Source: an uncultured Clostridia bacterium
GTDB lineage: Bacteria; Bacillota; Clostridia; Christensenellales; Borkfalkiaceae
NCBI GenBank assembly: GCA_964503655.1
Contig: CAZDAG010000007.1
Location: forward strand, 7,713-71,712
DNA: 64,000 nucleotides
Direction of reading: 5' to 3'
The position numbers and the translations under genes are program-made. Numbering within the stretch: the stretch's first letter is position 1; every line of letters starts with the position of its first letter. The notes beneath the pieces are model-generated. The model had not been told where the DNA came from, did no database searches, and saw only the letters and a program-made list of their open reading frames with translations. This document shows, one piece after another, positions 1 to 64,000 of the stretch.

Positions 1-234
1 CTGTCCGTAATCTGCGTAGAAGGGCGGAAACATCCCGAAACCTTTGTCGACTTTCTGCCCCGTGAGGGTTGAAAACAGCTCCCTCAACTCTTCCGCGGTA
101 TGAAATTTATTATTTATTTCAGCCGTAATTTTCCGCGCCCTTTCAGCCGCTTCGTGCATATGCAGGTGCATTTCCGAACCTGCCTCGATATACGCGCGTT
201 TTTTCATTTTCTCTTTAAACTTTTCGCTGTCCAT
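1..234 (-). CDS. sugar O-acetyltransferase (maltose/galactoside acetyltransferase-like), first 78 codons only; gene runs off the window
   Basis: Own translation from ATG at 234: MDSEKFKEKMKKRAYIEAGSEMHLHMHEAAERARKITAEINNKFHTAEELRELFSTLTGQKVDKGFGMFPPFYADYGQ. This is a helical Mac-type N-terminal region ending in PPF.ADYG, which precedes the hexapeptide repeats in this family. It is absent from the ORF track because there is no stop codon inside the window. Confidence 0.5.
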   Translation of the reverse strand, partial: MDSEKFKEKMKKRAYIEAGSEMHLHMHEAAERARKITAEINNKFHTAEELRELFSTLTGQKVDKGFGMFPPFYADYGQ

Positions 235-295
235 AATGTCCCTGTTCTTTTTAATGACGCTTGATTTTTATTATATTTTCTGATATATTACCGGT

Positions 296-1207
296 ATGAA
301 AAAATTTGCAAGGTTTACCCTTCTATGTTTTATTCCGGTAGTTGCCGGAGTAGTATGCCTCATAGTCGGCAATACCACCGGCAACAGCACCGTAACTTAC
401 GCCGGTATGCTTTCGCTTATTGCGGGTTTACCCGCGATGATGATTATATTCTTAATCGTAGGGCTAATTCTGATGTCGACCGGCAAGCTCGGCGACGGCA
501 AAAAGCCGGAGTCGGATACAACGGATACAACGGATACGACTGACGCGGCAGACAATAAGACGACGATAACGGACGTCGCGCGTGAAGAGGAAACTCCGTC
601 CCAAAGAGAGCGCGAGCAGAACGCGATTGATAAAGTTAACGGTTCAAGCCGTTACGAAAGCCGAGTTAATATGTCCGAATACGAAATTCAGCACGTAGCG
701 GAAGGTATGAAAAACGCTCCTAAATGGGGCGTCGCGGTAGGCTTGACCTCTTTCTTCCTGCTCGTTGCCGACATTATAGCCGCGACGGTGCTTCTCATTA
801 ACCGGATATTTATCGGCGCGATAGTGTGCGCCGCGCTTTTCGGCGTCGTTATCATCACCGCGTTTACCGTCGTAGCGGTAAGCCGCGCAAAAGCGTTGAA
901 CGGCGATATAAGTAAAGCCAAAAAGATAACCGAAGGCAAAGTCAAAACTTGCTATATGGTGGGTACTGCCACAACGCGAACAGACGGAAACTGCTATCAG
1001 AGCAGTAACGGTCAGACCGTACGCGTAAGCGGCGTAACTTACAGGGTAATCGTCAGCGCCGACGGCGAAGAATACGCCGCATTTTCAAAACAGTTTTATG
1101 AAACGGGCGAAACGGTAACCATTGCCGTTACGGGCATAAAGCGCGCCAAAATTGTAGACGAAGCCGAGCTTGAAAAGCTGAACAATTCCGATACGCCGTC
1201 ATCATAG
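296..1207 (+). CDS. hypothetical multi-pass membrane protein with a TDTTD repeat linker
   Basis: 303-aa ORF with hydrophobic N-terminal helices (FTLLCFIPVVAGVVCLIVG, MLSLIAGLPAMMIIFLIVGLILM) and a second hydrophobic block near residue 150. No recognised catalytic motif. Confidence 0.6.
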   Translation: MKKFARFTLLCFIPVVAGVVCLIVGNTTGNSTVTYAGMLSLIAGLPAMMIIFLIVGLILMSTGKLGDGKKPESDTTDTTDTTDAADNKTTITDVAREEETPSQREREQNAIDKVNGSSRYESRVNMSEYEIQHVAEGMKNAPKWGVAVGLTSFFLLVADIIAATVLLINRIFIGAIVCAALFGVVIITAFTVVAVSRAKALNGDISKAKKITEGKVKTCYMVGTATTRTDGNCYQSSNGQTVRVSGVTYRVIVSADGEEYAAFSKQFYETGETVTIAVTGIKRAKIVDEAELEKLNNSDTPSS

Positions 1208-1271
1208 GCGCAGACCCCATTATTTGTAACTATATTTTATTTTAAATTTATCAATATGTCAAACTATTAAA

Positions 1272-1298
1272 AGCGCGGCTGCAAATTGCAGCCGCGCT
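1272..1298. terminator. bidirectional intrinsic terminator hairpin between convergent genes
   Basis: AGCGCGGCTGCAAATTGCAGCCGCGCT perfect stem, with A-run and T-run flanks. It lies between the stop codons at 1207 (+) and 1307 (-). Confidence 0.6.
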
Positions 1299-1306
1299 CT
1301 AAATTA

Positions 1307-1798
1307 TTATTTTTCGACAAACTCAACCAAAGTTATATCCAACGCATCAAGCTTAACGACGAACCACCGCTGGTATGGCATCGAAGCGTCGCCGATCCCG
1401 AATTTTTCTTCCGGTTTATAGCTTATTGTCAATACTTGATTTTTTACTTCTGTTTTCGTTATGCGGTTGTTTCTGTGATACACGGTCGTAAACGTATACG
1501 CAACAAGCATTTGCTTATCAAAATCGATATCAAGCTCTTTTATACCGGCAATAAATATTTCGTCATATCTTTCCCGGTTATTGACGATAAAAGTTCTTGA
1601 CGCAGGGTAAGTTTCGTCCGTATAAAAATCCTGTTCAACGTAATGGATACTGCGCGTCAGATTTTCGCTTGCGAATTGCGTATTTATCCATTCTGCGGCG
1701 TTATCGTACAGCGCTGCATTATATTTAACGCTGCACCCGACAAAAAAGCATAAAGCTATTATAAAAATTATTGCGGAATAACCTGCTTTTTTAATCAT
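1307..1798 (-). CDS. putative lipoprotein, function unknown
   Basis: The ORF track gives 1307..1825. The ATG at 1798 follows AGAGGGTG by 5 nt and gives MIKKAGYSAIIFIIALCFFVGC, which has a lipobox-like FVGC. Confidence 0.65.
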   Translation of the reverse strand: MIKKAGYSAIIFIIALCFFVGCSVKYNAALYDNAAEWINTQFASENLTRSIHYVEQDFYTDETYPASRTFIVNNRERYDEIFIAGIKELDIDFDKQMLVAYTFTTVYHRNNRITKTEVKNQVLTISYKPEEKFGIGDASMPYQRWFVVKLDALDITLVEFVEK

Positions 1799-1880
1799 AT
1801 ATACACCCTCTTTGCGCCTTTTCACTGTAATAACGGTTTAAAACTTATATTTGTCCCGTTTTTTGTAATATTGCTATAAA

Positions 1881-1911
1881 AAACCGCGGCTGCAAATTGC
1901 AGCCGCGGTTT
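1881..1911 (-). terminator. intrinsic terminator downstream of the aldehyde dehydrogenase gene
   Basis: AAACCGCGGCTGCAAATTGCAGCCGCGGTTT, followed on the minus strand by a T-rich tract. It has the same hairpin core as 1272..1298. Confidence 0.6.
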
Positions 1912-1918
1912 AACTTTT

Positions 1919-3295
1919 TTAATGTAAGAAAAATTTAACCAGTTTGTCGTTGCTCTTTTTGTAGGGCTGGTAACGCATGGGCAAATCTATCCAGTTCTTT
2001 TTGTCCACAATGCTCTTGTAGTGCGTGAAAGTATCGAAGCCCTGCTTGCCGTGGTACGAACCCATTCCGCTCTCCTTAAAGCCGCCGAAGGGCATATTGG
2101 AAGTCGCAAGGTGAATGACCACGTCGTTTACGCAGCCGCCTCCGAAGCCAAGCTCGGTAGTAAGTTTTTTAATTTGTTTTTTGTTTGTAGAAAACAGATA
2201 CGCGGCAAGAGGCGCGTCGCAGCTTTCAACGCGGGAAATAACTTCGTCAACGCTTTTATAGATTATAACCGGCAGAATTGGTCCGAAAATTTCCTCCTGC
2301 ATAACCGCGTCGTCAAAGGTCACTCCGTCTAAAACGGTGGGCGCAATTTTCAGCTCCTCTTCGCTGTAAGCGCCGCCGCATACAACCTTGTCTTTATCGA
2401 TAAGTCCCAGAAGTCGGTTAAAGTGCTTTTCGTTTATAATTTTACCGTACGCGGGATTTTTAAGGGGGTCGCTTCCGAACTGCTTTTCAATCTGCAATTT
2501 AATTTCGGCAATTAACTTGTCGTGAATTTTTTCGCTGCACATAAGATAGTCTGGCGCGACGCAGGTCTGACCAAGATTTAAAAATTTGCCCCATACTATG
2601 CGCTTTGCCGCAAGCGGAATATTCGCCGTTTCGTCCACAATGCAGGGGCTTTTGCCGCCCAGCTCCAGCGTTACGGGCGTTAAGTTTTCCGCCGCTTTTT
2701 CATAGACGATTTTGCCTACCCTCTTGCTGCCGGTGAAGAATATATAGTCGAACTTGGTGTCGAAAAGTACGGCGTTGACCTGCGAGCCGCCGAAAATTAC
2801 CGCAACGTACTCTTCAGGGAACACGCTCGAAATAACTTTCTTTATCGCCTCGTTGGTCGCGGGCGAATACGCGCTCGTCTTCAGAACAACCGTGTTACCG
2901 GCTGCGACCGCCGCGATTACGGGATCTATCGAAAGCAGAAAGGGATAATTCCACGGGTTCATAACGAGTACCGTTCCGTAAGGCGAGGGCAGACGGTAGC
3001 TCTTGGACGCGAACTGCGCCAGAGGCGTTTTCACCTTTTTGGGCGAAGCGTATTTTTTTATATGCTTTATCATATGGGTAAGCTCGCTTAAAGCAAGCCC
3101 CGTTTCGCACATATAACTTTCGCTTTCGCTCTTACCCAAATCTTTTTTAAGCCCCGCGTGAATTTCTTCAAGGTTATCCCTGATTGCCGCGTAAAGCTTT
3201 TTGAGGTATAAAAGTCTGAATTTTACGTTAAGCGTTTTGCCGCTCTTAAAAAACTCTTTCTGTTTTGCAACTATCTCCGAAATTTCAGTCTGCAT
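1919..3295 (-). CDS. NAD(P)+-dependent aldehyde dehydrogenase (class-3-like size)
   Basis: 458 aa with ELGGKSP and the catalytic-Cys context LGQTCVAPDY, which are typical ALDH superfamily motifs. Confidence 0.85.
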   Translation of the reverse strand: MQTEISEIVAKQKEFFKSGKTLNVKFRLLYLKKLYAAIRDNLEEIHAGLKKDLGKSESESYMCETGLALSELTHMIKHIKKYASPKKVKTPLAQFASKSYRLPSPYGTVLVMNPWNYPFLLSIDPVIAAVAAGNTVVLKTSAYSPATNEAIKKVISSVFPEEYVAVIFGGSQVNAVLFDTKFDYIFFTGSKRVGKIVYEKAAENLTPVTLELGGKSPCIVDETANIPLAAKRIVWGKFLNLGQTCVAPDYLMCSEKIHDKLIAEIKLQIEKQFGSDPLKNPAYGKIINEKHFNRLLGLIDKDKVVCGGAYSEEELKIAPTVLDGVTFDDAVMQEEIFGPILPVIIYKSVDEVISRVESCDAPLAAYLFSTNKKQIKKLTTELGFGGGCVNDVVIHLATSNMPFGGFKESGMGSYHGKQGFDTFTHYKSIVDKKNWIDLPMRYQPYKKSNDKLVKFFLH

Positions 3296-4508
3296 AAATT
3301 CCTGCCTTTAAATATATTTCTTTCAGCTTGTCTTTGCTCCACAGCACGGGTACGGGGTACAGAGGGTTAGCCTCCTTTTCCGCGTGCGAGGCAAGCTCTC
3401 CGATATGTTCTTTTTTAATAAAATCAAACTGCGCCGGAATACCGAACTTTTTATTCATTTCCTCTATCTTCGAAATAATTGTTTCCGCCGCCTCGCCTGC
3501 CGGAGTTTCCTTCGTGGCAAGGTCGCAGTAAATTGCAATTTGTTTAAGTTTTTTATGCGCTGCTTTGCCGTATTCCCTTAAAACTATTGGCAGCAGAACC
3601 GCGTTTGCAAGTCCGTGCGGAGTGTCGTACTTTCCGCCCAGCGAGTGCGCCACGGCGTGAACGTAGCCGACGTACGCCTTTGAAAACGCTCTGCCCGCTT
3701 TGTGCGCGGCAATAAGCATATTCCTTCTCGCTTCGCGCGTCTTGTCGAAATACGAAGCTTCGAGATTTTCAAAAATCATTTTAATAGCTTCGAGCGCGTC
3801 AGTCCTCGTGGATCTGTTTCCGCTCTTGCCGATATACGCCTCTATCGCGTGGGTCAGCGCGTCCATACCTGTTGTCGAAACAACCTTGGGCGGCAGGGTC
3901 ATTGTGACCTCTTCGTCTAAAACGGCGTACTTCGGAATAAGGGGGAAATCGTTGATTGCGTATTTATACCGCGTCTTGCCGTCCACGATAACGCACGCGA
4001 GAGTGGTCTCGCTGCCCGTTCCGGCAGTCGTTGGAATTGCGTATAAAAGGGGTATTTTTTTGCCCACCTTTAAAATTCCGCGCAGCTTTGCAAGCGGTTT
4101 TTTAGTCGCGATAATCGCGCCCACGCCCTTTGCGCAGTCTATGGGCGAGCCGCCTCCGAAAGCTATCAGACAGTCGCAGCCGTTCTCCTTATAAACCTTT
4201 ACCGCGTCCTCCGCGTTGTCGGTCGTGGGGTTTGCAACGACGTCCGAAAATACGAGGTATTCAAACCCTTCCTCTGTAAGCTTTTGTTCAAGCCCTGCGC
4301 AAAGCCCTAAACCGTATATCGTTTTATCGGTCACGATAAGCGGTTTTTTCTTTCCGTTTTCTTTAAGAGAATTCGGGATATCATCTGTTTTCGAAATAAT
4401 TTTCGGGTCCCTGTAGGGCAGAACGGGCAGAGCGATTTTTAAAACGGTCTGAAAAATTCTGCAATACGCCGCCTTGAAGGGGTTGACCCCTTTTACCTTG
4501 TTTTTCAT
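3285..4508 (-). CDS. iron-containing (group III) alcohol dehydrogenase
   Basis: 407 aa with GGGSPIDCAKG and the His-rich metal site HAVAHSLGGKYDTPHG. It overlaps the downstream ALDH gene by 11 nt. Confidence 0.85.
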   Translation of the reverse strand: MKNKVKGVNPFKAAYCRIFQTVLKIALPVLPYRDPKIISKTDDIPNSLKENGKKKPLIVTDKTIYGLGLCAGLEQKLTEEGFEYLVFSDVVANPTTDNAEDAVKVYKENGCDCLIAFGGGSPIDCAKGVGAIIATKKPLAKLRGILKVGKKIPLLYAIPTTAGTGSETTLACVIVDGKTRYKYAINDFPLIPKYAVLDEEVTMTLPPKVVSTTGMDALTHAIEAYIGKSGNRSTRTDALEAIKMIFENLEASYFDKTREARRNMLIAAHKAGRAFSKAYVGYVHAVAHSLGGKYDTPHGLANAVLLPIVLREYGKAAHKKLKQIAIYCDLATKETPAGEAAETIISKIEEMNKKFGIPAQFDFIKKEHIGELASHAEKEANPLYPVPVLWSKDKLKEIYLKAGIYAD

Positions 4509-4519
4509 TAAAAACTCCT

Positions 4520-5794
4520 TTAAGCCGCAACCGTAAGCTTGCCCGATTTAAACGAGTAAGCGTATGTTGCGCCGGGCTTGGCGTAATTTTCGTTTGCAAC
4601 CCAGCGCACGGTTTTATCGGTAAGGTTGAAAACAACGCTGTGTACGGTTACGCCGCCCGCCTTTCTTCTTCCTACTTCGGACAAAATGTTCATCGCGGCT
4701 TTCTCGTCCGCGACTACGCCGTTACCCTCTTTCAGACGGTCATAGATATGCTGATATCTGTCCCAGCCGAATTTATCCGCGTCGCTTTCGTAATAACTGT
4801 CGTGACCGTTCACTATAAAGTTTGTTATCCACTGATAATCAAATTCGGCGCCGTCGCGGAGACCGGTATACATATTGTCGGTGTTATACAAAACTTTGAG
4901 AGTACGCGCCGAGCCGTCGTTATCCGTCTTGTCGGTTGCATTTTCTGCCGGAAGCCATTCCAGAATGGCGCTCTTGCCGGTAGCGTCCGCTATCATATAG
5001 TGGAACGAGGATTTAGCCGAGTCGTGCAGGTTGTAGCCTTTAATAAGCTCCACCGCCTCGTCAACCGTCGCGCAGTAGTCCAAAATCATTCTCTGCATGG
5101 TGGTCGAAGTGAAGTTCGGCTTGTTTTCGTCCTTCTGGTCGGTTGCGACCGTGCCGCTGCTGCTGACGCTTGTATCGTCGCCCTGATAGGACATAAATAT
5201 CGCGCAGCTCAAACCCTTTTCGTTCATACCGTCAAGGGGCGTGTAGGGCGCGGCGAAGCAGGTGATTTTGTCCATAAGTCCGCCCAGATCTTTTTCAGTG
5301 TCGATGCCTATATAATTCATATCCACGGTAGAAAAGGACTTGTATCTGCCCTTGCCCGGGTTGTTGCATATCGTTATGCAGACGTTCGTTTTGTCAAAGT
5401 CGTAGTTGCGCGCAAACAGTATATCGTTTTCGGGCGTCTTTGCAGTGAACGCCGAGCAGTTTACGTCCGACTCGCCTATATCCACTTTCATAAGCCCTTT
5501 CGTAATGTTGCTGGTGATAAAGTTAATAAGCTCGCTGTCGGACGAAGCGCCGCCGCGCTTTACGAATTTATCCAGGTAGAAACCGCCCTTGACCTTCATA
5601 CTATAAACCGAGCCTTCGTCGTTTTCGTCGTTTCTCGCCTGCAGGTGCTGAATGCTTGAAACGGTCGAAATTACTTCGCCCCAAAGGCAGCCCACCGTAA
5701 TACCCAGTACTGCCGCGATAAGGATAATCACCGCAAGGGTAATACTTAAAGCCCTGAACCACAGCTTTTTCCAAAGTTCCTTCAATTTTGTCAT
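4520..5794 (-). CDS. membrane-anchored Ntn-type linear amide C-N hydrolase (choloylglycine hydrolase/acid-ceramidase-like family)
   Basis: 424 aa with an N-terminal TM helix, a candidate nucleophile context NCSAFTAK, and FARNYDF, which is typical of the CBAH family. Confidence 0.55.
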   Translation of the reverse strand: MTKLKELWKKLWFRALSITLAVIILIAAVLGITVGCLWGEVISTVSSIQHLQARNDENDEGSVYSMKVKGGFYLDKFVKRGGASSDSELINFITSNITKGLMKVDIGESDVNCSAFTAKTPENDILFARNYDFDKTNVCITICNNPGKGRYKSFSTVDMNYIGIDTEKDLGGLMDKITCFAAPYTPLDGMNEKGLSCAIFMSYQGDDTSVSSSGTVATDQKDENKPNFTSTTMQRMILDYCATVDEAVELIKGYNLHDSAKSSFHYMIADATGKSAILEWLPAENATDKTDNDGSARTLKVLYNTDNMYTGLRDGAEFDYQWITNFIVNGHDSYYESDADKFGWDRYQHIYDRLKEGNGVVADEKAAMNILSEVGRRKAGGVTVHSVVFNLTDKTVRWVANENYAKPGATYAYSFKSGKLTVAA

Positions 5795-5820
5795 TTTATA
5801 TTTACTCCTTGAAAAGTTTT

Positions 5821-6678
5821 CTATTTATTCGCAAAGAACGAAACAACTACCCCGTTGGGGCCCACGTGCGTACCTATCGTACAGCCCACGGTGTGAATAG
5901 GAATATTCTCCGACTTACCCTTCCAAAGCGCCTCGCTGTCGCGCAGATACTTTTTCAGATAGTCGTCGGTAAGTCCCGAATAGCCCAGCGCGTAGGGCAT
6001 ACCGAAGTCAATTCCGCCGCACTTTTCGATAAGCTGCATTAAGAGGTTGTTTCCCTTTTTTGAACCCATCGCCTTGCCAACGCATTTAACCTCGCCGCCT
6101 ATTACCGAAACGACGGGCTTTATCGAAAGCAACTCGCCGGCAAACGCCGCCGCAGCCGATATGCGTCCGCCCTTTTTCAGATATTTTAGGGTGTCTAAAA
6201 CAGCCAGAACCTGAATTTTTCGTTTCGCCCCGTTAAGCTCTTTTACTATCTCTTCCGCGGAAAGTTTGCCGGCGTTTACAAGCCTTAACGCGTAGTCGCA
6301 TAAAATCCGCTCGCCTATGCAGGCGTTCAGACTGTCTACTACGAGGACTTTGCCGCCGAATTTTTTAGCCGCCTTTACGGCGCAGCCGTACGTTCCCGAA
6401 AGCTTTGAGGAAATGGTTATTGCAATAACGCTGTCGCCGTCTGCGGTCAGCTCCCCGAACTTTTCCTCCCACCTGAACTCGTTTATCTGACTCGTTTTGG
6501 GCAGGTCCGCGCTTTCAATGAGTTTTTCGTAAAATTCCCTGTGCTGCAAGTTCACGCCGTCAAGATACTCTTCGTCGCCTATGCGCACTTGTATAGGAAT
6601 ACATATTACGCCCAGCTCTTCCGCTTCGGCCCGGGTTATATCCGCAGCAGAGTCCACTAACAGTTTAATCATGTTCAC
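5821..6678 (-). CDS. DegV family fatty-acid-binding protein
   Basis: 285 aa with LLVDSAADI and SSKLSGTY, the hallmark DegV motifs. Confidence 0.85.
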   Translation of the reverse strand: MNMIKLLVDSAADITRAEAEELGVICIPIQVRIGDEEYLDGVNLQHREFYEKLIESADLPKTSQINEFRWEEKFGELTADGDSVIAITISSKLSGTYGCAVKAAKKFGGKVLVVDSLNACIGERILCDYALRLVNAGKLSAEEIVKELNGAKRKIQVLAVLDTLKYLKKGGRISAAAAFAGELLSIKPVVSVIGGEVKCVGKAMGSKKGNNLLMQLIEKCGGIDFGMPYALGYSGLTDDYLKKYLRDSEALWKGKSENIPIHTVGCTIGTHVGPNGVVVSFFANK

Positions 6679-7112
6679 TCCATTGCCTCGTAGTATTTTT
6701 TCAGGTTTTCCGCAATCGATTGAAGCGACTTATAGAAAAATTTTCTCTCTTCTTCGGACATATCCGCGCTGCCGCCCTTCACCGCTCTTTCCGCTTTTTC
6801 GGAAATAGCTTCCGCAACCTTCAAGCCTTCGCCGGTCAGCTTTACGGGCGCGTTGTAGGTTTTGGAGTCGTACTCTATATACCCCTTTTCTTTCAGCACT
6901 TTTAAAGCGCGCGAAATTGCCGCCTTGTCCTCGAAGGTAAGACGCATAAGCTCGCTCGCGGTAAGGCCGCTTTCGTTTTCGCGCAGGTAGTAAATGCACA
7001 TAACGTGAATACACTGCAAGCCGTACTCGCGCATTTCGCGGTGCTTGATTTTCTGCACCAGTTTATTGATTTTTAAAATGGTAATCGTAAAAGTTTCAAA
7101 TATTTTTTCCAT
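6675..7112 (-). CDS. MarR family transcriptional regulator
   Basis: 145 aa of wHTH size and pattern (LTASELMRLTFEDKAAISRALKVLKEKGYI). It overlaps degV by 4 nt and is the first gene of the minus-strand operon. Confidence 0.8.
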   Translation of the reverse strand: MEKIFETFTITILKINKLVQKIKHREMREYGLQCIHVMCIYYLRENESGLTASELMRLTFEDKAAISRALKVLKEKGYIEYDSKTYNAPVKLTGEGLKVAEAISEKAERAVKGGSADMSEEERKFFYKSLQSIAENLKKYYEAME

Positions 7113-7126
7113 AATTTTCCTTCACC

Positions 7127-7198
7127 GTTGATTTGTCAACGAGTTATATAATAACCGATTATAAATGCGATGTCAATCAAAACAGTTGACAAATCAAC
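7127..7198. promoter_or_regulatory. two palindromic candidate MarR operators
   Basis: GTTGATTTGTCAAC (7127..7140) and its reverse complement GTTGACAAATCAAC (7185..7198), immediately upstream of the MarR start. Confidence 0.5.
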
Positions 7199-7211
7199 AG
7201 GTTATTTAAAA

Positions 7212-7242
7212 ATATCCCCTGACGGTAACCGTCAGGGGATAT
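7212..7242 (-). terminator. intrinsic terminator of the 2020-aa surface protein gene
   Basis: ATATCCCCTGACGGTAACCGTCAGGGGATAT, followed on the minus strand by ATTTTT. Confidence 0.65.
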
Positions 7243-7246
7243 TTAT

Positions 7247-7294
7247 GTTTGATTAGCGTTTAGCTTGTTTACGATAACGCAATTAAGATACGCG
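7247..7294 (-). repeat. conserved 3'-UTR element, copy A
   Basis: Transcript sense CGCGTATCTTAATTGCGTTATCGTAAACAAGCTAAACGCTAATCAAAC, between the stop codon (7324) and the terminator. Copies B and C are at 20698..20745 and 60428..60477. Confidence 0.6.
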
Positions 7295-7323
7295 ACAGAC
7301 AATGTCTGTAAACGGAACGTTTA

Positions 7324-10300
7324 TCAGTAATCGATATTATCGTAGAAACCGTCTACATCCGAAAAATCGTTTCTCTCTTCCCTTGCGCCGTCACGCTCTC
7401 TGCGCACGGGCTTTTGGGTTGTGTCAACCGTCGTGGTCGTGGTTATAACCGCGTCGGAAGGATACTGCGCCAGAACGGGCTGCGAAACGTTTTCCTCTAC
7501 GGTGTTAACCGCAGGCTGTTCGGTAGCCATTCCCTTCTGCGACATAAGCTTTGCAAACGCCGCAATCAGCGCGTCGCCCAGGAGCTCGGCGTTCATACCC
7601 TCGTTGCCGAAGGGAAGCCTCTGTTTCTGTTCGTAAGCCGGATATCCGCGTGAGGCAAGCCTTGCCATTTCAAGCTCGGTCTTCATTGCGGAAAGTTCCT
7701 TATTCGCCTGCTGCTCGGCGCGTATCAGCGCAAGCTGCATTTTTATCTCGCCCAGACTGTCAGCCGAAACTGACTGGCCGCCATGCGAATAAGGCTGTAA
7801 CGATTGCGCAGGTTGCGAAGGCATTGCCTGTACGGCCGCAAGTTTTGCGCGCATTTCCGCAAGCTCGGCTTCAAGTCTCTGCATTGCCGAATTATCCGCC
7901 TGCTGAACGGGCGCCTGCTGCGCGGGTGTAGGCATTGCCTGCTGCTGCATTGCCATGGAAGCCATACCGGCGCCTGCCATGCCTGCCTGCGCGCGGATCT
8001 TTTCGAGTTCGGCTTCCTGCCTTGCTCTTGCAAGCTCGCGCTCGGCTTCAAGACGCTCCTGCTGCATTCTGCGCTCTTCTTCGCGGCGGGCTTTCGCCTC
8101 TTCGCGCTGTTCCTTGGTCTTTCTGCGTTTTATGCATACCGCAATTATTATGATAAGCAGTATCAGCACCGCCAGCGCGATTAAAAGCCAAGCCCACATA
8201 GGAAGTCCCAGCATCGTCTTGGATGCGAACTCTTTTACGTTGTTCATAAGAGCCGCCGCGCCGCTTTCAGGTACCGTATATGTTACCGCCGCGCTTGAAA
8301 GTTTAACGGTATCGTCGTTTGCAAACGTGAAGTTATTGCTGTCGTCGCCGTTTTCGCCTGCGCCGAGAACCGCGCTGACGTAATAGGACCTGCCGCCCTT
8401 AAACACGACTTCCTCGTCGGACAGAGGGGTCGTTGCGGCTTCGTCCGCGTAGTACGCAACGCCGATTTTAAGCGAGCCGTCGGTGATAAGCGTTCTTGCC
8501 CACTCGGGCAGTTTGCTCGCGTTAATCTTCGCGCCGTTCTTGCAGCTCAAATCGAGTATATCGGTACCCAGCTTGTAGGGCGCAATTTTCCAGTTGTAGG
8601 AAGCCACCGCGCCGTCAACCGTAACGCTCTGCGAAACCGCGTCGTCCGCAAGGCTGAATTTAACTACCGCCTTGGTGGTAACGCCGCCGCTCTCCGCAGG
8701 CTGCTTCCATTTATAGTTTGCGTTGATAATTTCAAGGGTCGCGGTGTAAGGACCTACGTTTATCGCGTTGATGGGATAGCTTACCGCCTTGATTATTTCG
8801 CCGTCGAGATACTGCTGGTACTTGCCGTCCAGGTACTCTTCGAATTTAATCTGTTCGCCCTTGAACTCTATCTTCTTGATAATTTCGGGAACGTCGATTT
8901 CCTTCTGGGTAACTTCGATAAGGAACGAATACGTATCCAGCGAGTACGAAACGTCGCCGTCCTCGGTCATTCTGATTTCTACTACGTATTTGCCCGCGTT
9001 GAGGTCTGAAAGCTTATACTCGCCCAGCTTGCCCAGCTCGGTCAGATTTGAAATCTTGTCAACGTCCTCGCAGTCGTGGATATAAACTTCGTAGTTGCCC
9101 GAAGCCGAAACCTGCGCGCCGCCGTCCTTTTCAACGACTTTGACCGCAAAGTCGACTTCCGAATAGACGAGCGAACTCTCTTCAAGCGTCGCTTTCGCGC
9201 GCGTTCTGTTGTCGCCGATGCTGAACGAAGCGACTTCGGTCGTTCCTTCGAGTTTATACTTACTGTCCATTCCGTCTTTCAGAACGACGTTCACTTTTAC
9301 CTGAATCTGTCCGCCTGCGTCGTCCGCAAGTTCGTACAGTTCAACGAGTCCGTCAACGCCCTTGTACTCGGTGCCGTTGTAGGTGTAAACGTAGTCGAGA
9401 ATTTCGTTCAGATCGAGTTTATCGTCATCCGCCTTTGCGACGGGCGTCTTGTACTTTTTGCCGTCCTTCGAAAGGTCGCCCTTGGGCATATTTACAATTT
9501 TCACCGTCTTGGGGGTAATTACCCAGGACAGAACCACGGGGTCGGGCTGATCGAAGTTTGTATCGGTGAGCGTGAACGAAAGGGTCGTAATCACGCGGTT
9601 TCCTTCTGCGGTGATTTCCTTCGAGCTGTTTCCGTCAAGCTCGTCAATCTCCGTGCCGTCGGGCATAGTGCCGTCTTTCACAAGCACGAAAATCATAGTG
9701 CCGTCGGCGTAGTCCACTTCGTAGACGGGAATTGCATTGCCTTCGCTGTCCGTGAAAGGATAATCTGTAGTATTAGGCGCGCCCATATCGACGGGCGTTC
9801 CGCTTGCGCCGACTTTATACTGCCATTTAATTTTGGAAGTATCAACCGTACCGTTCTTTATGGTAACGGTAATGGTTGCCGTACCCTTCTGCGAGTCGCC
9901 GCCGTACTTTTCGTCGTCGTCGAACAGATGGTCGCCGTCCGTTTTCAGCGCGTAGCATACCGTATAAGTATCGGGCGTCGAAAGGTCGGTAACAACCTGA
10001 CCCTTGCTGTTGGTAATTTTAATACCGTTCGTAAAGCCGTCGCGCGTGTCGGTGTCGGGCTGCATATAGTTGTACTCGGTGGGAATCTGGGGCGCGGGTA
10101 TCGTGTAAACGTTTGCCGCTCCGTCCTTCAACGCGTACTTAATTTCAACCTGCGAGCCGTCATCATTGAACAGAGCCGTTGCGGGGTCGTCGCCTTTAAC
10201 GATACTCCAGACGAGTCCGCTCGTATCCGCGCCGCCCGCGTCGATTTTGAACTGCTGCGAGTTTTTGTCGGTGTTCACGGTATAGTTATCGTTCACCGCG

Positions 10301-13300
10301 CTGTAACCGTTTTCGCCCTTTGCAATGAGTTCAACCTTCGCCGTGTAGTTGCCCGAAGCTAAATCTTTGATATCGATGCTCGTTCCGCTTACGGGTACGG
10401 GGCTGCCGCCCGTCTTGGTGTAGGTGAAGATATACGCGGGAGTCTCGCCCGAAACCGGACCTGCGGTAGTTGATTCCGCATAGCTCAAAGTTCCTGTACT
10501 TGCAGGGTCGAAGTCCCACTTCCAGTTGGTGTCGCCCGAGGCGGTGAAAGTGAATTCAAGCGATTTCTGCTTAATTTCGATATCTATCGTCTTGTTTGAA
10601 ACGCTCTTTGTTTCGTCATTCCAGGTATACTTGTCGCTGTTTAAAACGAAAGTGATTTTGCACTTGCCTGCGTTCGTCGCGGTGACGCTCTTCTGGTCCT
10701 CGGACAGCGTAAAGTTTGTCGTGTCCGAAAGAGTAACCGATTTAACCGCGTCCGAAGTATAGGTCAGCGTAAAGGTGTGACTGTCGCCGTCGTAAGTGTA
10801 TTCCTTTTTGTCGACGGTGGGAACGTTCGCGCTGCCCTTGCCGACCGTCAGCGTACCGTCTTTAAATTCTATATCGTAGTTGTCCGATTCATATCCGCTA
10901 GGCGTTATTTTGTAAGTGCCTGCGGGGCTTGTCGTGGAGTAAATCGTTCCGCCGCTATTCTTACAGGTAAACGCAAGCGTGCCTGTAAGTACCCCCTCCG
11001 TTTCGCCGTTCACAAAGCCACTGTACGTTACTTCGTGTTCGGGTTCGGCTTCGCCGTAGCCTATCGACTCGTCTTTCGCCGTAACCGTCAGTTTAGCTTT
11101 TTTAATTTCATAACTGCCCGTAACGGAGTCGTCGGTATCCGCCCACTTAAACCTGCTTGCGGTTTCCGTGCTTTTAAGCGTAACTTTAATATCGTCCTTG
11201 TCGTACTCGTCCGCGTTTATAAGGTCGGTCGGGTAAGTCACGGTATAGTCCGTACCTGCGGTAGTATCAAGCTTGGTACCCGCAAAGCCCGCGGGGTAAT
11301 TAAATTTTACCGTCGCGTTATTCTGCGCCTGTCCGTTATAGGTCTTGCTGCCGCTTATCGTTGCGGTAATTGTCGCCTGGCTGATTGTGTAAGCCGCGGT
11401 ATTAATCGTGATTTTATAGTTATTAACCGTCGGTTGAACTTTACCCTTAACGGTGTATGAACCCAAATCAGACGTGTTTGTCGCGTCGGTTGAAGGTGTC
11501 ACTAACGAAGTTACCGGCATTGAAGCGTCCGCGCTTGCAAGCGGGGTTGAGGGATTAACTTCCGCCTCTAACGCTGCAAGAGCGCAGCCGTATTCGCTGG
11601 TCGCATCTTTGAGATTTACTGTAATTTCCCTGGGCTGAATATTTACCGTAAACGGAGGCAAACCAATCGCACACGTAACGCTTGCTGAGACGGTAGGCTT
11701 ATAAGAGCTGGGAACAGTACTGAGGTTAGGTAAAAATGAATAATAACCGGCGTTGCTTACGCTTGTAAACGCAGTGGTACTGTTGTTGAACGCCGCATAG
11801 GCAGTTGAAGTGGTTGCGCCGCCTGACTGCCAGTCGAATAACGTTGCTCCGTCGGCGTTCGCTATTGTACGGACAGCGACAAGCTCGCTTCCGTAGGTTA
11901 AAGTCAAATCGCCGCCGCTTTCTACCGTTTCCCAGTCAGTACTGGTGTCAAGCTTATACTGCCACGTTGCATCAAGTATCGCCGTTTTGGAATTTGAAGT
12001 AAGTATTTGCCACTCGGCTCCGCCCTGGGCTATTCGTTTTGACGGGTCATCACTGAATACAAACGCTGCGGTATAGCTTGTATAAGTATAACCGTTTGTT
12101 TTACCCGTAGCGCCCGTAGTAAGTTTACCGTTGTTGCCAATTCCTGTGGTAATACCTATATAAGCCGAACCTTTTTCTGTCGTAAGGTCGCCCGTTATTG
12201 TTAACAATTTCGTAGTGACTCTGAGGTTAGCTTGGTCGCCGTTGGTAAAGTTATCGTAAATTTTTACTGGTCCGCCTATTGATACACTGCTGCTTGCGCC
12301 AGGATTCAAGGCACATCCCGTAGCTTGAGTATTCTGGGTAATAACACCGCCGTTCAATATAATTTTGGTGTTATCCATCAAACATATTCCGCCTTCGTAG
12401 CTAGCGGCATCGTTATAACTTATTTCACCGCCGGTTACAGTGAGTTCCGACTTCTCCGACATAAACACACCGCCGCCGTTATTAGCGCTATGATTGTCGG
12501 TAATAGTGCCGCCGGTGATTATTAAGGATACATTCTTATCTAGCCTTACACCGCCGCCGCCGTTAGTTGATCCTGTACCGTTCGCATAGTTACCGGAAAT
12601 TAAGCCGCCGTTTATCTCGTGTATTTCCGAAGTACCTTCAATTTCTACACCGCCGCCGTTACGGTCTGCTATATTGTTAGTAACGGAGCCGCCGTTCATA
12701 ACGAACTTACCATCGAGTACGTAAACACCGGCAGCGCAATCGCCTTTGTTTCCCGTAATATTGCCGCCGTTTATAGTTAACTCGCCGCCGTTCATCATTA
12801 TTCCGCCGCCGTAATCCTCTTCGGGCTTTTCAGAATGCCAGTTATCTTTTTCTGCCGTATAGCCGCCCGTAATATTGCCGCCGCCCGCGCTGTCCTCTAA
12901 TGTAAGTTTACCTCCGCCAACGTACAAATTGCTGCCCAGCTGGGTATAGTCGTTAAGCTGGCGGTTAATTGTGTGACCGTTTAAATCAAGCACTATATCC
13001 GCGCCATCGGGAATGCAAATTCTGCCGTATGAAAATCCGTCGCCGGTGCCGAAGGGGTGGCTTGCATCGTCGGTGGGAGCTAACCAGTCTGCGTCTAAAA
13101 TAAAGTAAACCTGCTTGCCCAGCGTTTTGCTGTTACTTACCGCGTTGTTCCAGGCGTCCGCAAAATTTTCGCCTACCACAAAGCGCAGCGAGGTGGTGTC
13201 CTGCTGCTGTTCGGTTGAAGAAACTTCTTCCGCGGTAAGCGTTTTATTGAAAGTTTTATCGTCGGAGTTATTCAGCGGAACCGCGCACGCGGAGAACATC

Positions 13301-13386
13301 AATGATGCCGCCATCGCAAACGAAGCTACCGCCGTTCCGAGCGCCGCTATTCTCTTTTTAAATTTTGTGTTTTTGGTGCTTTGCAT
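7324..13386 (-). CDS. giant surface protein: signal peptide, parallel beta-helix repeats, MBG/Ig-like repeats, one TM helix, roughly 300-aa cytoplasmic coiled-coil/low-complexity tail
   Basis: 2020 aa. The signal peptide is KKRIAALGTAVASFAMAASLMFSACA. It has GGG-I/V-x-N-GG beta-helix repeats and MBG-type units (YGEAEPEHEVTYSGFVNGETEGVLTGTL...AGTYKITPSGYESDNYDIEFKDGTLTV). The TM helix is LPMWAWLLIALAVLILLIIIIAV, followed by KRRKTKEQREEAKARREEERR. There is no LPXTG motif. Confidence 0.85.
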   Translation of the reverse strand: MQSTKNTKFKKRIAALGTAVASFAMAASLMFSACAVPLNNSDDKTFNKTLTAEEVSSTEQQQDTTSLRFVVGENFADAWNNAVSNSKTLGKQVYFILDADWLAPTDDASHPFGTGDGFSYGRICIPDGADIVLDLNGHTINRQLNDYTQLGSNLYVGGGKLTLEDSAGGGNITGGYTAEKDNWHSEKPEEDYGGGIMMNGGELTINGGNITGNKGDCAAGVYVLDGKFVMNGGSVTNNIADRNGGGVEIEGTSEIHEINGGLISGNYANGTGSTNGGGGVRLDKNVSLIITGGTITDNHSANNGGGVFMSEKSELTVTGGEISYNDAASYEGGICLMDNTKIILNGGVITQNTQATGCALNPGASSSVSIGGPVKIYDNFTNGDQANLRVTTKLLTITGDLTTEKGSAYIGITTGIGNNGKLTTGATGKTNGYTYTSYTAAFVFSDDPSKRIAQGGAEWQILTSNSKTAILDATWQYKLDTSTDWETVESGGDLTLTYGSELVAVRTIANADGATLFDWQSGGATTSTAYAAFNNSTTAFTSVSNAGYYSFLPNLSTVPSSYKPTVSASVTCAIGLPPFTVNIQPREITVNLKDATSEYGCALAALEAEVNPSTPLASADASMPVTSLVTPSTDATNTSDLGSYTVKGKVQPTVNNYKITINTAAYTISQATITATISGSKTYNGQAQNNATVKFNYPAGFAGTKLDTTAGTDYTVTYPTDLINADEYDKDDIKVTLKSTETASRFKWADTDDSVTGSYEIKKAKLTVTAKDESIGYGEAEPEHEVTYSGFVNGETEGVLTGTLAFTCKNSGGTIYSTTSPAGTYKITPSGYESDNYDIEFKDGTLTVGKGSANVPTVDKKEYTYDGDSHTFTLTYTSDAVKSVTLSDTTNFTLSEDQKSVTATNAGKCKITFVLNSDKYTWNDETKSVSNKTIDIEIKQKSLEFTFTASGDTNWKWDFDPASTGTLSYAESTTAGPVSGETPAYIFTYTKTGGSPVPVSGTSIDIKDLASGNYTAKVELIAKGENGYSAVNDNYTVNTDKNSQQFKIDAGGADTSGLVWSIVKGDDPATALFNDDGSQVEIKYALKDGAANVYTIPAPQIPTEYNYMQPDTDTRDGFTNGIKITNSKGQVVTDLSTPDTYTVCYALKTDGDHLFDDDEKYGGDSQKGTATITVTIKNGTVDTSKIKWQYKVGASGTPVDMGAPNTTDYPFTDSEGNAIPVYEVDYADGTMIFVLVKDGTMPDGTEIDELDGNSSKEITAEGNRVITTLSFTLTDTNFDQPDPVVLSWVITPKTVKIVNMPKGDLSKDGKKYKTPVAKADDDKLDLNEILDYVYTYNGTEYKGVDGLVELYELADDAGGQIQVKVNVVLKDGMDSKYKLEGTTEVASFSIGDNRTRAKATLEESSLVYSEVDFAVKVVEKDGGAQVSASGNYEVYIHDCEDVDKISNLTELGKLGEYKLSDLNAGKYVVEIRMTEDGDVSYSLDTYSFLIEVTQKEIDVPEIIKKIEFKGEQIKFEEYLDGKYQQYLDGEIIKAVSYPINAINVGPYTATLEIINANYKWKQPAESGGVTTKAVVKFSLADDAVSQSVTVDGAVASYNWKIAPYKLGTDILDLSCKNGAKINASKLPEWARTLITDGSLKIGVAYYADEAATTPLSDEEVVFKGGRSYYVSAVLGAGENGDDSNNFTFANDDTVKLSSAAVTYTVPESGAAALMNNVKEFASKTMLGLPMWAWLLIALAVLILLIIIIAVCIKRRKTKEQREEAKARREEERRMQQERLEAERELARARQEAELEKIRAQAGMAGAGMASMAMQQQAMPTPAQQAPVQQADNSAMQRLEAELAEMRAKLAAVQAMPSQPAQSLQPYSHGGQSVSADSLGEIKMQLALIRAEQQANKELSAMKTELEMARLASRGYPAYEQKQRLPFGNEGMNAELLGDALIAAFAKLMSQKGMATEQPAVNTVEENVSQPVLAQYPSDAVITTTTTVDTTQKPVRRERDGAREERNDFSDVDGFYDNIDY

Positions 13387-13428
13387 ACCCTCATCCTCCT
13401 GCTACTCCTTTTCCGGAGTAACAAAAAA

Positions 13429-13453
13429 AGTGTGTCCCCATAAAAGACACACT
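13429..13453 (-). terminator. terminator-like hairpin inside the 5' leader of the surface protein gene
   Basis: Minus-strand AGUGUGUC-UUUUAUGGG-GACACACU followed by U7. It ends about 35 nt before the ATG at 13386. Confidence 0.5.
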
Positions 13454-13733
13454 CTGCTATGTAGTATATCTTTTAAGGTTACCACACCATTTACAATTTC
13501 TGCCCTTTTCAATACAAAGCTTAATTCGAGTACAAAAGCAAATCGCTTAGCAAAGTCATTGATTATATAGCAAATAATTTTTAAAGATATACAAAGCCGC
13601 TATGACTTTGTTATATAATTAAATCTTTTGCTTGTCTTTGCTTTTTTCCTAAATCGCATCAAGCTTTGTTTTTCGGGCAAAAAAATTGCATAAAAAACGG
13701 GCAATATTAAATTGTAAATAATGTGGTATGCGT

Positions 13734-13762
13734 ATTTTAACATATTCCGTCAAAATTTTCAA
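13734..13762 (-). promoter_or_regulatory. candidate sigma-A promoter for the surface protein gene
   Basis: Minus strand TTGAAA, 17 nt, TAAAAT (-35 at 13762..13757, -10 at 13739..13734). Confidence 0.35.
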
Positions 13763-13785
13763 GATATTTTTTAAAAAAATAAAAA

Positions 13786-13815
13786 CTTGTGGTTGCCAAT
13801 TACTCCCACCACAAG
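13786..13815 (-). terminator. second intrinsic terminator downstream of galE
   Basis: CTTGTGGT..ACCACAAG 8-bp stem, followed on the minus strand by a long U-run (13772..13785). Confidence 0.5.
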
Positions 13816-13893
13816 ATATTGTGTCCGGCAATGCCGGTTTCGTATTATTTTCGTGTTTTTTCTTGATTTTTCGCCTTAAAAACGCATAAAAAA

Positions 13894-13927
13894 GGCGCCG
13901 CGGCGGAAAAATTTCCGCCGCGGCGCC
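13894..13927 (-). terminator. intrinsic terminator of galE
   Basis: GGCGCCGCGGCGG-AAAAATTT-CCGCCGCGGCGCC, followed on the minus strand by TTTTTT. Confidence 0.7.
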
Positions 13928-13947
13928 ACTATTCTACCTATTATATA

Positions 13948-14964
13948 TTAACCGCGTCCAAACCCGTCTGGGTTGTTTTTCTGCCAGCGCCATGTGTCCG
14001 CGCACATTTCGTCAATGCCCAGTTTCGCCGACCAGCCCAGCTCCCTTTTCGCCTTTTCCGCCGAAGCGTAGCACTCCGCAACGTCGCCCGCGCGCCTTTC
14101 CACAATCTCGTACGGAATTTTTTTGCCGCACGCCCTTTCAAACGCGCTTACCATTTCAAGCACGCTGTAACCTCTGCCTGTGCCGAGATTGCAAATATGC
14201 ACACCCGTCGATTTATAGCCGGCAAGCGCTGCAACGTGACCCTTTGCAAGGTCCACCACATGGATATAGTCCCTTACCCCCGTGCCGTCGCGCGTGGGAT
14301 AATCTCCGCCGAAAACTTTCAGCTTATCCCTTTTACCCGCCGCAACCTGCGCTATATAGGGCATCAGATTATTCGGTATTCCTTTGGGGTCCTCGCCTAT
14401 CATGCCGCTTTCGTGCGCGCCGACGGGGTTAAAATACCTCAAAAGCATAACGTTCCAACTTCCGTCCGCGGCGCAAAGGTCCTGCAAAATGCGCTCAATC
14501 ATAAGTTTGGTCGCACCGTAGGGGTTTGTCGCCGAAAGGCGGCAGTCCTCGGTAAGCGGCAGCCTTTCGGGTACGCCGTACACCGTCGCCGACGAAGAAA
14601 ATATAATGCTTTTAACGCCCGCCCTCTTCATGCAGTCCAAAAGCACGAGAGTACCGTAAACGTTGTTATCGTAATAGTCCAGCGGAATTTGGCAGCTTTC
14701 GCCGACCGCTTTCAGTCCTGCGAAATGAATTACACCGTCAATCTTGTTTTCGCCTAAAATTTTATCAAGCATGGCTTTGTCGCGTATATCGCCCTCGTAA
14801 AAGCTGACTTTTTTCGCGGTCAGTTTTTCAACCCTCTTCAGACTCTCTTCCGAAGAGTTCGAAAGGTTGTCGATAACTACTACGCCGTAGCCCGAATTTA
14901 AAAGTTCCAATACGGTATGACTGCCGATATAGCCGGCGCCGCCCGTCACCAAAATATTTTGCAT
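13948..14964 (-). CDS. galE: UDP-glucose 4-epimerase
   Basis: 338 aa with GGAGYIGSH (Rossmann fold) and YGATK (YxxxK). It reads as GalE-like over its full length. Confidence 0.9.
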
Positions 14965-15014
14965 AGCCGTATTATATATATCCGGTTAAACTTTTGTCAA
15001 GCGTTATCGCACCG

Positions 15015-16772
15015 TCACTCCACAGTGACCGACTTTGCCAGATTTCTGGGCTTGTCGGGGTCGCGGTTCAATATTACCGCCGTTCTGTACGCGATAAGCT
15101 GCAGCGCCGACGACGACAAAAGGGGGGATAAATACTCGCCGCCGTCGGGAATTTTTACAATCTCTGCACGTCCTTTCAGCTCCTCCGCAATGCTGTCAAC
15201 GCAGGTCACAACGGCTACTTTGCCCTTTCTCGAAAGCACCTGCTCCACCGCGTTTTTGCTCTTGCCGGCAAGCCGTTCGCAGGTAATAACCACCACCGCA
15301 ACAGCGCTTTCGTCAATCAGCGCGAGTGTGCCGTGCTTCAGCTCGCCCGCGGGATAGCCCTCGCTTGGAATATAGGAAACCTCTTTTAATTTCAGACTGC
15401 CTTCGAGCGCGACCGCGTAGTCTATGTCCCTGCCCAGAAAATACACGCCGCTTGAACGCGCGCACATATCCGCAACTGCCGATATGTCCGTGTTTTCAAC
15501 CGTCTGTTTGCAGAGGGCGGAAATTTTTTGCATTTCGTCAAAGTCGTTGCGCCGGCCTGCCAGAACGTTTGCAAGCAGGTACAGGGCGGCAACCTGACCG
15601 GCGTACGATTTTGTCGCCGCCACGCAGATTTCGGGTCCGGCGGCAACCGGTATAACCACGTCGGCAATTCCTGTCAGCTGCGAGTAGGGCGCGTTTGTCA
15701 CCGCGACCACGCGCGCGTTAAAATTTTTTGCGAGCTGCGCGGCCTCGACCGTGTCGGCGGTTTCGCCGCTCTGACTTACCGCGACCACCAGAGTTCTTTC
15801 GCCGACGATAGGATTTTTATATCGGAACTCGCCGGCAATTTCAGCCTCGCAGGGAATTCGCGCAAACTGTTCGATATATCTTTTTGCAACCAGTCCGCTG
15901 TTATACGCCGTGCCGCAGCCGGTGATAATTACGCGGTCAACGCCGGCGCAGATTTTTCTTACCTCTCCCTCCGCCGTGTGAAAAACTGCGCAAGTGTTCG
16001 CTATTGCATACGGCGACTCGCGTATTTCTTTCAGCATATAGTGCGGACAGCCGCCCAGCTCTAAATTAGCTGGGGTGGCAAGATTGGGACGGACCGGGCG
16101 GCGAACTTCGTTTAAACCGTTGTCGAATACGCGTACCGCGTCCGAAGTTATCAGTGCAAAATCGCCGTCCTCCAAAATACTTATTTCTCTGCACAACCCC
16201 GCAAGAGCGGGGGCGTCGCTCGCCGCAAAATTTCCGTCCGCGCCGCTTCCGACTATAACCGGACTTTTGAACTTTGCCGCGGCGATACCGTCGAAATCAG
16301 CGCATATGACCGCTATTGCATACGAACCGGTTAAAAGCGCGCAGACTTTTTTAAGCGCAGCTAAAAGGTCGCCGTCGTAAAATTTATCCAGAAGACGGGC
16401 GATAACTTCGCTGTCGGTATCGGACAAAAATTCGGCGTTTGCAAGATATTTTTCTTTCAGTTCGGCGTAGTTTTCTATAATGCCGTTATGTACTAACGCA
16501 AACTTACCCGCCGCAAGAGGGTGGGCGTTCACGTCCGAAGGTTTGCCGTGGGTCGCCCAGCGCGTATGTCCTATACCGGTGTTTCCGTTCAAATCGCCGA
16601 CGCAGTTTTCAAGCGTTGCAACCTTGCCCTGCCGCTTTACTATTGAAATTTGTCCCTTTGATAAAGTTGCGATTCCCGCGGAATCGTAGCCCCTGTATTC
16701 AAGTTGTTTTAATCCGCCGTAAATAATATCCGAAGCCCTGCGTTTGAGAGCGCAGCCGACTATTCCGCACAT
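15015..16772 (-). CDS. glmS: glutamine--fructose-6-phosphate aminotransferase
   Basis: 585 aa with an N-terminal MCGIVG nucleophile, two SIS-like halves and a C-terminal KSVTVE. Confidence 0.9.
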   Translation of the reverse strand: MCGIVGCALKRRASDIIYGGLKQLEYRGYDSAGIATLSKGQISIVKRQGKVATLENCVGDLNGNTGIGHTRWATHGKPSDVNAHPLAAGKFALVHNGIIENYAELKEKYLANAEFLSDTDSEVIARLLDKFYDGDLLAALKKVCALLTGSYAIAVICADFDGIAAAKFKSPVIVGSGADGNFAASDAPALAGLCREISILEDGDFALITSDAVRVFDNGLNEVRRPVRPNLATPANLELGGCPHYMLKEIRESPYAIANTCAVFHTAEGEVRKICAGVDRVIITGCGTAYNSGLVAKRYIEQFARIPCEAEIAGEFRYKNPIVGERTLVVAVSQSGETADTVEAAQLAKNFNARVVAVTNAPYSQLTGIADVVIPVAAGPEICVAATKSYAGQVAALYLLANVLAGRRNDFDEMQKISALCKQTVENTDISAVADMCARSSGVYFLGRDIDYAVALEGSLKLKEVSYIPSEGYPAGELKHGTLALIDESAVAVVVITCERLAGKSKNAVEQVLSRKGKVAVVTCVDSIAEELKGRAEIVKIPDGGEYLSPLLSSSALQLIAYRTAVILNRDPDKPRNLAKSVTVE

Positions 16773-16787
16773 ATATTCACTCCGATT

Positions 16788-18110
16788 TTATAATTCTGCT
16801 TTTTTGCGCAGTTCCGCGCAGGCGGCAAGACAATTTTCGTAATTTTCGCCCTCCGCCATAATTCTTACGACCTCTTCGGTACCCGAGGGGCGGACGACCA
16901 GTCTTACGCCCAGACTTTTGGAAACTCTGTCAACATCTTTTAAAATAGTCGCCGCCGCGGCTTTTTTGTCCCTGACCGCAATGTTCACGCTGACCTGCGG
17001 AAAACTTTTGTAATCTTTAAGTAGCTGCGGCAGATCCTTTTTCTGTTCGACCAGAGCTTCCATTATCATAATGGCGGTAACAAGTCCGTCGCCGGTTGAT
17101 TCGTACTTCGAAAAAACCACGTGACCGCTGCGCTCGCCGCCCAGTACCGCGCCCGATTTTGTCATTTCGTCGCAGACGTTTTTATCGCCGACGTCGCACA
17201 CCGCGCACTCTATGCCGAGGGGGAGCAGGCTTTTTATAAGTCCGCCGTTGCTCAAAACGGTGCAGACTATTTTATTGCCCGAAAGCTCGCCGCGTTTTTT
17301 CAGGTAGTCGGCGCAGATATAAAGTATCTCGTCGCCGGTAATCACTTCGCCGCGGCTGTCGACGCATATACATCTGTCGGCGTCGCCGTCGAAAGCGAAG
17401 CCTATATCCAGCGAATTGTTTTTGACAAGTTCTACAAGTCTTTCGATATGAGTGGAGCCTACGCCGTCGTTGACGTTGGTGCCGTTGGGCGACACGCCGA
17501 CCACCGAAGTTTTAGCGCCCAGCGCGTCGAACACGCTTCTTGCAATCTGCCAGGCGCTGCCGTTCGCCGCGTCCAGCCCCACGCGCAAGCCCTTGTACGA
17601 ACAGGTCGAAAGAGATATAAGGTGACCTATATATCTGTTCCGCCCCGAAACGTAGTCGACCGTCCGCCCGATAGCTCCGCCCGAAGCGAAGGGAATTTCG
17701 CCGCTCCTGCCGTCAAGATATTTTTCGATTTCGGCTATCGCGCTCTCTTCCAGTTTTTCGCCCGCGGAGTTCATAATTTTAATGCCGTTGTCAAAGTACG
17801 GATTGTGGCTTGCGGAAATCATAATACCGCAGTCAAAACCTTCGCAACGGGTAATGTACGATACCGAGGGGGTGGTGGTGACGTGCAGAATGTACGCGTC
17901 AGCGCCCGACGCGGTAAGCCCCGCGGCAAGCGAGTATTCGAGCATATATGACGATAACCGCGTGTCTTTTCCGATAACCGCGCGGCATCTGCCGCCGCTT
18001 TTGCCGCCGTACATATGCCCCAGAATTCTTCCGACTTTGTACGCGTGTTCGGCGGTTATGGTTACGCCGGCTTCGCCGCGGAAGCCGTCCGTTCCGAAAT
18101 ATTTACCTAT
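16788..18110 (-). CDS. glmM: phosphoglucosamine mutase, apparently initiated at an ATA codon
   Basis: The ORF track begins at ATG 18014 (MYGG...). The 32 in-frame codons upstream encode the GlmM N-terminus IGKYFGTDGFRGEAGVTITAEHAYKVGRILGH. An in-frame TAA lies 6 codons further up, and GGAGGTG sits 4 nt before ATA (18110..18108). The active-site motif GIMISASHNP is present. Confidence 0.8.
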   Translation of the reverse strand: MGKYFGTDGFRGEAGVTITAEHAYKVGRILGHMYGGKSGGRCRAVIGKDTRLSSYMLEYSLAAGLTASGADAYILHVTTTPSVSYITRCEGFDCGIMISASHNPYFDNGIKIMNSAGEKLEESAIAEIEKYLDGRSGEIPFASGGAIGRTVDYVSGRNRYIGHLISLSTCSYKGLRVGLDAANGSAWQIARSVFDALGAKTSVVGVSPNGTNVNDGVGSTHIERLVELVKNNSLDIGFAFDGDADRCICVDSRGEVITGDEILYICADYLKKRGELSGNKIVCTVLSNGGLIKSLLPLGIECAVCDVGDKNVCDEMTKSGAVLGGERSGHVVFSKYESTGDGLVTAIMIMEALVEQKKDLPQLLKDYKSFPQVSVNIAVRDKKAAAATILKDVDRVSKSLGVRLVVRPSGTEEVVRIMAEGENYENCLAACAELRKKAEL

Positions 18111-18305
18111 AAAACACCTCCACCGTTAAACTGCGTTTACACGCATATGTATCTGCGCGGCAAACTGCCGTCAACTGTCTGTCAATACATATGCGCGTAA
18201 ACTTCATATGCCGCCGCGTCCATATGCGGACAAAGGGCAAAAACGGTTTATTTCCCGTATACATAGTATGCAAAACCCGTAAATTAGGGTTACCGCGCTA
18301 AAAAA

Positions 18306-18334
18306 TTGACTTTTATTTTGCAAATACTTATAAT
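18306..18334 (+). promoter_or_regulatory. consensus sigma-A promoter for the K+ uptake operon
   Basis: TTGACT (18306..18311), a 17-nt spacer, TATAAT (18329..18334). Confidence 0.7.
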
Positions 18335-18336
18335 GG

Positions 18337-18612
18337 AGGCACACGGTAGCCAAACCGAATAAGCCGCGACGCCGCCTTATTGTCGCTTTTCAGCAAATAC
18401 GCCCTTGCAGTACGTCCGTGTACAGCAGCGGACACCTTCGCAGAAAATCAATAATTCAATCGTCGCGGTGCTACGCAGTTTTGCCGAGCGAAATTAGGCG
18501 CAAGACAAGGCGAAACCGCGCAGGCGTACCGAGAGTACGTCAAGCGGGTTCAACGCAGTATTGTGTTTAATTACGCCGTCAAAACCTTATCCTGTTTGAT
18601 TACCGTGTGCCT
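18337..18612 (+). ncRNA. structured 5' leader (unclassified cis-regulatory RNA candidate) of the trkH/trkA-like operon
   Basis: A 12-nt perfect long-range pairing of AGGCACACGGTA (18337..18348) with TACCGTGTGCCT (18601..18612). Nested pairings include GCCGCGACG/CGTCGCGGT, GTCCG/CGGAC and CGTAC/GTACG. Confidence 0.4.
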
Positions 18613-18647
18613 ATGAGCGGGTCCTCCCCTCCCTTTAACGTAAATCT

Positions 18648-20009
18648 ATGAAGAAGAAATCTAAATTCAAACTTTCAATATGGAGAATACTTGCGCTCGG
18701 CTATCTCGTGACTATGATTGCGGGCAGCATTCTTTTGATACTGCCCTTCGCAACGAAATCGGGGCAGTCCACTTCCTATATCGACGCGCTTTTCACTGCG
18801 GCGTCCGCAACTTTCATTACCGGACTTGCGCCCTACGACACCGCAATTCACTGGACCATTTTCGGACAGCTCGTAATTCTGTTTTTGATACAGCTGGGCG
18901 GACTGGGTTTTATGACCATAGTCTCTATCATATTCGTAATGTTCAAGCAGGGCATGGGTTTGCACGAACGCCGCGTTATGATGATGGACGCAGGCGGCGG
19001 CAGTAACGCTCTGGGCGTTAAAAAACTGGTAGTACGTATAGTGGTCGGTTCGCTTATAATAGAGGCGGTCGGAGCGCTGCTTTTGTGTATAAGGTTCATT
19101 CCCCAGTTCGGCGCGGGCAAAGGTATTTACTTTTCAATCTGGCACTCTGTTTCCGCATTCTGTAACGCGGGTTTCGATTTAATGGGTACTGCCGACGCCC
19201 CCTTTGTTTCGCTTACGGGCTACGCGACCGATCCCCTCGTTTCCCTCACTATCTGTCTTTTGATTATTTTAGGCGGACTGGGTTTCTGCGTCTGGGGCGA
19301 CGTTATCGACTGCAGGTTCAACCTCAAAAAGGCGCAGCTTAACACGAAAGTAATACTTATAGTAAACGCAATACTGCTTTTTGGCGGCGCGGCTCTGTTC
19401 CTCGTTTTCGAGCGCGACAATCCTTCTTACGAGGGATATAATTTCGGGCAGAAGCTGCTTGCGTCCTTCTTCAATTCCACTACCGCGAGAACTGCGGGGT
19501 TATCCACCACCCCTCTTGAAAGTATGTCCGACAGCGGATACCTTCTGACTATCCTTTTAATGTTTATAGGCGGAAGCTCCGGCTCTACCGCGGGCGGACT
19601 TAAAGTCGGAACCTTCGCGGTAATTACTATGGGTATGTTAGGCGTGTTCCGCGGAAGACGGGATATAAATATAGGAAAAAGACGTATCGAATACTCGCTC
19701 GTGTCGCGCTCGCTTGCAATTCTTACCGCCTGCCTTATGACTATTATCCTTTCGACAATGATAATATGCGCGGTAGAAAAGCCGGAAGTCGTTAACTTCC
19801 ACGACGCGCTGTTCCAAAGCGTTTCGGCGTTGAGTACTACGGGACTCGGCATATGCGATATTGCAAGTCAGTGCTGGCTTTCAAAGATAATTCTTATAAT
19901 TCTGATGTTCGCCGGCAGGGTGGGTATACTTACCTTTGCGCTTGCTTTGGGCGAAAAGAGAACGGCGGCGGAAATAAGATTTCCGGTTGAAAATATTTTA
20001 ATAGGTTAA
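18648..20009 (+). CDS. TrkH/KtrB family potassium uptake membrane subunit
   Basis: 453-aa polytopic protein with repeated pore-loop-like GGLGF/GGSSGSTAGGLK segments. Confidence 0.85.
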   Translation: MKKKSKFKLSIWRILALGYLVTMIAGSILLILPFATKSGQSTSYIDALFTAASATFITGLAPYDTAIHWTIFGQLVILFLIQLGGLGFMTIVSIIFVMFKQGMGLHERRVMMMDAGGGSNALGVKKLVVRIVVGSLIIEAVGALLLCIRFIPQFGAGKGIYFSIWHSVSAFCNAGFDLMGTADAPFVSLTGYATDPLVSLTICLLIILGGLGFCVWGDVIDCRFNLKKAQLNTKVILIVNAILLFGGAALFLVFERDNPSYEGYNFGQKLLASFFNSTTARTAGLSTTPLESMSDSGYLLTILLMFIGGSSGSTAGGLKVGTFAVITMGMLGVFRGRRDINIGKRRIEYSLVSRSLAILTACLMTIILSTMIICAVEKPEVVNFHDALFQSVSALSTTGLGICDIASQCWLSKIILIILMFAGRVGILTFALALGEKRTAAEIRFPVENILIG

Positions 20010-20029
20010 AAATAAACGGAGATATAATT

Positions 20030-20683
20030 ATGAAATCTGTGTTACTTATAGGTATGGGAAGGTTCGGTCAGACCCTCGGCGAAAAGCTTTTGGGTATGGG
20101 CAACGAGGTTATGATCGTCGACAAGGACGAAGACGTTATAAACGCGCTCGCATCCAAGTACACCAACGCCCTGATTGCCAACTGTATGAACGTCGACAAC
20201 CTGCAGGCAATGGATATACCGTCCTTTAACGTGTGCGTGGTGACCATCGGCGACGATTTTCAGTCGTCTCTGGAAATTACGTCTATCTTAAAAGATTTGG
20301 GCGCGAAATACGTTGTATCGCGCGCCGATACCGAAATTCAGCGTAAGTTCCTCTTCCGCGTGGGCGCGGACGAGGTTATATATCCGAACAAGGATATTGC
20401 CGAAAAGCTTGCGGTCAAGCTGAACAGCGGAAACGTTTACGACTATATCGAAGTGGATTCGCAGCACGCTATTTTCGAGATTGCGGTGCCTGCAAAGTGG
20501 CACGGAAAAAATCTGATTGAAACAAACCCGCGCGCAAAGTACGGACTGAATATTCTGCTTATCAAAAAGGGCAAGAATATCGTGCCGTCGCCGGCGCCTA
20601 CCTATACTTTTGAAGAGGGCGACCTTATAATGGTTTTCGGCAACAAGGAGCAAATCCTGAATTTTACGAATAAGCATTCTTAA
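20030..20683 (+). CDS. TrkA/KtrA family K+ uptake regulatory subunit (RCK domains)
   Basis: 217 aa with an N-terminal GMGRFG dinucleotide-binding motif. It starts 20 nt after the membrane subunit gene. Confidence 0.85.
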   Translation: MKSVLLIGMGRFGQTLGEKLLGMGNEVMIVDKDEDVINALASKYTNALIANCMNVDNLQAMDIPSFNVCVVTIGDDFQSSLEITSILKDLGAKYVVSRADTEIQRKFLFRVGADEVIYPNKDIAEKLAVKLNSGNVYDYIEVDSQHAIFEIAVPAKWHGKNLIETNPRAKYGLNILLIKKGKNIVPSPAPTYTFEEGDLIMVFGNKEQILNFTNKHS

Positions 20684-20697
20684 ACGTTCCGTTTAAT

Positions 20698-20745
20698 CGC
20701 GTATCTTAATTGCAACACCGTAAAACAACTAACCACACATCAAAC
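20698..20745 (+). repeat. conserved 3'-UTR element, copy B
   Basis: CGCGTATCTTAATTGCAACACCGTAAAACAACTAACCACACATCAAAC, between the trkA-like stop (20683) and the terminator (20760). Confidence 0.6.
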
Positions 20746-20759
20746 TTGAATATAACAAA

Positions 20760-20787
20760 GCGGCGGCTTCGTAAACGAAGCCGCCGC
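20760..20787. terminator. intrinsic terminator after the K+ uptake operon
   Basis: GCGGCGGCTTC-GTAAAC-GAAGCCGCCGC, followed by GCGCTTTTTC. Confidence 0.7.
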
Positions 20788-21023
20788 GCGCTTTTTCTTT
20801 ATAGCGTAAGAAAGTCCCTCTCGGGACTTTCTTAATTCGGGTGTGGTTAATATGCTTCGCAGCATATTCCTGAAAGAGTTCGTTCGTATAGAACGTGAGT
20901 ACTCCGTTTTTAGTCATCTTACGGTCTAAACGCAATACCATTATATGACCCAATGGGTCATATGCCAACTATTTTTTTGACCTATCGGGTAAAATAAATA
21001 AAAATATCATTAAAAGGGCTTTT

Positions 21024-21233
21024 ATGATTACACTTGACCAAATACAAACAAGAATTGCAGAAACAATAAAGCAAAGCGGCATGACCCAAACCGCGATTGC
21101 AAAACAACTGAATATAAAACCAACCCAGATTTGCAGTTATCTGAAAGGCCGGAAAATGCCGGCGATTGACACGCTTGCAAACCTTTGCAAAATTCTGGAC
21201 GTTGACACAAACTATATACTTTGCCAGGACTGA
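21024..21233 (+). CDS. XRE family helix-turn-helix protein
   Basis: 69 aa with MTQTAIAKQLNIKPTQICSYLKGRKMP, a typical HTH_3 pattern. Confidence 0.75.
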   Translation: MITLDQIQTRIAETIKQSGMTQTAIAKQLNIKPTQICSYLKGRKMPAIDTLANLCKILDVDTNYILCQD

Positions 21234-21239
21234 AAAACA

Positions 21240-21267
21240 GCGGCGGCTTCGTTTACGAAGCCGCCGC
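21240..21267. terminator. bidirectional terminator shared by the XRE gene and the SbcC-like gene
   Basis: GCGGCGGCTTC-GTTTAC-GAAGCCGCCGC, the exact reverse complement of 20760..20787, with T-runs on both strands. Confidence 0.65.
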
Positions 21268-21273
21268 TGCTGT

Positions 21274-23808
21274 TTATATAGACCTACTGTTATGACAGGT
21301 AAAATAAATTAACTGCATCTTTTTGGAAAGCTCGCAAAGCAGCGTTTTGACCTTTTCGAGATGCTCGCCGTCCAGACTTACGAACGGGTCGTCCAGAATC
21401 AAAAACGGCTTTTCGGTCTCGTACATATTCCATATCAGCGCGAGCCTGAAACAGAACGCGCATATGGTCCGCTGACCGGCGCTCAAATGCTTTTCGCTGC
21501 GCTCCTTTCCGCTGCGCTCGAACGAAATTTCAAAGTCGCGGTTCATGGTAATTTTTTCGCCCAGCGTCTTTTCAAGCAGCGCGGAATAGTCTATAAACTT
21601 GTCGCGCACGGGCTTTACGTATTTGTCCTTTAAATTCTCTTCCGCCGTTTTAAGGCAGTCGATACACGCGGATAACAGCGCGTATTTTTTATTGTACTCT
21701 TCAAGCGCCTCTTCCGCCGCGCTCTTGTCGGCGAGATAGCCGTCCAGCTTTTCCACCTGCGACTCGTCGTCGCATATTTCCATGTAAAGCCTGTTAGTCT
21801 CGCTACGAAGTCCGTTGAGTTCCGCGTTCAGCTCCTCAACGTCAATAACGCCGCCCTGCGGCCGCTCAATTAGACCTCGTTCCTTTTTAAACTGCTCCGC
21901 GCGCGCTTTGTTCTGCGCAACTTTTGCGCGAAGATTTGAAAGAGTTCTCACGTCGTCCGCGTACAGCTTTATTTTTTCGCGCAGCCCCTCGCCGCTTAAA
22001 TGATAGGTCTCGCAGAACGCGGTAATACCTACGCCGTTTTCGGTTATCCTGTCATGAATTTCGTCCGTATTCTGCGCCGACTTACTCTTCCTTTCCGCAA
22101 GGTTCTGATACGCTGCAATATCGCCGCGCAAGCTTGAAAGGCTTGTCATATATCCGCCCGAATAGCCGTACTTTGCAAAAAACGCCTCAATCTTTTTTTC
22201 AACGTCCGCCTTTTGCGCGGACTTTTTTTCAAGCATTTCGCCGTCCGCCTTTTCCGCGTTCACCGCCTCGGTATAGGTTTTCAGATCCTCTTCAAAGGTG
22301 GAAAAATCAAACACCGGCCCGTTGGAAGAAAAGTATCCGTAGGGCATAAGAAACGCCTTTATGCCGTCAGAAAGTTCGGAAATCTTTGCTGACAGTCTGC
22401 GCCTTTCGGGGCTGTCCTGCGCAACGCTCGCTTTGGTGAATTTTTTGTTCAGATACAAAAATCCGTCTATAAGAAGGCACACCGCGCCCACGACCGCAAC
22501 TATGATACCTGCCAGAAGCTGTACGAACACAACGCCGATTCCGGCAGCCAGAACAAGCGCGGAAGCTATCGCAAAAATGAGATACAGTTTGGAAGTTTTA
22601 GCCGTACCCGACTGCGGCGCGGCGACCGGGTTCAGGTTGTACTCCCTTCCAGCCTCTTTAAACTCTTCAACTTTTTTGCGCGCGGCGTCAAGTTCTTTTT
22701 CTGTCGGAACGCCGGCAGCAAACGTGCGGCGCAGCTTCAACTCCTTTTCGGTCGGCTGCCTGCCGCCCGCAAGGCTTATTTCGGTATCCAGCGCGGCGCA
22801 GGTCTGTATATCTTTTTCGGTTTGTTTAATTTCGTCCTCTTCGGGAACGCCGCCCGAAAATACTTCTTTGAGTTTTGCAAGCTTCGCTTCGTCGCTCTCG
22901 TCAAAGATACGCTGCGAAAGTCTTGCTTTAAGCTCCGCCTCTCTGTCCAGAAGCGCGGACACTTTTTCAACCTCTTCCAAAGCGGGAACGCCGAAAGGAT
23001 AGCCGCTTTCAACAGCCTTTATTCTTTCGCCGTCGGCCTCTATATCCTGATAAAAGCCGTCGTATCTTTCCCAGTCCTTTAGAACTATATTCAGGGTCTG
23101 CGCCTTGTCCACCCGCTTTTCGAGCGCGGTAATTTTTTCGCAGTTTTCGCCGTGCTTTACGTACTTCGCCGCAAGCGCCGCCTGAACGTTTTTCGCGTTG
23201 GTTATCGCGTAGTTTAAATTTTCAATCTCGCTTTTCTTCGCGGAAATAGCGTCGTTGCCCGCGCGCGATTTTTTGTATTCCTTCCTCTTGTTATCCAAAA
23301 TTTTCAGCGCTTCGTCAAGCCCCTCGTCGCTGCCGAGCGCGAAACTATTCAGCTTCGCGTTAATGCTGTTCGTCGAGGAAATTTCAATTTCGTCGCTGCT
23401 TATAAACACAGTGCGCTCGAACGATTTCGCGTCTATCCCGAAAATCACCTTGCCTATATCCTCGCGCAAATCGCTCTTTTTGCCGTTTAAATATACCGTA
23501 CATTCGTCCTGCGTGTCGCTCTTTTCGCCGAAAAACCTCTCGATTTTATAGACCTTGCCGTCCGCCTCGAAAGTGAGGTTGCCGCCGAACTTTCCGCCGT
23601 CAAACGGGCAGAAATGCAGTCTCTCGCAAAAATCCTTGCTGTTACTGCGGTAGGGTTCAAGCCCGTAAAACATCGCCTTGATAAAGGACGCCAGCGTAGT
23701 CTTGCCGAAGCCGTTACTCTCGCAGTACGAAGTTAAGTTTTTATCAAAGGTAAAATCTTGCTTTTTGATTTTGCCGTAGTTTTCAATATAGCAGGATAAA
23801 AGCTTCAT
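21274..23808 (-). CDS. SbcC/Rad50-like (YhaN-like) AAA ATPase with a long coiled coil and an internal TM segment
   Basis: 844 aa with Walker A NGFGKTT, a long coiled-coil middle region, and a C-terminal signature/Walker B LSAGQRT...PFLILDDPFVSLD. Confidence 0.75.
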   Translation of the reverse strand: MKLLSCYIENYGKIKKQDFTFDKNLTSYCESNGFGKTTLASFIKAMFYGLEPYRSNSKDFCERLHFCPFDGGKFGGNLTFEADGKVYKIERFFGEKSDTQDECTVYLNGKKSDLREDIGKVIFGIDAKSFERTVFISSDEIEISSTNSINAKLNSFALGSDEGLDEALKILDNKRKEYKKSRAGNDAISAKKSEIENLNYAITNAKNVQAALAAKYVKHGENCEKITALEKRVDKAQTLNIVLKDWERYDGFYQDIEADGERIKAVESGYPFGVPALEEVEKVSALLDREAELKARLSQRIFDESDEAKLAKLKEVFSGGVPEEDEIKQTEKDIQTCAALDTEISLAGGRQPTEKELKLRRTFAAGVPTEKELDAARKKVEEFKEAGREYNLNPVAAPQSGTAKTSKLYLIFAIASALVLAAGIGVVFVQLLAGIIVAVVGAVCLLIDGFLYLNKKFTKASVAQDSPERRRLSAKISELSDGIKAFLMPYGYFSSNGPVFDFSTFEEDLKTYTEAVNAEKADGEMLEKKSAQKADVEKKIEAFFAKYGYSGGYMTSLSSLRGDIAAYQNLAERKSKSAQNTDEIHDRITENGVGITAFCETYHLSGEGLREKIKLYADDVRTLSNLRAKVAQNKARAEQFKKERGLIERPQGGVIDVEELNAELNGLRSETNRLYMEICDDESQVEKLDGYLADKSAAEEALEEYNKKYALLSACIDCLKTAEENLKDKYVKPVRDKFIDYSALLEKTLGEKITMNRDFEISFERSGKERSEKHLSAGQRTICAFCFRLALIWNMYETEKPFLILDDPFVSLDGEHLEKVKTLLCELSKKMQLIYFTCHNSRSI

Positions 23809-24866
23809 TACTCTATCCCCCTCGTACCGGACAGCGCTTTAAGCCCGTAAGAAATTATTTTAGCTTTGTCATCTTCGGAGTAGTCCGATTCGTAAACGGT
23901 GCGCACGAACTCGCCGGTAAGCGAGGTGTCGCCGTCGTAGGCGCGGACGTCTATTTTTTTGCGCGTTCTGTCCTTTACCCGAACGAACAGGCAGTCGCCC
24001 GAAAGATACTTTTCAACGTCGGAAACGAGGTCGTCCACCGTGAAATCAACTTCGCCGGTTAAGAGAATTCTGTAAACGTTTTTTCTGTCCGGCGCCACCT
24101 CTTCCTTGACTTTCAGTGAGGCTGCGTACGCGTCGCCTATCCCGGTTATATCCACGGACTTTTCGATTATCTCGTTTTCGGCGAACGGCACAAACCGGCT
24201 TGAAATTTTTCCGTCCTTTATATCAAGTTCAACGAACCCTTTAGCTCCCGTTTCGTCAAAGCCCCTGCCTTCAAGGCAGCCGCTGTACGCCCACGCGCCG
24301 CGGTTATCGAGAGCGCCGCTCTTGTATTCGTGAACGTGACCCAGCGCCAGATAGTCTATATTTTTATCTTTCAGCTTTGACAAACTAATCTTGTCCTTGC
24401 CGGCGGAAGTTGCAGTCTGTCCGTGCAGCATTACGATATTGCAACCCTCTTTTTCAAGGTTAAGCGTGGAATACAGCGAGGTGCAGTTTTCGCCCGTCAT
24501 CTCTATTCCGCAGACGGTTACTCCGCCGTACTCGTATTTGGTCCAGCTGTCTGAAAAGGTCTTCAGGTTTTCGTATTCACCCCTCTCGCCGTTAATATCG
24601 TGATTGCCGCGCAGGTACAAAAAGTCGATTTCGGGGTTGTTTGCGACAACGCTGAAAAAGAATTCTTTGTCCTTTTTAAAGGGGTTGTCGCCGTCGAAAA
24701 CGTCGCCGGACAAAAGTATTATTTTAACGCCGTTACTTTTCGCATACGCTACAAGGCGTTTGAAGGTATTCCTCACCGCCTCTTTGCGTTTGGTTGAAAT
24801 TTCACGCGGAAATGTACCGTCGATTTTCGAGCCGAGGTGTATATCCGCGCAGTGTATTATTTTCAT
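23808..24866 (-). CDS. SbcD/Mre11-like (YhaO-like) metallophosphoesterase nuclease
   Basis: 352 aa with the calcineurin-like motifs HCADIHLG, GDVFD, GNHD and GHVH. Its stop overlaps the start of the ATPase gene. Confidence 0.8.
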   Translation of the reverse strand: MKIIHCADIHLGSKIDGTFPREISTKRKEAVRNTFKRLVAYAKSNGVKIILLSGDVFDGDNPFKKDKEFFFSVVANNPEIDFLYLRGNHDINGERGEYENLKTFSDSWTKYEYGGVTVCGIEMTGENCTSLYSTLNLEKEGCNIVMLHGQTATSAGKDKISLSKLKDKNIDYLALGHVHEYKSGALDNRGAWAYSGCLEGRGFDETGAKGFVELDIKDGKISSRFVPFAENEIIEKSVDITGIGDAYAASLKVKEEVAPDRKNVYRILLTGEVDFTVDDLVSDVEKYLSGDCLFVRVKDRTRKKIDVRAYDGDTSLTGEFVRTVYESDYSEDDKAKIISYGLKALSGTRGIE

Positions 24867-24958
24867 AAAATTATCCTCAAACGTAATTGTGCACTTTTTT
24901 GCAAGCGAAGTCAGCGGGCTATATTTTACTTTTTAATTTGCCGCCCGCTAACTGAAAT

Positions 24959-25366
24959 TTATTTTATCCACCATTCAGGTGTTATTTCGCCTAGCCTTAC
25001 GGTTCGCCCAGCAGTATAATCAAGCATAATCTCAATATCTCTATATTTGCCGTTCGGCATAAGCTGTACCATAAGTTCACGGCATGCGCCGCAAGGTGCG
25101 CCGTTAGAGCCGTCAGGCGACATGCAAAGCACCTTATCTATTTCTTGCTCACCATTTGTAATCATATTGAAAATTGCATTCCTTTCAGCACAGATACCAA
25201 GAGTCGAACAAGCGTCGATACAAACTCCGGTGTATATCTTCCCTGATTTTGAAAGGATTGCCGCAGATACTTCTCCACATGTAACGTACTTTGAAATTCT
25301 GCGTTCATTCAGAACAGTTTTTGCCGCTTCATACATTTTAATCCAAATTTTATCCATATTATCCAC
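24959..25366 (-). CDS. cdd: cytidine deaminase family zinc enzyme (cytidine or blasticidin-S deaminase-like)
   Basis: 135 aa with CAERNAI and PCGACRE, the zinc-ligand motifs. Confidence 0.7.
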   Translation of the reverse strand: MDNMDKIWIKMYEAAKTVLNERRISKYVTCGEVSAAILSKSGKIYTGVCIDACSTLGICAERNAIFNMITNGEQEIDKVLCMSPDGSNGAPCGACRELMVQLMPNGKYRDIEIMLDYTAGRTVRLGEITPEWWIK

Positions 25367-25567
25367 CGTAAATTGCTATTTAACATAGTTCATTATATCA
25401 ATATCAAATAAAAAAAGCAAGGTCTGTTGTTTCAACCTTGCTTTTTATTTTCAGTAATTGATACCTTTAATCTTTGAAAAACCGTTTCCTTTTTTCCGTG
25501 TAAGCTCTTAAAAGTTCTTTTTAATTCCATGCGGCAAATAAAAAATTAAAAACCCCATTAAAAACGC

Positions 25568-25596
25568 TTGTAATTTTCGGGTTTTACTTATATAAT
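25568..25596 (+). promoter_or_regulatory. candidate promoter of tRNA-Gln
   Basis: TTGTAA, 17 nt, TATAAT, ending 20 nt before the tRNA 5' end. Confidence 0.5.
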
Positions 25597-25615
25597 AATT
25601 AAGCAATTAAATTAT

Positions 25616-25690
25616 TGGGGTGTCGCCAAGCGGTAAGGCAACGGACTCTGACTCCGTCATTCGTTGGTTCAAATCCAGCTACCCCAGCCA
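25616..25690 (+). tRNA. tRNA-Gln (anticodon CUG), CCA encoded
   Basis: Hand-folded cloverleaf. The acceptor stem is TGGGGTG/TACCCCA, the anticodon stem ACGGA/TCCGT with loop CTCTGAC (U33, CTG, A37), and the T arm GTTGG-TTCAAAT-CCAGC. The discriminator is G, followed by CCA. Confidence 0.9.
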
Positions 25691-25932
25691 TTGTAAACCT
25701 AAATTGAACACATAAAAGAGTGTTTAGTTTAGGTTTTTTCTTTGCTTTTTAACGGCGGTTTATGCCGCAAAAGGCTATTGACTGGAATTGCGGTGTGTTA
25801 GGCTGTTGCGCCAAAGGCAAACCAAAACCCGACTGTTATCAGTCGGGTTGCTATGTTTCGCCCTTATTTGCCTACAAACACACCGCAAGAAAGGTTCCAG
25901 TCAATAGCACTGTGGAATAAATAGCCGTTTAT

Positions 25933-27429
25933 TTATATCATCATTTCAACGTAAATATTATGAGAATATAAATTCCCGTTAGCAAATGTATGTAAAATAA
26001 CAGTTTTTGAGTAAAAAATAAAGTCCTGATTTTCGTCATCAGGACTTATTCTTATAGGACAGTTATAATGAATTTGTATTTTATCGTCAAATAATATAAC
26101 TTCTTTTATCAGATAGTTTATAAGCATTTGCGGTTCAAGTTTTAATGCCTGTTCGTAATATTCTTTAAAATCACGTTCATTTAGTTTTACTGCCGATTTA
26201 CTGCGTTCTATTAGTATTTGCTTTTCTAATTCTTCCTGTCTGCTTTCAAGCTCTTTTAAACGTTTTGTGGTTGTAGGTGTCAAAACTCCGTTTTCAATAG
26301 CCGTCATTACATTTTGAATTGCTTTCTCGGTTTGCCGTTGTTCCTTTATTAGCGTGGTTAAAACCGAATTTAATTGTAATTGATTTTCTTGATATTCAAG
26401 CAGATATTTTACAATACCGTTTATAATTTGCGGTTTGCTTAACTCTTTGACAGTAGCTTCTATAATCACATTTTCAAGTTCGTCTTTACGCACCACTGAT
26501 TTTTTGCAACCGCTTTGACGCTTGCGCCCTAAACACTTATAATAACGTTTAACCTTTCCGTTCCTTGACGTACCTGTTTCTGCGCTTATAGAACTTCCGC
26601 AATAACCGCATTTCATTTTATGGCGTAATAAATAAACAGTTTGAACACTGCGCTTGCCGTGTTTATTTTTGCTTGCGATAGCCAACGCTTTTGCCATTAA
26701 ATCGTTAGATATTATCTGCGGATACATATTGTCGATTATTTCTTCGCCGTGCTTGTAAATACCTGTATATTTTTCGTTTTTCAAAATATTGTGAACTGTA
26801 CTTTTTTGAAACGGTCTGCCTTTATATGTAACGCCTCTTGCGTTTAAAGCTGTTATTATATCTTTAACGTAAACACCATTTGTGTATTGCTCATACATAT
26901 ATTTAACAACTTCGGCTTGAAATTCATCTATAACGATTTTTCTTCCGTCTAACTTATATCCGTAAAGTATTGCACCACCCTGATAGTTACCTTTTATCCG
27001 TGTTTCTTTCATACCCCTGCGGACTTTCTGTGATAACTCTGCTGAATAGTATTGGTTCATACCTTCAAGTAAACTTTCAAGAATAATGCCTTCGGGCGTA
27101 TCGGGTATATTTTCCATAGCGGATAAAACTTTAACGCCGTTGTTCTTTAACGTGCGCTTATGAATTGCCGTTGCGTATTTATCTCTTGAAAATCTATCAA
27201 GTTTATATACGAGAACGTAATTCCATTCTTTTCTTGCACTGTCTTTAATCATACGCTGGAAATCAGGACGGTTGTCATTTGTACCTGTCATTGCACGGTC
27301 AATATAAGTATCAAGAATAATAATTTTATTTCGTTGGGCGTATTCCTGACAAACTCTTAATTGTCCCTCAATGCTTTGCTCGGTTTGATTATCCGAACTG
27401 TATCGAGCATAGATGACTGCTGTTTTCAT
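25933..27429 (-). CDS. large serine recombinase
   Basis: 498 aa with an N-terminal resolvase catalytic domain (AVIYARYSSDNQ, LDRFSRD), a recombinase domain and a Cys-rich zinc ribbon (CGYCGS...YYKC), and a coiled-coil tail. Confidence 0.85.
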   Translation of the reverse strand: MKTAVIYARYSSDNQTEQSIEGQLRVCQEYAQRNKIIILDTYIDRAMTGTNDNRPDFQRMIKDSARKEWNYVLVYKLDRFSRDKYATAIHKRTLKNNGVKVLSAMENIPDTPEGIILESLLEGMNQYYSAELSQKVRRGMKETRIKGNYQGGAILYGYKLDGRKIVIDEFQAEVVKYMYEQYTNGVYVKDIITALNARGVTYKGRPFQKSTVHNILKNEKYTGIYKHGEEIIDNMYPQIISNDLMAKALAIASKNKHGKRSVQTVYLLRHKMKCGYCGSSISAETGTSRNGKVKRYYKCLGRKRQSGCKKSVVRKDELENVIIEATVKELSKPQIINGIVKYLLEYQENQLQLNSVLTTLIKEQRQTEKAIQNVMTAIENGVLTPTTTKRLKELESRQEELEKQILIERSKSAVKLNERDFKEYYEQALKLEPQMLINYLIKEVILFDDKIQIHYNCPIRISPDDENQDFIFYSKTVILHTFANGNLYSHNIYVEMMI

Positions 27430-27625
27430 AGTTTTTTAAACTCCTTTTAAAATAGATTTTTTATTTTGTCTTTCGACAAGGGGCGAACAAACGGAAAGCC
27501 ATAATATGGCGTTTTCAAATTGTGTTTCTGCTCTGCTGCAAGGGCTACGAAAGTAGTGCATTTTACCCTTGCAACAGAGTGGCTTTTCGTTTAAGCTCCG
27601 CCGGTCGTAAGACAAAATATTTCGG

Positions 27626-28528
27626 TCAGTTACTTTTCGGCATTTTCTCTATAATTTCGGGGCTGACCTTTCCCAAAATCTCGCCGTCTACAATGCAAGT
27701 AAAATTGTCTGCAAGTAATAACTTTCTATCGTCCACGCCGTAACCGCATAGCACATCTTCGTCCAAAATATCGCCGTTGAAATAGGTTGGTAATTTACCA
27801 CCGTAGATTAACCGCTCGCCGCTCTTTTCTATGTATTTGAGTAGGTATTTTACGGACTGTGAAATTTCTTCCTGCCGTCCTAACGGTTTAAAATCGTTTC
27901 TGCCGAATTCCTTTAAAAAGTGGGTATTCTGAAATGTGGTTTGTACCTTATGTTGCTTGGTGCTGTAATCTTTAACTTCCGTTATTTCGCCTATCATTTG
28001 CGGTATATAGAAAATGCCGTGAAAGTGTAGGCGTTGCTTTTCGGGGCTACGCTCGAATACGCCTATGTATTTCCAACCGTTACGGCTTACAGCGTGTTTT
28101 AGTGCGTTGCGTAATTTCTTTTCAAAACTCTTTTCGTCGTGCTTATCTTCCGAATAGGTAAAAGTTACAAAATAGTTCCAACTCTGCAAATTTACCTTGT
28201 GCCATAATCTTGAATACCGTTTTATTGCGTTAGTCTTTTTGCGCACGATATTGCTTTCTATAAATTCCTTTACTTGCTCGGCGGTTTTAAACTCGTCTTT
28301 CAGCTTGTCCGAAATATATTTCTTGCGTTCTCGCTTGGGTAGCTTTTGGCTTTCCGTATAAGCTGTTTCAAACTTGCCTTTGGGTGTAGGTGGGCTTTCG
28401 CCCTTTTTAATTTCTAACTGCTTGGGTTTAGGTTTTTTCCGTCTGCGCTGTTCGCTTGGAAAGTTCTCTTTCGGTATGGCTATATAATGACCGCCGTCCG
28501 AATATATTTTTGCATTTATATAGGGCAT
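27626..28528 (-). CDS. HUH rolling-circle replication initiator (superfamily 1 type, two-Tyr motif)
   Basis: Motif 1 FVTFTY, motif 2 HFHGIFY (HUH) and motif 3 VKYLLKYIEK (Y-x3-Y) occur in canonical order. I place the start at ATG 28528 (MPYINAK) because it follows AGGAG by 8 nt; the ORF track starts at 28573. Confidence 0.75.
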   Translation of the reverse strand: MPYINAKIYSDGGHYIAIPKENFPSEQRRRKKPKPKQLEIKKGESPPTPKGKFETAYTESQKLPKRERKKYISDKLKDEFKTAEQVKEFIESNIVRKKTNAIKRYSRLWHKVNLQSWNYFVTFTYSEDKHDEKSFEKKLRNALKHAVSRNGWKYIGVFERSPEKQRLHFHGIFYIPQMIGEITEVKDYSTKQHKVQTTFQNTHFLKEFGRNDFKPLGRQEEISQSVKYLLKYIEKSGERLIYGGKLPTYFNGDILDEDVLCGYGVDDRKLLLADNFTCIVDGEILGKVSPEIIEKMPKSN

Positions 28529-28592
28529 AAAATTTTCTCCTGATTTTGTTGATATTAAAACGTATGTTTGCATTTAAGGGTAAAAATATATG

Positions 28593-28733
28593 TTAATCGT
28601 GGTTTTCGGTGTTCGCTTTCAATTCCTTAATGTGTGCCAAAAGCGTTTCAAAAAAAGTATGCTGTTCGCTTTCGGGCAACGCTCTTATATCAGGCTCGCC
28701 GATAGTTTCTATTTTTAATTCCGTTTTTAGCAC
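28593..28733 (-). CDS. 46-aa hypothetical protein upstream of Rep (GTG start)
   Basis: Own translation: VLKTELKIETIGEPDIRALPESEQHTFFETLLAHIKELKANTENHD. AAGGAGGTGA lies 6 nt before the GTG. It is below the ORF-track size cut-off. Confidence 0.4.
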   Translation of the reverse strand: MLKTELKIETIGEPDIRALPESEQHTFFETLLAHIKELKANTENHD

Positions 28734-29541
28734 TTGTAATCACCTCCTTTTTTGTGCTTTATTTCGGGGCTATAATGGTTATATCTTTCAACCTAACAGG
28801 CTTCTTAGTAGGTTGAAAATTTTTTAATGTAATGCGGTTATAACGCTTAAACCTGAAACCTAATTTCCTGTTTGAAAAAATAATTCAAAAATTTTTTCCG
28901 TTGCGATATGGTTATAGCGGTTAAACAGGTCAGCAAATGAGCTGTTTTAATAAATTTTTCATTAGCAGTCTAACAGCCTAACTCGACACATAATGTCGTG
29001 TTTGATAAAATTCTTTTAACATTTAAAGTGGCAACCTACTTGCCACAATAAAAAACTTTTCATATCTTTTAGGACAACAATTTTTAAAAGTTCGTATTTT
29101 TGCAAAAAATAGTTTTGAAAAAACATCCTTACATATCTTTCAGTACAAAAATTTGCAAAAGTTAACCTTTTTGAGTGTGCAGAAAACCCACATTTGCAGA
29201 GCCAAAACCAAACAATTGCGTGCAAAGTTACTACAATACCCCACATTTGCGGACATAAATTATGTTTGCGTTCAAAGGGAAACTGCCGCGGAAAATAAAA
29301 AATAACCCTACGCAAAAAGCGTAAGGCTAAAATGAAAAAATGCCGCAAAGGTTACAGGGCGATTCGCCAAGCGGTTTAGCGGCGAACGCCCGTCCTTGCG
29401 GTATTCATTTCTTGCTTTTTATTAGGTTGTTTTATTTCGTGGCGGGTGCTTGAACGCGCGGCGTAGCCGCGCGCTCGTTTATTCAAGCACCCGCCACAGT
29501 GCCAAACAAAAATTAGGTGGTCTTTTTAGTGTGATAACCAT

Positions 29542-29570
29542 TTGACTTTATACACGATAGCGTGTATAAT
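29542..29570 (+). promoter_or_regulatory. consensus promoter of the methyltransferase/nuclease pair
   Basis: TTGACT, 17 nt, TATAAT (29542..29547 and 29565..29570), followed by AAGGAG and ATG at 29598. Confidence 0.65.
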
Positions 29571-29597
29571 GAGTTCAAACTATTTAAGGAGCATTTT

Positions 29598-30692
29598 ATG
29601 CTTGTCGCATTGTCTGAATATGCAAAATCTCAAAGTAGAAGTAGTGATACACTTCGACGTATGGCTGAAAATGGCTTGTTTAAGACAGCACAAAAAATAG
29701 GTCGTAATTGGGTAATTGATAGCAATGAAGTCTATCCTGTAAAGAAAAGAGTAAAGGCAAAAGAAAGTTTTTCCGTTATTTCCTTATTCTCTGGTTGCGG
29801 CGGTATGGACTTGGGTCTTGTCGGCGGCTTTGACTTTCTTAATAAACATTATGATAAAACAGGATTTGACATAATTTGGGCAAATGAAATTAACGCTTCC
29901 GCTTGCAAAACATATCGTAAAAATTTAGGCGATTATATTGTCGAAGGGGATATTAAAACAGAGATAGAAAACTTGCCCGATTATGCTGATATTATTGTAG
30001 GCGGCTTCCCCTGTCAAGATATATCAATAAATGGTAAAATGCTTGGTGTAAACGGTAAAAGAAGCAGTTTATATTCTTATATTGTTGAAGCAGTAAAGCG
30101 CGTACGCCCTAAAATTTTTATTGCGGAAAATGTCGGCGGCTTACTTTATAAGCAAAATGAATATTCTCTGAATAAGATACTTGAAGATTTTAATTCATTG
30201 GGTTACAATGTTGATTATGCTTTATATCACGCGGAAGATTACGGTGTACCACAAACAAGAGAAAGAGTAATCTTTGTTGGTACGCAAAAAGATTTACCGC
30301 GCTTTGTGCCACCGAAGCCTACTGTTAAATCTCCGATTACGGCAAAAGAAGCGTTACAAGACCTTGAAACTTTACCGCAGGATAAAGAATTTTCTCATAT
30401 TTGGAGCAATGCAAACGTTAGTGGCGAACAGGGCAATAGGCGTTTAATTGCCGATAGAGCAGGTTACACAATTCGTGCAGAATGCCACGGCAACATTCAA
30501 TTTCATTACTCTTTGCCGAGAAGAATATCAATGCGCGAAGCTGCTCGAATACAGTCGTTTCCCGATACATTTATTTTCCCTTGCGGTTTAAGGGAAACCG
30601 AACGGCAAATAGGAAATGCTGTCCCCCCTGTTTTGGCGTGGCACATAGCACAGCAAGTAAAATTAGTTTTAAGGAATAATAACAATGAATAA
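29598..30692 (+). CDS. DNA (cytosine-5)-methyltransferase with an N-terminal HTH extension
   Basis: Motifs I FSGCGGMDLG, IV GGFPCQDIS, VI AENVGGL, VIII QTRERV and X GNAVPP. The roughly 55-aa N-terminal region (SEYAKSQSRSSDTLRRMAENGLFKTAQKIGRNWVI) looks HTH-like. The start is moved to ATG 29598 because the upstream GTG lies inside the -10 box. Confidence 0.85.
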   Translation: MLVALSEYAKSQSRSSDTLRRMAENGLFKTAQKIGRNWVIDSNEVYPVKKRVKAKESFSVISLFSGCGGMDLGLVGGFDFLNKHYDKTGFDIIWANEINASACKTYRKNLGDYIVEGDIKTEIENLPDYADIIVGGFPCQDISINGKMLGVNGKRSSLYSYIVEAVKRVRPKIFIAENVGGLLYKQNEYSLNKILEDFNSLGYNVDYALYHAEDYGVPQTRERVIFVGTQKDLPRFVPPKPTVKSPITAKEALQDLETLPQDKEFSHIWSNANVSGEQGNRRLIADRAGYTIRAECHGNIQFHYSLPRRISMREAARIQSFPDTFIFPCGLRETERQIGNAVPPVLAWHIAQQVKLVLRNNNNE

Positions 30693-31707
30693 AACTGAAT
30701 TTGAAAATATATTAAATTTGTGTTGCGCAAAATTAACGGACGAAGCGCGAAAAAATGGTTTTAAGTCTGCAAGCCAATTTGAAAATAGAGTGCGTGAAGT
30801 TTTAGGCGAGTTGACGATAACGGAAAAATCATTTAGCGTTGATTTCAACCCCCATCCGCAAGCGTTTCCTGATATTGCTATGGGCGAATACGGCGTTGAA
30901 GTAAAATTTACGCTCAATGACACTTGGCGAAGTGTTGCAAATAGCGTTTTAGAAACACAGCGTATAGAAAGCGTAAAACATATTTATGTTGTATTTGGTA
31001 AAATGGGCGGAACTCCCGAAGTTGCTTGGGGAGAATATGAACAAAGTGTTATTCACGTCCGCACTTCTCACGTTCCGAGATTTGAAGTTGAGATTTCTCC
31101 TAATAAAGCAACAGTAAAAACGTCTTTATTTGAGCAAATGGGCGTACGTTATGACGATTTCAGAAAATTAGATATGCAAGATAAAATGCGCTACATTCGT
31201 GCCTATGCGCGTAAAATTCACCCTGACGGTAGATTATGGTGGATAGATAACGATAACAGCGGCACGGAACATACTACGCCATTGCAAGCAAGATTATATA
31301 CTAATTTATCAACGGAAGAAAAAATTAAATTACGAGCAGAAGCGGCTTTATTATGCCCGAGTATTGTAAAGTCGGGGCGTTGCAGGAACAAATATGACGA
31401 TATGGTTTTATACTTGATTACATATCACGGCGTATTATGCCACCAAGCACGAGATTTATTTTCTGCTGGCAGTGTCGCAAATCCTAAAAATGATGACGAA
31501 GGCGGTATTTATATCGAACGTGCATTAAAGTTAATTGAAGATGAAATGATAAAAGCGGCACAAACAATGGACGATGCGTTATTCGTAGAATATTGGGGCG
31601 AAAGTGTTGCACCTAACCAAAGAATTAAAAGGTGGCTTGAAAAGGCTGATTTACTTGCTCACGATTGGAAACCGTCTGAAAGTCTATTTAAAGGCAAAAT
31701 TTTTTAA
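30685..31707 (+). CDS. putative type II restriction endonuclease (PD-ExK)
   Basis: 340 aa that overlaps the MTase stop by 8 nt. The candidate catalytic motif is FPDIAMGEYGVEVKF (PD...ExK). Nothing else is recognised. Confidence 0.5.
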   Translation: MNKTEFENILNLCCAKLTDEARKNGFKSASQFENRVREVLGELTITEKSFSVDFNPHPQAFPDIAMGEYGVEVKFTLNDTWRSVANSVLETQRIESVKHIYVVFGKMGGTPEVAWGEYEQSVIHVRTSHVPRFEVEISPNKATVKTSLFEQMGVRYDDFRKLDMQDKMRYIRAYARKIHPDGRLWWIDNDNSGTEHTTPLQARLYTNLSTEEKIKLRAEAALLCPSIVKSGRCRNKYDDMVLYLITYHGVLCHQARDLFSAGSVANPKNDDEGGIYIERALKLIEDEMIKAAQTMDDALFVEYWGESVAPNQRIKRWLEKADLLAHDWKPSESLFKGKIF

Positions 31708-31840
31708 ACAGGGTGTTCAATTTACGTTCAGTATGGGCAGCCAAAAAGCCTTGTTTTTCGTGATTTCCGGCAAGAAATTACAGAAAAAACGGGGCTTTTT
31801 TTATGCGTTTTGCGTGTAACTTGCGTGTAAACGCCGACGA

Positions 31841-33122
31841 TTATATATTATAGTCGACCTTTTGCGCCTGTTCTTTCATAAACTCCGGCGAAAAATGCGT
31901 ATATACGTTGCTCGTCTGCGTGTTATCCGCGGCGTGACCCGCCCAAACAGATACGACTTCACGCGGAACGCCGCATTCCTGACACCGGGTAATGAACGTA
32001 TGCCGCAGCTCGTGCAGGTGATGCGCAGGCATTAATCGCTTCATTGCCTGTGTAAGTGCATCCGGGCGAACGTTGCGCAGCTCTTCGAGCTTGAAGGCGT
32101 GCATCCACGCGGCAAGCATTGGCGTTATCGGAATAAGGCGGCGTTTTTCTTGAAAGCCTTTCCGGACTTTTGCGCAGATTACCGAAACAAAGCCGCCTTC
32201 GATACGTGCGCTTGCAAGCTCGCTTCTTCTGATGCCCGTATAAAGCAAAAAAATAAGCGCGTGTTTAATTACGTTGTCGCACTTACTGACAGCAAGCAGC
32301 CGCAGGAACTCCCGCTCTTCTTCGGGCGTTAACGCAACGCCGTTCTGCTCTTCATACTGCGGCGGTCTAATAAAACGCATTGGCGAACGTTCGATAAGCT
32401 CTTCACCCAAAGCGAACTCAAATACAGCTTTTAACGCCTGATAAATCTTGTCTGCCGTCCTGTACTTCTTCTGCCCCATATAGCAGTTTATAAGCTCTTG
32501 GCAGTCTGACTGTTTAAGCTCGTCTATACCACGCCCGGCATAAACCGGGAAAACGTTTGCGCGGAATACGCTTTCGTAATGCTCGTAAGTCGTTGCCTTT
32601 ATTAACGGTTTCCGAAGTTCGAGCCATTGCGCGGCGACGTCGTTAAACGGCGGGCGCGGCGGTGCAGCTTCTTCGATAACAGGGACGGGCGGGCGTTTGC
32701 TTTTTGCCGGTTTGCCGCCGTTGCGTATATCCTGAATAAACTTGCGGACGGCTTCGTCCCTGTTCTTGGAAGAACCGAAGTACGAAACGCCGTCAATTTG
32801 CTTGCGTATTTCATATACGCCCGTTTCTTCACGGTAACTTATATTTTTTTGGTTTTCAAATTTATCTCTGAAATTTTTTGGCATTGCTTTAATCTCCTTA
32901 TCGGTAAAATAAAAGCCTGTGCCTTCTTCCTTGTCCTTGTCCCCCTTCTCCACACCCGGAAAGTAAAGTATTTTTCCGTCGGCGTTTTTTTACGTCTGAA
33001 TAGTTGCGCGTATTGTCGACCACCACGCGCAAGTCCGGCAGTTCCTGCGATAGCTCGCCGTAGAACTGTGTTAATTCTTGGATAAAGAAAAGCACTTTAT
33101 CCAATATGTCTTTGGTGTTCAT
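31841..33122 (-). pseudogene. tyrosine integrase split by a 1-nt frameshift in a homopolymer
   Basis: The catalytic part (31841..32953) has HELRHTFITRC and VYTH. The N-terminal 50-odd codons (MNTKDILDKVLFFIQEL..., ORF 32898..33122) lie in another frame and resemble the island-2 integrase N-terminus (MNQDKLLEVLNFITNV). The frames meet at the T7/A7 run at 32985..32991. Confidence 0.7.
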
Positions 33123-33176
33123 ATAAAAATACTCCTCTCAGCAATTTGCCTACGGAGTAAATTTTATCATTCATAG

Positions 33177-33656
33177 TTAGTCGGCTTTCTTATACTTTTG
33201 CAAAAACGCCCATAATTTCTCGGGGTCGTGAGAATTACGTACTTCTTGTAACTCTTCAAGCATTTTTTCGTTTTTCTCCGTTTCTTCCAAAAAACGATTT
33301 TCAATTAAATGTTTTACTAAATCTTGCGTATTTTTACTTAATTCACGATATAAACGTATAAGCATTAATTCTTCAACTGTAACTTCTCTATCGGTAATGG
33401 CTTGATTTGCGATTAGTTTTGAACTCTGCATAGTACCGCAAATTAAATCCATAGAAGTATCAAACAATACAGTAAGGCATTCCAATTGCCACAGCGTAGG
33501 CTCAGCTAACCCTTTTTCCCAAGCCCAAACTCTGCGTTTAGTTGTTTTGCAATATTTTGCTATGTACCCTATATCAAGTTTATTAAGTGTACGCAAAAGT
33601 TTAAAATGATAAGGTAAATTCATATAGTCAATGTGTTTATCCGCAAATTTTTTCAT
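33177..33656 (-). CDS. HTH domain protein (XRE-like), second gene of the leftward switch operon
   Basis: 159 aa. The N-terminal part is LNKLDIGYIAKYCKTTKRRVWAWEKGLAEPT and the C-terminal half is helical. Confidence 0.6.
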   Translation of the reverse strand: MKKFADKHIDYMNLPYHFKLLRTLNKLDIGYIAKYCKTTKRRVWAWEKGLAEPTLWQLECLTVLFDTSMDLICGTMQSSKLIANQAITDREVTVEELMLIRLYRELSKNTQDLVKHLIENRFLEETEKNEKMLEELQEVRNSHDPEKLWAFLQKYKKAD

Positions 33657-33658
33657 CT

Positions 33659-34039
33659 CTAATTCTCCTTTTTCTTAGGTTCACTCCCCGCAACGGTTGC
33701 GCGGAGTGTTTTTATTGTTTCATTTACAAGTTTTTTGCCGGCAGTATTGAGTTCTCTATAATCTTCTATAAGTTTGCGTTCTTCGGAAGAATAAGAAATT
33801 GAGCTCTCCCCCATCGGCGCCGCTGTGTGCGTTCCGAAGTCATCCACAAGTCCGAGAAGATAATCAGCAGATACACCAAAATATGTAGCTAATACGGCAA
33901 CCGTGCTGCCCGTCGGGTTGCGCGTTCCTTGCTCTAATGAACAAATACAAGTCGTTGTAAGTCCACAACCTTTTGCAACTTCTACTTGTGTTACGCCTTT
34001 TTCGGCTCTTAAATCTTTTAAGATTTCGCCAAAGCTCAT
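33659..34039 (-). CDS. XRE/cI-like repressor
   Basis: 126 aa with GVTQVEVAKGCGLTTTCICSLEQGTRNP, an HTH_3 pattern. It is divergent from the morphogenesis operon. Confidence 0.8.
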   Translation of the reverse strand: MSFGEILKDLRAEKGVTQVEVAKGCGLTTTCICSLEQGTRNPTGSTVAVLATYFGVSADYLLGLVDDFGTHTAAPMGESSISYSSEERKLIEDYRELNTAGKKLVNETIKTLRATVAGSEPKKKEN

Positions 34040-34096
34040 TTTTAAAACTCCTTACAAATAAAATTTTAAAAAAATTTTCATTTGTTTACTTGCAAT

Positions 34097-34142
34097 TTAG
34101 CATATGCTTATGATACAATTGTTTAAAATTAGCATATGCTTA
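34097..34142. promoter_or_regulatory. two identical palindromic operators overlapping a rightward promoter
   Basis: TTAGCATATGCTTA occurs at 34097..34110 and 34129..34142 (core AGCATATGCT is a perfect palindrome; 32-bp spacing). The first lies between TTGCAA and an extended -10, TGATACAAT. Confidence 0.6.
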
Positions 34143-34271
34143 TTTTCGTGAAGGGCTTACCGCCGGAGTATCGGCGCGGGGCTAACGTGCGATTTTGACC
34201 CGTTTACGGGCGCGTACGCGAGCCTTTGACCGCCTTTTCGCGGTAAAAGTCGAAAAAAGGAGTAAAAATCA

Positions 34272-35441
34272 ATGGGCAAGAACAAAAACCGCGGCGGGTC
34301 GTCCGCTGCAAAAACTGAAACCGCAAAGGCAATCGGCGTGGCGTTATTTGTGATTGTAATTGCGGTCGCATACGTCATCACGTCGCTTGCGCTCGGCATA
34401 CGCGCGGGCGCGCCCGTATGGAATCCGTTAAAATGGGGCAAAGCCGGCGCAACCCAAACGCAACCCGGCGGCGACGGCGGCGACGATAACCCGGTTATTG
34501 CTGTTGACTCGGACGGCAGCGCAATAAAGAACGGCTGCACGTACTCAATGGGGCGCAATGCAATAAGCGGCATAACCTATCTGACCGAAACGCAGAATAA
34601 TCAGACGTACGTCCCGGAAGGCGAAATCTACGTAACAGCAGAACTTTCAAATGAATACATAAATGGCGCGTTTGACTGGTCTGTCAAGTTTGCGAACGAA
34701 AACGCGGAATGGGCAGTCGGAAAGGTTGCGGACTACTACGTCGCAGCGGATGCAGTTCCCGGCGACAGCTCACGAGCAAAGCTGCGTTTCCTTGCCCCCT
34801 TTGCCGAACAAATTATTTTAACGGCGACGTTGCGCGGAACTGACAGCTCGGACAGCTGCACCATTGATTGTGTAAAGCCTGTTACATTAAGTAGTTGGGA
34901 ATATTACGGCGATACCGGCGACGGGGTTATGGAAGTTTCTGCAACTGTAAATTACGGCGTTGGAACGGTAACCGGTGATTTTGTTTCCTGTTCTGCTACT
35001 ATTGATTTTACAGACCAATTTACATACGATTTCAAAGATTATCTTAAATTTGACGTTGGTATACGCACTATATCGTTAAATAATCCTGATAGCGTAACAA
35101 CCGACAGTTATAGCAATGGCGGCACACTTGCGTTTGCCGTATATGCAATTTTTGAAAATGAGTTAACACACTCAATGTTTATTGAAAACTTTGACAATTA
35201 CGACAAGGCACACAAGGAAGCAATTTACTATGCTTGGTATAATGCCGCAAAAGATACCCGGTCTAATTTTTATTTGACGGCAACTTTTTCATACGGTTAC
35301 AGCGATGTAGTTATAAGCTATGAAAAATGCGATTATCAATTACTTAATTATCGCATTACTGGTGAGTACTACGACGGCGGGAACGGCTACGCCCCTGACC
35401 TTGCGCCGAACGTGCAGTTAAACAAAAACTACGTATTTTAA
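34272..35441 (+). CDS. membrane-anchored hypothetical protein (candidate virion/minor coat protein)
   Basis: 389 aa with an N-terminal TM anchor (IGVALFVIVIAVAYVITSLALGI) and a G/D/P-rich linker. The RBS is AAAGGAG. Confidence 0.6.
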   Translation: MGKNKNRGGSSAAKTETAKAIGVALFVIVIAVAYVITSLALGIRAGAPVWNPLKWGKAGATQTQPGGDGGDDNPVIAVDSDGSAIKNGCTYSMGRNAISGITYLTETQNNQTYVPEGEIYVTAELSNEYINGAFDWSVKFANENAEWAVGKVADYYVAADAVPGDSSRAKLRFLAPFAEQIILTATLRGTDSSDSCTIDCVKPVTLSSWEYYGDTGDGVMEVSATVNYGVGTVTGDFVSCSATIDFTDQFTYDFKDYLKFDVGIRTISLNNPDSVTTDSYSNGGTLAFAVYAIFENELTHSMFIENFDNYDKAHKEAIYYAWYNAAKDTRSNFYLTATFSYGYSDVVISYEKCDYQLLNYRITGEYYDGGNGYAPDLAPNVQLNKNYVF

Positions 35442-35452
35442 GGCGGCGCGGT

Positions 35453-37015
35453 ATGGGTAAGCTCGATACTAAAATTAAATACGTTTTGGCGGCGGCGGTG
35501 CTTTTTGCGCTTGCCGCCATAGCTGCGTTATACGGCGGCGCGTTCAACGTGTCCGCCGCGACGTCGTTTTCAAACGTATTTGACGACCTTCGCACCGACA
35601 GCACGTTCAACGTTGAAAAATATCCGACAAAAAAAGGCGACGGCAGTCTGAACGTTATTCAGCTTGCCGAAAGCACGGACAGCGAACTGTTTGTATACGT
35701 TTATCACCCATCCGCAGACAAGCAGACAACGGCATCCACGATAAGCATTGCAGAACAGCTGAACAACGCGGACGACTTGCAACCCGTCTTATATAACTTG
35801 CAGCTTGTAAGCAATGTCGGAGTGTTTTACAAATACACAGTAACCGGGTTTAAGGTATCGAGCGAAAAAGAGCGGTTCTATAACGTGATAATGTTACAAC
35901 GCCCTTACGTTGCTGCATACGACGGCGCAAGCAGCAACGACAGCGCGATAAACCGCAGAGCTTACGGCGTGGGGCAATATTGGTACGCAACAACAACCGA
36001 CAACGGCGACGTTACGTATAAAATGCTCGAAGTCGAAACCGTGCAAATTATAAACCCCTTTACAAGCCATATCAGAAAGAAAAAAGCCGGGACGGGTTCA
36101 AACAGAACAGACTACTATCAGGATAACTATTACGTTGCTTTCAGTACCGACAGAAATATAGAAAAGCTCTTATCCGCAACGGTTGAATACCGTATACAAG
36201 ATTATTATTACAAAAATAATAGCGTACTAAATTTTGGCAGTACAGAATTCAGCAAAAAAGCGGTATTTACAAACGAACGAAATACAACGCGCGACGTTTA
36301 CGCAGACGAAACGGTGAATTTAAAGCAAGAAGGCTTTACGCTGCTTTTTGGCGCGGTTGACCTTAGCAAAAAGTTTACGTGGAATCGCATTCAGTCTTCG
36401 GAAGATTTCGTAAACACTGCCGGCGCATCTTCTTCGGATAACAACGAAGTTAAAAAGCTGCAATGGGTGCTAATGTTTGAAGAAACTTCGGCGTTCTGCT
36501 ATCAGGACGGCTCACTAATAACGGTTTACGAAGAGTCCGGGCAAATAATCGACAACGTAACGGTTTTGCGCCTTGAATTTGTCGAAGACGGCGTAACGTA
36601 CAATTTAGGCACGGTATCGGATACCGTATCAGGCAAGCCGCCCTTCGGCGGCGGCAATACCGACCCGGACGACCCAGACGACAGCGGCGAACAAAGTTTC
36701 CTTGAATATGTTTGGCACTGCATCACGGCGTTATTTACCGGGACAGCTTCGGCAAAAGAAACAACAGTAGCTATAATTGCGCTGCTTGTGTGCCTTGTCC
36801 TTTTATGCGTATTGGGATACATTATATCCGCAATAGTAAGTATTTTCGTCCCCGCCCTTCGTCCGGTACTGCGTGCAATACTGAAAACAGTCGGTAAAGC
36901 CCTTCTATGGGTGATTCTCTTGCCCTTCCGTGCTATTGCTGCACTGTGCCGGGCAATATCCAACGTAACCGCGCGGCGCAAGGCAACCGCCGCTGCAAGG
37001 AGTAAAAAGAAATGA
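35453..37015 (+). CDS. pIII-like protein: signal peptide, G/P/D-rich linker, C-terminal membrane anchor
   Basis: 520 aa with the signal peptide VLAAAVLFALAAIAALYGGAFNVSAA, the linker GKPPFGGGNTDPDDPDDSGE, and a C-terminal hydrophobic region IIALLVCLVLLCVLGYIISAIVSIFV. Confidence 0.6.
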   Translation: MGKLDTKIKYVLAAAVLFALAAIAALYGGAFNVSAATSFSNVFDDLRTDSTFNVEKYPTKKGDGSLNVIQLAESTDSELFVYVYHPSADKQTTASTISIAEQLNNADDLQPVLYNLQLVSNVGVFYKYTVTGFKVSSEKERFYNVIMLQRPYVAAYDGASSNDSAINRRAYGVGQYWYATTTDNGDVTYKMLEVETVQIINPFTSHIRKKKAGTGSNRTDYYQDNYYVAFSTDRNIEKLLSATVEYRIQDYYYKNNSVLNFGSTEFSKKAVFTNERNTTRDVYADETVNLKQEGFTLLFGAVDLSKKFTWNRIQSSEDFVNTAGASSSDNNEVKKLQWVLMFEETSAFCYQDGSLITVYEESGQIIDNVTVLRLEFVEDGVTYNLGTVSDTVSGKPPFGGGNTDPDDPDDSGEQSFLEYVWHCITALFTGTASAKETTVAIIALLVCLVLLCVLGYIISAIVSIFVPALRPVLRAILKTVGKALLWVILLPFRAIAALCRAISNVTARRKATAAARSKKK

Positions 37016-37200
37016 AATTTTTAACGGTATTCTTTTCTATTATGTGTTTGCTATCCGTGGGCGGTTGCATTGCTTGCAGCTTTTACGCGGATACTTTGCC
37101 GGTACTCGGTGCAGCCGTTAAAGCGTTAATTTGTTTTAGCGTTGGTTTTGCTCTTGCTACTATCGGACTTGCTTTGGCGGTAATTTTTAAAAGTAAATAA
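37012..37200 (+). CDS. 62-aa two-TM protein (pVI-like or coat-like)
   Basis: It is almost entirely hydrophobic and overlaps both neighbours by 4 nt and 1 nt. Confidence 0.55.
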   Translation: MKFLTVFFSIMCLLSVGGCIACSFYADTLPVLGAAVKALICFSVGFALATIGLALAVIFKSK

Positions 37201-37952
37201 TGTCAAATCTCATACTTAACCCGGAAAGCGAAGTCGTAATATTTTTCGGTCCGAAAGGCTCAGGCAAATCTTCGCTTATGGGGCATTTTACGGACACATA
37301 TATTAAAACCTTGGGCGACCAACGGCAAGAGCTATCAGAACAGCTTATCTGGGAAGAAAACGTAGACCGTAAAATTCCTTTATCGTTCCCCGACTTGCCG
37401 CCCGTTTATGCAAATACAAAATACAAAAACCTTAAAACCCGCGCGGGCAAAGAAGTCAACCCTATACCCATTAAAGGCAAGGATATAGGCGTATCCAACG
37501 AAAATGAAAACTACAAATATTTATACCCCGCACCTTTAATAGTATTAGACGAAGTGCATAGAGAATTCACTGCAAAAGGCGAAAATTTACCGACAGGTCA
37601 ACTTGAATTTTTTATGGAATGCCGGCATCATCACGTCATTATGCTATTAGCTGCACCGCGTGCAGTGCTAATTAATAAAGACATACGTGCTTCGGGTTCT
37701 CGCTTTATTGAACCGCGCAAGGTAATTAATTTTTTTGACGATTTCAAACGGCTTTACAAAACTATTTGGTATTGCCGGGAATTCTTGGAAACAAGCGCAA
37801 TCGAAGAATATATAACAACAAACGGCAAAAGCAACGGTTATGTTGAAACAATGTACGAACATAACGGCAACGTGCGCGAACTCTACGACGGTTACGCTTT
37901 CAGAAAGCACTTTTACCCGCCGGAAGGAAAAGACTTTGAAAAATATCATTAA
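37200..37952 (+). CDS. Zot/inovirus pI-like P-loop assembly ATPase
   Basis: 250 aa with Walker A FFGPKGSGKSS and Walker B LIVLDEVH near the N-terminus, as in the zonular occludens toxin family. Confidence 0.6.
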   Translation: MSNLILNPESEVVIFFGPKGSGKSSLMGHFTDTYIKTLGDQRQELSEQLIWEENVDRKIPLSFPDLPPVYANTKYKNLKTRAGKEVNPIPIKGKDIGVSNENENYKYLYPAPLIVLDEVHREFTAKGENLPTGQLEFFMECRHHHVIMLLAAPRAVLINKDIRASGSRFIEPRKVINFFDDFKRLYKTIWYCREFLETSAIEEYITTNGKSNGYVETMYEHNGNVRELYDGYAFRKHFYPPEGKDFEKYH

Positions 37953-38805
37953 TATCCATTTAGCAAAAGACACACCGACGGAAACGATTAAAGAACTTTC
38001 CGCAATTTTAAAATTGCAAAATGAAAAGCCTTCTAATCGCAAACAGTCTGATTTATATGCATCTAACGAAGATATTGAAAAGCTGCACGAACGTTATGAG
38101 CAGTTATTCAAAAAGGTTAAAAATTCCCCTGACCTTTCGGAAAAGCAAATCGAAAAAGAATGCGACACGTTAAGCCGTAAATACGATTTTGAACTCGAAG
38201 AACTGTCTAAACGTCGCAAAGTCGACTATGACAAAGAACAAGCCGAAATCAAAGCAAGAGCAAAAGAAGAAACACCTTGGCGGCGCGGTTGGTGGTGGCG
38301 GTTAATTTTCCAACCGCTCACAAACCGGGCGCAAGACATTATCGAAAAGCGCGCCGAACTGGATGCCGACCGCGTTCACTCTGATGCCGAAAAAGCTATC
38401 GAAGACGACCAAAAAAAATTGCCGACTAACAGCAACAAAAAGCTGTCTTTACGTAAGCGCAAACGCGCTCAGAACGAGCTGAAAAAGATTATCGAAGCGG
38501 CAGACGATGCGAACGGTTCAGAAATGTTTGTCGAACCGCTTGCACCGCAAGACGAGCCGAAACAAAACACAGAAACGCCTAAGCGAACAATAGATACAAA
38601 AACAGATCCGCGCGAAGCTGATACGGCAATAGAGCCACAAAAACGAGAAAAGCCGGACAATGCAGAACCCGCACCGGCAGAACTGAAAACAACGACCAAC
38701 GCCGGACAACTGCCGGGGCAACTCACGCTGGACGACGTACAGCAAATGCCGACACAGTCGACACGCAGACCGCGCCCGCCGAGAAGCTGCCGGAAACCAT
38801 CGTAA
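37936..38805 (+). CDS. highly charged coiled-coil protein, function unknown (start uncertain)
   Basis: The ORF track starts at ATG 37840, deep inside the previous gene. A TTG at 37936 after GGAAGGAAAAG gives a 17-nt overlap instead. It is Lys/Glu-rich with a Pro/Thr-rich tail. Confidence 0.5.
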   Translation: MKNIINIHLAKDTPTETIKELSAILKLQNEKPSNRKQSDLYASNEDIEKLHERYEQLFKKVKNSPDLSEKQIEKECDTLSRKYDFELEELSKRRKVDYDKEQAEIKARAKEETPWRRGWWWRLIFQPLTNRAQDIIEKRAELDADRVHSDAEKAIEDDQKKLPTNSNKKLSLRKRKRAQNELKKIIEAADDANGSEMFVEPLAPQDEPKQNTETPKRTIDTKTDPREADTAIEPQKREKPDNAEPAPAELKTTTNAGQLPGQLTLDDVQQMPTQSTRRPRPPRSCRKPS

Positions 38806-38987
38806 ATTACACTATAAAAAACGCGGTCGTGTATTTCACTACCGCAAGCCAACGAGAGCAAAAAACAACGAAAAAATGACCGAAAGGTCGTCTAAAAATG
38901 CGACGTCGCGCCGGGGATCTCCGAAGTAGAAAAATTATGACTACCCCGCCATGCACGACGGCGAACTAAAAAAACAAGGTGAATTTA

Positions 38988-39227
38988 ATGAGCGTACAAA
39001 GCAAAATTATAAGGGTTTACACTTGCACTTGCGACGAGTGCGGCAAAAGTCAAGACGTACAGCCGTCCGACGAAATATACAACGCTGCACAGGCCGTGCG
39101 CTCGCTCGGCTGGAAGTTCGGCAAAGATAGAAGCGTAAAATGCGACGAATGCCGCCGTAACGACTGGGACGACCATTACAGCTATATTGCGCAATATAAG
39201 CAAGAAAAGAAAAAAACAACATCGTAA
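38988..39227 (+). CDS. small zinc-ribbon protein
   Basis: CTCDEC...KCDEC gives two CxxC pairs. The ATG at 38988 follows AAGGTGA by 6 nt. Confidence 0.55.
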   Translation: MSVQSKIIRVYTCTCDECGKSQDVQPSDEIYNAAQAVRSLGWKFGKDRSVKCDECRRNDWDDHYSYIAQYKQEKKKTTS

Positions 39228-39311
39228 AGTAGTCGGGCCTATTACTACACCGCGCCGGCACAAGTAGTCGCAGGCCGTACTACTTAAATCGAATACAAGG
39301 ACGAAAACAAT

Positions 39312-39530
39312 ATGAAAGCAACAGTATACACTTGCGAAGACTGCAAAACAACGGCGACGTTTTCAAGCTATTTGAAAGCCCGCGCCGCGAACTGGGCAAT
39401 TTCACGCGACTATCAAACGTGCTACTGTCCTAAATGCGCACCCCCGCACCGTCTAGGCGGCGCGAACGGCAAGACCACCACGCCGCGCAAATGGCATCCT
39501 GACTGCAAGCAGTTAAAAATAGAAGTTTAA
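39312..39530 (+). CDS. small zinc-ribbon protein (paralogous architecture)
   Basis: YTCEDC...CYCPKC gives two CxxC pairs. Its layout is the same as the preceding gene. Confidence 0.55.
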   Translation: MKATVYTCEDCKTTATFSSYLKARAANWAISRDYQTCYCPKCAPPHRLGGANGKTTTPRKWHPDCKQLKIEV

Positions 39531-39547
39531 AAGGATTCCGCGCATTT

Positions 39548-40639
39548 ATGCAAACTTCAACAGCGTTAAAACTTAATATGCTATATATGCCATTAGCATA
39601 CACCGGCAAATATAACAACGCTTTCCGACGTAAAGACGGTAAGCGGTTTAACGCTGCAACGCAAGCCATAGCAGCGGACATCAGAACACAATACCGCCTT
39701 TTTAAAACACGGACAGCGAAGTGTTCGTGTCAGAGCTTGTCCGATACTCTGAACTATTCCCGCCCTACTATTTGCGTATCGCTTAAAGCGTTAGTGGATG
39801 CCGGCATCATAGAGCGCACCGGACAGTCTGAATATACGCTGAAAGAAATCGAAGATAAAATCAACTATATCCGCATACCGCTTTACTTCCTTACCGAAAC
39901 GTTTAACGGGCGCAAGCTCACCTTCAACGCCGTTTGCGTTCTATGCCTTATTCTTCGTGAAATCTGCAACCCTGACACTGTTAATATTAAAAAGCAATAT
40001 TTTAATATCAAAGGCAAACGCACGATATTTTTTATCGGCGGCGAAAGCCACATTTCAAAAGCGATTAACGTTTCAACGTCTACTGCATCACGCATTATTA
40101 AATTACTGACCGGTGCGAACCTTATTTATTCCCATTGTGTGCATCAAGATGCAGGCGAAAATTGGATAGCAGAACCCGGCAACGGCTACAACGCAAAGTA
40201 CGTTACCGCGCTGTCGGTAGACCGTAAAATACTTTTACAATACAAAAAAGCTATTGCAAAAGACGACGAAGAACGCGCCGAACTCGATGCAGCATTAAAG
40301 CTGCTATATTCTGACGAAACGCCCGCGGCAATGTCTGAAAACGCAGCAGAACCGGAAGAACCCGGCAAATACAGCAAGTATGCGTTAAACATACTTAGCA
40401 AAGAATTTGCAGGAAACGAAGAATTTAAACGCTTTAAAACGGAATACAACGGCTTAAACTCGCTTATTGTTTCGTCTATCCTTAAAAGCGACGAACAGCA
40501 AACGGAACAGCTTGAACAAAAGCTCAATAAAATAAAGAAAGACCTTTTAAACTTTATATTAGCACACAACGTGCAGCGCAAGAATTTGCCCACCGGCGAT
40601 GCGCTGGACACGCTCTTGCACGAGCTTTTAATTAAATAA
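39548..40639 (+). CDS. putative replication initiator/DNA-binding protein with two wHTH modules
   Basis: 363 aa with two MarR/DnaD-like segments (LSDTLNYSRPTICVSLKALVDAGIIERTG and ISKAINVSTSTASRIIKLLTGANLIY). The tail is acidic and helical. Confidence 0.45.
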   Translation: MQTSTALKLNMLYMPLAYTGKYNNAFRRKDGKRFNAATQAIAADIRTQYRLFKTRTAKCSCQSLSDTLNYSRPTICVSLKALVDAGIIERTGQSEYTLKEIEDKINYIRIPLYFLTETFNGRKLTFNAVCVLCLILREICNPDTVNIKKQYFNIKGKRTIFFIGGESHISKAINVSTSTASRIIKLLTGANLIYSHCVHQDAGENWIAEPGNGYNAKYVTALSVDRKILLQYKKAIAKDDEERAELDAALKLLYSDETPAAMSENAAEPEEPGKYSKYALNILSKEFAGNEEFKRFKTEYNGLNSLIVSSILKSDEQQTEQLEQKLNKIKKDLLNFILAHNVQRKNLPTGDALDTLLHELLIK

Positions 40640-40673
40640 AGCGTAAGCGATACCGCTTGCGCTTATTTGCGTT

Positions 40674-40704
40674 AGACACGGTTAAAAAACCGTGTCTTTT
40701 TTTA
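40674..40704 (+). terminator. intrinsic terminator after the initiator gene
   Basis: AGACACGG-TTAAAAAA-CCGTGTCT followed by T7. It is preceded by a second hairpin at 40640..40667. Confidence 0.65.
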
Positions 40705-40795
40705 TGGCGCCGCGCTCGAAACTCCCCGGATATTCGAGCTTTTTTTATGCTAAAATTCATAGGTATCTATTATTTTACTTTTCATTAAAATTTCC

Positions 40796-40849
40796 GATAT
40801 CTAAATGTAAAGTTTAAGATATCTATTTGTAAAGTTTTAGATACCTTAT
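40796..40849 (+). repeat. 22-bp iteron-like direct repeats (candidate origin)
   Basis: GATATCTAAATGTAAAGTTTAA, GATATCTATTTGTAAAGTTTTA and GATACCTTATAC start at 40796, 40818 and 40840. A related GGTATCTATTATTTTAC lies at 40762. Confidence 0.5.
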
Positions 40850-41326
40850 ACTATTATTCCAGACCTTAGCATCATAAGAAAAATCTTTATTAAAAAAGAT
40901 TTTTTTGCGCTCGGTTTCGTCGTCTGTGTTATGCGGCGGGAATTATCCGCGCGGGGCGCGGTAATTTTATGCGCGTTTAATTTTATTTTTGCGGTGGTGA
41001 ATTACGCGACCGCAATTATAATAAAGCGCGGGGCTTTGCCCCGAGACCCCTATTATTTTATGTTTAATAAGGGCGGGACACCCGACACCCGATTAATAAT
41101 AAAAAGACGCGCCCGCGGCAAGCCTAATGCGGGCGCGTCGACAGCTAAAAAAGTGAGTGTTGCACAAGCCCCGCCCTTTCGTTCTGATTACGCCTTGCGG
41201 AACACAACTATTTTATGCAGTTTTCAAAGACAAGGAAAAAGGCGCAGACTTGCGTGTAAATTGTGTGCAGGTAAAAAAAGTGCTTAAAATGCGGCTTTTT
41301 TGCCCCTTTTTCGGCAAAAATACGCG

Positions 41327-41371
41327 CTCTGACTCCGTCATTCGTTGGTTCAAATCCAGCTACCCCAGCCA
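41327..41371 (+). repeat. att direct repeat: exact copy of the tRNA-Gln 3' 45 nt
   Basis: CTCTGACTCCGTCATTCGTTGGTTCAAATCCAGCTACCCCAGCCA is identical to 25646..25690. Confidence 0.9.
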
Positions 41372-41505
41372 CAGACACTATATATTGTAGGTTCTGAAAA
41401 TTAGAACACAATATATAGTGTTTTATTTTTTAGCAAAAATGGCTGGAAACCCTGATTTGGGAGTAAATTTGGGAGTTTGCGGGGACTAAATTGGGGACTA
41501 AGCCT

Positions 41506-42750
41506 TTAATTCTTACCGAAATCCAATTTCAAGTAATCAACTTTTTCCGCTTCGCGCAATTGAAACTCTTCCGAGTAATGCGTGTAAACGGTTGTAGTTA
41601 TCGTTCCGCTTAACGAATGTCCCGCCCAAATACTGACGACTTCGCTCAAAACGCCGCTCTCTTTACATCTGCTGATGAACGTATGTCTTAACTCGTGTGA
41701 GTGGTGATTCGGGAACAACCGCTTCATTGTAGTCTGCAACGTGCCCAGGTTGACGCGCTTAGCCTTTTCGAAGTCGATGTACGGCAATACTTGTTTCATC
41801 ATCGGCGTAATAGGTATTTTGCGCTTTACAATGTTTTTGCCCATGCGCTCTTTGCTTGTTTCGCATTCGAGCCAAACTCCGTCAATTACGTTCAGGCTTG
41901 CAAGCTCGCTACGCCTGAGTCCCGCGTATAATAGCACGAGAAAGGCGTGAGCAGTATCTCTATTAAGGTGTGCAAGACAATGATTGACAAGCTTCTTTTC
42001 TTCCTCGTAAGTAAACGCGCAGCCGCTCTTGCTTTGGTAGTTGGGTACGACAACCTTTTTCATCGGCGTGGGAATGTTGTAGTCCTCCGCAATCATATCG
42101 AATATACAACGCAGTAAGAGAAATAATTTGTGTGCCGTACGCAGAATGCCTTTATCAACGTAGGTTAAAAGAAAGTTCTGCAACATACTTCTGTCTATTT
42201 CTATTGCCTTTATTTCTCCGAATACGGGCAAAACGTCATGATTTAACAATCGTAAGTATTCATTGTAGGTTGATTGCTTTGTCGTAACCTTTTTAATGTT
42301 CAACCACTCCTCGGCGTATTCTGCAAAGGTCTTGTCTTTTTTATCGGGCTTTTCGTCTTTGTGATTAAGTTTATCGATAAATTTCTGTTTGAGTTTAGTT
42401 AAATCTTTGGACGAAACTTCAATGTCAATTCCCTGTCTGTGGAATCTGGCTTCGTACACACCGTCCTTTCTTAAACGGTAGTGAACTATCAAATCGTTCG
42501 CCGCAAAGACATTTCTAATTTGTGTCGGCATCTGTGAAATCTCCTTTTTTGTAAATTTCAGCTCATTCCGACGATTTTCAACTTTACTCTTTTTTGTCCT
42601 GTTGTTTTGCCCGTCGGACTTAACAAGTGCGCTCAACTTATCCACCGTTATGGTGTTTGCCGCCATTTCCAGCATCAAGCGCTTCTGTTCGTCCGAACAT
42701 TCTACATTCGTTATAAAATTAAGTACTTCTAATAGTTTGTCCTGATTCAT
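41506..42750 (-). CDS. tyrosine integrase
   Basis: HELRHTFISRC and VYTHY are present. The start is set at ATG 42750 (MNQDKLL, after AAGGAGGA) by analogy with the island-1 integrase N-terminus; the ORF track starts 12 codons earlier at 42786. Confidence 0.85.
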   Translation of the reverse strand: MNQDKLLEVLNFITNVECSDEQKRLMLEMAANTITVDKLSALVKSDGQNNRTKKSKVENRRNELKFTKKEISQMPTQIRNVFAANDLIVHYRLRKDGVYEARFHRQGIDIEVSSKDLTKLKQKFIDKLNHKDEKPDKKDKTFAEYAEEWLNIKKVTTKQSTYNEYLRLLNHDVLPVFGEIKAIEIDRSMLQNFLLTYVDKGILRTAHKLFLLLRCIFDMIAEDYNIPTPMKKVVVPNYQSKSGCAFTYEEEKKLVNHCLAHLNRDTAHAFLVLLYAGLRRSELASLNVIDGVWLECETSKERMGKNIVKRKIPITPMMKQVLPYIDFEKAKRVNLGTLQTTMKRLFPNHHSHELRHTFISRCKESGVLSEVVSIWAGHSLSGTITTTVYTHYSEEFQLREAEKVDYLKLDFGKN

Positions 42751-42821
42751 TATCCTCCTTCGTATTTGTTCGTAAAATACTACCATGGTTTTCCGTAGAT
42801 TGCAAGTGCTTTAACATAAAT

Positions 42822-43811
42822 TTATTTACTCCAACTGCCGTTATTTTTGCGGAAAGAACTTTGACCTACTCCTGCTTTCTTATCTCTCGACTTCTTTAAA
42901 AGCGCGTCGAACTCGTCTGGATAAGCGAACATCATATCAGTTACAATTTTATATGCAGTTTCTTTTCTGCTCTCTGTGCTTTTCGCTTCCTGCAACTGTT
43001 CGTATAAATCGTGTTGGTCGCGCTCTCTGATTTGTAATTCGCGTTCCTGCATAGTGTTCTTAATCCTTAGATCTTTTATCTCGCTTTCAATGTCCTTTTT
43101 CTTTTTCGGTAAGGGTTTGTTTGCAGCTTCCGTAACCGCGTCTAACGTCTGCGTTAAGTCAGCAAGTTCGGTTTTCTTTTTCTCTGTCTGCCAGTCTATT
43201 TCTGCACCGCGCCGCTCGGCTTCCTCTACTATCTTCTTGGCTCTGTGTTCCGCCGTTGAAATGTGCTTTGCCGCGCTTCCGTATTTGCCTCTTTTTAAAC
43301 CGTATTTCTCCCCTACCTGTTCCCACAGTTCGGTCTGCAACTGCGCCAGCTTCTGCCTGTCAAAAAGACTTTTACTGCTCAACCGTCCGTCGTTTACCGG
43401 CACAATATTTAAGTGTAAATGCGGCGTTGTTTCGTCCAAATGGACTACCGCAGACAACACATTTTCATAGCCGTACTTGTCCATAAAGAAGCGGGAGCAA
43501 TCTTCAAAAAATGCGTGTTGTTCCCAAGCTCGCATATCTTTGAAAAACTCTCCGTCCGATGTTATCACAAACGAGTTCATAAAGATAGCGTCCGAGCGGA
43601 TTTTGCGTTTCAGATCCAATTGCGCCAAACGGCTATTGATAATCTCGATATAACTTTTGCGCGGATTAGCAATATGATAATTATCCTTTGTCCTACTGCT
43701 GTCTATGTTCGGGTTAGCCGTCTGATAGCTTTCGTCCCTTTCGTTTTCTTCTTCGACAGGCGATACCGCCTGCCGCTTATATTTCTCCATATGGCATACT
43801 ATGTAGCTTAT
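42822..43811 (-). CDS. MobV (Mob_Pre) family relaxase, apparently initiated at an ATA codon
   Basis: The signature HLDETTPHLHLNIVP (HxDExxPHxH) is present. The ORF track starts at ATG 43790, but 7 in-frame codons upstream encode ISYIVCH, matching the family N-terminus MSY.V.R. GGAGGA lies 7 nt before ATA (43811..43809), and an in-frame TAA lies 9 codons further up. Confidence 0.75.
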   Translation of the reverse strand: MSYIVCHMEKYKRQAVSPVEEENERDESYQTANPNIDSSRTKDNYHIANPRKSYIEIINSRLAQLDLKRKIRSDAIFMNSFVITSDGEFFKDMRAWEQHAFFEDCSRFFMDKYGYENVLSAVVHLDETTPHLHLNIVPVNDGRLSSKSLFDRQKLAQLQTELWEQVGEKYGLKRGKYGSAAKHISTAEHRAKKIVEEAERRGAEIDWQTEKKKTELADLTQTLDAVTEAANKPLPKKKKDIESEIKDLRIKNTMQERELQIRERDQHDLYEQLQEAKSTESRKETAYKIVTDMMFAYPDEFDALLKKSRDKKAGVGQSSFRKNNGSWSK

Positions 43812-43858
43812 ATTTGTTTCCTCCTTGATATTGTTTTTTTAGTTAACTTTTTTTCAAA

Positions 43859-43878
43859 AAGTGTAGCTCACTACACTT
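43859..43878 (-). other. candidate oriT hairpin
   Basis: AAGTGTAG-CTCA-CTACACTT (8-bp stem) lies about 50 nt upstream of the relaxase start. It is followed by direct repeats AGTTCCGCTTCGC and AGTTCCGCTCGCC. Confidence 0.35.
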
Positions 43879-44444
43879 AGTTCCGCTTCGCTGCATAAGT
43901 TCCGCTCGCCCTGCGGGGCTGTTTTTGCCAATTAAGGCGGTCTGATTGTCATAAATTTACCTCCGAAATGTATTAATGTGGTCTAAAAAAGCACGCAAAA
44001 AAGCCGCTGATACTTTCAACGTAATCACCGACTTCTAACCGTATTTAGCAAATTGAATTGCTCTATGGTGGTTAGCCATTCTATTGAGTTATGTGAGTAA
44101 GGTTAGTTCAGAAACACTCCTTTTTTACAAAAAAAATTTATACGCTTATAAAAGCCTATCACGGCTCACGGTTTTCGCGTACAACAAAAACACCTCGCAT
44201 TCAAAACCGCAAGCTAAGGCACGAACGGACTCTTGCCGTTCAAAAAACTTTCTGCGTTTCGCGGACACTTTCACTCGTCCGCCGCAGATCTCTAACCCTA
44301 TTCAAAGGGTAACATACGAATTATATCGTACAAGATTATTATATCATAAATTTCTTATATGTCAAGAAAATATAAACAATTGTTCGTATATTTTTTAAAG
44401 ATATTAATTGCTTTATAATTAAAATGTAGAACTTCAATAACAAT

Positions 44445-44474
44445 CAACCGCCGACGGAAAACCGTCGGCGGTTG
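44445..44474 (-). terminator. GC-rich hairpin downstream of the Fic gene (end of the long minus-strand operon)
   Basis: CAACCGCCGACGG-AAAA-CCGTCGGCGGTTG has a 13-bp stem. The T-tract on the minus strand is weak. Confidence 0.5.
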
Positions 44475-44496
44475 GTGCTGTTTATCGTTTTTAATC

Positions 44497-45258
44497 TTAT
44501 ATTTCGTAGTAGTAGGAATAATCTATTCCTTTTATAAACATTTCGCGGTTGTTAATTTTGTATGTAAGCGCACCGCTGATAAGCGTAAGAATATCAGTAT
44601 AAACCACAGGACTTTTCTGCATTGCGGAGAGATACGCCCGCTTGTCTATCTCGCTCCAATCCACGCATTTGCGTAAATTGCTTTTTAATATCAAATCAAG
44701 CCAAATCCTCGAGCTCCTGCCGTTGCCTTCCATAAACGGGTGAGCTACTTTCATTTCCACATACTTCTTCACGATGTTCTCAATTGTATCTTCCGGCATC
44801 TTGTCAATGAGGGCAAGATTTTCTTTCAGGTACATTGACGGGGCATAGGCAAAGCCGCCTTTAGCAATATTGCAACCACGAATTTGTCCCGCAAAATCGT
44901 ACAGACCGCCGAAAATATATCCGTGAATTTGCTGTAAACCTTTCGTCGTTCCTACCTCGACTTCGTCTATCAAGCCGTTTTCAAAGAGTTCGTAAGCCTT
45001 CTACTTACTCTTTTCGTCTAGCGTGTTTCCGATTCCTTTTACCCACTGAGAAAAGTTCTTTTTATTCTTTGCCGGAATTAACGCAGTAATTAGCGTAACA
45101 CTGTTTTCGTCTACAACGTCAGTAGGGTAAGACTTACCGTCGTTTGCCTCCAATTTCAGTTGTTTGCAAATTGCAATCAACTGAGTATTTCGGCGTTTCA
45201 TCGTTGCCAAATAAACACGTGAATTACTGCTTTTCGTCAAGGCTTCCGCAATATGCAT
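44497..45258 (-). pseudogene. Fic (FIDO) domain gene interrupted by a single in-frame TAG
   Basis: ORFs 45001..45258 and 44497..44973 are in the same frame, separated only by TAG at 45003..45001 (...[24 protein letters not shown]...). The Fic motif [12 protein letters not shown] lies in the distal part. Confidence 0.65.
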
Positions 45259-45366
45259 TGCGCAAAACCATCATTTGGAAGTATCGTCATCCCAAACGGC
45301 CCTCACAGGAATATCTTCAAAAAATCTGATCGATGTTTTTATCATATCCACTTTATAATCTTATCT

Positions 45367-46509
45367 TTATTTTAACGCCATCAATAAAGCGTCAGCAACC
45401 GCTTCCACATCAGCATGACTTGTGTCTTGATTAAACGATATACGAATAGTACCCGTTTCAAAATCGCTAGGAACATTTATTGCTTTAATCACATGAGACA
45501 CTTGAGTATTAACAGAATCACATGCAGCCCCAGTAGAAATCATTATTCCTTTTAAATCAAGTCTATGCATGAGTACCTCGCCATCTCTTCCCTTGAAAGA
45601 TAAACTGATTACCCCCGGCAAATGATTGCCCTCTTTGTGATCGCCATTCCAAGTGAAATCATTACCGATGACTAGGCCTGCATCCTGCAATTTTGAAATA
45701 AAAAACCTTTCTTCTTCGTAAAGCTTTTGCACGGTTGCAATCTCATTTATACTACTTTTTAAAGCGACAGCCATTCCGATTATCGCGGCTACATTATGTG
45801 TCCCTGCTCTTTTTGAAGATTCTTGAGAGCCACCGCTCATAAAAGAAATTAGATGAGTACCACTTTTTACATACAAAAATCCTACACCCTTGGGGCCTCC
45901 AAATTTATGCGCCGACGCAGAAAGCATATCCACATTCATTTCCTGCACATCTATATTGATATGACCAACTGCTTGAACAGCATCTGTGTGAAAAATCGCT
46001 CCGTTTTTATGTGCTATGTAAGCAAGCTCCTTTATTTGTTGAATTGTGCCAATTTCATTATTGGCAAACATTATGCTTACAAGTCTTGTCCTCTCTGTGA
46101 TTATATTATTCAGTGTATTAGGTAAAACTTTTCCTTCTGTATTCACAGGCAAGTATGCAACAGGATATCCCAATCTTTCAATAAATTCACAACTCCTTAA
46201 AACCGCATGATGCTCTATCGCAGAAGTAATTATGGGGCTTTTATTTTCTAACGCAAAAGCCACCCCTTTGATAGCCCAATTATCACTTTCCGTACCACCT
46301 GAAGTAAAATAAATTTCCTCTGGCGTTGCATTTATACAAGTTGCAATTATCTCTCGTGCCTCTTTTAAGGCTTTTTTAGCACCACGAGAGAACGAGTATG
46401 ACTGAGAAGGATTTCCGTATTCTTCAATCAAATAAGGCTTCATTGCCTCTAAAGCATCAGCTCGTAATTTAGTTGTGGCGGCATTATCCGCATAAATAAT
46501 TGGCCTCAT
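45367..46509 (-). CDS. NifS/IscS/DndA-like cysteine desulfurase (class V aminotransferase)
   Basis: 380 aa with the PLP-lysine context SASAHKFGGPKGVGFLYV and the active-site Cys loop ISTGAACDS. It starts 5 nt after the preceding gene. Confidence 0.85.
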   Translation of the reverse strand: MRPIIYADNAATTKLRADALEAMKPYLIEEYGNPSQSYSFSRGAKKALKEAREIIATCINATPEEIYFTSGGTESDNWAIKGVAFALENKSPIITSAIEHHAVLRSCEFIERLGYPVAYLPVNTEGKVLPNTLNNIITERTRLVSIMFANNEIGTIQQIKELAYIAHKNGAIFHTDAVQAVGHINIDVQEMNVDMLSASAHKFGGPKGVGFLYVKSGTHLISFMSGGSQESSKRAGTHNVAAIIGMAVALKSSINEIATVQKLYEEERFFISKLQDAGLVIGNDFTWNGDHKEGNHLPGVISLSFKGRDGEVLMHRLDLKGIMISTGAACDSVNTQVSHVIKAINVPSDFETGTIRISFNQDTSHADVEAVADALLMALK

Positions 46510-46514
46510 ACATT

Positions 46515-46715
46515 TTATTTAAAGAGCGTACATCCCTCTTCTTTGAACTCCTCAATTTTAGCATACAATTCTTCTTCAGTTACTTCTAAATAATCAGCAA
46601 GACAAGCCATACAATAGAATTCTGTAATGTCTAAACCTAATAATTTTTTATTAATCCCTATAGTATCTTTATCTAAGTTAGGTTTGAAACAAGCAACACA
46701 ATTAGCTTTATTCAT
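46515..46715 (-). CDS. 66-aa Cys-rich protein of unknown function
   Basis: MNKANCVACFKP...EFYCMACLADY...EEGCTLFK has CxxC, CxxC and one further Cys. It overlaps the BrxL-like gene by 8 nt. Confidence 0.6.
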   Translation of the reverse strand: MNKANCVACFKPNLDKDTIGINKKLLGLDITEFYCMACLADYLEVTEEELYAKIEEFKEEGCTLFK

Positions 46716-48177
46716 TAATGTCCCTCAGCTTAAAATCTGGTATTTCCTTATTGCGATATTCTTTATCTAAAGCCCGTTGTTGACCACGTATAATAGACCG
46801 CATCGCTATAGCTGGTTTTAAACAATAATGTTTAAAATCATTGAATTGAACATCTTCAACTTTCCTAACATTGGGGAATAACAATTTAAGATACGCCGTA
46901 CATATTCTCTTTATTGCTTCAGAATCCCTTGTGTCTGCATTATCTGGCTCTAGTAGCAGTCTGTCAACTATAGTACGATATGACGTATCATCTCTCAACA
47001 AATGCATTATTGAACAGAAATATTCAGAATTTAATGCCCATCCTGACAGTTTCAGTCCATCATTCATTCTAGGAATATCCCATCCCTTTATAAAACCATG
47101 TATCCTATCAAGCAATGCCGTTTCTTGAAACAACGGAGGAAGTTCACTCAGCATATAACCATATTCATCCATATTATCTTGATCAATATTACCTAAGAAA
47201 ACTATACCGGCATCTGCTTCGCCTTCAAATCCATTTATATTAAAGGTGCCATATTCCATATATCCTTGAAGAATAGAACGCATTTCATTGTCATCATTAA
47301 ATTTTACTAATTTAACTTCGTCTATAGCAACAAAATCATTACCAGCTATAAACCCATAACGTCCTCTAGCCGTATCAAAAAACATTTTAGCTCTTGATAC
47401 CTTACCGCCATCAACTAATGTACCATATTTACTTACATGTCCAAATAAATATGATTTACCTGTTCCTTTGGGTGCAAGTTCTATTAAGTTCAATCGTTTC
47501 TCTATAAAAGGTAACAATCTAGTTAAAACAGCTAACTTTTCATGTTCGTCTTTGTAACCTGCTGCATTATAATCAACTGCGCCCAAAATAACATCTATCC
47601 ATTCATGAATGTTAAACTCAGCTCTAATGTCTTTATAGTATTCTAAATCAATTGCATAAGGACAAAAATTCTTAAAAGATAATAAACGTATCTTCCCTTT
47701 CTCTTTGCTTTTAATTTTATTGTCAGTTAATACAGCATCAAAATTGTCAGGGTACTTATATCCTAACTCTACAATACCCCATACATCACGACTATTAATT
47801 AATTCTGATTTAACTTGTTCCCAAACATGCGGTTCTATAATTGTTTCTCTGTTTGAAAGCCCAAAATCAGGAAGAGAAAAAGTTATTTCCTGTGTGCTAA
47901 CACTTATATCTACTGAAATTTTTGTGAGAAACTTAACCCTCTCGCCTTCAATGACAATTCTATTTTTAATACTCATCCACTCTTCTTTACGGGGAATTCG
48001 CTGTTTTATGAATTCATCCATTCCTTCATAATCAATATCCCCACTTTCATCTTGAAAAGTTTTAATTAAATAATCCCTTAAAAAGGAGGGTAGATTTAGT
48101 CCGGAAAAGAAACTTGTATTTTTTATATCCTTAAATACAACCATTTCATCAAAGCATTCACGCAATTTATCAGTCAT
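46708..48177 (-). CDS. brxL: BrxL-like AAA ATPase lacking a Lon-protease-like C-terminal domain
   Basis: 489 aa. The N-terminal region resembles BrxL (VVFKDIKN...LPSFLRDYLIKTF). Walker A is APKGTGKSYLF and Walker B is FVAIDEV. Its length leaves no room for a protease domain. Confidence 0.6.
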   Translation of the reverse strand: MTDKLRECFDEMVVFKDIKNTSFFSGLNLPSFLRDYLIKTFQDESGDIDYEGMDEFIKQRIPRKEEWMSIKNRIVIEGERVKFLTKISVDISVSTQEITFSLPDFGLSNRETIIEPHVWEQVKSELINSRDVWGIVELGYKYPDNFDAVLTDNKIKSKEKGKIRLLSFKNFCPYAIDLEYYKDIRAEFNIHEWIDVILGAVDYNAAGYKDEHEKLAVLTRLLPFIEKRLNLIELAPKGTGKSYLFGHVSKYGTLVDGGKVSRAKMFFDTARGRYGFIAGNDFVAIDEVKLVKFNDDNEMRSILQGYMEYGTFNINGFEGEADAGIVFLGNIDQDNMDEYGYMLSELPPLFQETALLDRIHGFIKGWDIPRMNDGLKLSGWALNSEYFCSIMHLLRDDTSYRTIVDRLLLEPDNADTRDSEAIKRICTAYLKLLFPNVRKVEDVQFNDFKHYCLKPAIAMRSIIRGQQRALDKEYRNKEIPDFKLRDINE

Positions 48178-48190
48178 TTGGCTTATCTCC

Positions 48191-50440
48191 TTAGAACAAA
48201 TTATTAATTTTGGCAGATTCTTTTTCTACAATAAACTCTTTTCCGCCACATACTAGTTCACCATTAGAATAGACATCAAATAAGTACTTCTTCGGCTTAT
48301 TAACATCGTCAAGATGAGCAGAAAAGTGCTGTCCATCTGAAGACACTGCATTATATTCTTTACCTTCAATGACCACTGTAACATTTTTTAATTTTGAAGA
48401 AGAATAAAATGATAAAACCGCTTTTGTTTTGAAACTAACTTTAATGGGTTTATCATCAACAATTATTTCTACTTCAATTGCATTAGGTACAATTTCTATT
48501 ATGGGCACAGTAACTTCTTCTATCGTAGCACCGCCATGCATTTCCACCTTGCCCTTACGCCCGCCTTTAAAGGAATTGTAATCGGCAAGTACATAAGTAT
48601 CACCTTCTTCTATTGCATTAGCTATTTTTCTTAGTTCAGGAACAACTTTACATACTCTACCACCATGTTCTCCAACTGACATCACATCTTCTTTGATCTC
48701 ATCTTTATTTAATATTGCTAAACGCGATGCCCCGTGATCAGAAATTACTACGGCCTTTTTTATTAATCCAGATTTAATTTTTGCTTTTATATTTCTTAAA
48801 CATTCATCGATAATTTCCAACTCTTCTATTAAATGAATTGGATAACTAACTTTTTCATAATCATAATTATTTAATCCTTCGTGTTTTAAGCTATCCAGTC
48901 TTTTCTCTTCATGAACTACAATTTTGTGTGTTTCATAAAATCTCTTAAATTCCACATTGAACAAAGTTAATGAAGGCAAATTACATTTGCAAACTTTAGT
49001 CTTAATATTAAGGCCGTATTCTTTACATTTCTTTTCAATATAGGATAAGTATTCTACACCTAACGCATCTATAAAGAAAACTTCTGCTCCTTCGTATTTT
49101 ATCCTCTCAACAAATTCTGTTCTATAAGGTAAACGACTATTAAATGACCTTTGAACGGCCTCCCTATCGACTTTTTCTTTGAACTCTGGGAATAAGATAT
49201 TAATAAGCTTCTGATATTTATATTCTCTGAAGTATTCATTAAGAAAATCATCCCCCAAATTATAGTCATTTAAATAATTGTATAAATCAGGATAAATATT
49301 AGATAAAATATTTAGAAGTTCCTTTTTTACATACTTATCTTTATACTTATCAATACATTCAATTATTTTCTGTTTTTCAACCAACGTATTATCTGTCAAA
49401 TAATAGAGTGCACTCTCATCTTTAGATAAAACCAATTTGCAATAATTATATACTGAATCCTCATCATTAATTTTCTGTAGTAATTGCTTCCAAACTTTAT
49501 ATTTCGACCAGTAATCAGGTTCCCTGTGATTAATTGATAAAATAGAATTATAAATTGATTTTATAAACTCATCAAAACTGTTGGACTTACAGATAGCATA
49601 ATCTATGCACCAATTATTAGTACTTGAAAGTTTAGCTGATAAAAATACCAGCCATTTTTCATAAGTACTCCAATCGGTCCACTTTTCAACTAAACTATCA
49701 ATCTCTTGTTCTTGTCCAATAAAATCAGCTATGGTTGTTTCTAAAGATACTCTGAACTTTTTACATAAAGTTTTCCAATCCTCCTGCGTCCCATATAAAC
49801 TCAAGAGATTTCTTGTTTTATCATCATATAATCCCAACAAATCAAAATAACTCTCACATTCCCCAATTGTAAAAAGGCTGTTAAAATAATCTTTTTTTAA
49901 ATGACTTGTTCTGATGAGAAATCTTTTCCCTTCATATTTTTCCGCGAGATCCAAGATCGCTCTAATCCCTTCACTACAATCTTCTTTATAAAACTCGACA
50001 TCTAAATTTAATAATTCAAATGTACAAGCAGGGGAAATATCCCCTTCCGCAACAACATAGTTGTCCCTATATCTAGGATCAGTTTCTTTATAATAAATCG
50101 AACTTTGATATGTTAAACAAAGGATTTTATGATTGAATGTCATGCTCAATAACCTATGCAACAAATCTTGTAAAGCCATTTCTCCAAATAACTTTAGATA
50201 TGTACCGAGCCCTATGACTACAAGATTACTACTTTGCTGACTTATAGTTTCTAAAAAGTCACTTATACTTATCAAATCATCGGATTTCGATAAATCAAAT
50301 AGTGAAATCTTTTTGAGCCCTAAATATAACAACTCAAGCTCTTTCAGATCCTTAACATTGCAGACATCTACAATTAACGGATGTTTGTCTCTATTCCCTA
50401 AATATTTATCAATCTTGTTTTTAACCTCGTCGAGTCTCAT
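48191..50440 (-). CDS. pglZ: PglZ domain (alkaline-phosphatase-fold) protein
   Basis: 749 aa with a C-terminal half containing FFIDALGVEYLSY and VVISDHGASRLA, as in PglZ domains. Confidence 0.7.
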   Translation of the reverse strand: MRLDEVKNKIDKYLGNRDKHPLIVDVCNVKDLKELELLYLGLKKISLFDLSKSDDLISISDFLETISQQSSNLVVIGLGTYLKLFGEMALQDLLHRLLSMTFNHKILCLTYQSSIYYKETDPRYRDNYVVAEGDISPACTFELLNLDVEFYKEDCSEGIRAILDLAEKYEGKRFLIRTSHLKKDYFNSLFTIGECESYFDLLGLYDDKTRNLLSLYGTQEDWKTLCKKFRVSLETTIADFIGQEQEIDSLVEKWTDWSTYEKWLVFLSAKLSSTNNWCIDYAICKSNSFDEFIKSIYNSILSINHREPDYWSKYKVWKQLLQKINDEDSVYNYCKLVLSKDESALYYLTDNTLVEKQKIIECIDKYKDKYVKKELLNILSNIYPDLYNYLNDYNLGDDFLNEYFREYKYQKLINILFPEFKEKVDREAVQRSFNSRLPYRTEFVERIKYEGAEVFFIDALGVEYLSYIEKKCKEYGLNIKTKVCKCNLPSLTLFNVEFKRFYETHKIVVHEEKRLDSLKHEGLNNYDYEKVSYPIHLIEELEIIDECLRNIKAKIKSGLIKKAVVISDHGASRLAILNKDEIKEDVMSVGEHGGRVCKVVPELRKIANAIEEGDTYVLADYNSFKGGRKGKVEMHGGATIEEVTVPIIEIVPNAIEVEIIVDDKPIKVSFKTKAVLSFYSSSKLKNVTVVIEGKEYNAVSSDGQHFSAHLDDVNKPKKYLFDVYSNGELVCGGKEFIVEKESAKINNLF

Positions 50441-50452
50441 CGTATTGCCCTC

Positions 50453-53400
50453 TTACTTCTTGGTCTTTATAATTTCAATTCCAACCGCCATATTTTCTTT
50501 GATAAGTTTCTTAATGTATTCTTTCAAATCTTGTGGGCTCATTGCATCAACGATTTCATCTGCTACCTTGCTTCCACCATTGTTATATTTGTTAAATGCC
50601 ATGTCTTTAAGCAATAATTCAACACCAGTTGAATTAAGCCAATCATAAGGCTCTTCAGAAAGACGATTTTTTAATTCAGTTTTAACCTGAGAAATATCCG
50701 TAAGTATAACAGCGTAAGACTTAAGGAATCTAGATTTAAATGCCTCTTCTCTATATCGCTCATCTCTTAAGTTTGAAACACATTTTGAAGTCTCTAAAAA
50801 TTTAATGGCATCATTAATTTTAACTTCTTCACCAACCTGTGAATTAATCAACGTACACGCTAAACGAGCTTGCATTTCCTCCGTTTCATCGAACATACAA
50901 GCAACAGGCATTAAATAAATTCTAGACCATTCTAATGGAGTTTCTGTTCCGGTCTTTTCTTTCCACAAAGCACTCAATTTATATTTGTTTAAACTTGACT
51001 TATACTCTTTAACTTTCTCATCAAGTAAACTAATAAATTCACTATTTTCTTTTGTAAACACGCCATAAAGTGATTTAGAAATTTCTATAATATCTTCATT
51101 AGTGAGTCCAGCAAAATAAAATGCGCCGATCTTTTTTAAAACCTCTACTTGGTTTTCATAAAAGTATTTGAAATCTTCAAGCTTATTCTTCAATAATTCA
51201 AGAAACGCTTGCTTTGAATTGTCATAAATATAACCATTCTTCTTAATTTGATATAAAATTTCAAGGAACTCAGATAAATCTCCAATATAATTTTTGGCAG
51301 ATAAGTAAGCAACACGAATATTCTCACATCTAATAGCCCACTCGCGTATTGTTTCGATAAAAGAACATGTCTTTGTAAGAACCTTATTACTTTCAAATGT
51401 TATTTCATATTCAATTATTGTTTCACTTATCTTAGAATCAACAGTGTCTTTATTCCATACCCAATTGGATGCATTGGCATCAAACTTATTTGATAGTGCT
51501 GAAATATAATTGCCCGAATCTCCAATTTGGTTTGCGAGATAAACTAGCTTACCATCTTCATAAAGTTTCAAATAAGCTTTCATACCTTTTACGCAATTTT
51601 CGGCATTCAATAAGTTCTTTAAATCTATTGGCAATTGTTCATTATCTATAAATAATTTACCAATCGCTAAAGCAATGTCCGTTTCGCTTATATTAACTTG
51701 TCCATTATTAGCTAAAGCGACGTAACTATCTATTGCATTTGAAATCACTTCGCTACTACAGCGCATATTTTCCCCATCAAGAATATACTTTATTGTCCAA
51801 ATCGGGAACTTATAAGAAATCATATTATTTCTTATACGATTTCTTGTATTCTCTATTGAGGAACATAACTTTTCATCCAACCCAAACGCAACTGCCGTAC
51901 CAGCATTAAATTTTCTTTGTTCATCAGACAAAGTTTCAATATACATTTCCTTGTACTTAGGATTGGGTGTCTGCACATTTTTAATAACACCTTCGATCAT
52001 AGTCGCAAGTTTTTCGGAAGTCATTGGCTCAGTATTAAGCTCATCACTCCAGTTATAAACTTCATTTGCATATTCTTTTAACACGAATCCTAATATAAAA
52101 GCAACAAGGTTACAAGGCATAAATCCATATGGAGCATCCTTAAGTGCTTCATAAATTCTCGTTATTGAAACTCTCTTATTTTTTGCAAAGGACTCATTGA
52201 TAACTTCATCAACTTTAATTTTAATTTTTGATATAATTAGATTAGGTGATTTCAACCAATATTCTTCAATTAACCACGCATCTTTTAATTGATTCTCCAA
52301 TTTAGTATTCTCATTAGGTGATCTATAAGTCTGCTTGCACTCCTGACATATACCACAAGCAGCACCTAATCTTAAATTGTTTTGAGCATACATAGTATCT
52401 AAGACAGTATAATGTGTCTCAAGAGAATACTCAAAATGCCGTCTGTTTATTTCCTTTAATACAGCAAAAAGCTCACCCAAAGTATTGCAACGACTACCAT
52501 TTAAATTCCCATAGTAAACAACATTGCACTGTGAGATGCGCAACTTCGCCTTCCACCGTTTCAAAGGTTCTTGCGCATTCATAACATATTGCCGTGCCTG
52601 ATTTCTATCTTTAGTGCTTTGATACTCTGCATTTGCCATACCATCAACATATTGCGCAAAAGCATCTAAACCTAAAGGATTTATTGAATAATCAATAAAA
52701 ATAATATTACTATTATTTTCGTCACTCGCATATTTGGTAAGTTCTTCATTTATTTTAGTTTCTTCAGACTCATCTTTCGCGTATAAAAATACAGCATATA
52801 ACCTTGTAGGATGCGAAATTGAATCATTTTTAATTGCGTTAGTTACTGTTTTTAAATTATCTAAACCGACATACTTTGCTAAATATCTTATATCAAGATA
52901 CTTAGGCAGGTCGAACTCGTCAGCCATTCCACTTTCTTCAATTAGCTTGGAGGTTAATGTCAGCTTAAATTTCTCTTTTAATTTATTTATTTCTTCATGA
53001 TTGGCTTCTGACACATAGGCAGAATATTTAAATTGATCCCCTCCCAATGTTCTTCTAAAAATTATTTTTTCTCTTTCCAGAGAAGTAGCATGGCTCAAAC
53101 AAGAGGCAAAGTATTCTCCTCCCTCCATAGCAAGTTTTAAATTTTTTTCATTTGGTATAAACAGCTCTACCTTATCGTTTACCTTTTCACTAATCGCCTG
53201 AAGTAGTAATATTGTCTTTAAAACTACTTTTTCTCCTCTATTCAAATTATACGATTCTGCCCTACCATAACTGTCCAGAATGGTCCTAACTTGAGGAGAT
53301 AATTGCTCCTTTCCTTTTTCGTAGAAAAAGTCCCAAAGCATATCTACAGTTAACAACGGATTATTATCATATGGCCCAACATTATTGATAAACCACTGAA

Positions 53401-54652
53401 ATCCTTTGACCTCATCTCCTCTATCATTTTTTATAAAATCAAACATGCTTCTTTGATTAGAATCAAACGCAGATGATATATGCTTTAATATTAAAGCCGC
53501 ATAAGGATGAATAGGAATAATACCCTTCAATTCTTTTTCCCCTATGCCTGCTCTCTTCATAACCGCATTTCTTGCCTCATGCGTTTCATCATAAAGAGTA
53601 CATGTTATATCTTCATTCCATTCCCGCATTAAAGCAGTATCTGAAGTATTTTTCTCCATGGCGTGCCCCATAAGAGTAAACGCCATATTCTCAGGAAGCT
53701 CTATTGTACAAAGAGGCTTTACAAATCTATCGAAAATTTTGTTCTTATCCTTATCGACCTCACCAAAAAATGCTTCGGATTTATGAGTAACAATAAGCAT
53801 ATAAAATGGATAATTTTCACTAATCTCTACAATTTCTTGAAAGCCTGTTAAGTTCTTTTTGTTATTATCGAAGAAATCAGAAAATTCATCCCATATAAAA
53901 ATTATTGCCTTAAAATTGTTTCTTTTAATTATGTCAATTATCCAATCCTTCAAATTACCCGTGGTCAATGAAAGCATTTTTATTTGCATTTCGTCAGCGA
54001 CATAAGTAATTTTATTTATTAACTCAAGGACTGCTTCTTCACTTTTATAATTCTTTAAATTATTAAGAACAATATCTGCTGTTTCCCCATTAAATTTCGC
54101 CCTATAGGGTCCAACTATTAAACTGTTAAAATATTGAGAATTATGAGGAATCGATAACCAATCTATAATTGCTTGTTTTAATCCAAGCTTACCCTGATCA
54201 TAGCAATTTTCTTTTAATGCCGCCAAAATGCTTTCTTGTATCGCAAAAGTAAGGTTATTATCATTTTTTATTGAAGAAGATCCATATCTATGTACCGTAA
54301 GAATTTTTTCCGGTTGGCTTTTAATCTGAATAAATGTATTGTACAAATCATTAGTTAAAGCATCATATTTATCGAAATACTCCTTTGTTTCCTCAGCATT
54401 GGCATCTATTAATTTTTTAAGAGTTAGAACCGCATGCGATTTACCCGTACCGTACGCCCCTTCAACCCAAATTGATAACTTTTGCTGACGAGTTAAAACG
54501 CTTATAGTTTGCTTTAAAAGTCGAACAAAAGATTCATGAGGATAATAGCTTTTCCAAACGTCCGGATCATTTTTAATAGTGTCAAGGTTAATTGCAGGTT
54601 TAAAGCTTGGATCAATCCTGAAATAATTTTTATATTTTATAGATTCAGCCAT
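50453..54652 (-). CDS. brxC: BrxC/PglY-like large P-loop ATPase
   Basis: 1399 aa with N-terminal Walker A VEGAYGTGKSHAV and Walker B AIIFIWDEFSDF. Its size and position match BrxC. Confidence 0.7.
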   Translation of the reverse strand: MAESIKYKNYFRIDPSFKPAINLDTIKNDPDVWKSYYPHESFVRLLKQTISVLTRQQKLSIWVEGAYGTGKSHAVLTLKKLIDANAEETKEYFDKYDALTNDLYNTFIQIKSQPEKILTVHRYGSSSIKNDNNLTFAIQESILAALKENCYDQGKLGLKQAIIDWLSIPHNSQYFNSLIVGPYRAKFNGETADIVLNNLKNYKSEEAVLELINKITYVADEMQIKMLSLTTGNLKDWIIDIIKRNNFKAIIFIWDEFSDFFDNNKKNLTGFQEIVEISENYPFYMLIVTHKSEAFFGEVDKDKNKIFDRFVKPLCTIELPENMAFTLMGHAMEKNTSDTALMREWNEDITCTLYDETHEARNAVMKRAGIGEKELKGIIPIHPYAALILKHISSAFDSNQRSMFDFIKNDRGDEVKGFQWFINNVGPYDNNPLLTVDMLWDFFYEKGKEQLSPQVRTILDSYGRAESYNLNRGEKVVLKTILLLQAISEKVNDKVELFIPNEKNLKLAMEGGEYFASCLSHATSLEREKIIFRRTLGGDQFKYSAYVSEANHEEINKLKEKFKLTLTSKLIEESGMADEFDLPKYLDIRYLAKYVGLDNLKTVTNAIKNDSISHPTRLYAVFLYAKDESEETKINEELTKYASDENNSNIIFIDYSINPLGLDAFAQYVDGMANAEYQSTKDRNQARQYVMNAQEPLKRWKAKLRISQCNVVYYGNLNGSRCNTLGELFAVLKEINRRHFEYSLETHYTVLDTMYAQNNLRLGAACGICQECKQTYRSPNENTKLENQLKDAWLIEEYWLKSPNLIISKIKIKVDEVINESFAKNKRVSITRIYEALKDAPYGFMPCNLVAFILGFVLKEYANEVYNWSDELNTEPMTSEKLATMIEGVIKNVQTPNPKYKEMYIETLSDEQRKFNAGTAVAFGLDEKLCSSIENTRNRIRNNMISYKFPIWTIKYILDGENMRCSSEVISNAIDSYVALANNGQVNISETDIALAIGKLFIDNEQLPIDLKNLLNAENCVKGMKAYLKLYEDGKLVYLANQIGDSGNYISALSNKFDANASNWVWNKDTVDSKISETIIEYEITFESNKVLTKTCSFIETIREWAIRCENIRVAYLSAKNYIGDLSEFLEILYQIKKNGYIYDNSKQAFLELLKNKLEDFKYFYENQVEVLKKIGAFYFAGLTNEDIIEISKSLYGVFTKENSEFISLLDEKVKEYKSSLNKYKLSALWKEKTGTETPLEWSRIYLMPVACMFDETEEMQARLACTLINSQVGEEVKINDAIKFLETSKCVSNLRDERYREEAFKSRFLKSYAVILTDISQVKTELKNRLSEEPYDWLNSTGVELLLKDMAFNKYNNGGSKVADEIVDAMSPQDLKEYIKKLIKENMAVGIEIIKTKK

Positions 54653-54670
54653 TTTTCTTCTCCTTTGTTG

Positions 54671-57028
54671 TTAAAATAATTTAAGCACATCAGCAGATGT
54701 TTTATCTTGTTTTAAGTTAATATTATCAAGATCAAGAGTAAACGCTACTGAGATAAACTCTGGATAATTAATTGCAAGTCCGTTTAAAACTTTTTCCATT
54801 ATATCTCTGTCTAGACCAAATATTTCTGAAGGGCTGATTCCATCACTCTCAATATTGTAATTTAATAACCTTGAAAGGGTAAACTGATAATAATTTTCAC
54901 AACTTTCTGCAAATTTGTATAATGAGTAAAGAATTACTAATGGATCTGGATCCACCCAATTATATCTTGTTATACTATATAATTTTCTTTTACCACTTTT
55001 CACTTCATAATCACAAACTCCCAACCCTATACCTTCGCTTAATGGCTTATTAGAAATAAATATGTTTTTATATGCACTAGCTACATGATCTTTTGTATTT
55101 TGAGTCAGATTCTCATCCAACATTCCAATAATATGATCTGTAGTTATTGGTTGGTTTAAAGAAATGTTTTTAATCCACCAATTAAATTCTGGTGTATAAG
55201 CTAGATTACTAAGCATTAATCCCCATCCAGTAATAGAATCTGCTCCCATTGCCGCGACCACTTCACCAAATGAAGTTATCGCTTTTCTTTCGGCAATGCC
55301 CGCATCTTTTAGAAAATTCTTTAAAACATCAATCTTTTTGCTACCCAGATTATTGTCATCCCAAAAATTATTTTTCTTGTCAAAATACTCTTTTATCCAT
55401 TCATATTCTATACCGAAATTAGTATATCTATCTATACTTCCCATTTTCCTTTCTCCTTTTGGTAATTTTAACGAATTAGCCATTAAGCATCCGTAATCTA
55501 TATCATAACATTTTTTACATCTAACACATCTATCATCAATATGTAATTTTCCGTCAGTAAATGATATATAACCGTTAGGACAATTTGCTTCACATACACG
55601 ACATGCGACGCAATATGTGGTCTTCCTTAATACAATTTTAAGATAAGCACCAAAATATATATCGTCTTTTGTATTTGATTTAAGATCAACTGAAAAAGTA
55701 GTTACTCCTTCATTGTCGCTAATATGAATACAATAAATTTTATTGCGGAATTCAACATTAGCCTGTCCATCAGAGATACTAACTTTCCCTAAAGTTTTGA
55801 TCCATTCTTTCCAATCCGTATTATGTTGTTTAATTGAAATTGTTAATATCCCATTATCTTTATTATCAGAATATATATCTCTAGCAATGTTTAACTCTCG
55901 TCCACTTCTTCTTGCTTTCCACCCACCTATTTGCATAAATTCATCAACGGCTTGAGTGGATGACAAATTTTTTGATGTTGTATCTAAGATAATTTTATTA
56001 AAAATAGCTGTAGATTTAGCTTTCCCATTGCTTTCATGATAACAAACATCTTTAATATAAGAATTTTTCTGCCCAGCCAAAGGACAAATTAAACATCCAG
56101 CTCGACTATTGCCCTTTTTATAGGCTTGATTCAATATTAAATTATTGGTGTAGATATATAAAAACAACTCTGCCGTATTCCAATCTAAGATAGGATGACA
56201 ACTATACTGTCCTTTTACTTTATCTCCATTACTTACTTCAGAATACTCACCCCGTGCGTCACTTTCATCTGCTCTCACACCAGTAAATGCCATTCCACGG
56301 AACTTATCGTTTTTTAAAACTTTTCGTAGAAGCAGTATTTGGGGCGTAGATTTATGTACGCTACAACACCATCTCATTCTTTGTGCTGGAGGGCCAAATA
56401 ACTTCCATGATTCTACAGGATCAAAATGCGATTTAGCTATTAAAAACTCTATGCCTTGATTTTTGCACTGTTGCGCCACCAAATCAACGGTCTCATATGT
56501 ATCAGAAAACTCCATCCCCGTGTCTCCAAAAAGCACTTTGAAAGAGTTATGCGGTAATGCTTTCTGCACAATGTCAAGAGCTACAATTGAGTCTTTCCCT
56601 CCACTAAAAGCAACATAAAATACATCTACTTTGTTTTTATATTCAACATAAGTATTGTAAAGTCGCTTTATAGTAAATTGACCCAAAGCATCTAACAAAT
56701 CCTTATTTTTCTCAACCATTAATGCAATATTAACAGGCTCAAGCTTCTCCCCTTGAGACACAGGGTTATCAAGTATAACCAGTTCTGGAGCCGTACACAT
56801 TGTACCGCCTTTTGTTCGAGCAACTAGCTTTCCTCGATAAAAATAATTATTCCCTTCTGCCCACATATATGGAAACTCATCATTCTTATCGTACATCCAA
56901 TATTTATTGAACCCTAAAATATCGAGTTCATGCGAATAAACAGGCCTGGGCTCTTTACTGATCCCTGTAAGAATATCACTTCCTAAAAGTATTCCACCTG
57001 TCTCTTCATCCCAATTATAAGAATACAT
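54671..57028 (-). CDS. brxP: BrxP-like PAPS-reductase/DndC-like PP-loop ATP pyrophosphatase with a ferredoxin-type Cys cluster region
   Basis: 785 aa with the PP-loop VAFSGGKDSIV, then RWCCSVHK, GVRADES and CLICP. Next come CVACRVCEANCP and CVRCKKCYDIDYGC (4Fe-4S-like), followed by a roughly 240-aa C-terminal domain. Confidence 0.7.
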   Translation of the reverse strand: MYSYNWDEETGGILLGSDILTGISKEPRPVYSHELDILGFNKYWMYDKNDEFPYMWAEGNNYFYRGKLVARTKGGTMCTAPELVILDNPVSQGEKLEPVNIALMVEKNKDLLDALGQFTIKRLYNTYVEYKNKVDVFYVAFSGGKDSIVALDIVQKALPHNSFKVLFGDTGMEFSDTYETVDLVAQQCKNQGIEFLIAKSHFDPVESWKLFGPPAQRMRWCCSVHKSTPQILLLRKVLKNDKFRGMAFTGVRADESDARGEYSEVSNGDKVKGQYSCHPILDWNTAELFLYIYTNNLILNQAYKKGNSRAGCLICPLAGQKNSYIKDVCYHESNGKAKSTAIFNKIILDTTSKNLSSTQAVDEFMQIGGWKARRSGRELNIARDIYSDNKDNGILTISIKQHNTDWKEWIKTLGKVSISDGQANVEFRNKIYCIHISDNEGVTTFSVDLKSNTKDDIYFGAYLKIVLRKTTYCVACRVCEANCPNGYISFTDGKLHIDDRCVRCKKCYDIDYGCLMANSLKLPKGERKMGSIDRYTNFGIEYEWIKEYFDKKNNFWDDNNLGSKKIDVLKNFLKDAGIAERKAITSFGEVVAAMGADSITGWGLMLSNLAYTPEFNWWIKNISLNQPITTDHIIGMLDENLTQNTKDHVASAYKNIFISNKPLSEGIGLGVCDYEVKSGKRKLYSITRYNWVDPDPLVILYSLYKFAESCENYYQFTLSRLLNYNIESDGISPSEIFGLDRDIMEKVLNGLAINYPEFISVAFTLDLDNINLKQDKTSADVLKLF

Positions 57029-57046
57029 ATAATTACTTCCCGATTA

Positions 57047-59608
57047 TTATCTTTTTGCCTTCGCAATTATTAATTCGATATCTTTCGCTCTCCGCACAGT
57101 AATGTACCTATGTTCTCTTAAAAAGTTAAAGGCTTCGTTTACTGTCATTATTTCACCATTGATTTTATTATCTTTTAAAACCTTTATTAATAAATCCTCC
57201 CACGTTTTTATGGATGATGCTTTTCGAACTATAGCTCCAGTTGGGAATGACTGGTTAAATGATTTATGAAGTAGAGCGAATTTTTTACTAAACGAATAGA
57301 CATAGCTTTCCAGCAAATATTCATTCCAGGGATAATCCATTGTGGGAAAATCCGTATAATAAATTACATTTTCAAAAGGCAAATAATCATCATTGAAGAA
57401 TCGTTCGAGAGCTTCATCAATTTTATCAGAATCAAATTGAATTTTATCCTGTCTTACATATTGCGTCTCATTAACTCTTATTGCATTATTAAAAACCACG
57501 TCAAAATAAACATTTGCATTTATTTTTGCTTTGAATGCGTTTAATTCATCAAATGAAAAGCTCTCTCTTCCCAAGCAAAACTTTTCATATAATTCCGATA
57601 CGTCTACTTTTTGTCCATCAAGACTAATTATATCTCCTCTAAAATCAAATTCATCTTCAAGCTGTAATCTTAAAAAGCCTCTAAACCCCAAATCCGTTAT
57701 ATCTGGATTTGTCTCGCACATCTCAGACAAATATTCGCAGATATACGCATATAATTCTGATCCGGATGATGCACCAGCTTCACCTATTCGCGCATATAGA
57801 AATTCTTTAATACTATCAATTTGTTCTTCCGTATAAACAAATATCTCTTTATAAAAATAAGACTTTCCTTTATAATTTACTATAAAGTCCCTATCTCTTA
57901 AAATCGCATTTATTTGTTCTTTTTCAATATTAGGTAATTTTGCATATATCTCATCGTATGTTAATGGCTTTCCCGCATTTAAAAATACATTAATAATCTC
58001 TTTCTTTAAATCCACTTGAACATTTCTATATAAAGATACATATTCATCCCCACAATAAAATCCCGAGTAATTAATAAATTTTAAATAGGATTTCAACATG
58101 CTCCAATTGTATATGTAACTTAATAGAAACTCTTTAAACTGTTCATATAAGGTTGAATAGTATATTACTTGTGTATCTTCATGTAACGTTCTTATTATAT
58201 ACGAAACGATTATATTTTTACTGTCATCCGCAAGGATATTGGATGCATAAATTACATTTTCATAATTAAATCCGATTTTATATAACAAATCCTCAAACTC
58301 TTTTGTCCCTAAATCAAGTGATTTCCCGAATGTTTCTTCATACTTACTATAAAAACGCTTCCTAGCCAATATATTGCCTAGCTTAAATCCATTAATAAAT
58401 TCTGCTTCAAGTATTTTACTGCACTCATAGCAAACATCATCGTATGATGCTTTGTCTTGTTTTGCAATTTCAACGGTTCCGTTTAGTTTCACATCTTCTG
58501 GATGCTCTTTAAAATAATTATTTGATTCATCCACTGCGATATAAAAATCAGATAATGAGCTGTCCTTAAAAGGCTTAACATATCTCTTATCCTCTAATTT
58601 AAGCTTTGAAAAATAAATTCTCCCTTGCTTATCTACATAAAATCTTAATCTCTCCCCATTAAGTTTAGCCCCTATAATTGTTGCTCGCACATCTAAAATA
58701 ATGGATGGACATGTCTTTTTTTGATATTCATACAAATCAATAAATTTATCTACTATATCAATCTCACCATCAAAAAAATGTGAAACCATCTCTTTTTCTT
58801 TATAACGATCCAATCCATTTGGAGAAGAAACTGAGTCGTCCTGTCGAGCACTTCCTTGCATTGCTGGAATAATGGCTACCGTTTCCTGCGATGCAGGAAT
58901 TGTATGAGTATCCCTTGTCTTTACAGCTTCTTCAAATACCGTTTTATCCTCTAAAAGAATATTGGAAGCAATATTTACTTTTAGAAAATCAGAATACAAT
59001 TTTCCAATGTTTTCAAAGTTTTTAAATAAATGTGGATGTGAAAACTTAAAAATTTTTTTCGCAGAAAGAGCCACCCGAATCCTATTAAATTCTTTGTAAT
59101 CAATTATCTTCCAAAATACCGTCTTTGATATTTTATGAGCAACCGCATAATCTGAAACGCGAGATAGGCAATCCACATATACACTTGGTGTATTTTTACA
59201 AGACTCCCGCGTAGCAAGCCACTCTATAAATTTTTGCTTAGTATCTTCCAGCACCATAGTATTTTCCAACTTACTAGCTAAACGGTAAGCCTCTTTTAAT
59301 ATTTTAACATACTCATCTCTATTAGATTTGTATATATCCACCATTTGTACAAACAGTGAGGATGGGCCTCTGGTTTCAAATTCTTCTTTTTCAAAAGCAG
59401 ACTTAATAAAACCATATTGCCACCGCATACCATTCATATTTCGATACACATCATCAATCCGCTCACCGGCTGATACCGCCATATTACGAAGTGATTCTGA
59501 TAACATAACAAGCTCATCATCCAGATCGCAGTCCTTTTCTTTAACATTAATATAGCACTCTATCAAAAGTGCCACCTCATATTTATTCCAAGTTTTCTGA
59601 TGTGCCAT
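57047..59608 (-). CDS. 853-aa orphan protein, second gene of the BREX-like operon
   Basis: A long uninterrupted ORF with no P-loop, helicase, methylase or nuclease motif seen. The N-terminus (TWNKYEVALLIECY) is vaguely SANT/Myb-like. Confidence 0.6.
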   Translation of the reverse strand: MAHQKTWNKYEVALLIECYINVKEKDCDLDDELVMLSESLRNMAVSAGERIDDVYRNMNGMRWQYGFIKSAFEKEEFETRGPSSLFVQMVDIYKSNRDEYVKILKEAYRLASKLENTMVLEDTKQKFIEWLATRESCKNTPSVYVDCLSRVSDYAVAHKISKTVFWKIIDYKEFNRIRVALSAKKIFKFSHPHLFKNFENIGKLYSDFLKVNIASNILLEDKTVFEEAVKTRDTHTIPASQETVAIIPAMQGSARQDDSVSSPNGLDRYKEKEMVSHFFDGEIDIVDKFIDLYEYQKKTCPSIILDVRATIIGAKLNGERLRFYVDKQGRIYFSKLKLEDKRYVKPFKDSSLSDFYIAVDESNNYFKEHPEDVKLNGTVEIAKQDKASYDDVCYECSKILEAEFINGFKLGNILARKRFYSKYEETFGKSLDLGTKEFEDLLYKIGFNYENVIYASNILADDSKNIIVSYIIRTLHEDTQVIYYSTLYEQFKEFLLSYIYNWSMLKSYLKFINYSGFYCGDEYVSLYRNVQVDLKKEIINVFLNAGKPLTYDEIYAKLPNIEKEQINAILRDRDFIVNYKGKSYFYKEIFVYTEEQIDSIKEFLYARIGEAGASSGSELYAYICEYLSEMCETNPDITDLGFRGFLRLQLEDEFDFRGDIISLDGQKVDVSELYEKFCLGRESFSFDELNAFKAKINANVYFDVVFNNAIRVNETQYVRQDKIQFDSDKIDEALERFFNDDYLPFENVIYYTDFPTMDYPWNEYLLESYVYSFSKKFALLHKSFNQSFPTGAIVRKASSIKTWEDLLIKVLKDNKINGEIMTVNEAFNFLREHRYITVRRAKDIELIIAKAKR

Positions 59609-59804
59609 GAGTAATTTCCATTATATCATCTATTTCGCACTGCAAAGCACTACAGATTTTTACAAGAGTATCTGTAGTAACACTCTTCCCACTATTGAGT
59701 TTGTTAAGAGTATAATTGCTTATGCCCGCCATTGCGATAAGATCCTTTTTCTTCAGATCTTTATCAATTAATAACTTCCATAGCTTCTTATAAGAAACGC
59801 GCAT
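59583..59804 (-). CDS. XRE family HTH regulator heading the BREX-like operon
   Basis: 73 aa with DLIAMAGISNYTLNKLNSGKSVTTDTL. Its 3' end overlaps the next gene by 26 nt. Confidence 0.75.
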   Translation of the reverse strand: MRVSYKKLWKLLIDKDLKKKDLIAMAGISNYTLNKLNSGKSVTTDTLVKICSALQCEIDDIMEITHGTSENLE

Positions 59805-59838
59805 CGAGCTTACCTCATACCTAAAAAATAGCTATGTT

Positions 59839-59867
59839 ATTATAGCATATATCGCTTGCAAAAACAA
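59839..59867 (-). promoter_or_regulatory. candidate promoter of the BREX-like operon
   Basis: Minus strand TTGTTT, 17 nt, TGCTATAAT (extended -10). The short palindrome GCTAT-N6-ATAGC overlaps the -10. Confidence 0.4.
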
Positions 59868-60332
59868 CAAAAAAGTGAGCATATTTGAACTTTTTCGTCC
59901 CCTTTCGACACCCACTACTATCTCTTAAACTTCATACAGAAATTGATTCCGAAATACACCCCCGAAAGAAAAACTCACCTACTCCGTTTTAAACAGAATT
60001 TAGCTCCGCCATTCATTTATAATTCACAATCCATGCCTCTTTTTTGGGTACACTCCCAATTTCCACAATGCCTTAGTTGCTGATTTTTGGGGTTGCTCCC
60101 AAATTGGCATTGAATGACGGACAAAAGCGGGTTGTACTTCTCTTTTGTCCGTCAGTCAAATTTTGTAAAGTTAAACTTGCAAAATTAAGGTAAAAAATGC
60201 CCCCAAACGACATAAAATCATTTGGGAGTAATATGGGAGTTAAAAATTGAAAGTCATCGAAATCAGCAGATATTGTGGTATTTTTTGTTTGCTAACCACT
60301 ATATATTGTGGTTGAAAAATTTGTTCCTAAGC

Positions 60333-60373
60333 CTCTGACTTCGTCATTCGTTAGCACAAATCCTGCTATCCCT
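60333..60373 (+). repeat. degenerate copy of the tRNA-Gln 3' part (outer att of island 2)
   Basis: CTCTGACTTCGTCATTCGTTAGCACAAATCCTGCTATCCCT matches roughly 34 of 41 positions of the tRNA 3' segment by eye. Confidence 0.65.
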
Positions 60374-60427
60374 AATCAACGCGATACAAAAGCGGTGCGG
60401 ACATTTGGTCCGCGCCGCCTTTTTTAA

Positions 60428-60477
60428 GTTTGATTAGCGGTTAGCAAGTTTACTGAAAACGCATTTAAGATACGCCG
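60428..60477 (-). repeat. conserved 3'-UTR element, copy C
   Basis: Transcript sense CGGCGTATCTTAAATGCGTTTTCAGTAAACTTGCTAACCGCTAATCAAAC, between the stop (60491) and a terminator hairpin (about 60388..60420). Confidence 0.6.
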
Positions 60478-60490
60478 CAGGCATTGCCTG

Positions 60491-63400
60491 TTAATAATCT
60501 ATGCTGTCGTAGAAGCCGTCAACGTCGAAGTTCTCTTCCTCGTCGCGCGAGCGTCTTATAGCTCCGTTTTTGGTAGTATCAACCGTTGTTGTGGTTGTAA
60601 TTACCGCATCGGAAGGATATTTCGCTACGGGTTCCTGCTCCGCCTTCTGCGGCAGCTCGGGTACTTGCGTTGCTGCCGTTTCGCCGTTAGCCATATTCTT
60701 CAACGCCGCCGCAACGATTGCGCCAAGCGCCTCTATCGAATTAGGCTGACTGTAATCGGGCAAATTTGTATATCCCATTTTACCGTTGAAATGCTCGCGC
60801 ATTGCCGCGAGGTCTACGCTGTGACGCGAGTCGCGGTCTACGTGCTGTTCCGCGCGCATTGCAGCAAGCTCTATGCGCTGTTCCGCGTCATACCTTGCCC
60901 GCTGCTCCGCCTGCATTGCGTTGAGCTGCGCTTCAAGCCTTGCCAATGTCGGATCGCCGCCGTATTGCGGCATCATCGGCTGCTGATACATGGGATACTG
61001 CGTAGGCATTGCCTGATAGGTAGGCATCATAGGCGCCGGCATTGCCTGCTGCTGGTTATTCTGCATTGCCGCAAGTTTTTCCTGCGTTGCTTTATTATCT
61101 GCGCGGAGTTCAGCCATCTGCTCGCGCATTTCCTTTACGAAATCGTTATCAACCGTCTGCACCTGCTGTATGGGCGGCATTGCCTGTTGCGTAGGCTGCT
61201 GCGCCATTGCCATTGTCGCCATGCCTGCGCCTGCCATTCCGGCTTGCGCGCGGATCTTTTCAAGCTCGGCTTCCTGCTTCGCTCTTGCGAGTTCGCGCTC
61301 CGCTTCGAGTTTTTCGCGCTGCAATCGGCGTTCTTCTTCCAAACGCTCCTGCTGCAATCGGCGTTCTTCCTCTCTGCGTTGTCTTTCCTCTTCCTTGCGC
61401 GCCTTTTCCTCCTCTTTACGAGCCTTGATTTCCTCGCGCTGTTCTTTGGTCTTATGGCGTTTCTTTGCTACAACTATTATGATTATAAGCAATATAATCA
61501 ACGCCAAAGCTATTAACAGCCAAGCCCACACAGGAAGCCCTGCCACTATACGGGTCATAAAGCCTTTTATTGCGTTCAGCGCTACCGCCGCGCCGCTCTG
61601 CGGTACTTTGTAGGTCGCAAAGTCCGAAGTGGTCGTATTGCTGTCTTCAAACACGAAGTTATCTCTGTCCGCGCCGATAAGCTGCGCCTTTACGAAATAG
61701 GTCGAACCTGCCGTTAAGCTTTCGCCGTCGCCCAAAGGGCTGCTGTTTTTATCGGGATGATACAGATAGTTTATGTCTACGTCCAAACCGTCGGTAAGTT
61801 CTGCGGGAATGTTGTAAACCGCGCCCTCTTTACCTTTCAAATTCCAGCTCGAGGCTTTAAGCGCGTAAGGCGTTATCTTCCACTCGTAATTTGCCACGGT
61901 CTCGTCGCCTGAAACGCTGTAACTGCTGTCAGCAAGGCTGTACTTAACGACCGCTTTAACAGGCGTTACGCCCGAACCGTAGTCCCAGCAGTAGTTTGTA
62001 TCGGTAAGGGTCAGAGTTGCGGTGTATGCAACGTTTGCGTTTTTAACGCCGTCGTGCGTACCGCCGAGTTTGATTATATCTTTATAATCGTTCCAAGTAC
62101 CGCCCAGATAATCGGCTAAATTTACAAACTGATTATTGAAAGTAATTACGCCGACCGTAGGCACTGCTATCGCCTTGGGCTTTACGGTGAATTTCAGGGT
62201 AGCCCCGGGCGAAAGCGTGTAAGTTGCTTCGCCTGCATCATTGAGTACAATCTTGATAGTATAAATACCAACGCCTGCCGTAGCGCAATTATAGTCCTTT
62301 AAAAGCCCTAAATTGTTGCCCTGCGGGTCGATAATATAAATTCCTTCAACGTACGTGCTTTGGTCAAGCTGCGCGTTTACGCCCGTGTCAAGCATACTAA
62401 CTATGCCTAGTGCCAGTTTATTATCGCCGTAGTTCATTTCCGTTTCGGTCAATGAAACTTTAACGAGCGTATTGGTTGCGCCGAACTGGAACAGCATACA
62501 GTTAGTATAGTCGTTGCCGGTATTGTCTACGAGCTTATACTGCGTAACGCCGTCTTTCAGGACCGCTTCAACATATACGTAAACCGCGTTGGTCGAGCTT
62601 GCGTTGTAAGGCGCGCTGATAAGGTCTTGAAGGCCCGTATCGCCTTTGCCGATATAAGTACTCTTTATCGCAGGGTCGCCCGGATCCGCAATATAGTACT
62701 TGTATTCTATATACTGCTTTAAGTCATCGGCAACGTTTAAAACACGTATCTGATAAGGCACGCTGTTGCTGTCTACTACCGGCTCGGTTTGACCGTCTTT
62801 TATCCAGGTATCCGAAGTCCAGTCGACCTCAATATTTTTTGCGCCGATTTGCCAGGTGAACGACTTGTTTCCTTCGTTTTCGTAATTAGGGTCGTAGGTA
62901 AACTTAACCGTTGCTGTATAACTGCCTATTGCCGTTTGCTTGTCGTTTACCGTGACTTCCGCGGCGGTTATGCCTGCGGCGTACTTCGCGGGATCTAACC
63001 TTATTTCTATCGCGCCGTTGCCGTACTGCGGGGGATTTTCAGGGTCGTATTTGGTCCACGTGCCGCCCGCGGGTTTGTACTGTAAATACTGGTTGAGTTT
63101 TGCAAAATAATTAGGGTCCACCTTGCCCTTTTCTATCTTCCACTCTATCTCGTACCAACCCTTGGTATCGTCGCCGCCGAAGCTGCCCGAGTTATCCGCG
63201 CTCTTAAAAAGGTGGTCGCTATCCGAAATAAGCGCAATACGGGTTTTATAAGTTCCCACAGACGCACAGCCGTCTGTGACGGGCGTACCGCCGAACGTCG
63301 TATAAAAACCGTTATTAAAACCGTCCGAGTTATAGCTTGTGTCAACGCTTAAATATCCGCCCGACGGAATACTTGCCGAGATATAATATTTTATCTCATT

Positions 63401-64000
63401 ATCGTCGTCATCGAGTTTATAGCGAATATCCGCCTGCTGATTGCCGTTGTACAAAGGCGTTGCGTTGCCGCTGCCTTCTTTATAGGTCCAGTCGATTACG
63501 CTGAAATCTATTCCGCCGGACTTAATTTCAAACGGCATTTCAAACTTATCGTTTGCTATGCTGTAATTCTTGTTTGCCGCCGCCGAAGTCAGTTCTACGT
63601 AAAGGGTGTACTTGCCCGTACTTGCTATCTGCGATATGTCAAGTTTATTCTCGTCAGAATCCCAACCCGTTGTTATAGGAGAATTAGGCGCAGTATCAAG
63701 AACGTAATAAATACTCACCACAAAATCGGGATCGTTTATATCGGAAGCAGTTACCTCTACCGCTATACTGCCCTCTGCACCGAAATCCCAACTGGGATTA
63801 GTGTTCGACAAAGGCGCTGTATTTATATCTATTTGCTTTTTGTTTATGGTTATCGGCTTGCTTTGGTCTGCCGTCGTTCCGCTGCCCACGTCCCAAATAT
63901 GGTTAAGGCTATCCATATGGAATTTAACAGTGTAGGTTGCGGCATCCTTTGCATTGAATTTTTCCGCGCCTTTCGTATCGTCCCAGGTGATACTGCTACC
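60491..64000 (-). CDS. paralog of the giant surface protein, 5'-partial (continues beyond the window)
   Basis: The frame stays open upstream of the ORF-track ATG (63916) to position 64000 (...TVKFHMDSLNHIW). The TM helix (LPVWAWLLIALALIILLIIIIVV), ER/K-rich helix, AGMAGAGMA tract and C-terminal YPSDAVITTTTTVDTT...DGFYDSIDY match the 7324..13386 protein. Confidence 0.85.
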   Translation of the reverse strand, partial: GSSITWDDTKGAEKFNAKDAATYTVKFHMDSLNHIWDVGSGTTADQSKPITINKKQIDINTAPLSNTNPSWDFGAEGSIAVEVTASDINDPDFVVSIYYVLDTAPNSPITTGWDSDENKLDISQIASTGKYTLYVELTSAAANKNYSIANDKFEMPFEIKSGGIDFSVIDWTYKEGSGNATPLYNGNQQADIRYKLDDDDNEIKYYISASIPSGGYLSVDTSYNSDGFNNGFYTTFGGTPVTDGCASVGTYKTRIALISDSDHLFKSADNSGSFGGDDTKGWYEIEWKIEKGKVDPNYFAKLNQYLQYKPAGGTWTKYDPENPPQYGNGAIEIRLDPAKYAAGITAAEVTVNDKQTAIGSYTATVKFTYDPNYENEGNKSFTWQIGAKNIEVDWTSDTWIKDGQTEPVVDSNSVPYQIRVLNVADDLKQYIEYKYYIADPGDPAIKSTYIGKGDTGLQDLISAPYNASSTNAVYVYVEAVLKDGVTQYKLVDNTGNDYTNCMLFQFGATNTLVKVSLTETEMNYGDNKLALGIVSMLDTGVNAQLDQSTYVEGIYIIDPQGNNLGLLKDYNCATAGVGIYTIKIVLNDAGEATYTLSPGATLKFTVKPKAIAVPTVGVITFNNQFVNLADYLGGTWNDYKDIIKLGGTHDGVKNANVAYTATLTLTDTNYCWDYGSGVTPVKAVVKYSLADSSYSVSGDETVANYEWKITPYALKASSWNLKGKEGAVYNIPAELTDGLDVDINYLYHPDKNSSPLGDGESLTAGSTYFVKAQLIGADRDNFVFEDSNTTTSDFATYKVPQSGAAVALNAIKGFMTRIVAGLPVWAWLLIALALIILLIIIIVVAKKRHKTKEQREEIKARKEEEKARKEEERQRREEERRLQQERLEEERRLQREKLEAERELARAKQEAELEKIRAQAGMAGAGMATMAMAQQPTQQAMPPIQQVQTVDNDFVKEMREQMAELRADNKATQEKLAAMQNNQQQAMPAPMMPTYQAMPTQYPMYQQPMMPQYGGDPTLARLEAQLNAMQAEQRARYDAEQRIELAAMRAEQHVDRDSRHSVDLAAMREHFNGKMGYTNLPDYSQPNSIEALGAIVAAALKNMANGETAATQVPELPQKAEQEPVAKYPSDAVITTTTTVDTTKNGAIRRSRDEEENFDVDGFYDSIDY

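Follow-up and report, generated by a model that had tools for sequence, protein, structure and literature searches.

Among described defence systems, the closest to the operon examined here are the type 4 BREX systems, in which brxP together with brxC makes DNA phosphorothioates (PTs) (Yuan et al., bioRxiv 2024; Nat Commun 2026, PMC12914056). PT dinucleotides are detected in strains that carry BREX-4 and are lost on deletion of brxC, which is needed for PT synthesis in Bacteroides salyersiae, and the modification has been rebuilt in Bacteroides thetaiotaomicron from brxP, mcrA and brxC together with the housekeeping SufS of that host; synthesis proceeds without brxZ or brxL (PMC12914056). In addition, a survey of type-4 BREX reports that a cysteine desulfurase, presented as a ‘sixth core component’, and a small zinc-finger protein are often found in type-4 loci (NAR 2026, PMC12839542). 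It is in light of these reports that the original prediction for the present locus, made from its sequence, has to be read. Its proposal of a sulfur-based self-marking is correct for the BREX type 4 family but is not new (Yuan et al., PMC12914056), and its statement that no type 4 mechanism had been demonstrated is out of date, as PT synthesis was shown in that same work. With the sulfur mechanism, the linked desulfurase and the small zinc-finger gene already published between 2024 and 2026, the sole part of the operon still without an explanation is the large DNA-binding-type protein encoded in front of brxP.

Gene content and conservation of the operon

The window, a 64,000-nucleotide stretch of DNA from an uncultured Clostridia bacterium, contains the following operon, listed from its first gene:

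59583..59804, minus strand: XRE/Cro-C1-type HTH regulator, first gene, 73 aa (Pfam HTH_26, 1.4e-18)
57047..59608, minus strand: 853-aa multi-domain DNA-binding-type protein, upstream of brxP
54671..57028, minus strand: BrxP, 785 aa (PADLOC BrxP, 1.5e-242)
50453..54652, minus strand: BrxC, P-loop ATPase and SspC homolog, 1399 aa (PADLOC BrxC-PglY, 2.1e-235, full length)
48191..50440, minus strand: BREX-4-type PglZ, 749 aa (NCBIfam NF033445 BREX_PglZ_4, 2.9e-111)
46708..48177, minus strand: short BrxL, 489 aa (PADLOC BrxL, 9.4e-202)
46515..46715, minus strand: five-Cys protein of 66 aa, here ZnF66 (CxxC...CxxC...GC[TS]LF)
45367..46509, minus strand: class-V (NifS/IscS/DndA-like) cysteine desulfurase, 380 aa (Pfam Aminotran_5, 3.6e-80)

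Homology shows that this locus encodes BrxP, BrxC, a type 4 PglZ and BrxL with a DndA/SspA-like desulfurase and without a methyltransferase, none of the eight proteins matching a methyltransferase or PglX model in Pfam, PADLOC or NCBIfam. The original assignments of the four BREX proteins and of the absence of PglX are thereby confirmed, with matches far stronger than chance would give. Likewise, the tight packing described at the outset (eight minus-strand genes with overlaps or gaps of 18 nt or less) is exact in its coordinates: the distances are, in order, -26, 18, 18, 12, 13, -8 and 5 nt, with the 3′ end of the XRE gene overlapping the 853-aa gene by 26 nt, brxL overlapping the 66-aa gene by 8 nt, and 5 nt between the end of the latter and the desulfurase gene. 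The GC content of the operon (45367-59804) is 0.327, close to the roughly 30% first estimated by eye, compared with 0.412 (41506-45366) and 0.494 (60491-64000) in the flanks. A second, identical copy of the operon is present on an independent metagenome contig.

Within BrxP, a PP-loop/PAPS-reductase domain at residues 139-317 carries SGGKDS at 142-147 (Pfam PAPS_reduct, 3.7e-28), and residues 473-514 hold eight Cys in two ferredoxin-type CxxCxxC...C groups with weak Pfam Fer4 matches; SGGKDS and all eight Cys are invariant in the BrxP alignment. Residues 533-784 match a short BrxP model (2.4e-13), and we regard them as the counterpart of the DUF4007/SspB-like part; the domain layout as a whole agrees with that given for BrxP in the survey (PMC12839542). 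PglZ matches NCBIfam BREX_PglZ_4 at 373 bits (cutoff 140) and PADLOC PglZ at 1.5e-79, and carries Pfam DUF7864, DUF7863 and DUF7862. The generic Pfam model PF08665 does not match it; hence, among the profiles proposed for checking these assignments, PAPS_reduct, the BrxL ATPase and Aminotran_5 found their proteins and PF08665 did not. BrxL matches Pfam BrxL_ATPase (6.5e-104) and BrxL_N (1.2e-29) and exceeds the NCBIfam TIGR02688 cutoff (381.8 versus 329.3 bits); the Lon-protease domain is absent, and the PADLOC BrxL model is 482 positions long. The desulfurase matches PADLOC DndA at 2e-124 and SspA at 8.2e-123 and lies below the cutoffs of the NCBIfam equivalogs for NifS (428 bits, cutoff 531) and DndA (TIGR03235, 313 bits, cutoff 480), which points to a distinct subfamily. 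Its PLP-binding lysine K202 (SAHK, 199-202) and catalytic cysteine C330 (GAACDS) are at least 97% conserved among 68 orthologs, so that all the motifs noted initially, namely SGGKDS, the two Cys clusters, SAHK and GAACDS, are present and conserved.

The 66-aa protein corresponds to what the NAR 2026 survey calls the ‘small zinc-finger protein’ (PMC12839542). Its residues C6, C9, C35, C38 and C62 are present in every one of 71 orthologs (100%) and are likewise conserved throughout alignment A4. More than 1,100 homologs exist, some labelled ‘uncharacterized protein YlaI’ by JGI and one with PF09963, and there is a weak NirdL-like HTH match (Pfam, E 0.0067). The five invariant Cys are compatible either with a zinc site plus one free Cys or with a zinc finger whose role is structural or regulatory alone.

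Comparison with the brxPCZL operon of the gut bacterium B. salyersiae (PMC12914056) reveals both likeness and difference. The four core genes, the lack of PglX and the proposed dependence on a cysteine desulfurase are shared, and the window proteins match BREX-4-specific profiles over their full length. However, mcrA stands between brxP and brxC in the operon of B. salyersiae, which also carries an unknown gene after brxL and relies on housekeeping SufS (PMC12914056), whereas the window has a dedicated desulfurase and the five-Cys protein after brxL, and the XRE gene and 853-aa protein before brxP. Relative to SspABCD (Vibrio cyclitrophicus type), the desulfurase resembles SspA, the BrxP PAPS domain SspD and BrxC SspC (PADLOC), and the BrxP tail corresponds, according to the literature, to SspB/DUF4007; in BrxP, SspD and SspB are fused, and PglZ and BrxL take the place of SspE or SspFGH as restriction partners. 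The matches to SspD (3.9e-13) and SspC models (down to 2.8e-21) are far weaker than those to the BrxP and BrxC models. In DndABCDE, too, a class-V desulfurase of the DndA kind works alongside an Fe-S protein of the PAPS-reductase family, and BrxP matches PADLOC DndC at 1e-4, but BrxP is without the DndC-specific Cys dyad (as defined in PMC12839542), the desulfurase is under the TIGR03235 DndA cutoff, and the PADLOC DndD and DndE models have no match among the eight operon proteins.

The operon had been thought unusually extended, a view that did not survive a survey of 80 species-level reference-genome loci related to it, in 68 of which the downstream genes were counted. BrxC, PglZ and BrxL are present in 67/68 with constant order and strand, followed by ZnF66 in 67/68 and the desulfurase in 64/68. 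This layout is the standard one for a widespread clade, largely of gut and rumen anaerobes. Three loci keep the zinc finger and have no desulfurase, which weakens the case for a strict partnership of the two.

The large protein encoded upstream of brxP

The 853-aa protein was first regarded as an orphan, and no family for it was found in Pfam, NCBIfam or PADLOC. It nonetheless belongs to a family with 39 homologs in one search and 3,475 representative clusters in another, whose members range from 480 to 1,830 aa and lie immediately 5′ of brxP in 80/80 loci and in 7/7 sampled family members. Three parts can be distinguished: a conserved, helical N module (~1-215) with a weak integrase-SAM-like signal, a variable middle (~216-387) of low confidence in the AF2 model, and a conserved C module (~390-853) of about five winged-helix-like units and a conserved terminal region, where F754, P755, W761, E767 and S774 of the motif FP..W.E......S are invariant. 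The N and C modules are modelled with pLDDT of ~90, and the top Foldseek matches are tandem winged-helix arrays (UFL1, SelB, Dcc1 and Rpc5); the C-terminal 199 aa (model pLDDT 89) have no significant structural neighbour. In longer relatives, Phage_int_SAM_5/SAM_1 domains exceed the Pfam cutoff mid-protein. As modelled, then, the protein is an array of winged-helix and SAM-like domains of DNA-binding type with no enzyme fold. No description of a large protein 5′ of brxP was found in the text of PMC12914056 or PMC12839542, and such a protein is not among the type-4 components given in the main text and supplement indexes of the latter.

This family is the operon component evolving fastest, with a median identity of 28–30%, compared with 35% for PglZ and 46–68% for BrxP, BrxC, BrxL, ZnF66 and the desulfurase. 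Furthermore, one relative (P0008) shares 59% identity across the N module and 24% across the C module, and for another (P0002, from L001) the values are 46% and 76%; these opposite relationships suggest exchange of the N-terminal module. With lower confidence than for the rest of the operon, we propose that the protein is a non-enzymatic DNA-binding subunit, which would dock onto the core of the BREX machinery through the winged helices of its conserved C-terminal array and touch DNA with its exchangeable N-terminal and middle modules, for foreign-DNA sensing or for site choice.

Two other roles are worth considering, each of them rather unlikely. The protein might be a second transcriptional regulator or autorepressor, a large BrxR-like protein with no part in modification or restriction: it consists solely of HTH, winged-helix and SAM-like modules without an enzyme fold, its gene comes after the XRE gene with the 26-nt overlap, and regulators are common at BREX loci, for example the WYL proteins at L088-L091 and L094. 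However, with at least five winged-helix units and family sizes up to 1,830 aa it is, in our judgement, bigger than expected of a simple repressor; the family is found in every one of the 80 loci, whereas tblastn detects the small XRE gene upstream in only 19/80; loci with the family also have separate XRE or WYL regulators; and very fast divergence with apparent N-module exchange is more often a feature of components that act where host and phage meet. It is similarly doubtful that this protein, as first suggested, gives the PT complex its sequence specificity, as a subunit with exchangeable modules setting the modified motif. The variable, seemingly exchangeable DNA-binding modules ahead of a conserved docking-type C module, the strict linkage to brxP directly 5′ of it, and the unusual diversity of PT motifs among BREX-4 strains (PMC12914056) would fit such a role, yet BrxP has a DNA-binding tail of its own, and brxP, mcrA and brxC alone sufficed to regain the donor PT dinucleotide proportions in B. 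thetaiotaomicron (PMC12914056), which makes the role less likely.

Sulfur supply and proposed working of the operon

Taken together, the operon is very probably a type 4 BREX of the PT kind, complete and probably functional, adjoining a relaxase and an integrase. PT function is carried to the window clade by homology, because the validated systems are from Bacteroidota, have another gene order and have no dedicated desulfurase. In the scheme we propose, drawn from published homologous systems, the desulfurase, with PLP on K202, would draw sulfur from L-cysteine to form a persulfide on C330 and hand it to BrxP, whose Fe-S clusters it probably also builds. BrxP would be in effect an SspD-SspB fusion, in which a PP-loop ATP pyrophosphatase is joined to a ferredoxin-like 2x[4Fe-4S] region and to a tail that binds DNA. 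PglZ and BrxL would form a putative exclusion arm against incoming DNA without the PT mark, and the XRE protein is the presumed regulator of the operon. The 66-aa protein may be a zinc-ribbon partner of BrxL or of the desulfurase, acting as a regulator or as a sulfur relay through its fifth Cys.

The duller alternative raised at the outset, in which the desulfurase, alone or together with the 66-aa protein, does no more than mature the BrxP Fe-S clusters and is not the donor of the DNA sulfur, is very unlikely. The eight invariant ferredoxin-type Cys of BrxP with their weak Fer4 matches agree with this more restricted role, as does a paper whose title names DndA as able to assemble the iron-sulfur protein DndC (You et al. 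2007). In addition, housekeeping SufS supports BREX-4 PT synthesis (PMC12914056) and a dedicated desulfurase is missing from 44% of type-4 taxa (PMC12839542), so that the desulfurase is replaceable. Nevertheless, the Dnd and Ssp desulfurases are described as sulfur donors for the modification (PMC12914056, PMC12839542), and DndA and SspA are the very profiles matched here; moreover, the two roles are compatible, and each would use the C330 persulfide.

Mobile surroundings

Three mobility and cargo genes adjoin the operon, outside it:

41506..42786, minus strand: tyrosine integrase (Pfam)
42822..43790, minus strand: Mob_Pre relaxase (Pfam)
44497..44973, minus strand: Fic/DOC protein, adjacent cargo (Pfam)

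That the operon is silent or decaying horizontally acquired cargo without current function in its host can be largely set aside: its GC content against a host background of ~0.49, the integrases and relaxases around it and the decayed related copies elsewhere (BrxC and BrxP split in L089 and L091, BrxC truncated in L004) would suit this reading, but each of the eight ORFs is intact and, judged by its profile, full-length, the catalytic residues are intact, and the genes have kept their overlaps and narrow spacing. A relaxase and an integrase also flank the most widespread related BREX-4 operon (L088, L089, L091), and an HTH_26 gene of 66-73 aa lies at the position equivalent to that of the XRE gene in L001-L006 and L094.

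Assignment of the operon and its place among phosphorothioate systems

The eight genes read on the minus strand between window positions 45367 and 59804 make up a clean, intact example of type 4 BREX, which appears as a low-GC cargo block beside a relaxase and an integrase.
45367-59804, minus strand: operon encoding, in order, an XRE protein, an 853-aa protein, BrxP, BrxC, PglZ, BrxL, a 66-aa protein and a cysteine desulfurase
All eight open reading frames lie at exactly the coordinates of the original prediction, and the successive intergenic distances from the XRE gene through the desulfurase gene, all on the minus strand, are -26, 18, 18, 12, 13, -8 and 5 nt. The GC fraction is 0.327 for the operon block, 0.412 in the mobility genes just downstream and 0.494 in the gene upstream. 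An identical copy of the operon is present on an independent metagenome contig.

The profile searches uphold the family assignments that had been made from the sequence. Specifically, BrxP matches its PADLOC model over residues 1–784 (1.5e-242) and Pfam PF01507 (PAPS_reduct; 3.7e-28), and within a five-sequence BrxP alignment both the SGGKDS motif (residues 142–147) and the eight cysteines that form two ferredoxin-type groups (473–514) are invariant; the text of the NAR 2026 survey (PMC12839542) notes the extra Cys-rich, ferredoxin-like region of BrxP. Residues 533–784 match a short PADLOC "BrxP" model (2.4e-13) and give no match to Pfam DUF4007 at E <= 0.01, DUF4007 being the name used for this C-terminal region in the literature (text of PMC12914056 and PMC12839542). 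BrxC is covered from residue 4 to 1397 of its 1399 aa by PADLOC BrxC-PglY (2.1e-235), with no match in Pfam or NCBIfam. For PglZ the type 4 assignment stands, as the type-4-specific model NCBIfam NF033445 (BREX_PglZ_4) scores 373.3 bits against a cutoff of 140 and PADLOC PglZ gives 1.5e-79, but the generic Pfam PF08665 gives no match. BrxL, here a short form without the protease, matches TIGR02688 (381.8 bits; cutoff 329.3), Pfam BrxL_N and BrxL_ATPase, and PADLOC (9.4e-202), and the XRE protein matches Pfam HTH_26 (1.4e-18). The desulfurase matches Pfam Aminotran_5 over its full length (3.6e-80), PADLOC DndA (2e-124) and PADLOC SspA (8e-123), and its SAHK site (K202) and active-site cysteine (C330) show conservation of 97% or more across 68 orthologs. 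It scores below the NCBIfam equivalog cutoffs for both DndA (TIGR03235; 313.4 against 480) and NifS (TIGR03402; 427.8 against 530.75), which places this NifS/IscS/DndA-like enzyme in a BREX-4-linked subfamily of its own. The predicted absence of a methyltransferase was likewise borne out, with no match to one in any of the eight proteins in Pfam, NCBIfam or PADLOC. Under the definition given by Yuan et al. (PMC12914056) and the NAR 2026 survey (PMC12839542), the operon belongs to BREX type 4: BrxP replaces PglX, and a BrxC/PglY ATPase, a type 4 PglZ and BrxL accompany it in a co-oriented cluster.

BREX type 4 has by now been established as the fourth of the phosphorothioate (PT) systems. As described in the text of Yuan et al. 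(bioRxiv June 2024; Nat Commun January 2026; PMC12914056), BREX-4 genes lie near dndC and sspD, PT dinucleotides were detected in BREX-4 isolates, deletion of brxC in Bacteroides salyersiae abolished them, and PT was rebuilt in B. thetaiotaomicron by brxP, mcrA and brxC with the recipient's SufS as the desulfurase. In the same text, BrxP is viewed as a fusion of SspD with SspB and BrxC as homologous to SspC; PT synthesis does not depend on brxZ, on brxL, on mcrA or on an unknown gene that lies downstream of brxL, and PT modification is demonstrated only for Bacteroidota homologs. In the text of the NAR 2026 survey (PMC12839542), a cysteine desulfurase occurs in 255 (56%) of the 457 type 4 taxa analysed and is put forward there as potentially the sixth core component; genes for the desulfurase and for a small zinc-finger protein are already catalogued as frequent type 4 parts. 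Rakesh et al. 2024 (PMC10853773) do not mention BREX. The original prediction of a sulfur-based BREX was therefore right in substance, given the PT experiments, but it was not new: the text of two papers (PMC12914056, PMC12839542) already covers the sulfur chemistry, the desulfurase and also the Cys-rich micro-protein, and its statement that no type 4 mechanism had been demonstrated was mistaken, PT synthesis by BREX-4 having been reported (PMC12914056).

By homology with the published systems, we favor with high confidence a mechanism for the window operon in which the desulfurase would form a persulfide and phosphorothioates would be introduced at short motifs by BrxP (with its PP-loop, Fe-S region and DNA-binding tail) and the BrxC ATPase. 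The exclusion arm would consist of PglZ and BrxL, and the XRE protein would be the regulator.

Conservation of the operon in related loci

Scanning the BrxP alignment against one genome per species in GTDB yielded 307 relatives, and the best 80 of the 307 loci (47–71% BrxP identity) were taken with 10-kb flanks and searched by tblastn with each window protein. The closest BrxP relatives, at 71% identity or less, come from metagenome-assembled genomes (MAGs) labelled Anaeroplasma or Clostridia; by record title the 80 loci are mostly from Clostridia, Lachnospiraceae, Oscillospiraceae and similar gut or rumen MAGs, with a minority from Bacteroidales, Selenomonadaceae and Spirochaetes. Among the 68 loci that extend at least 9.6 kb downstream of brxP, to which counts of downstream genes were restricted, BrxC, PglZ and BrxL are present in 67, the 66-aa protein in 67 and the desulfurase in 64, with gene order and strand as in the window wherever these genes are present; the order is shared by 67 of the 68 loci. 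Because 64 of 68 loci have it, the desulfurase is co-conserved with BrxP in this clade, and the lack of linkage that would have spoken against the original prediction was not seen. The same numbers show that the layout is not an unusual extension of BREX, as had been proposed, but the rule in this clade.

Some related loci depart from this arrangement. Decayed BREX-4 operons are found in L089 (2076-6271), L091 (1-6270 and 8565-10011) and L004 (14843-18816): across L089 and L091, BrxC is broken into parts of 499 and 890 aa, BrxP is in four fragments and BrxL in two, and in L004 BrxC is cut to 1,079 aa with a Phage_integrase gene immediately after. In the two closest operons, a gene for an SRA-domain protein, absent from the window, lies just upstream of the XRE gene (L001 2118-2798; L002 1779-2450). 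The SRA domain is a modified-base-reading fold, and this protein may serve as an accessory module for restriction of a type IV-like kind.

Two conserved parts of the operon draw attention: a very large, fast-evolving DNA-binding protein always encoded before brxP, and an invariant five-Cys micro-protein. Knowing what the two do could show how PT-BREX selects its sites and tells self from foreign DNA. The second, the 66-aa protein, is encoded by a gene that shares 8 nt with brxL and is separated from the desulfurase gene by 5 nt, and in 71 orthologs C6, C9, C35, C38 and C62 (the last within a GC[TS]LF tail) are invariant together with several lysines. The most widespread ortholog is found in more than 4,000 contig blocks, CP020991.1 being one. 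The window protein has no match to PF09963 at E <= 0.01, a precomputed PF09963 (DUF2197) match exists for one homolog at 76% identity, and JGI calls several homologs "YlaI". Since three loci encode the 66-aa protein without a following desulfurase (L062 20294-22289, L014 20346-21834 and L085 at about 14045), it may be tied to the core, perhaps to BrxL, as much as to the desulfurase; it may also act as a sulfur relay through its fifth cysteine. In L062, the 66-aa gene is followed by a 173-aa ORF that resembles the 853-aa protein in its N module, and by a Macro-domain protein.

The 853-aa protein encoded upstream of brxP

The 853-aa protein matches no Pfam, NCBIfam or PADLOC family, and the original prediction had called it an orphan. 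That label is wrong: a word-indexed search found 39 homologs, and in an exhaustive profile search 3,475 representative clusters reached E <= 1e-3 and 1,518 reached E <= 1e-30. The linkage of this family to brxP is strict in both directions. All seven sampled family members (24–63% identity) are encoded immediately upstream of a PAPS-reductase gene and then BrxC, with PglZ and BrxL also following wherever the contig reaches that far; conversely, a homolog of the C-terminal module ends just before brxP in 80/80 reference loci. No mention of the protein was found in text or supplement indexes of PMC12914056 and PMC12839542.

Three modules can be distinguished: a conserved N module (about 1–215), a middle (about 216–400) that is replaced or expanded in relatives, and a C module (about 400–853) that aligns gap-free across 61 proteins. 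Lengths range from 477 to 1,828 aa among the 150 best-scoring family members, and the conserved module is always C-terminal. The protein is also the fastest-evolving component of the operon, with median identities to the window across the 80 loci of 30% for the C module and 28% for the N module, as compared with 68% for the 66-aa protein, 63% for BrxL, 58% for the desulfurase, 51% for BrxP, 46% for BrxC and 35% for PglZ. Furthermore, P0008, a distant family member, shares 59% identity with the window protein over the N module and 24% over the C module, whereas the corresponding values for P0002, encoded in the closest operon (L001), are 46% and 76%. This comparison suggests that the N module has a history apparently separate from that of the C module, with exchange of modules between lineages.

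In AlphaFold2 modeling with 38 sequences, the N and C modules reached a pLDDT of about 90 and the middle stayed below 50, and a Foldseek search of the PDB with this model returned tandem winged-helix arrays (UFL1/DDRGK1, SelB WH1-4, Egalitarian, Dcc1, Rpc5 and AlkX). In longer relatives, the middle contains integrase-type SAM-like DNA-binding domains that score above the Pfam cutoff. Modeled on its own, the most conserved stretch, the last 199 aa, gave a confident structure (pLDDT 89, pTM 0.84) that had no structural match below E 0.1 and no nuclease-like fold.

Two other readings of this protein were considered and set aside. A catalytic domain was sought in Pfam, NCBIfam and PADLOC, which gave nothing, in a profile search of PDB sequences, which gave only a chance match (E 0.27), and by Foldseek, which found only winged-helix arrays for the full model and nothing below 1e-3 in BFVD; ideas of a nuclease or other enzyme were dropped because these searches gave no enzyme match. 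Kinship with the DUF4007/BrxA-like tail of BrxP fared no better, hhalign against the BrxP alignment giving a probability of 0.2%, and there is no PADLOC BrxA or BrxB match; the resemblance to the known DNA-binding components of BREX (BrxA, BrxB, DUF4007) is only at the level of a generic winged-helix fold.

We suggest, with lower confidence than for the PT mechanism, that the 853-aa protein is a non-enzymatic DNA-binding subunit whose C module may dock on the machinery and whose variable modules may contact DNA. A bolder and more doubtful proposal is that desulfurase-containing BREX-4 has in this winged-helix/SAM-like protein an obligatory seventh component that has gone unrecognised. Its conserved C module would dock on the BrxP/BrxC/PglZ machinery, and the choice of DNA to be modified or excluded would fall to the exchangeable, DNA-binding N and middle modules. 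If so, the protein would be a diversifying "specificity/sensor cassette" of PT-based BREX, with a logic comparable to the shuffling of HsdS target-recognition domains. A requirement for the protein in modification specificity is opposed by the Bacteroides reconstitution, for which the text of PMC12914056 names brxP, mcrA and brxC; however, the Bacteroides system is organised differently from the window operon. The sole unknown gene mentioned for the B. salyersiae operon in that text is the one downstream of brxL.

Mobility context and neighboring elements

Directly downstream of the BREX operon lie three genes.
41506-44973: Fic gene, then Mob_Pre relaxase, then tyrosine integrase
Judging from the position of the integrase, relaxase and Fic/DOC genes, the operon appears to be carried as cargo by an integrative mobilisable element. 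On CP020991.1, the genes that come after the same BREX-4 operon encode a WYL regulator and then a relaxase and an integrase, the last two as in the window. A search for att-site direct repeats bounding the island gave only short, chance-level repeats, so its boundaries are taken from the GC shift only. The shift that marks the island edge falls inside a 686-nt non-coding spacer (59805-60490) that separates the XRE gene from the neighboring gene and has strong hairpins at about 60118-60157 and 60392-60418. A promoter and terminator scan of the operon was uninformative, because promoter-like sites in this AT-rich DNA (73) equal the shuffled expectation (74).

The wider 25–45 kb region has a mosaic make-up, with recombinases, a Rep gene and a Dcm methylase; the following features occur within it.
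25616-25690: tRNA-Gln
25933-27429: serine recombinase
27626-28573: Rep protein
29562-30692: Dcm-type C5 cytosine methylase
30685-31707: 340-aa neighbor of the Dcm methylase, possibly its restriction partner
31841-32953: tyrosine integrase
The GC fraction is 0.36–0.40 over 25616-32953, and this segment looks like a separate integrated element carrying a restriction-modification system. Outside the operon, the window also contains two very large ORFs, one at 60491-63916 (1,141 aa) with no Pfam family and one at 7324-13386 (2,020 aa).
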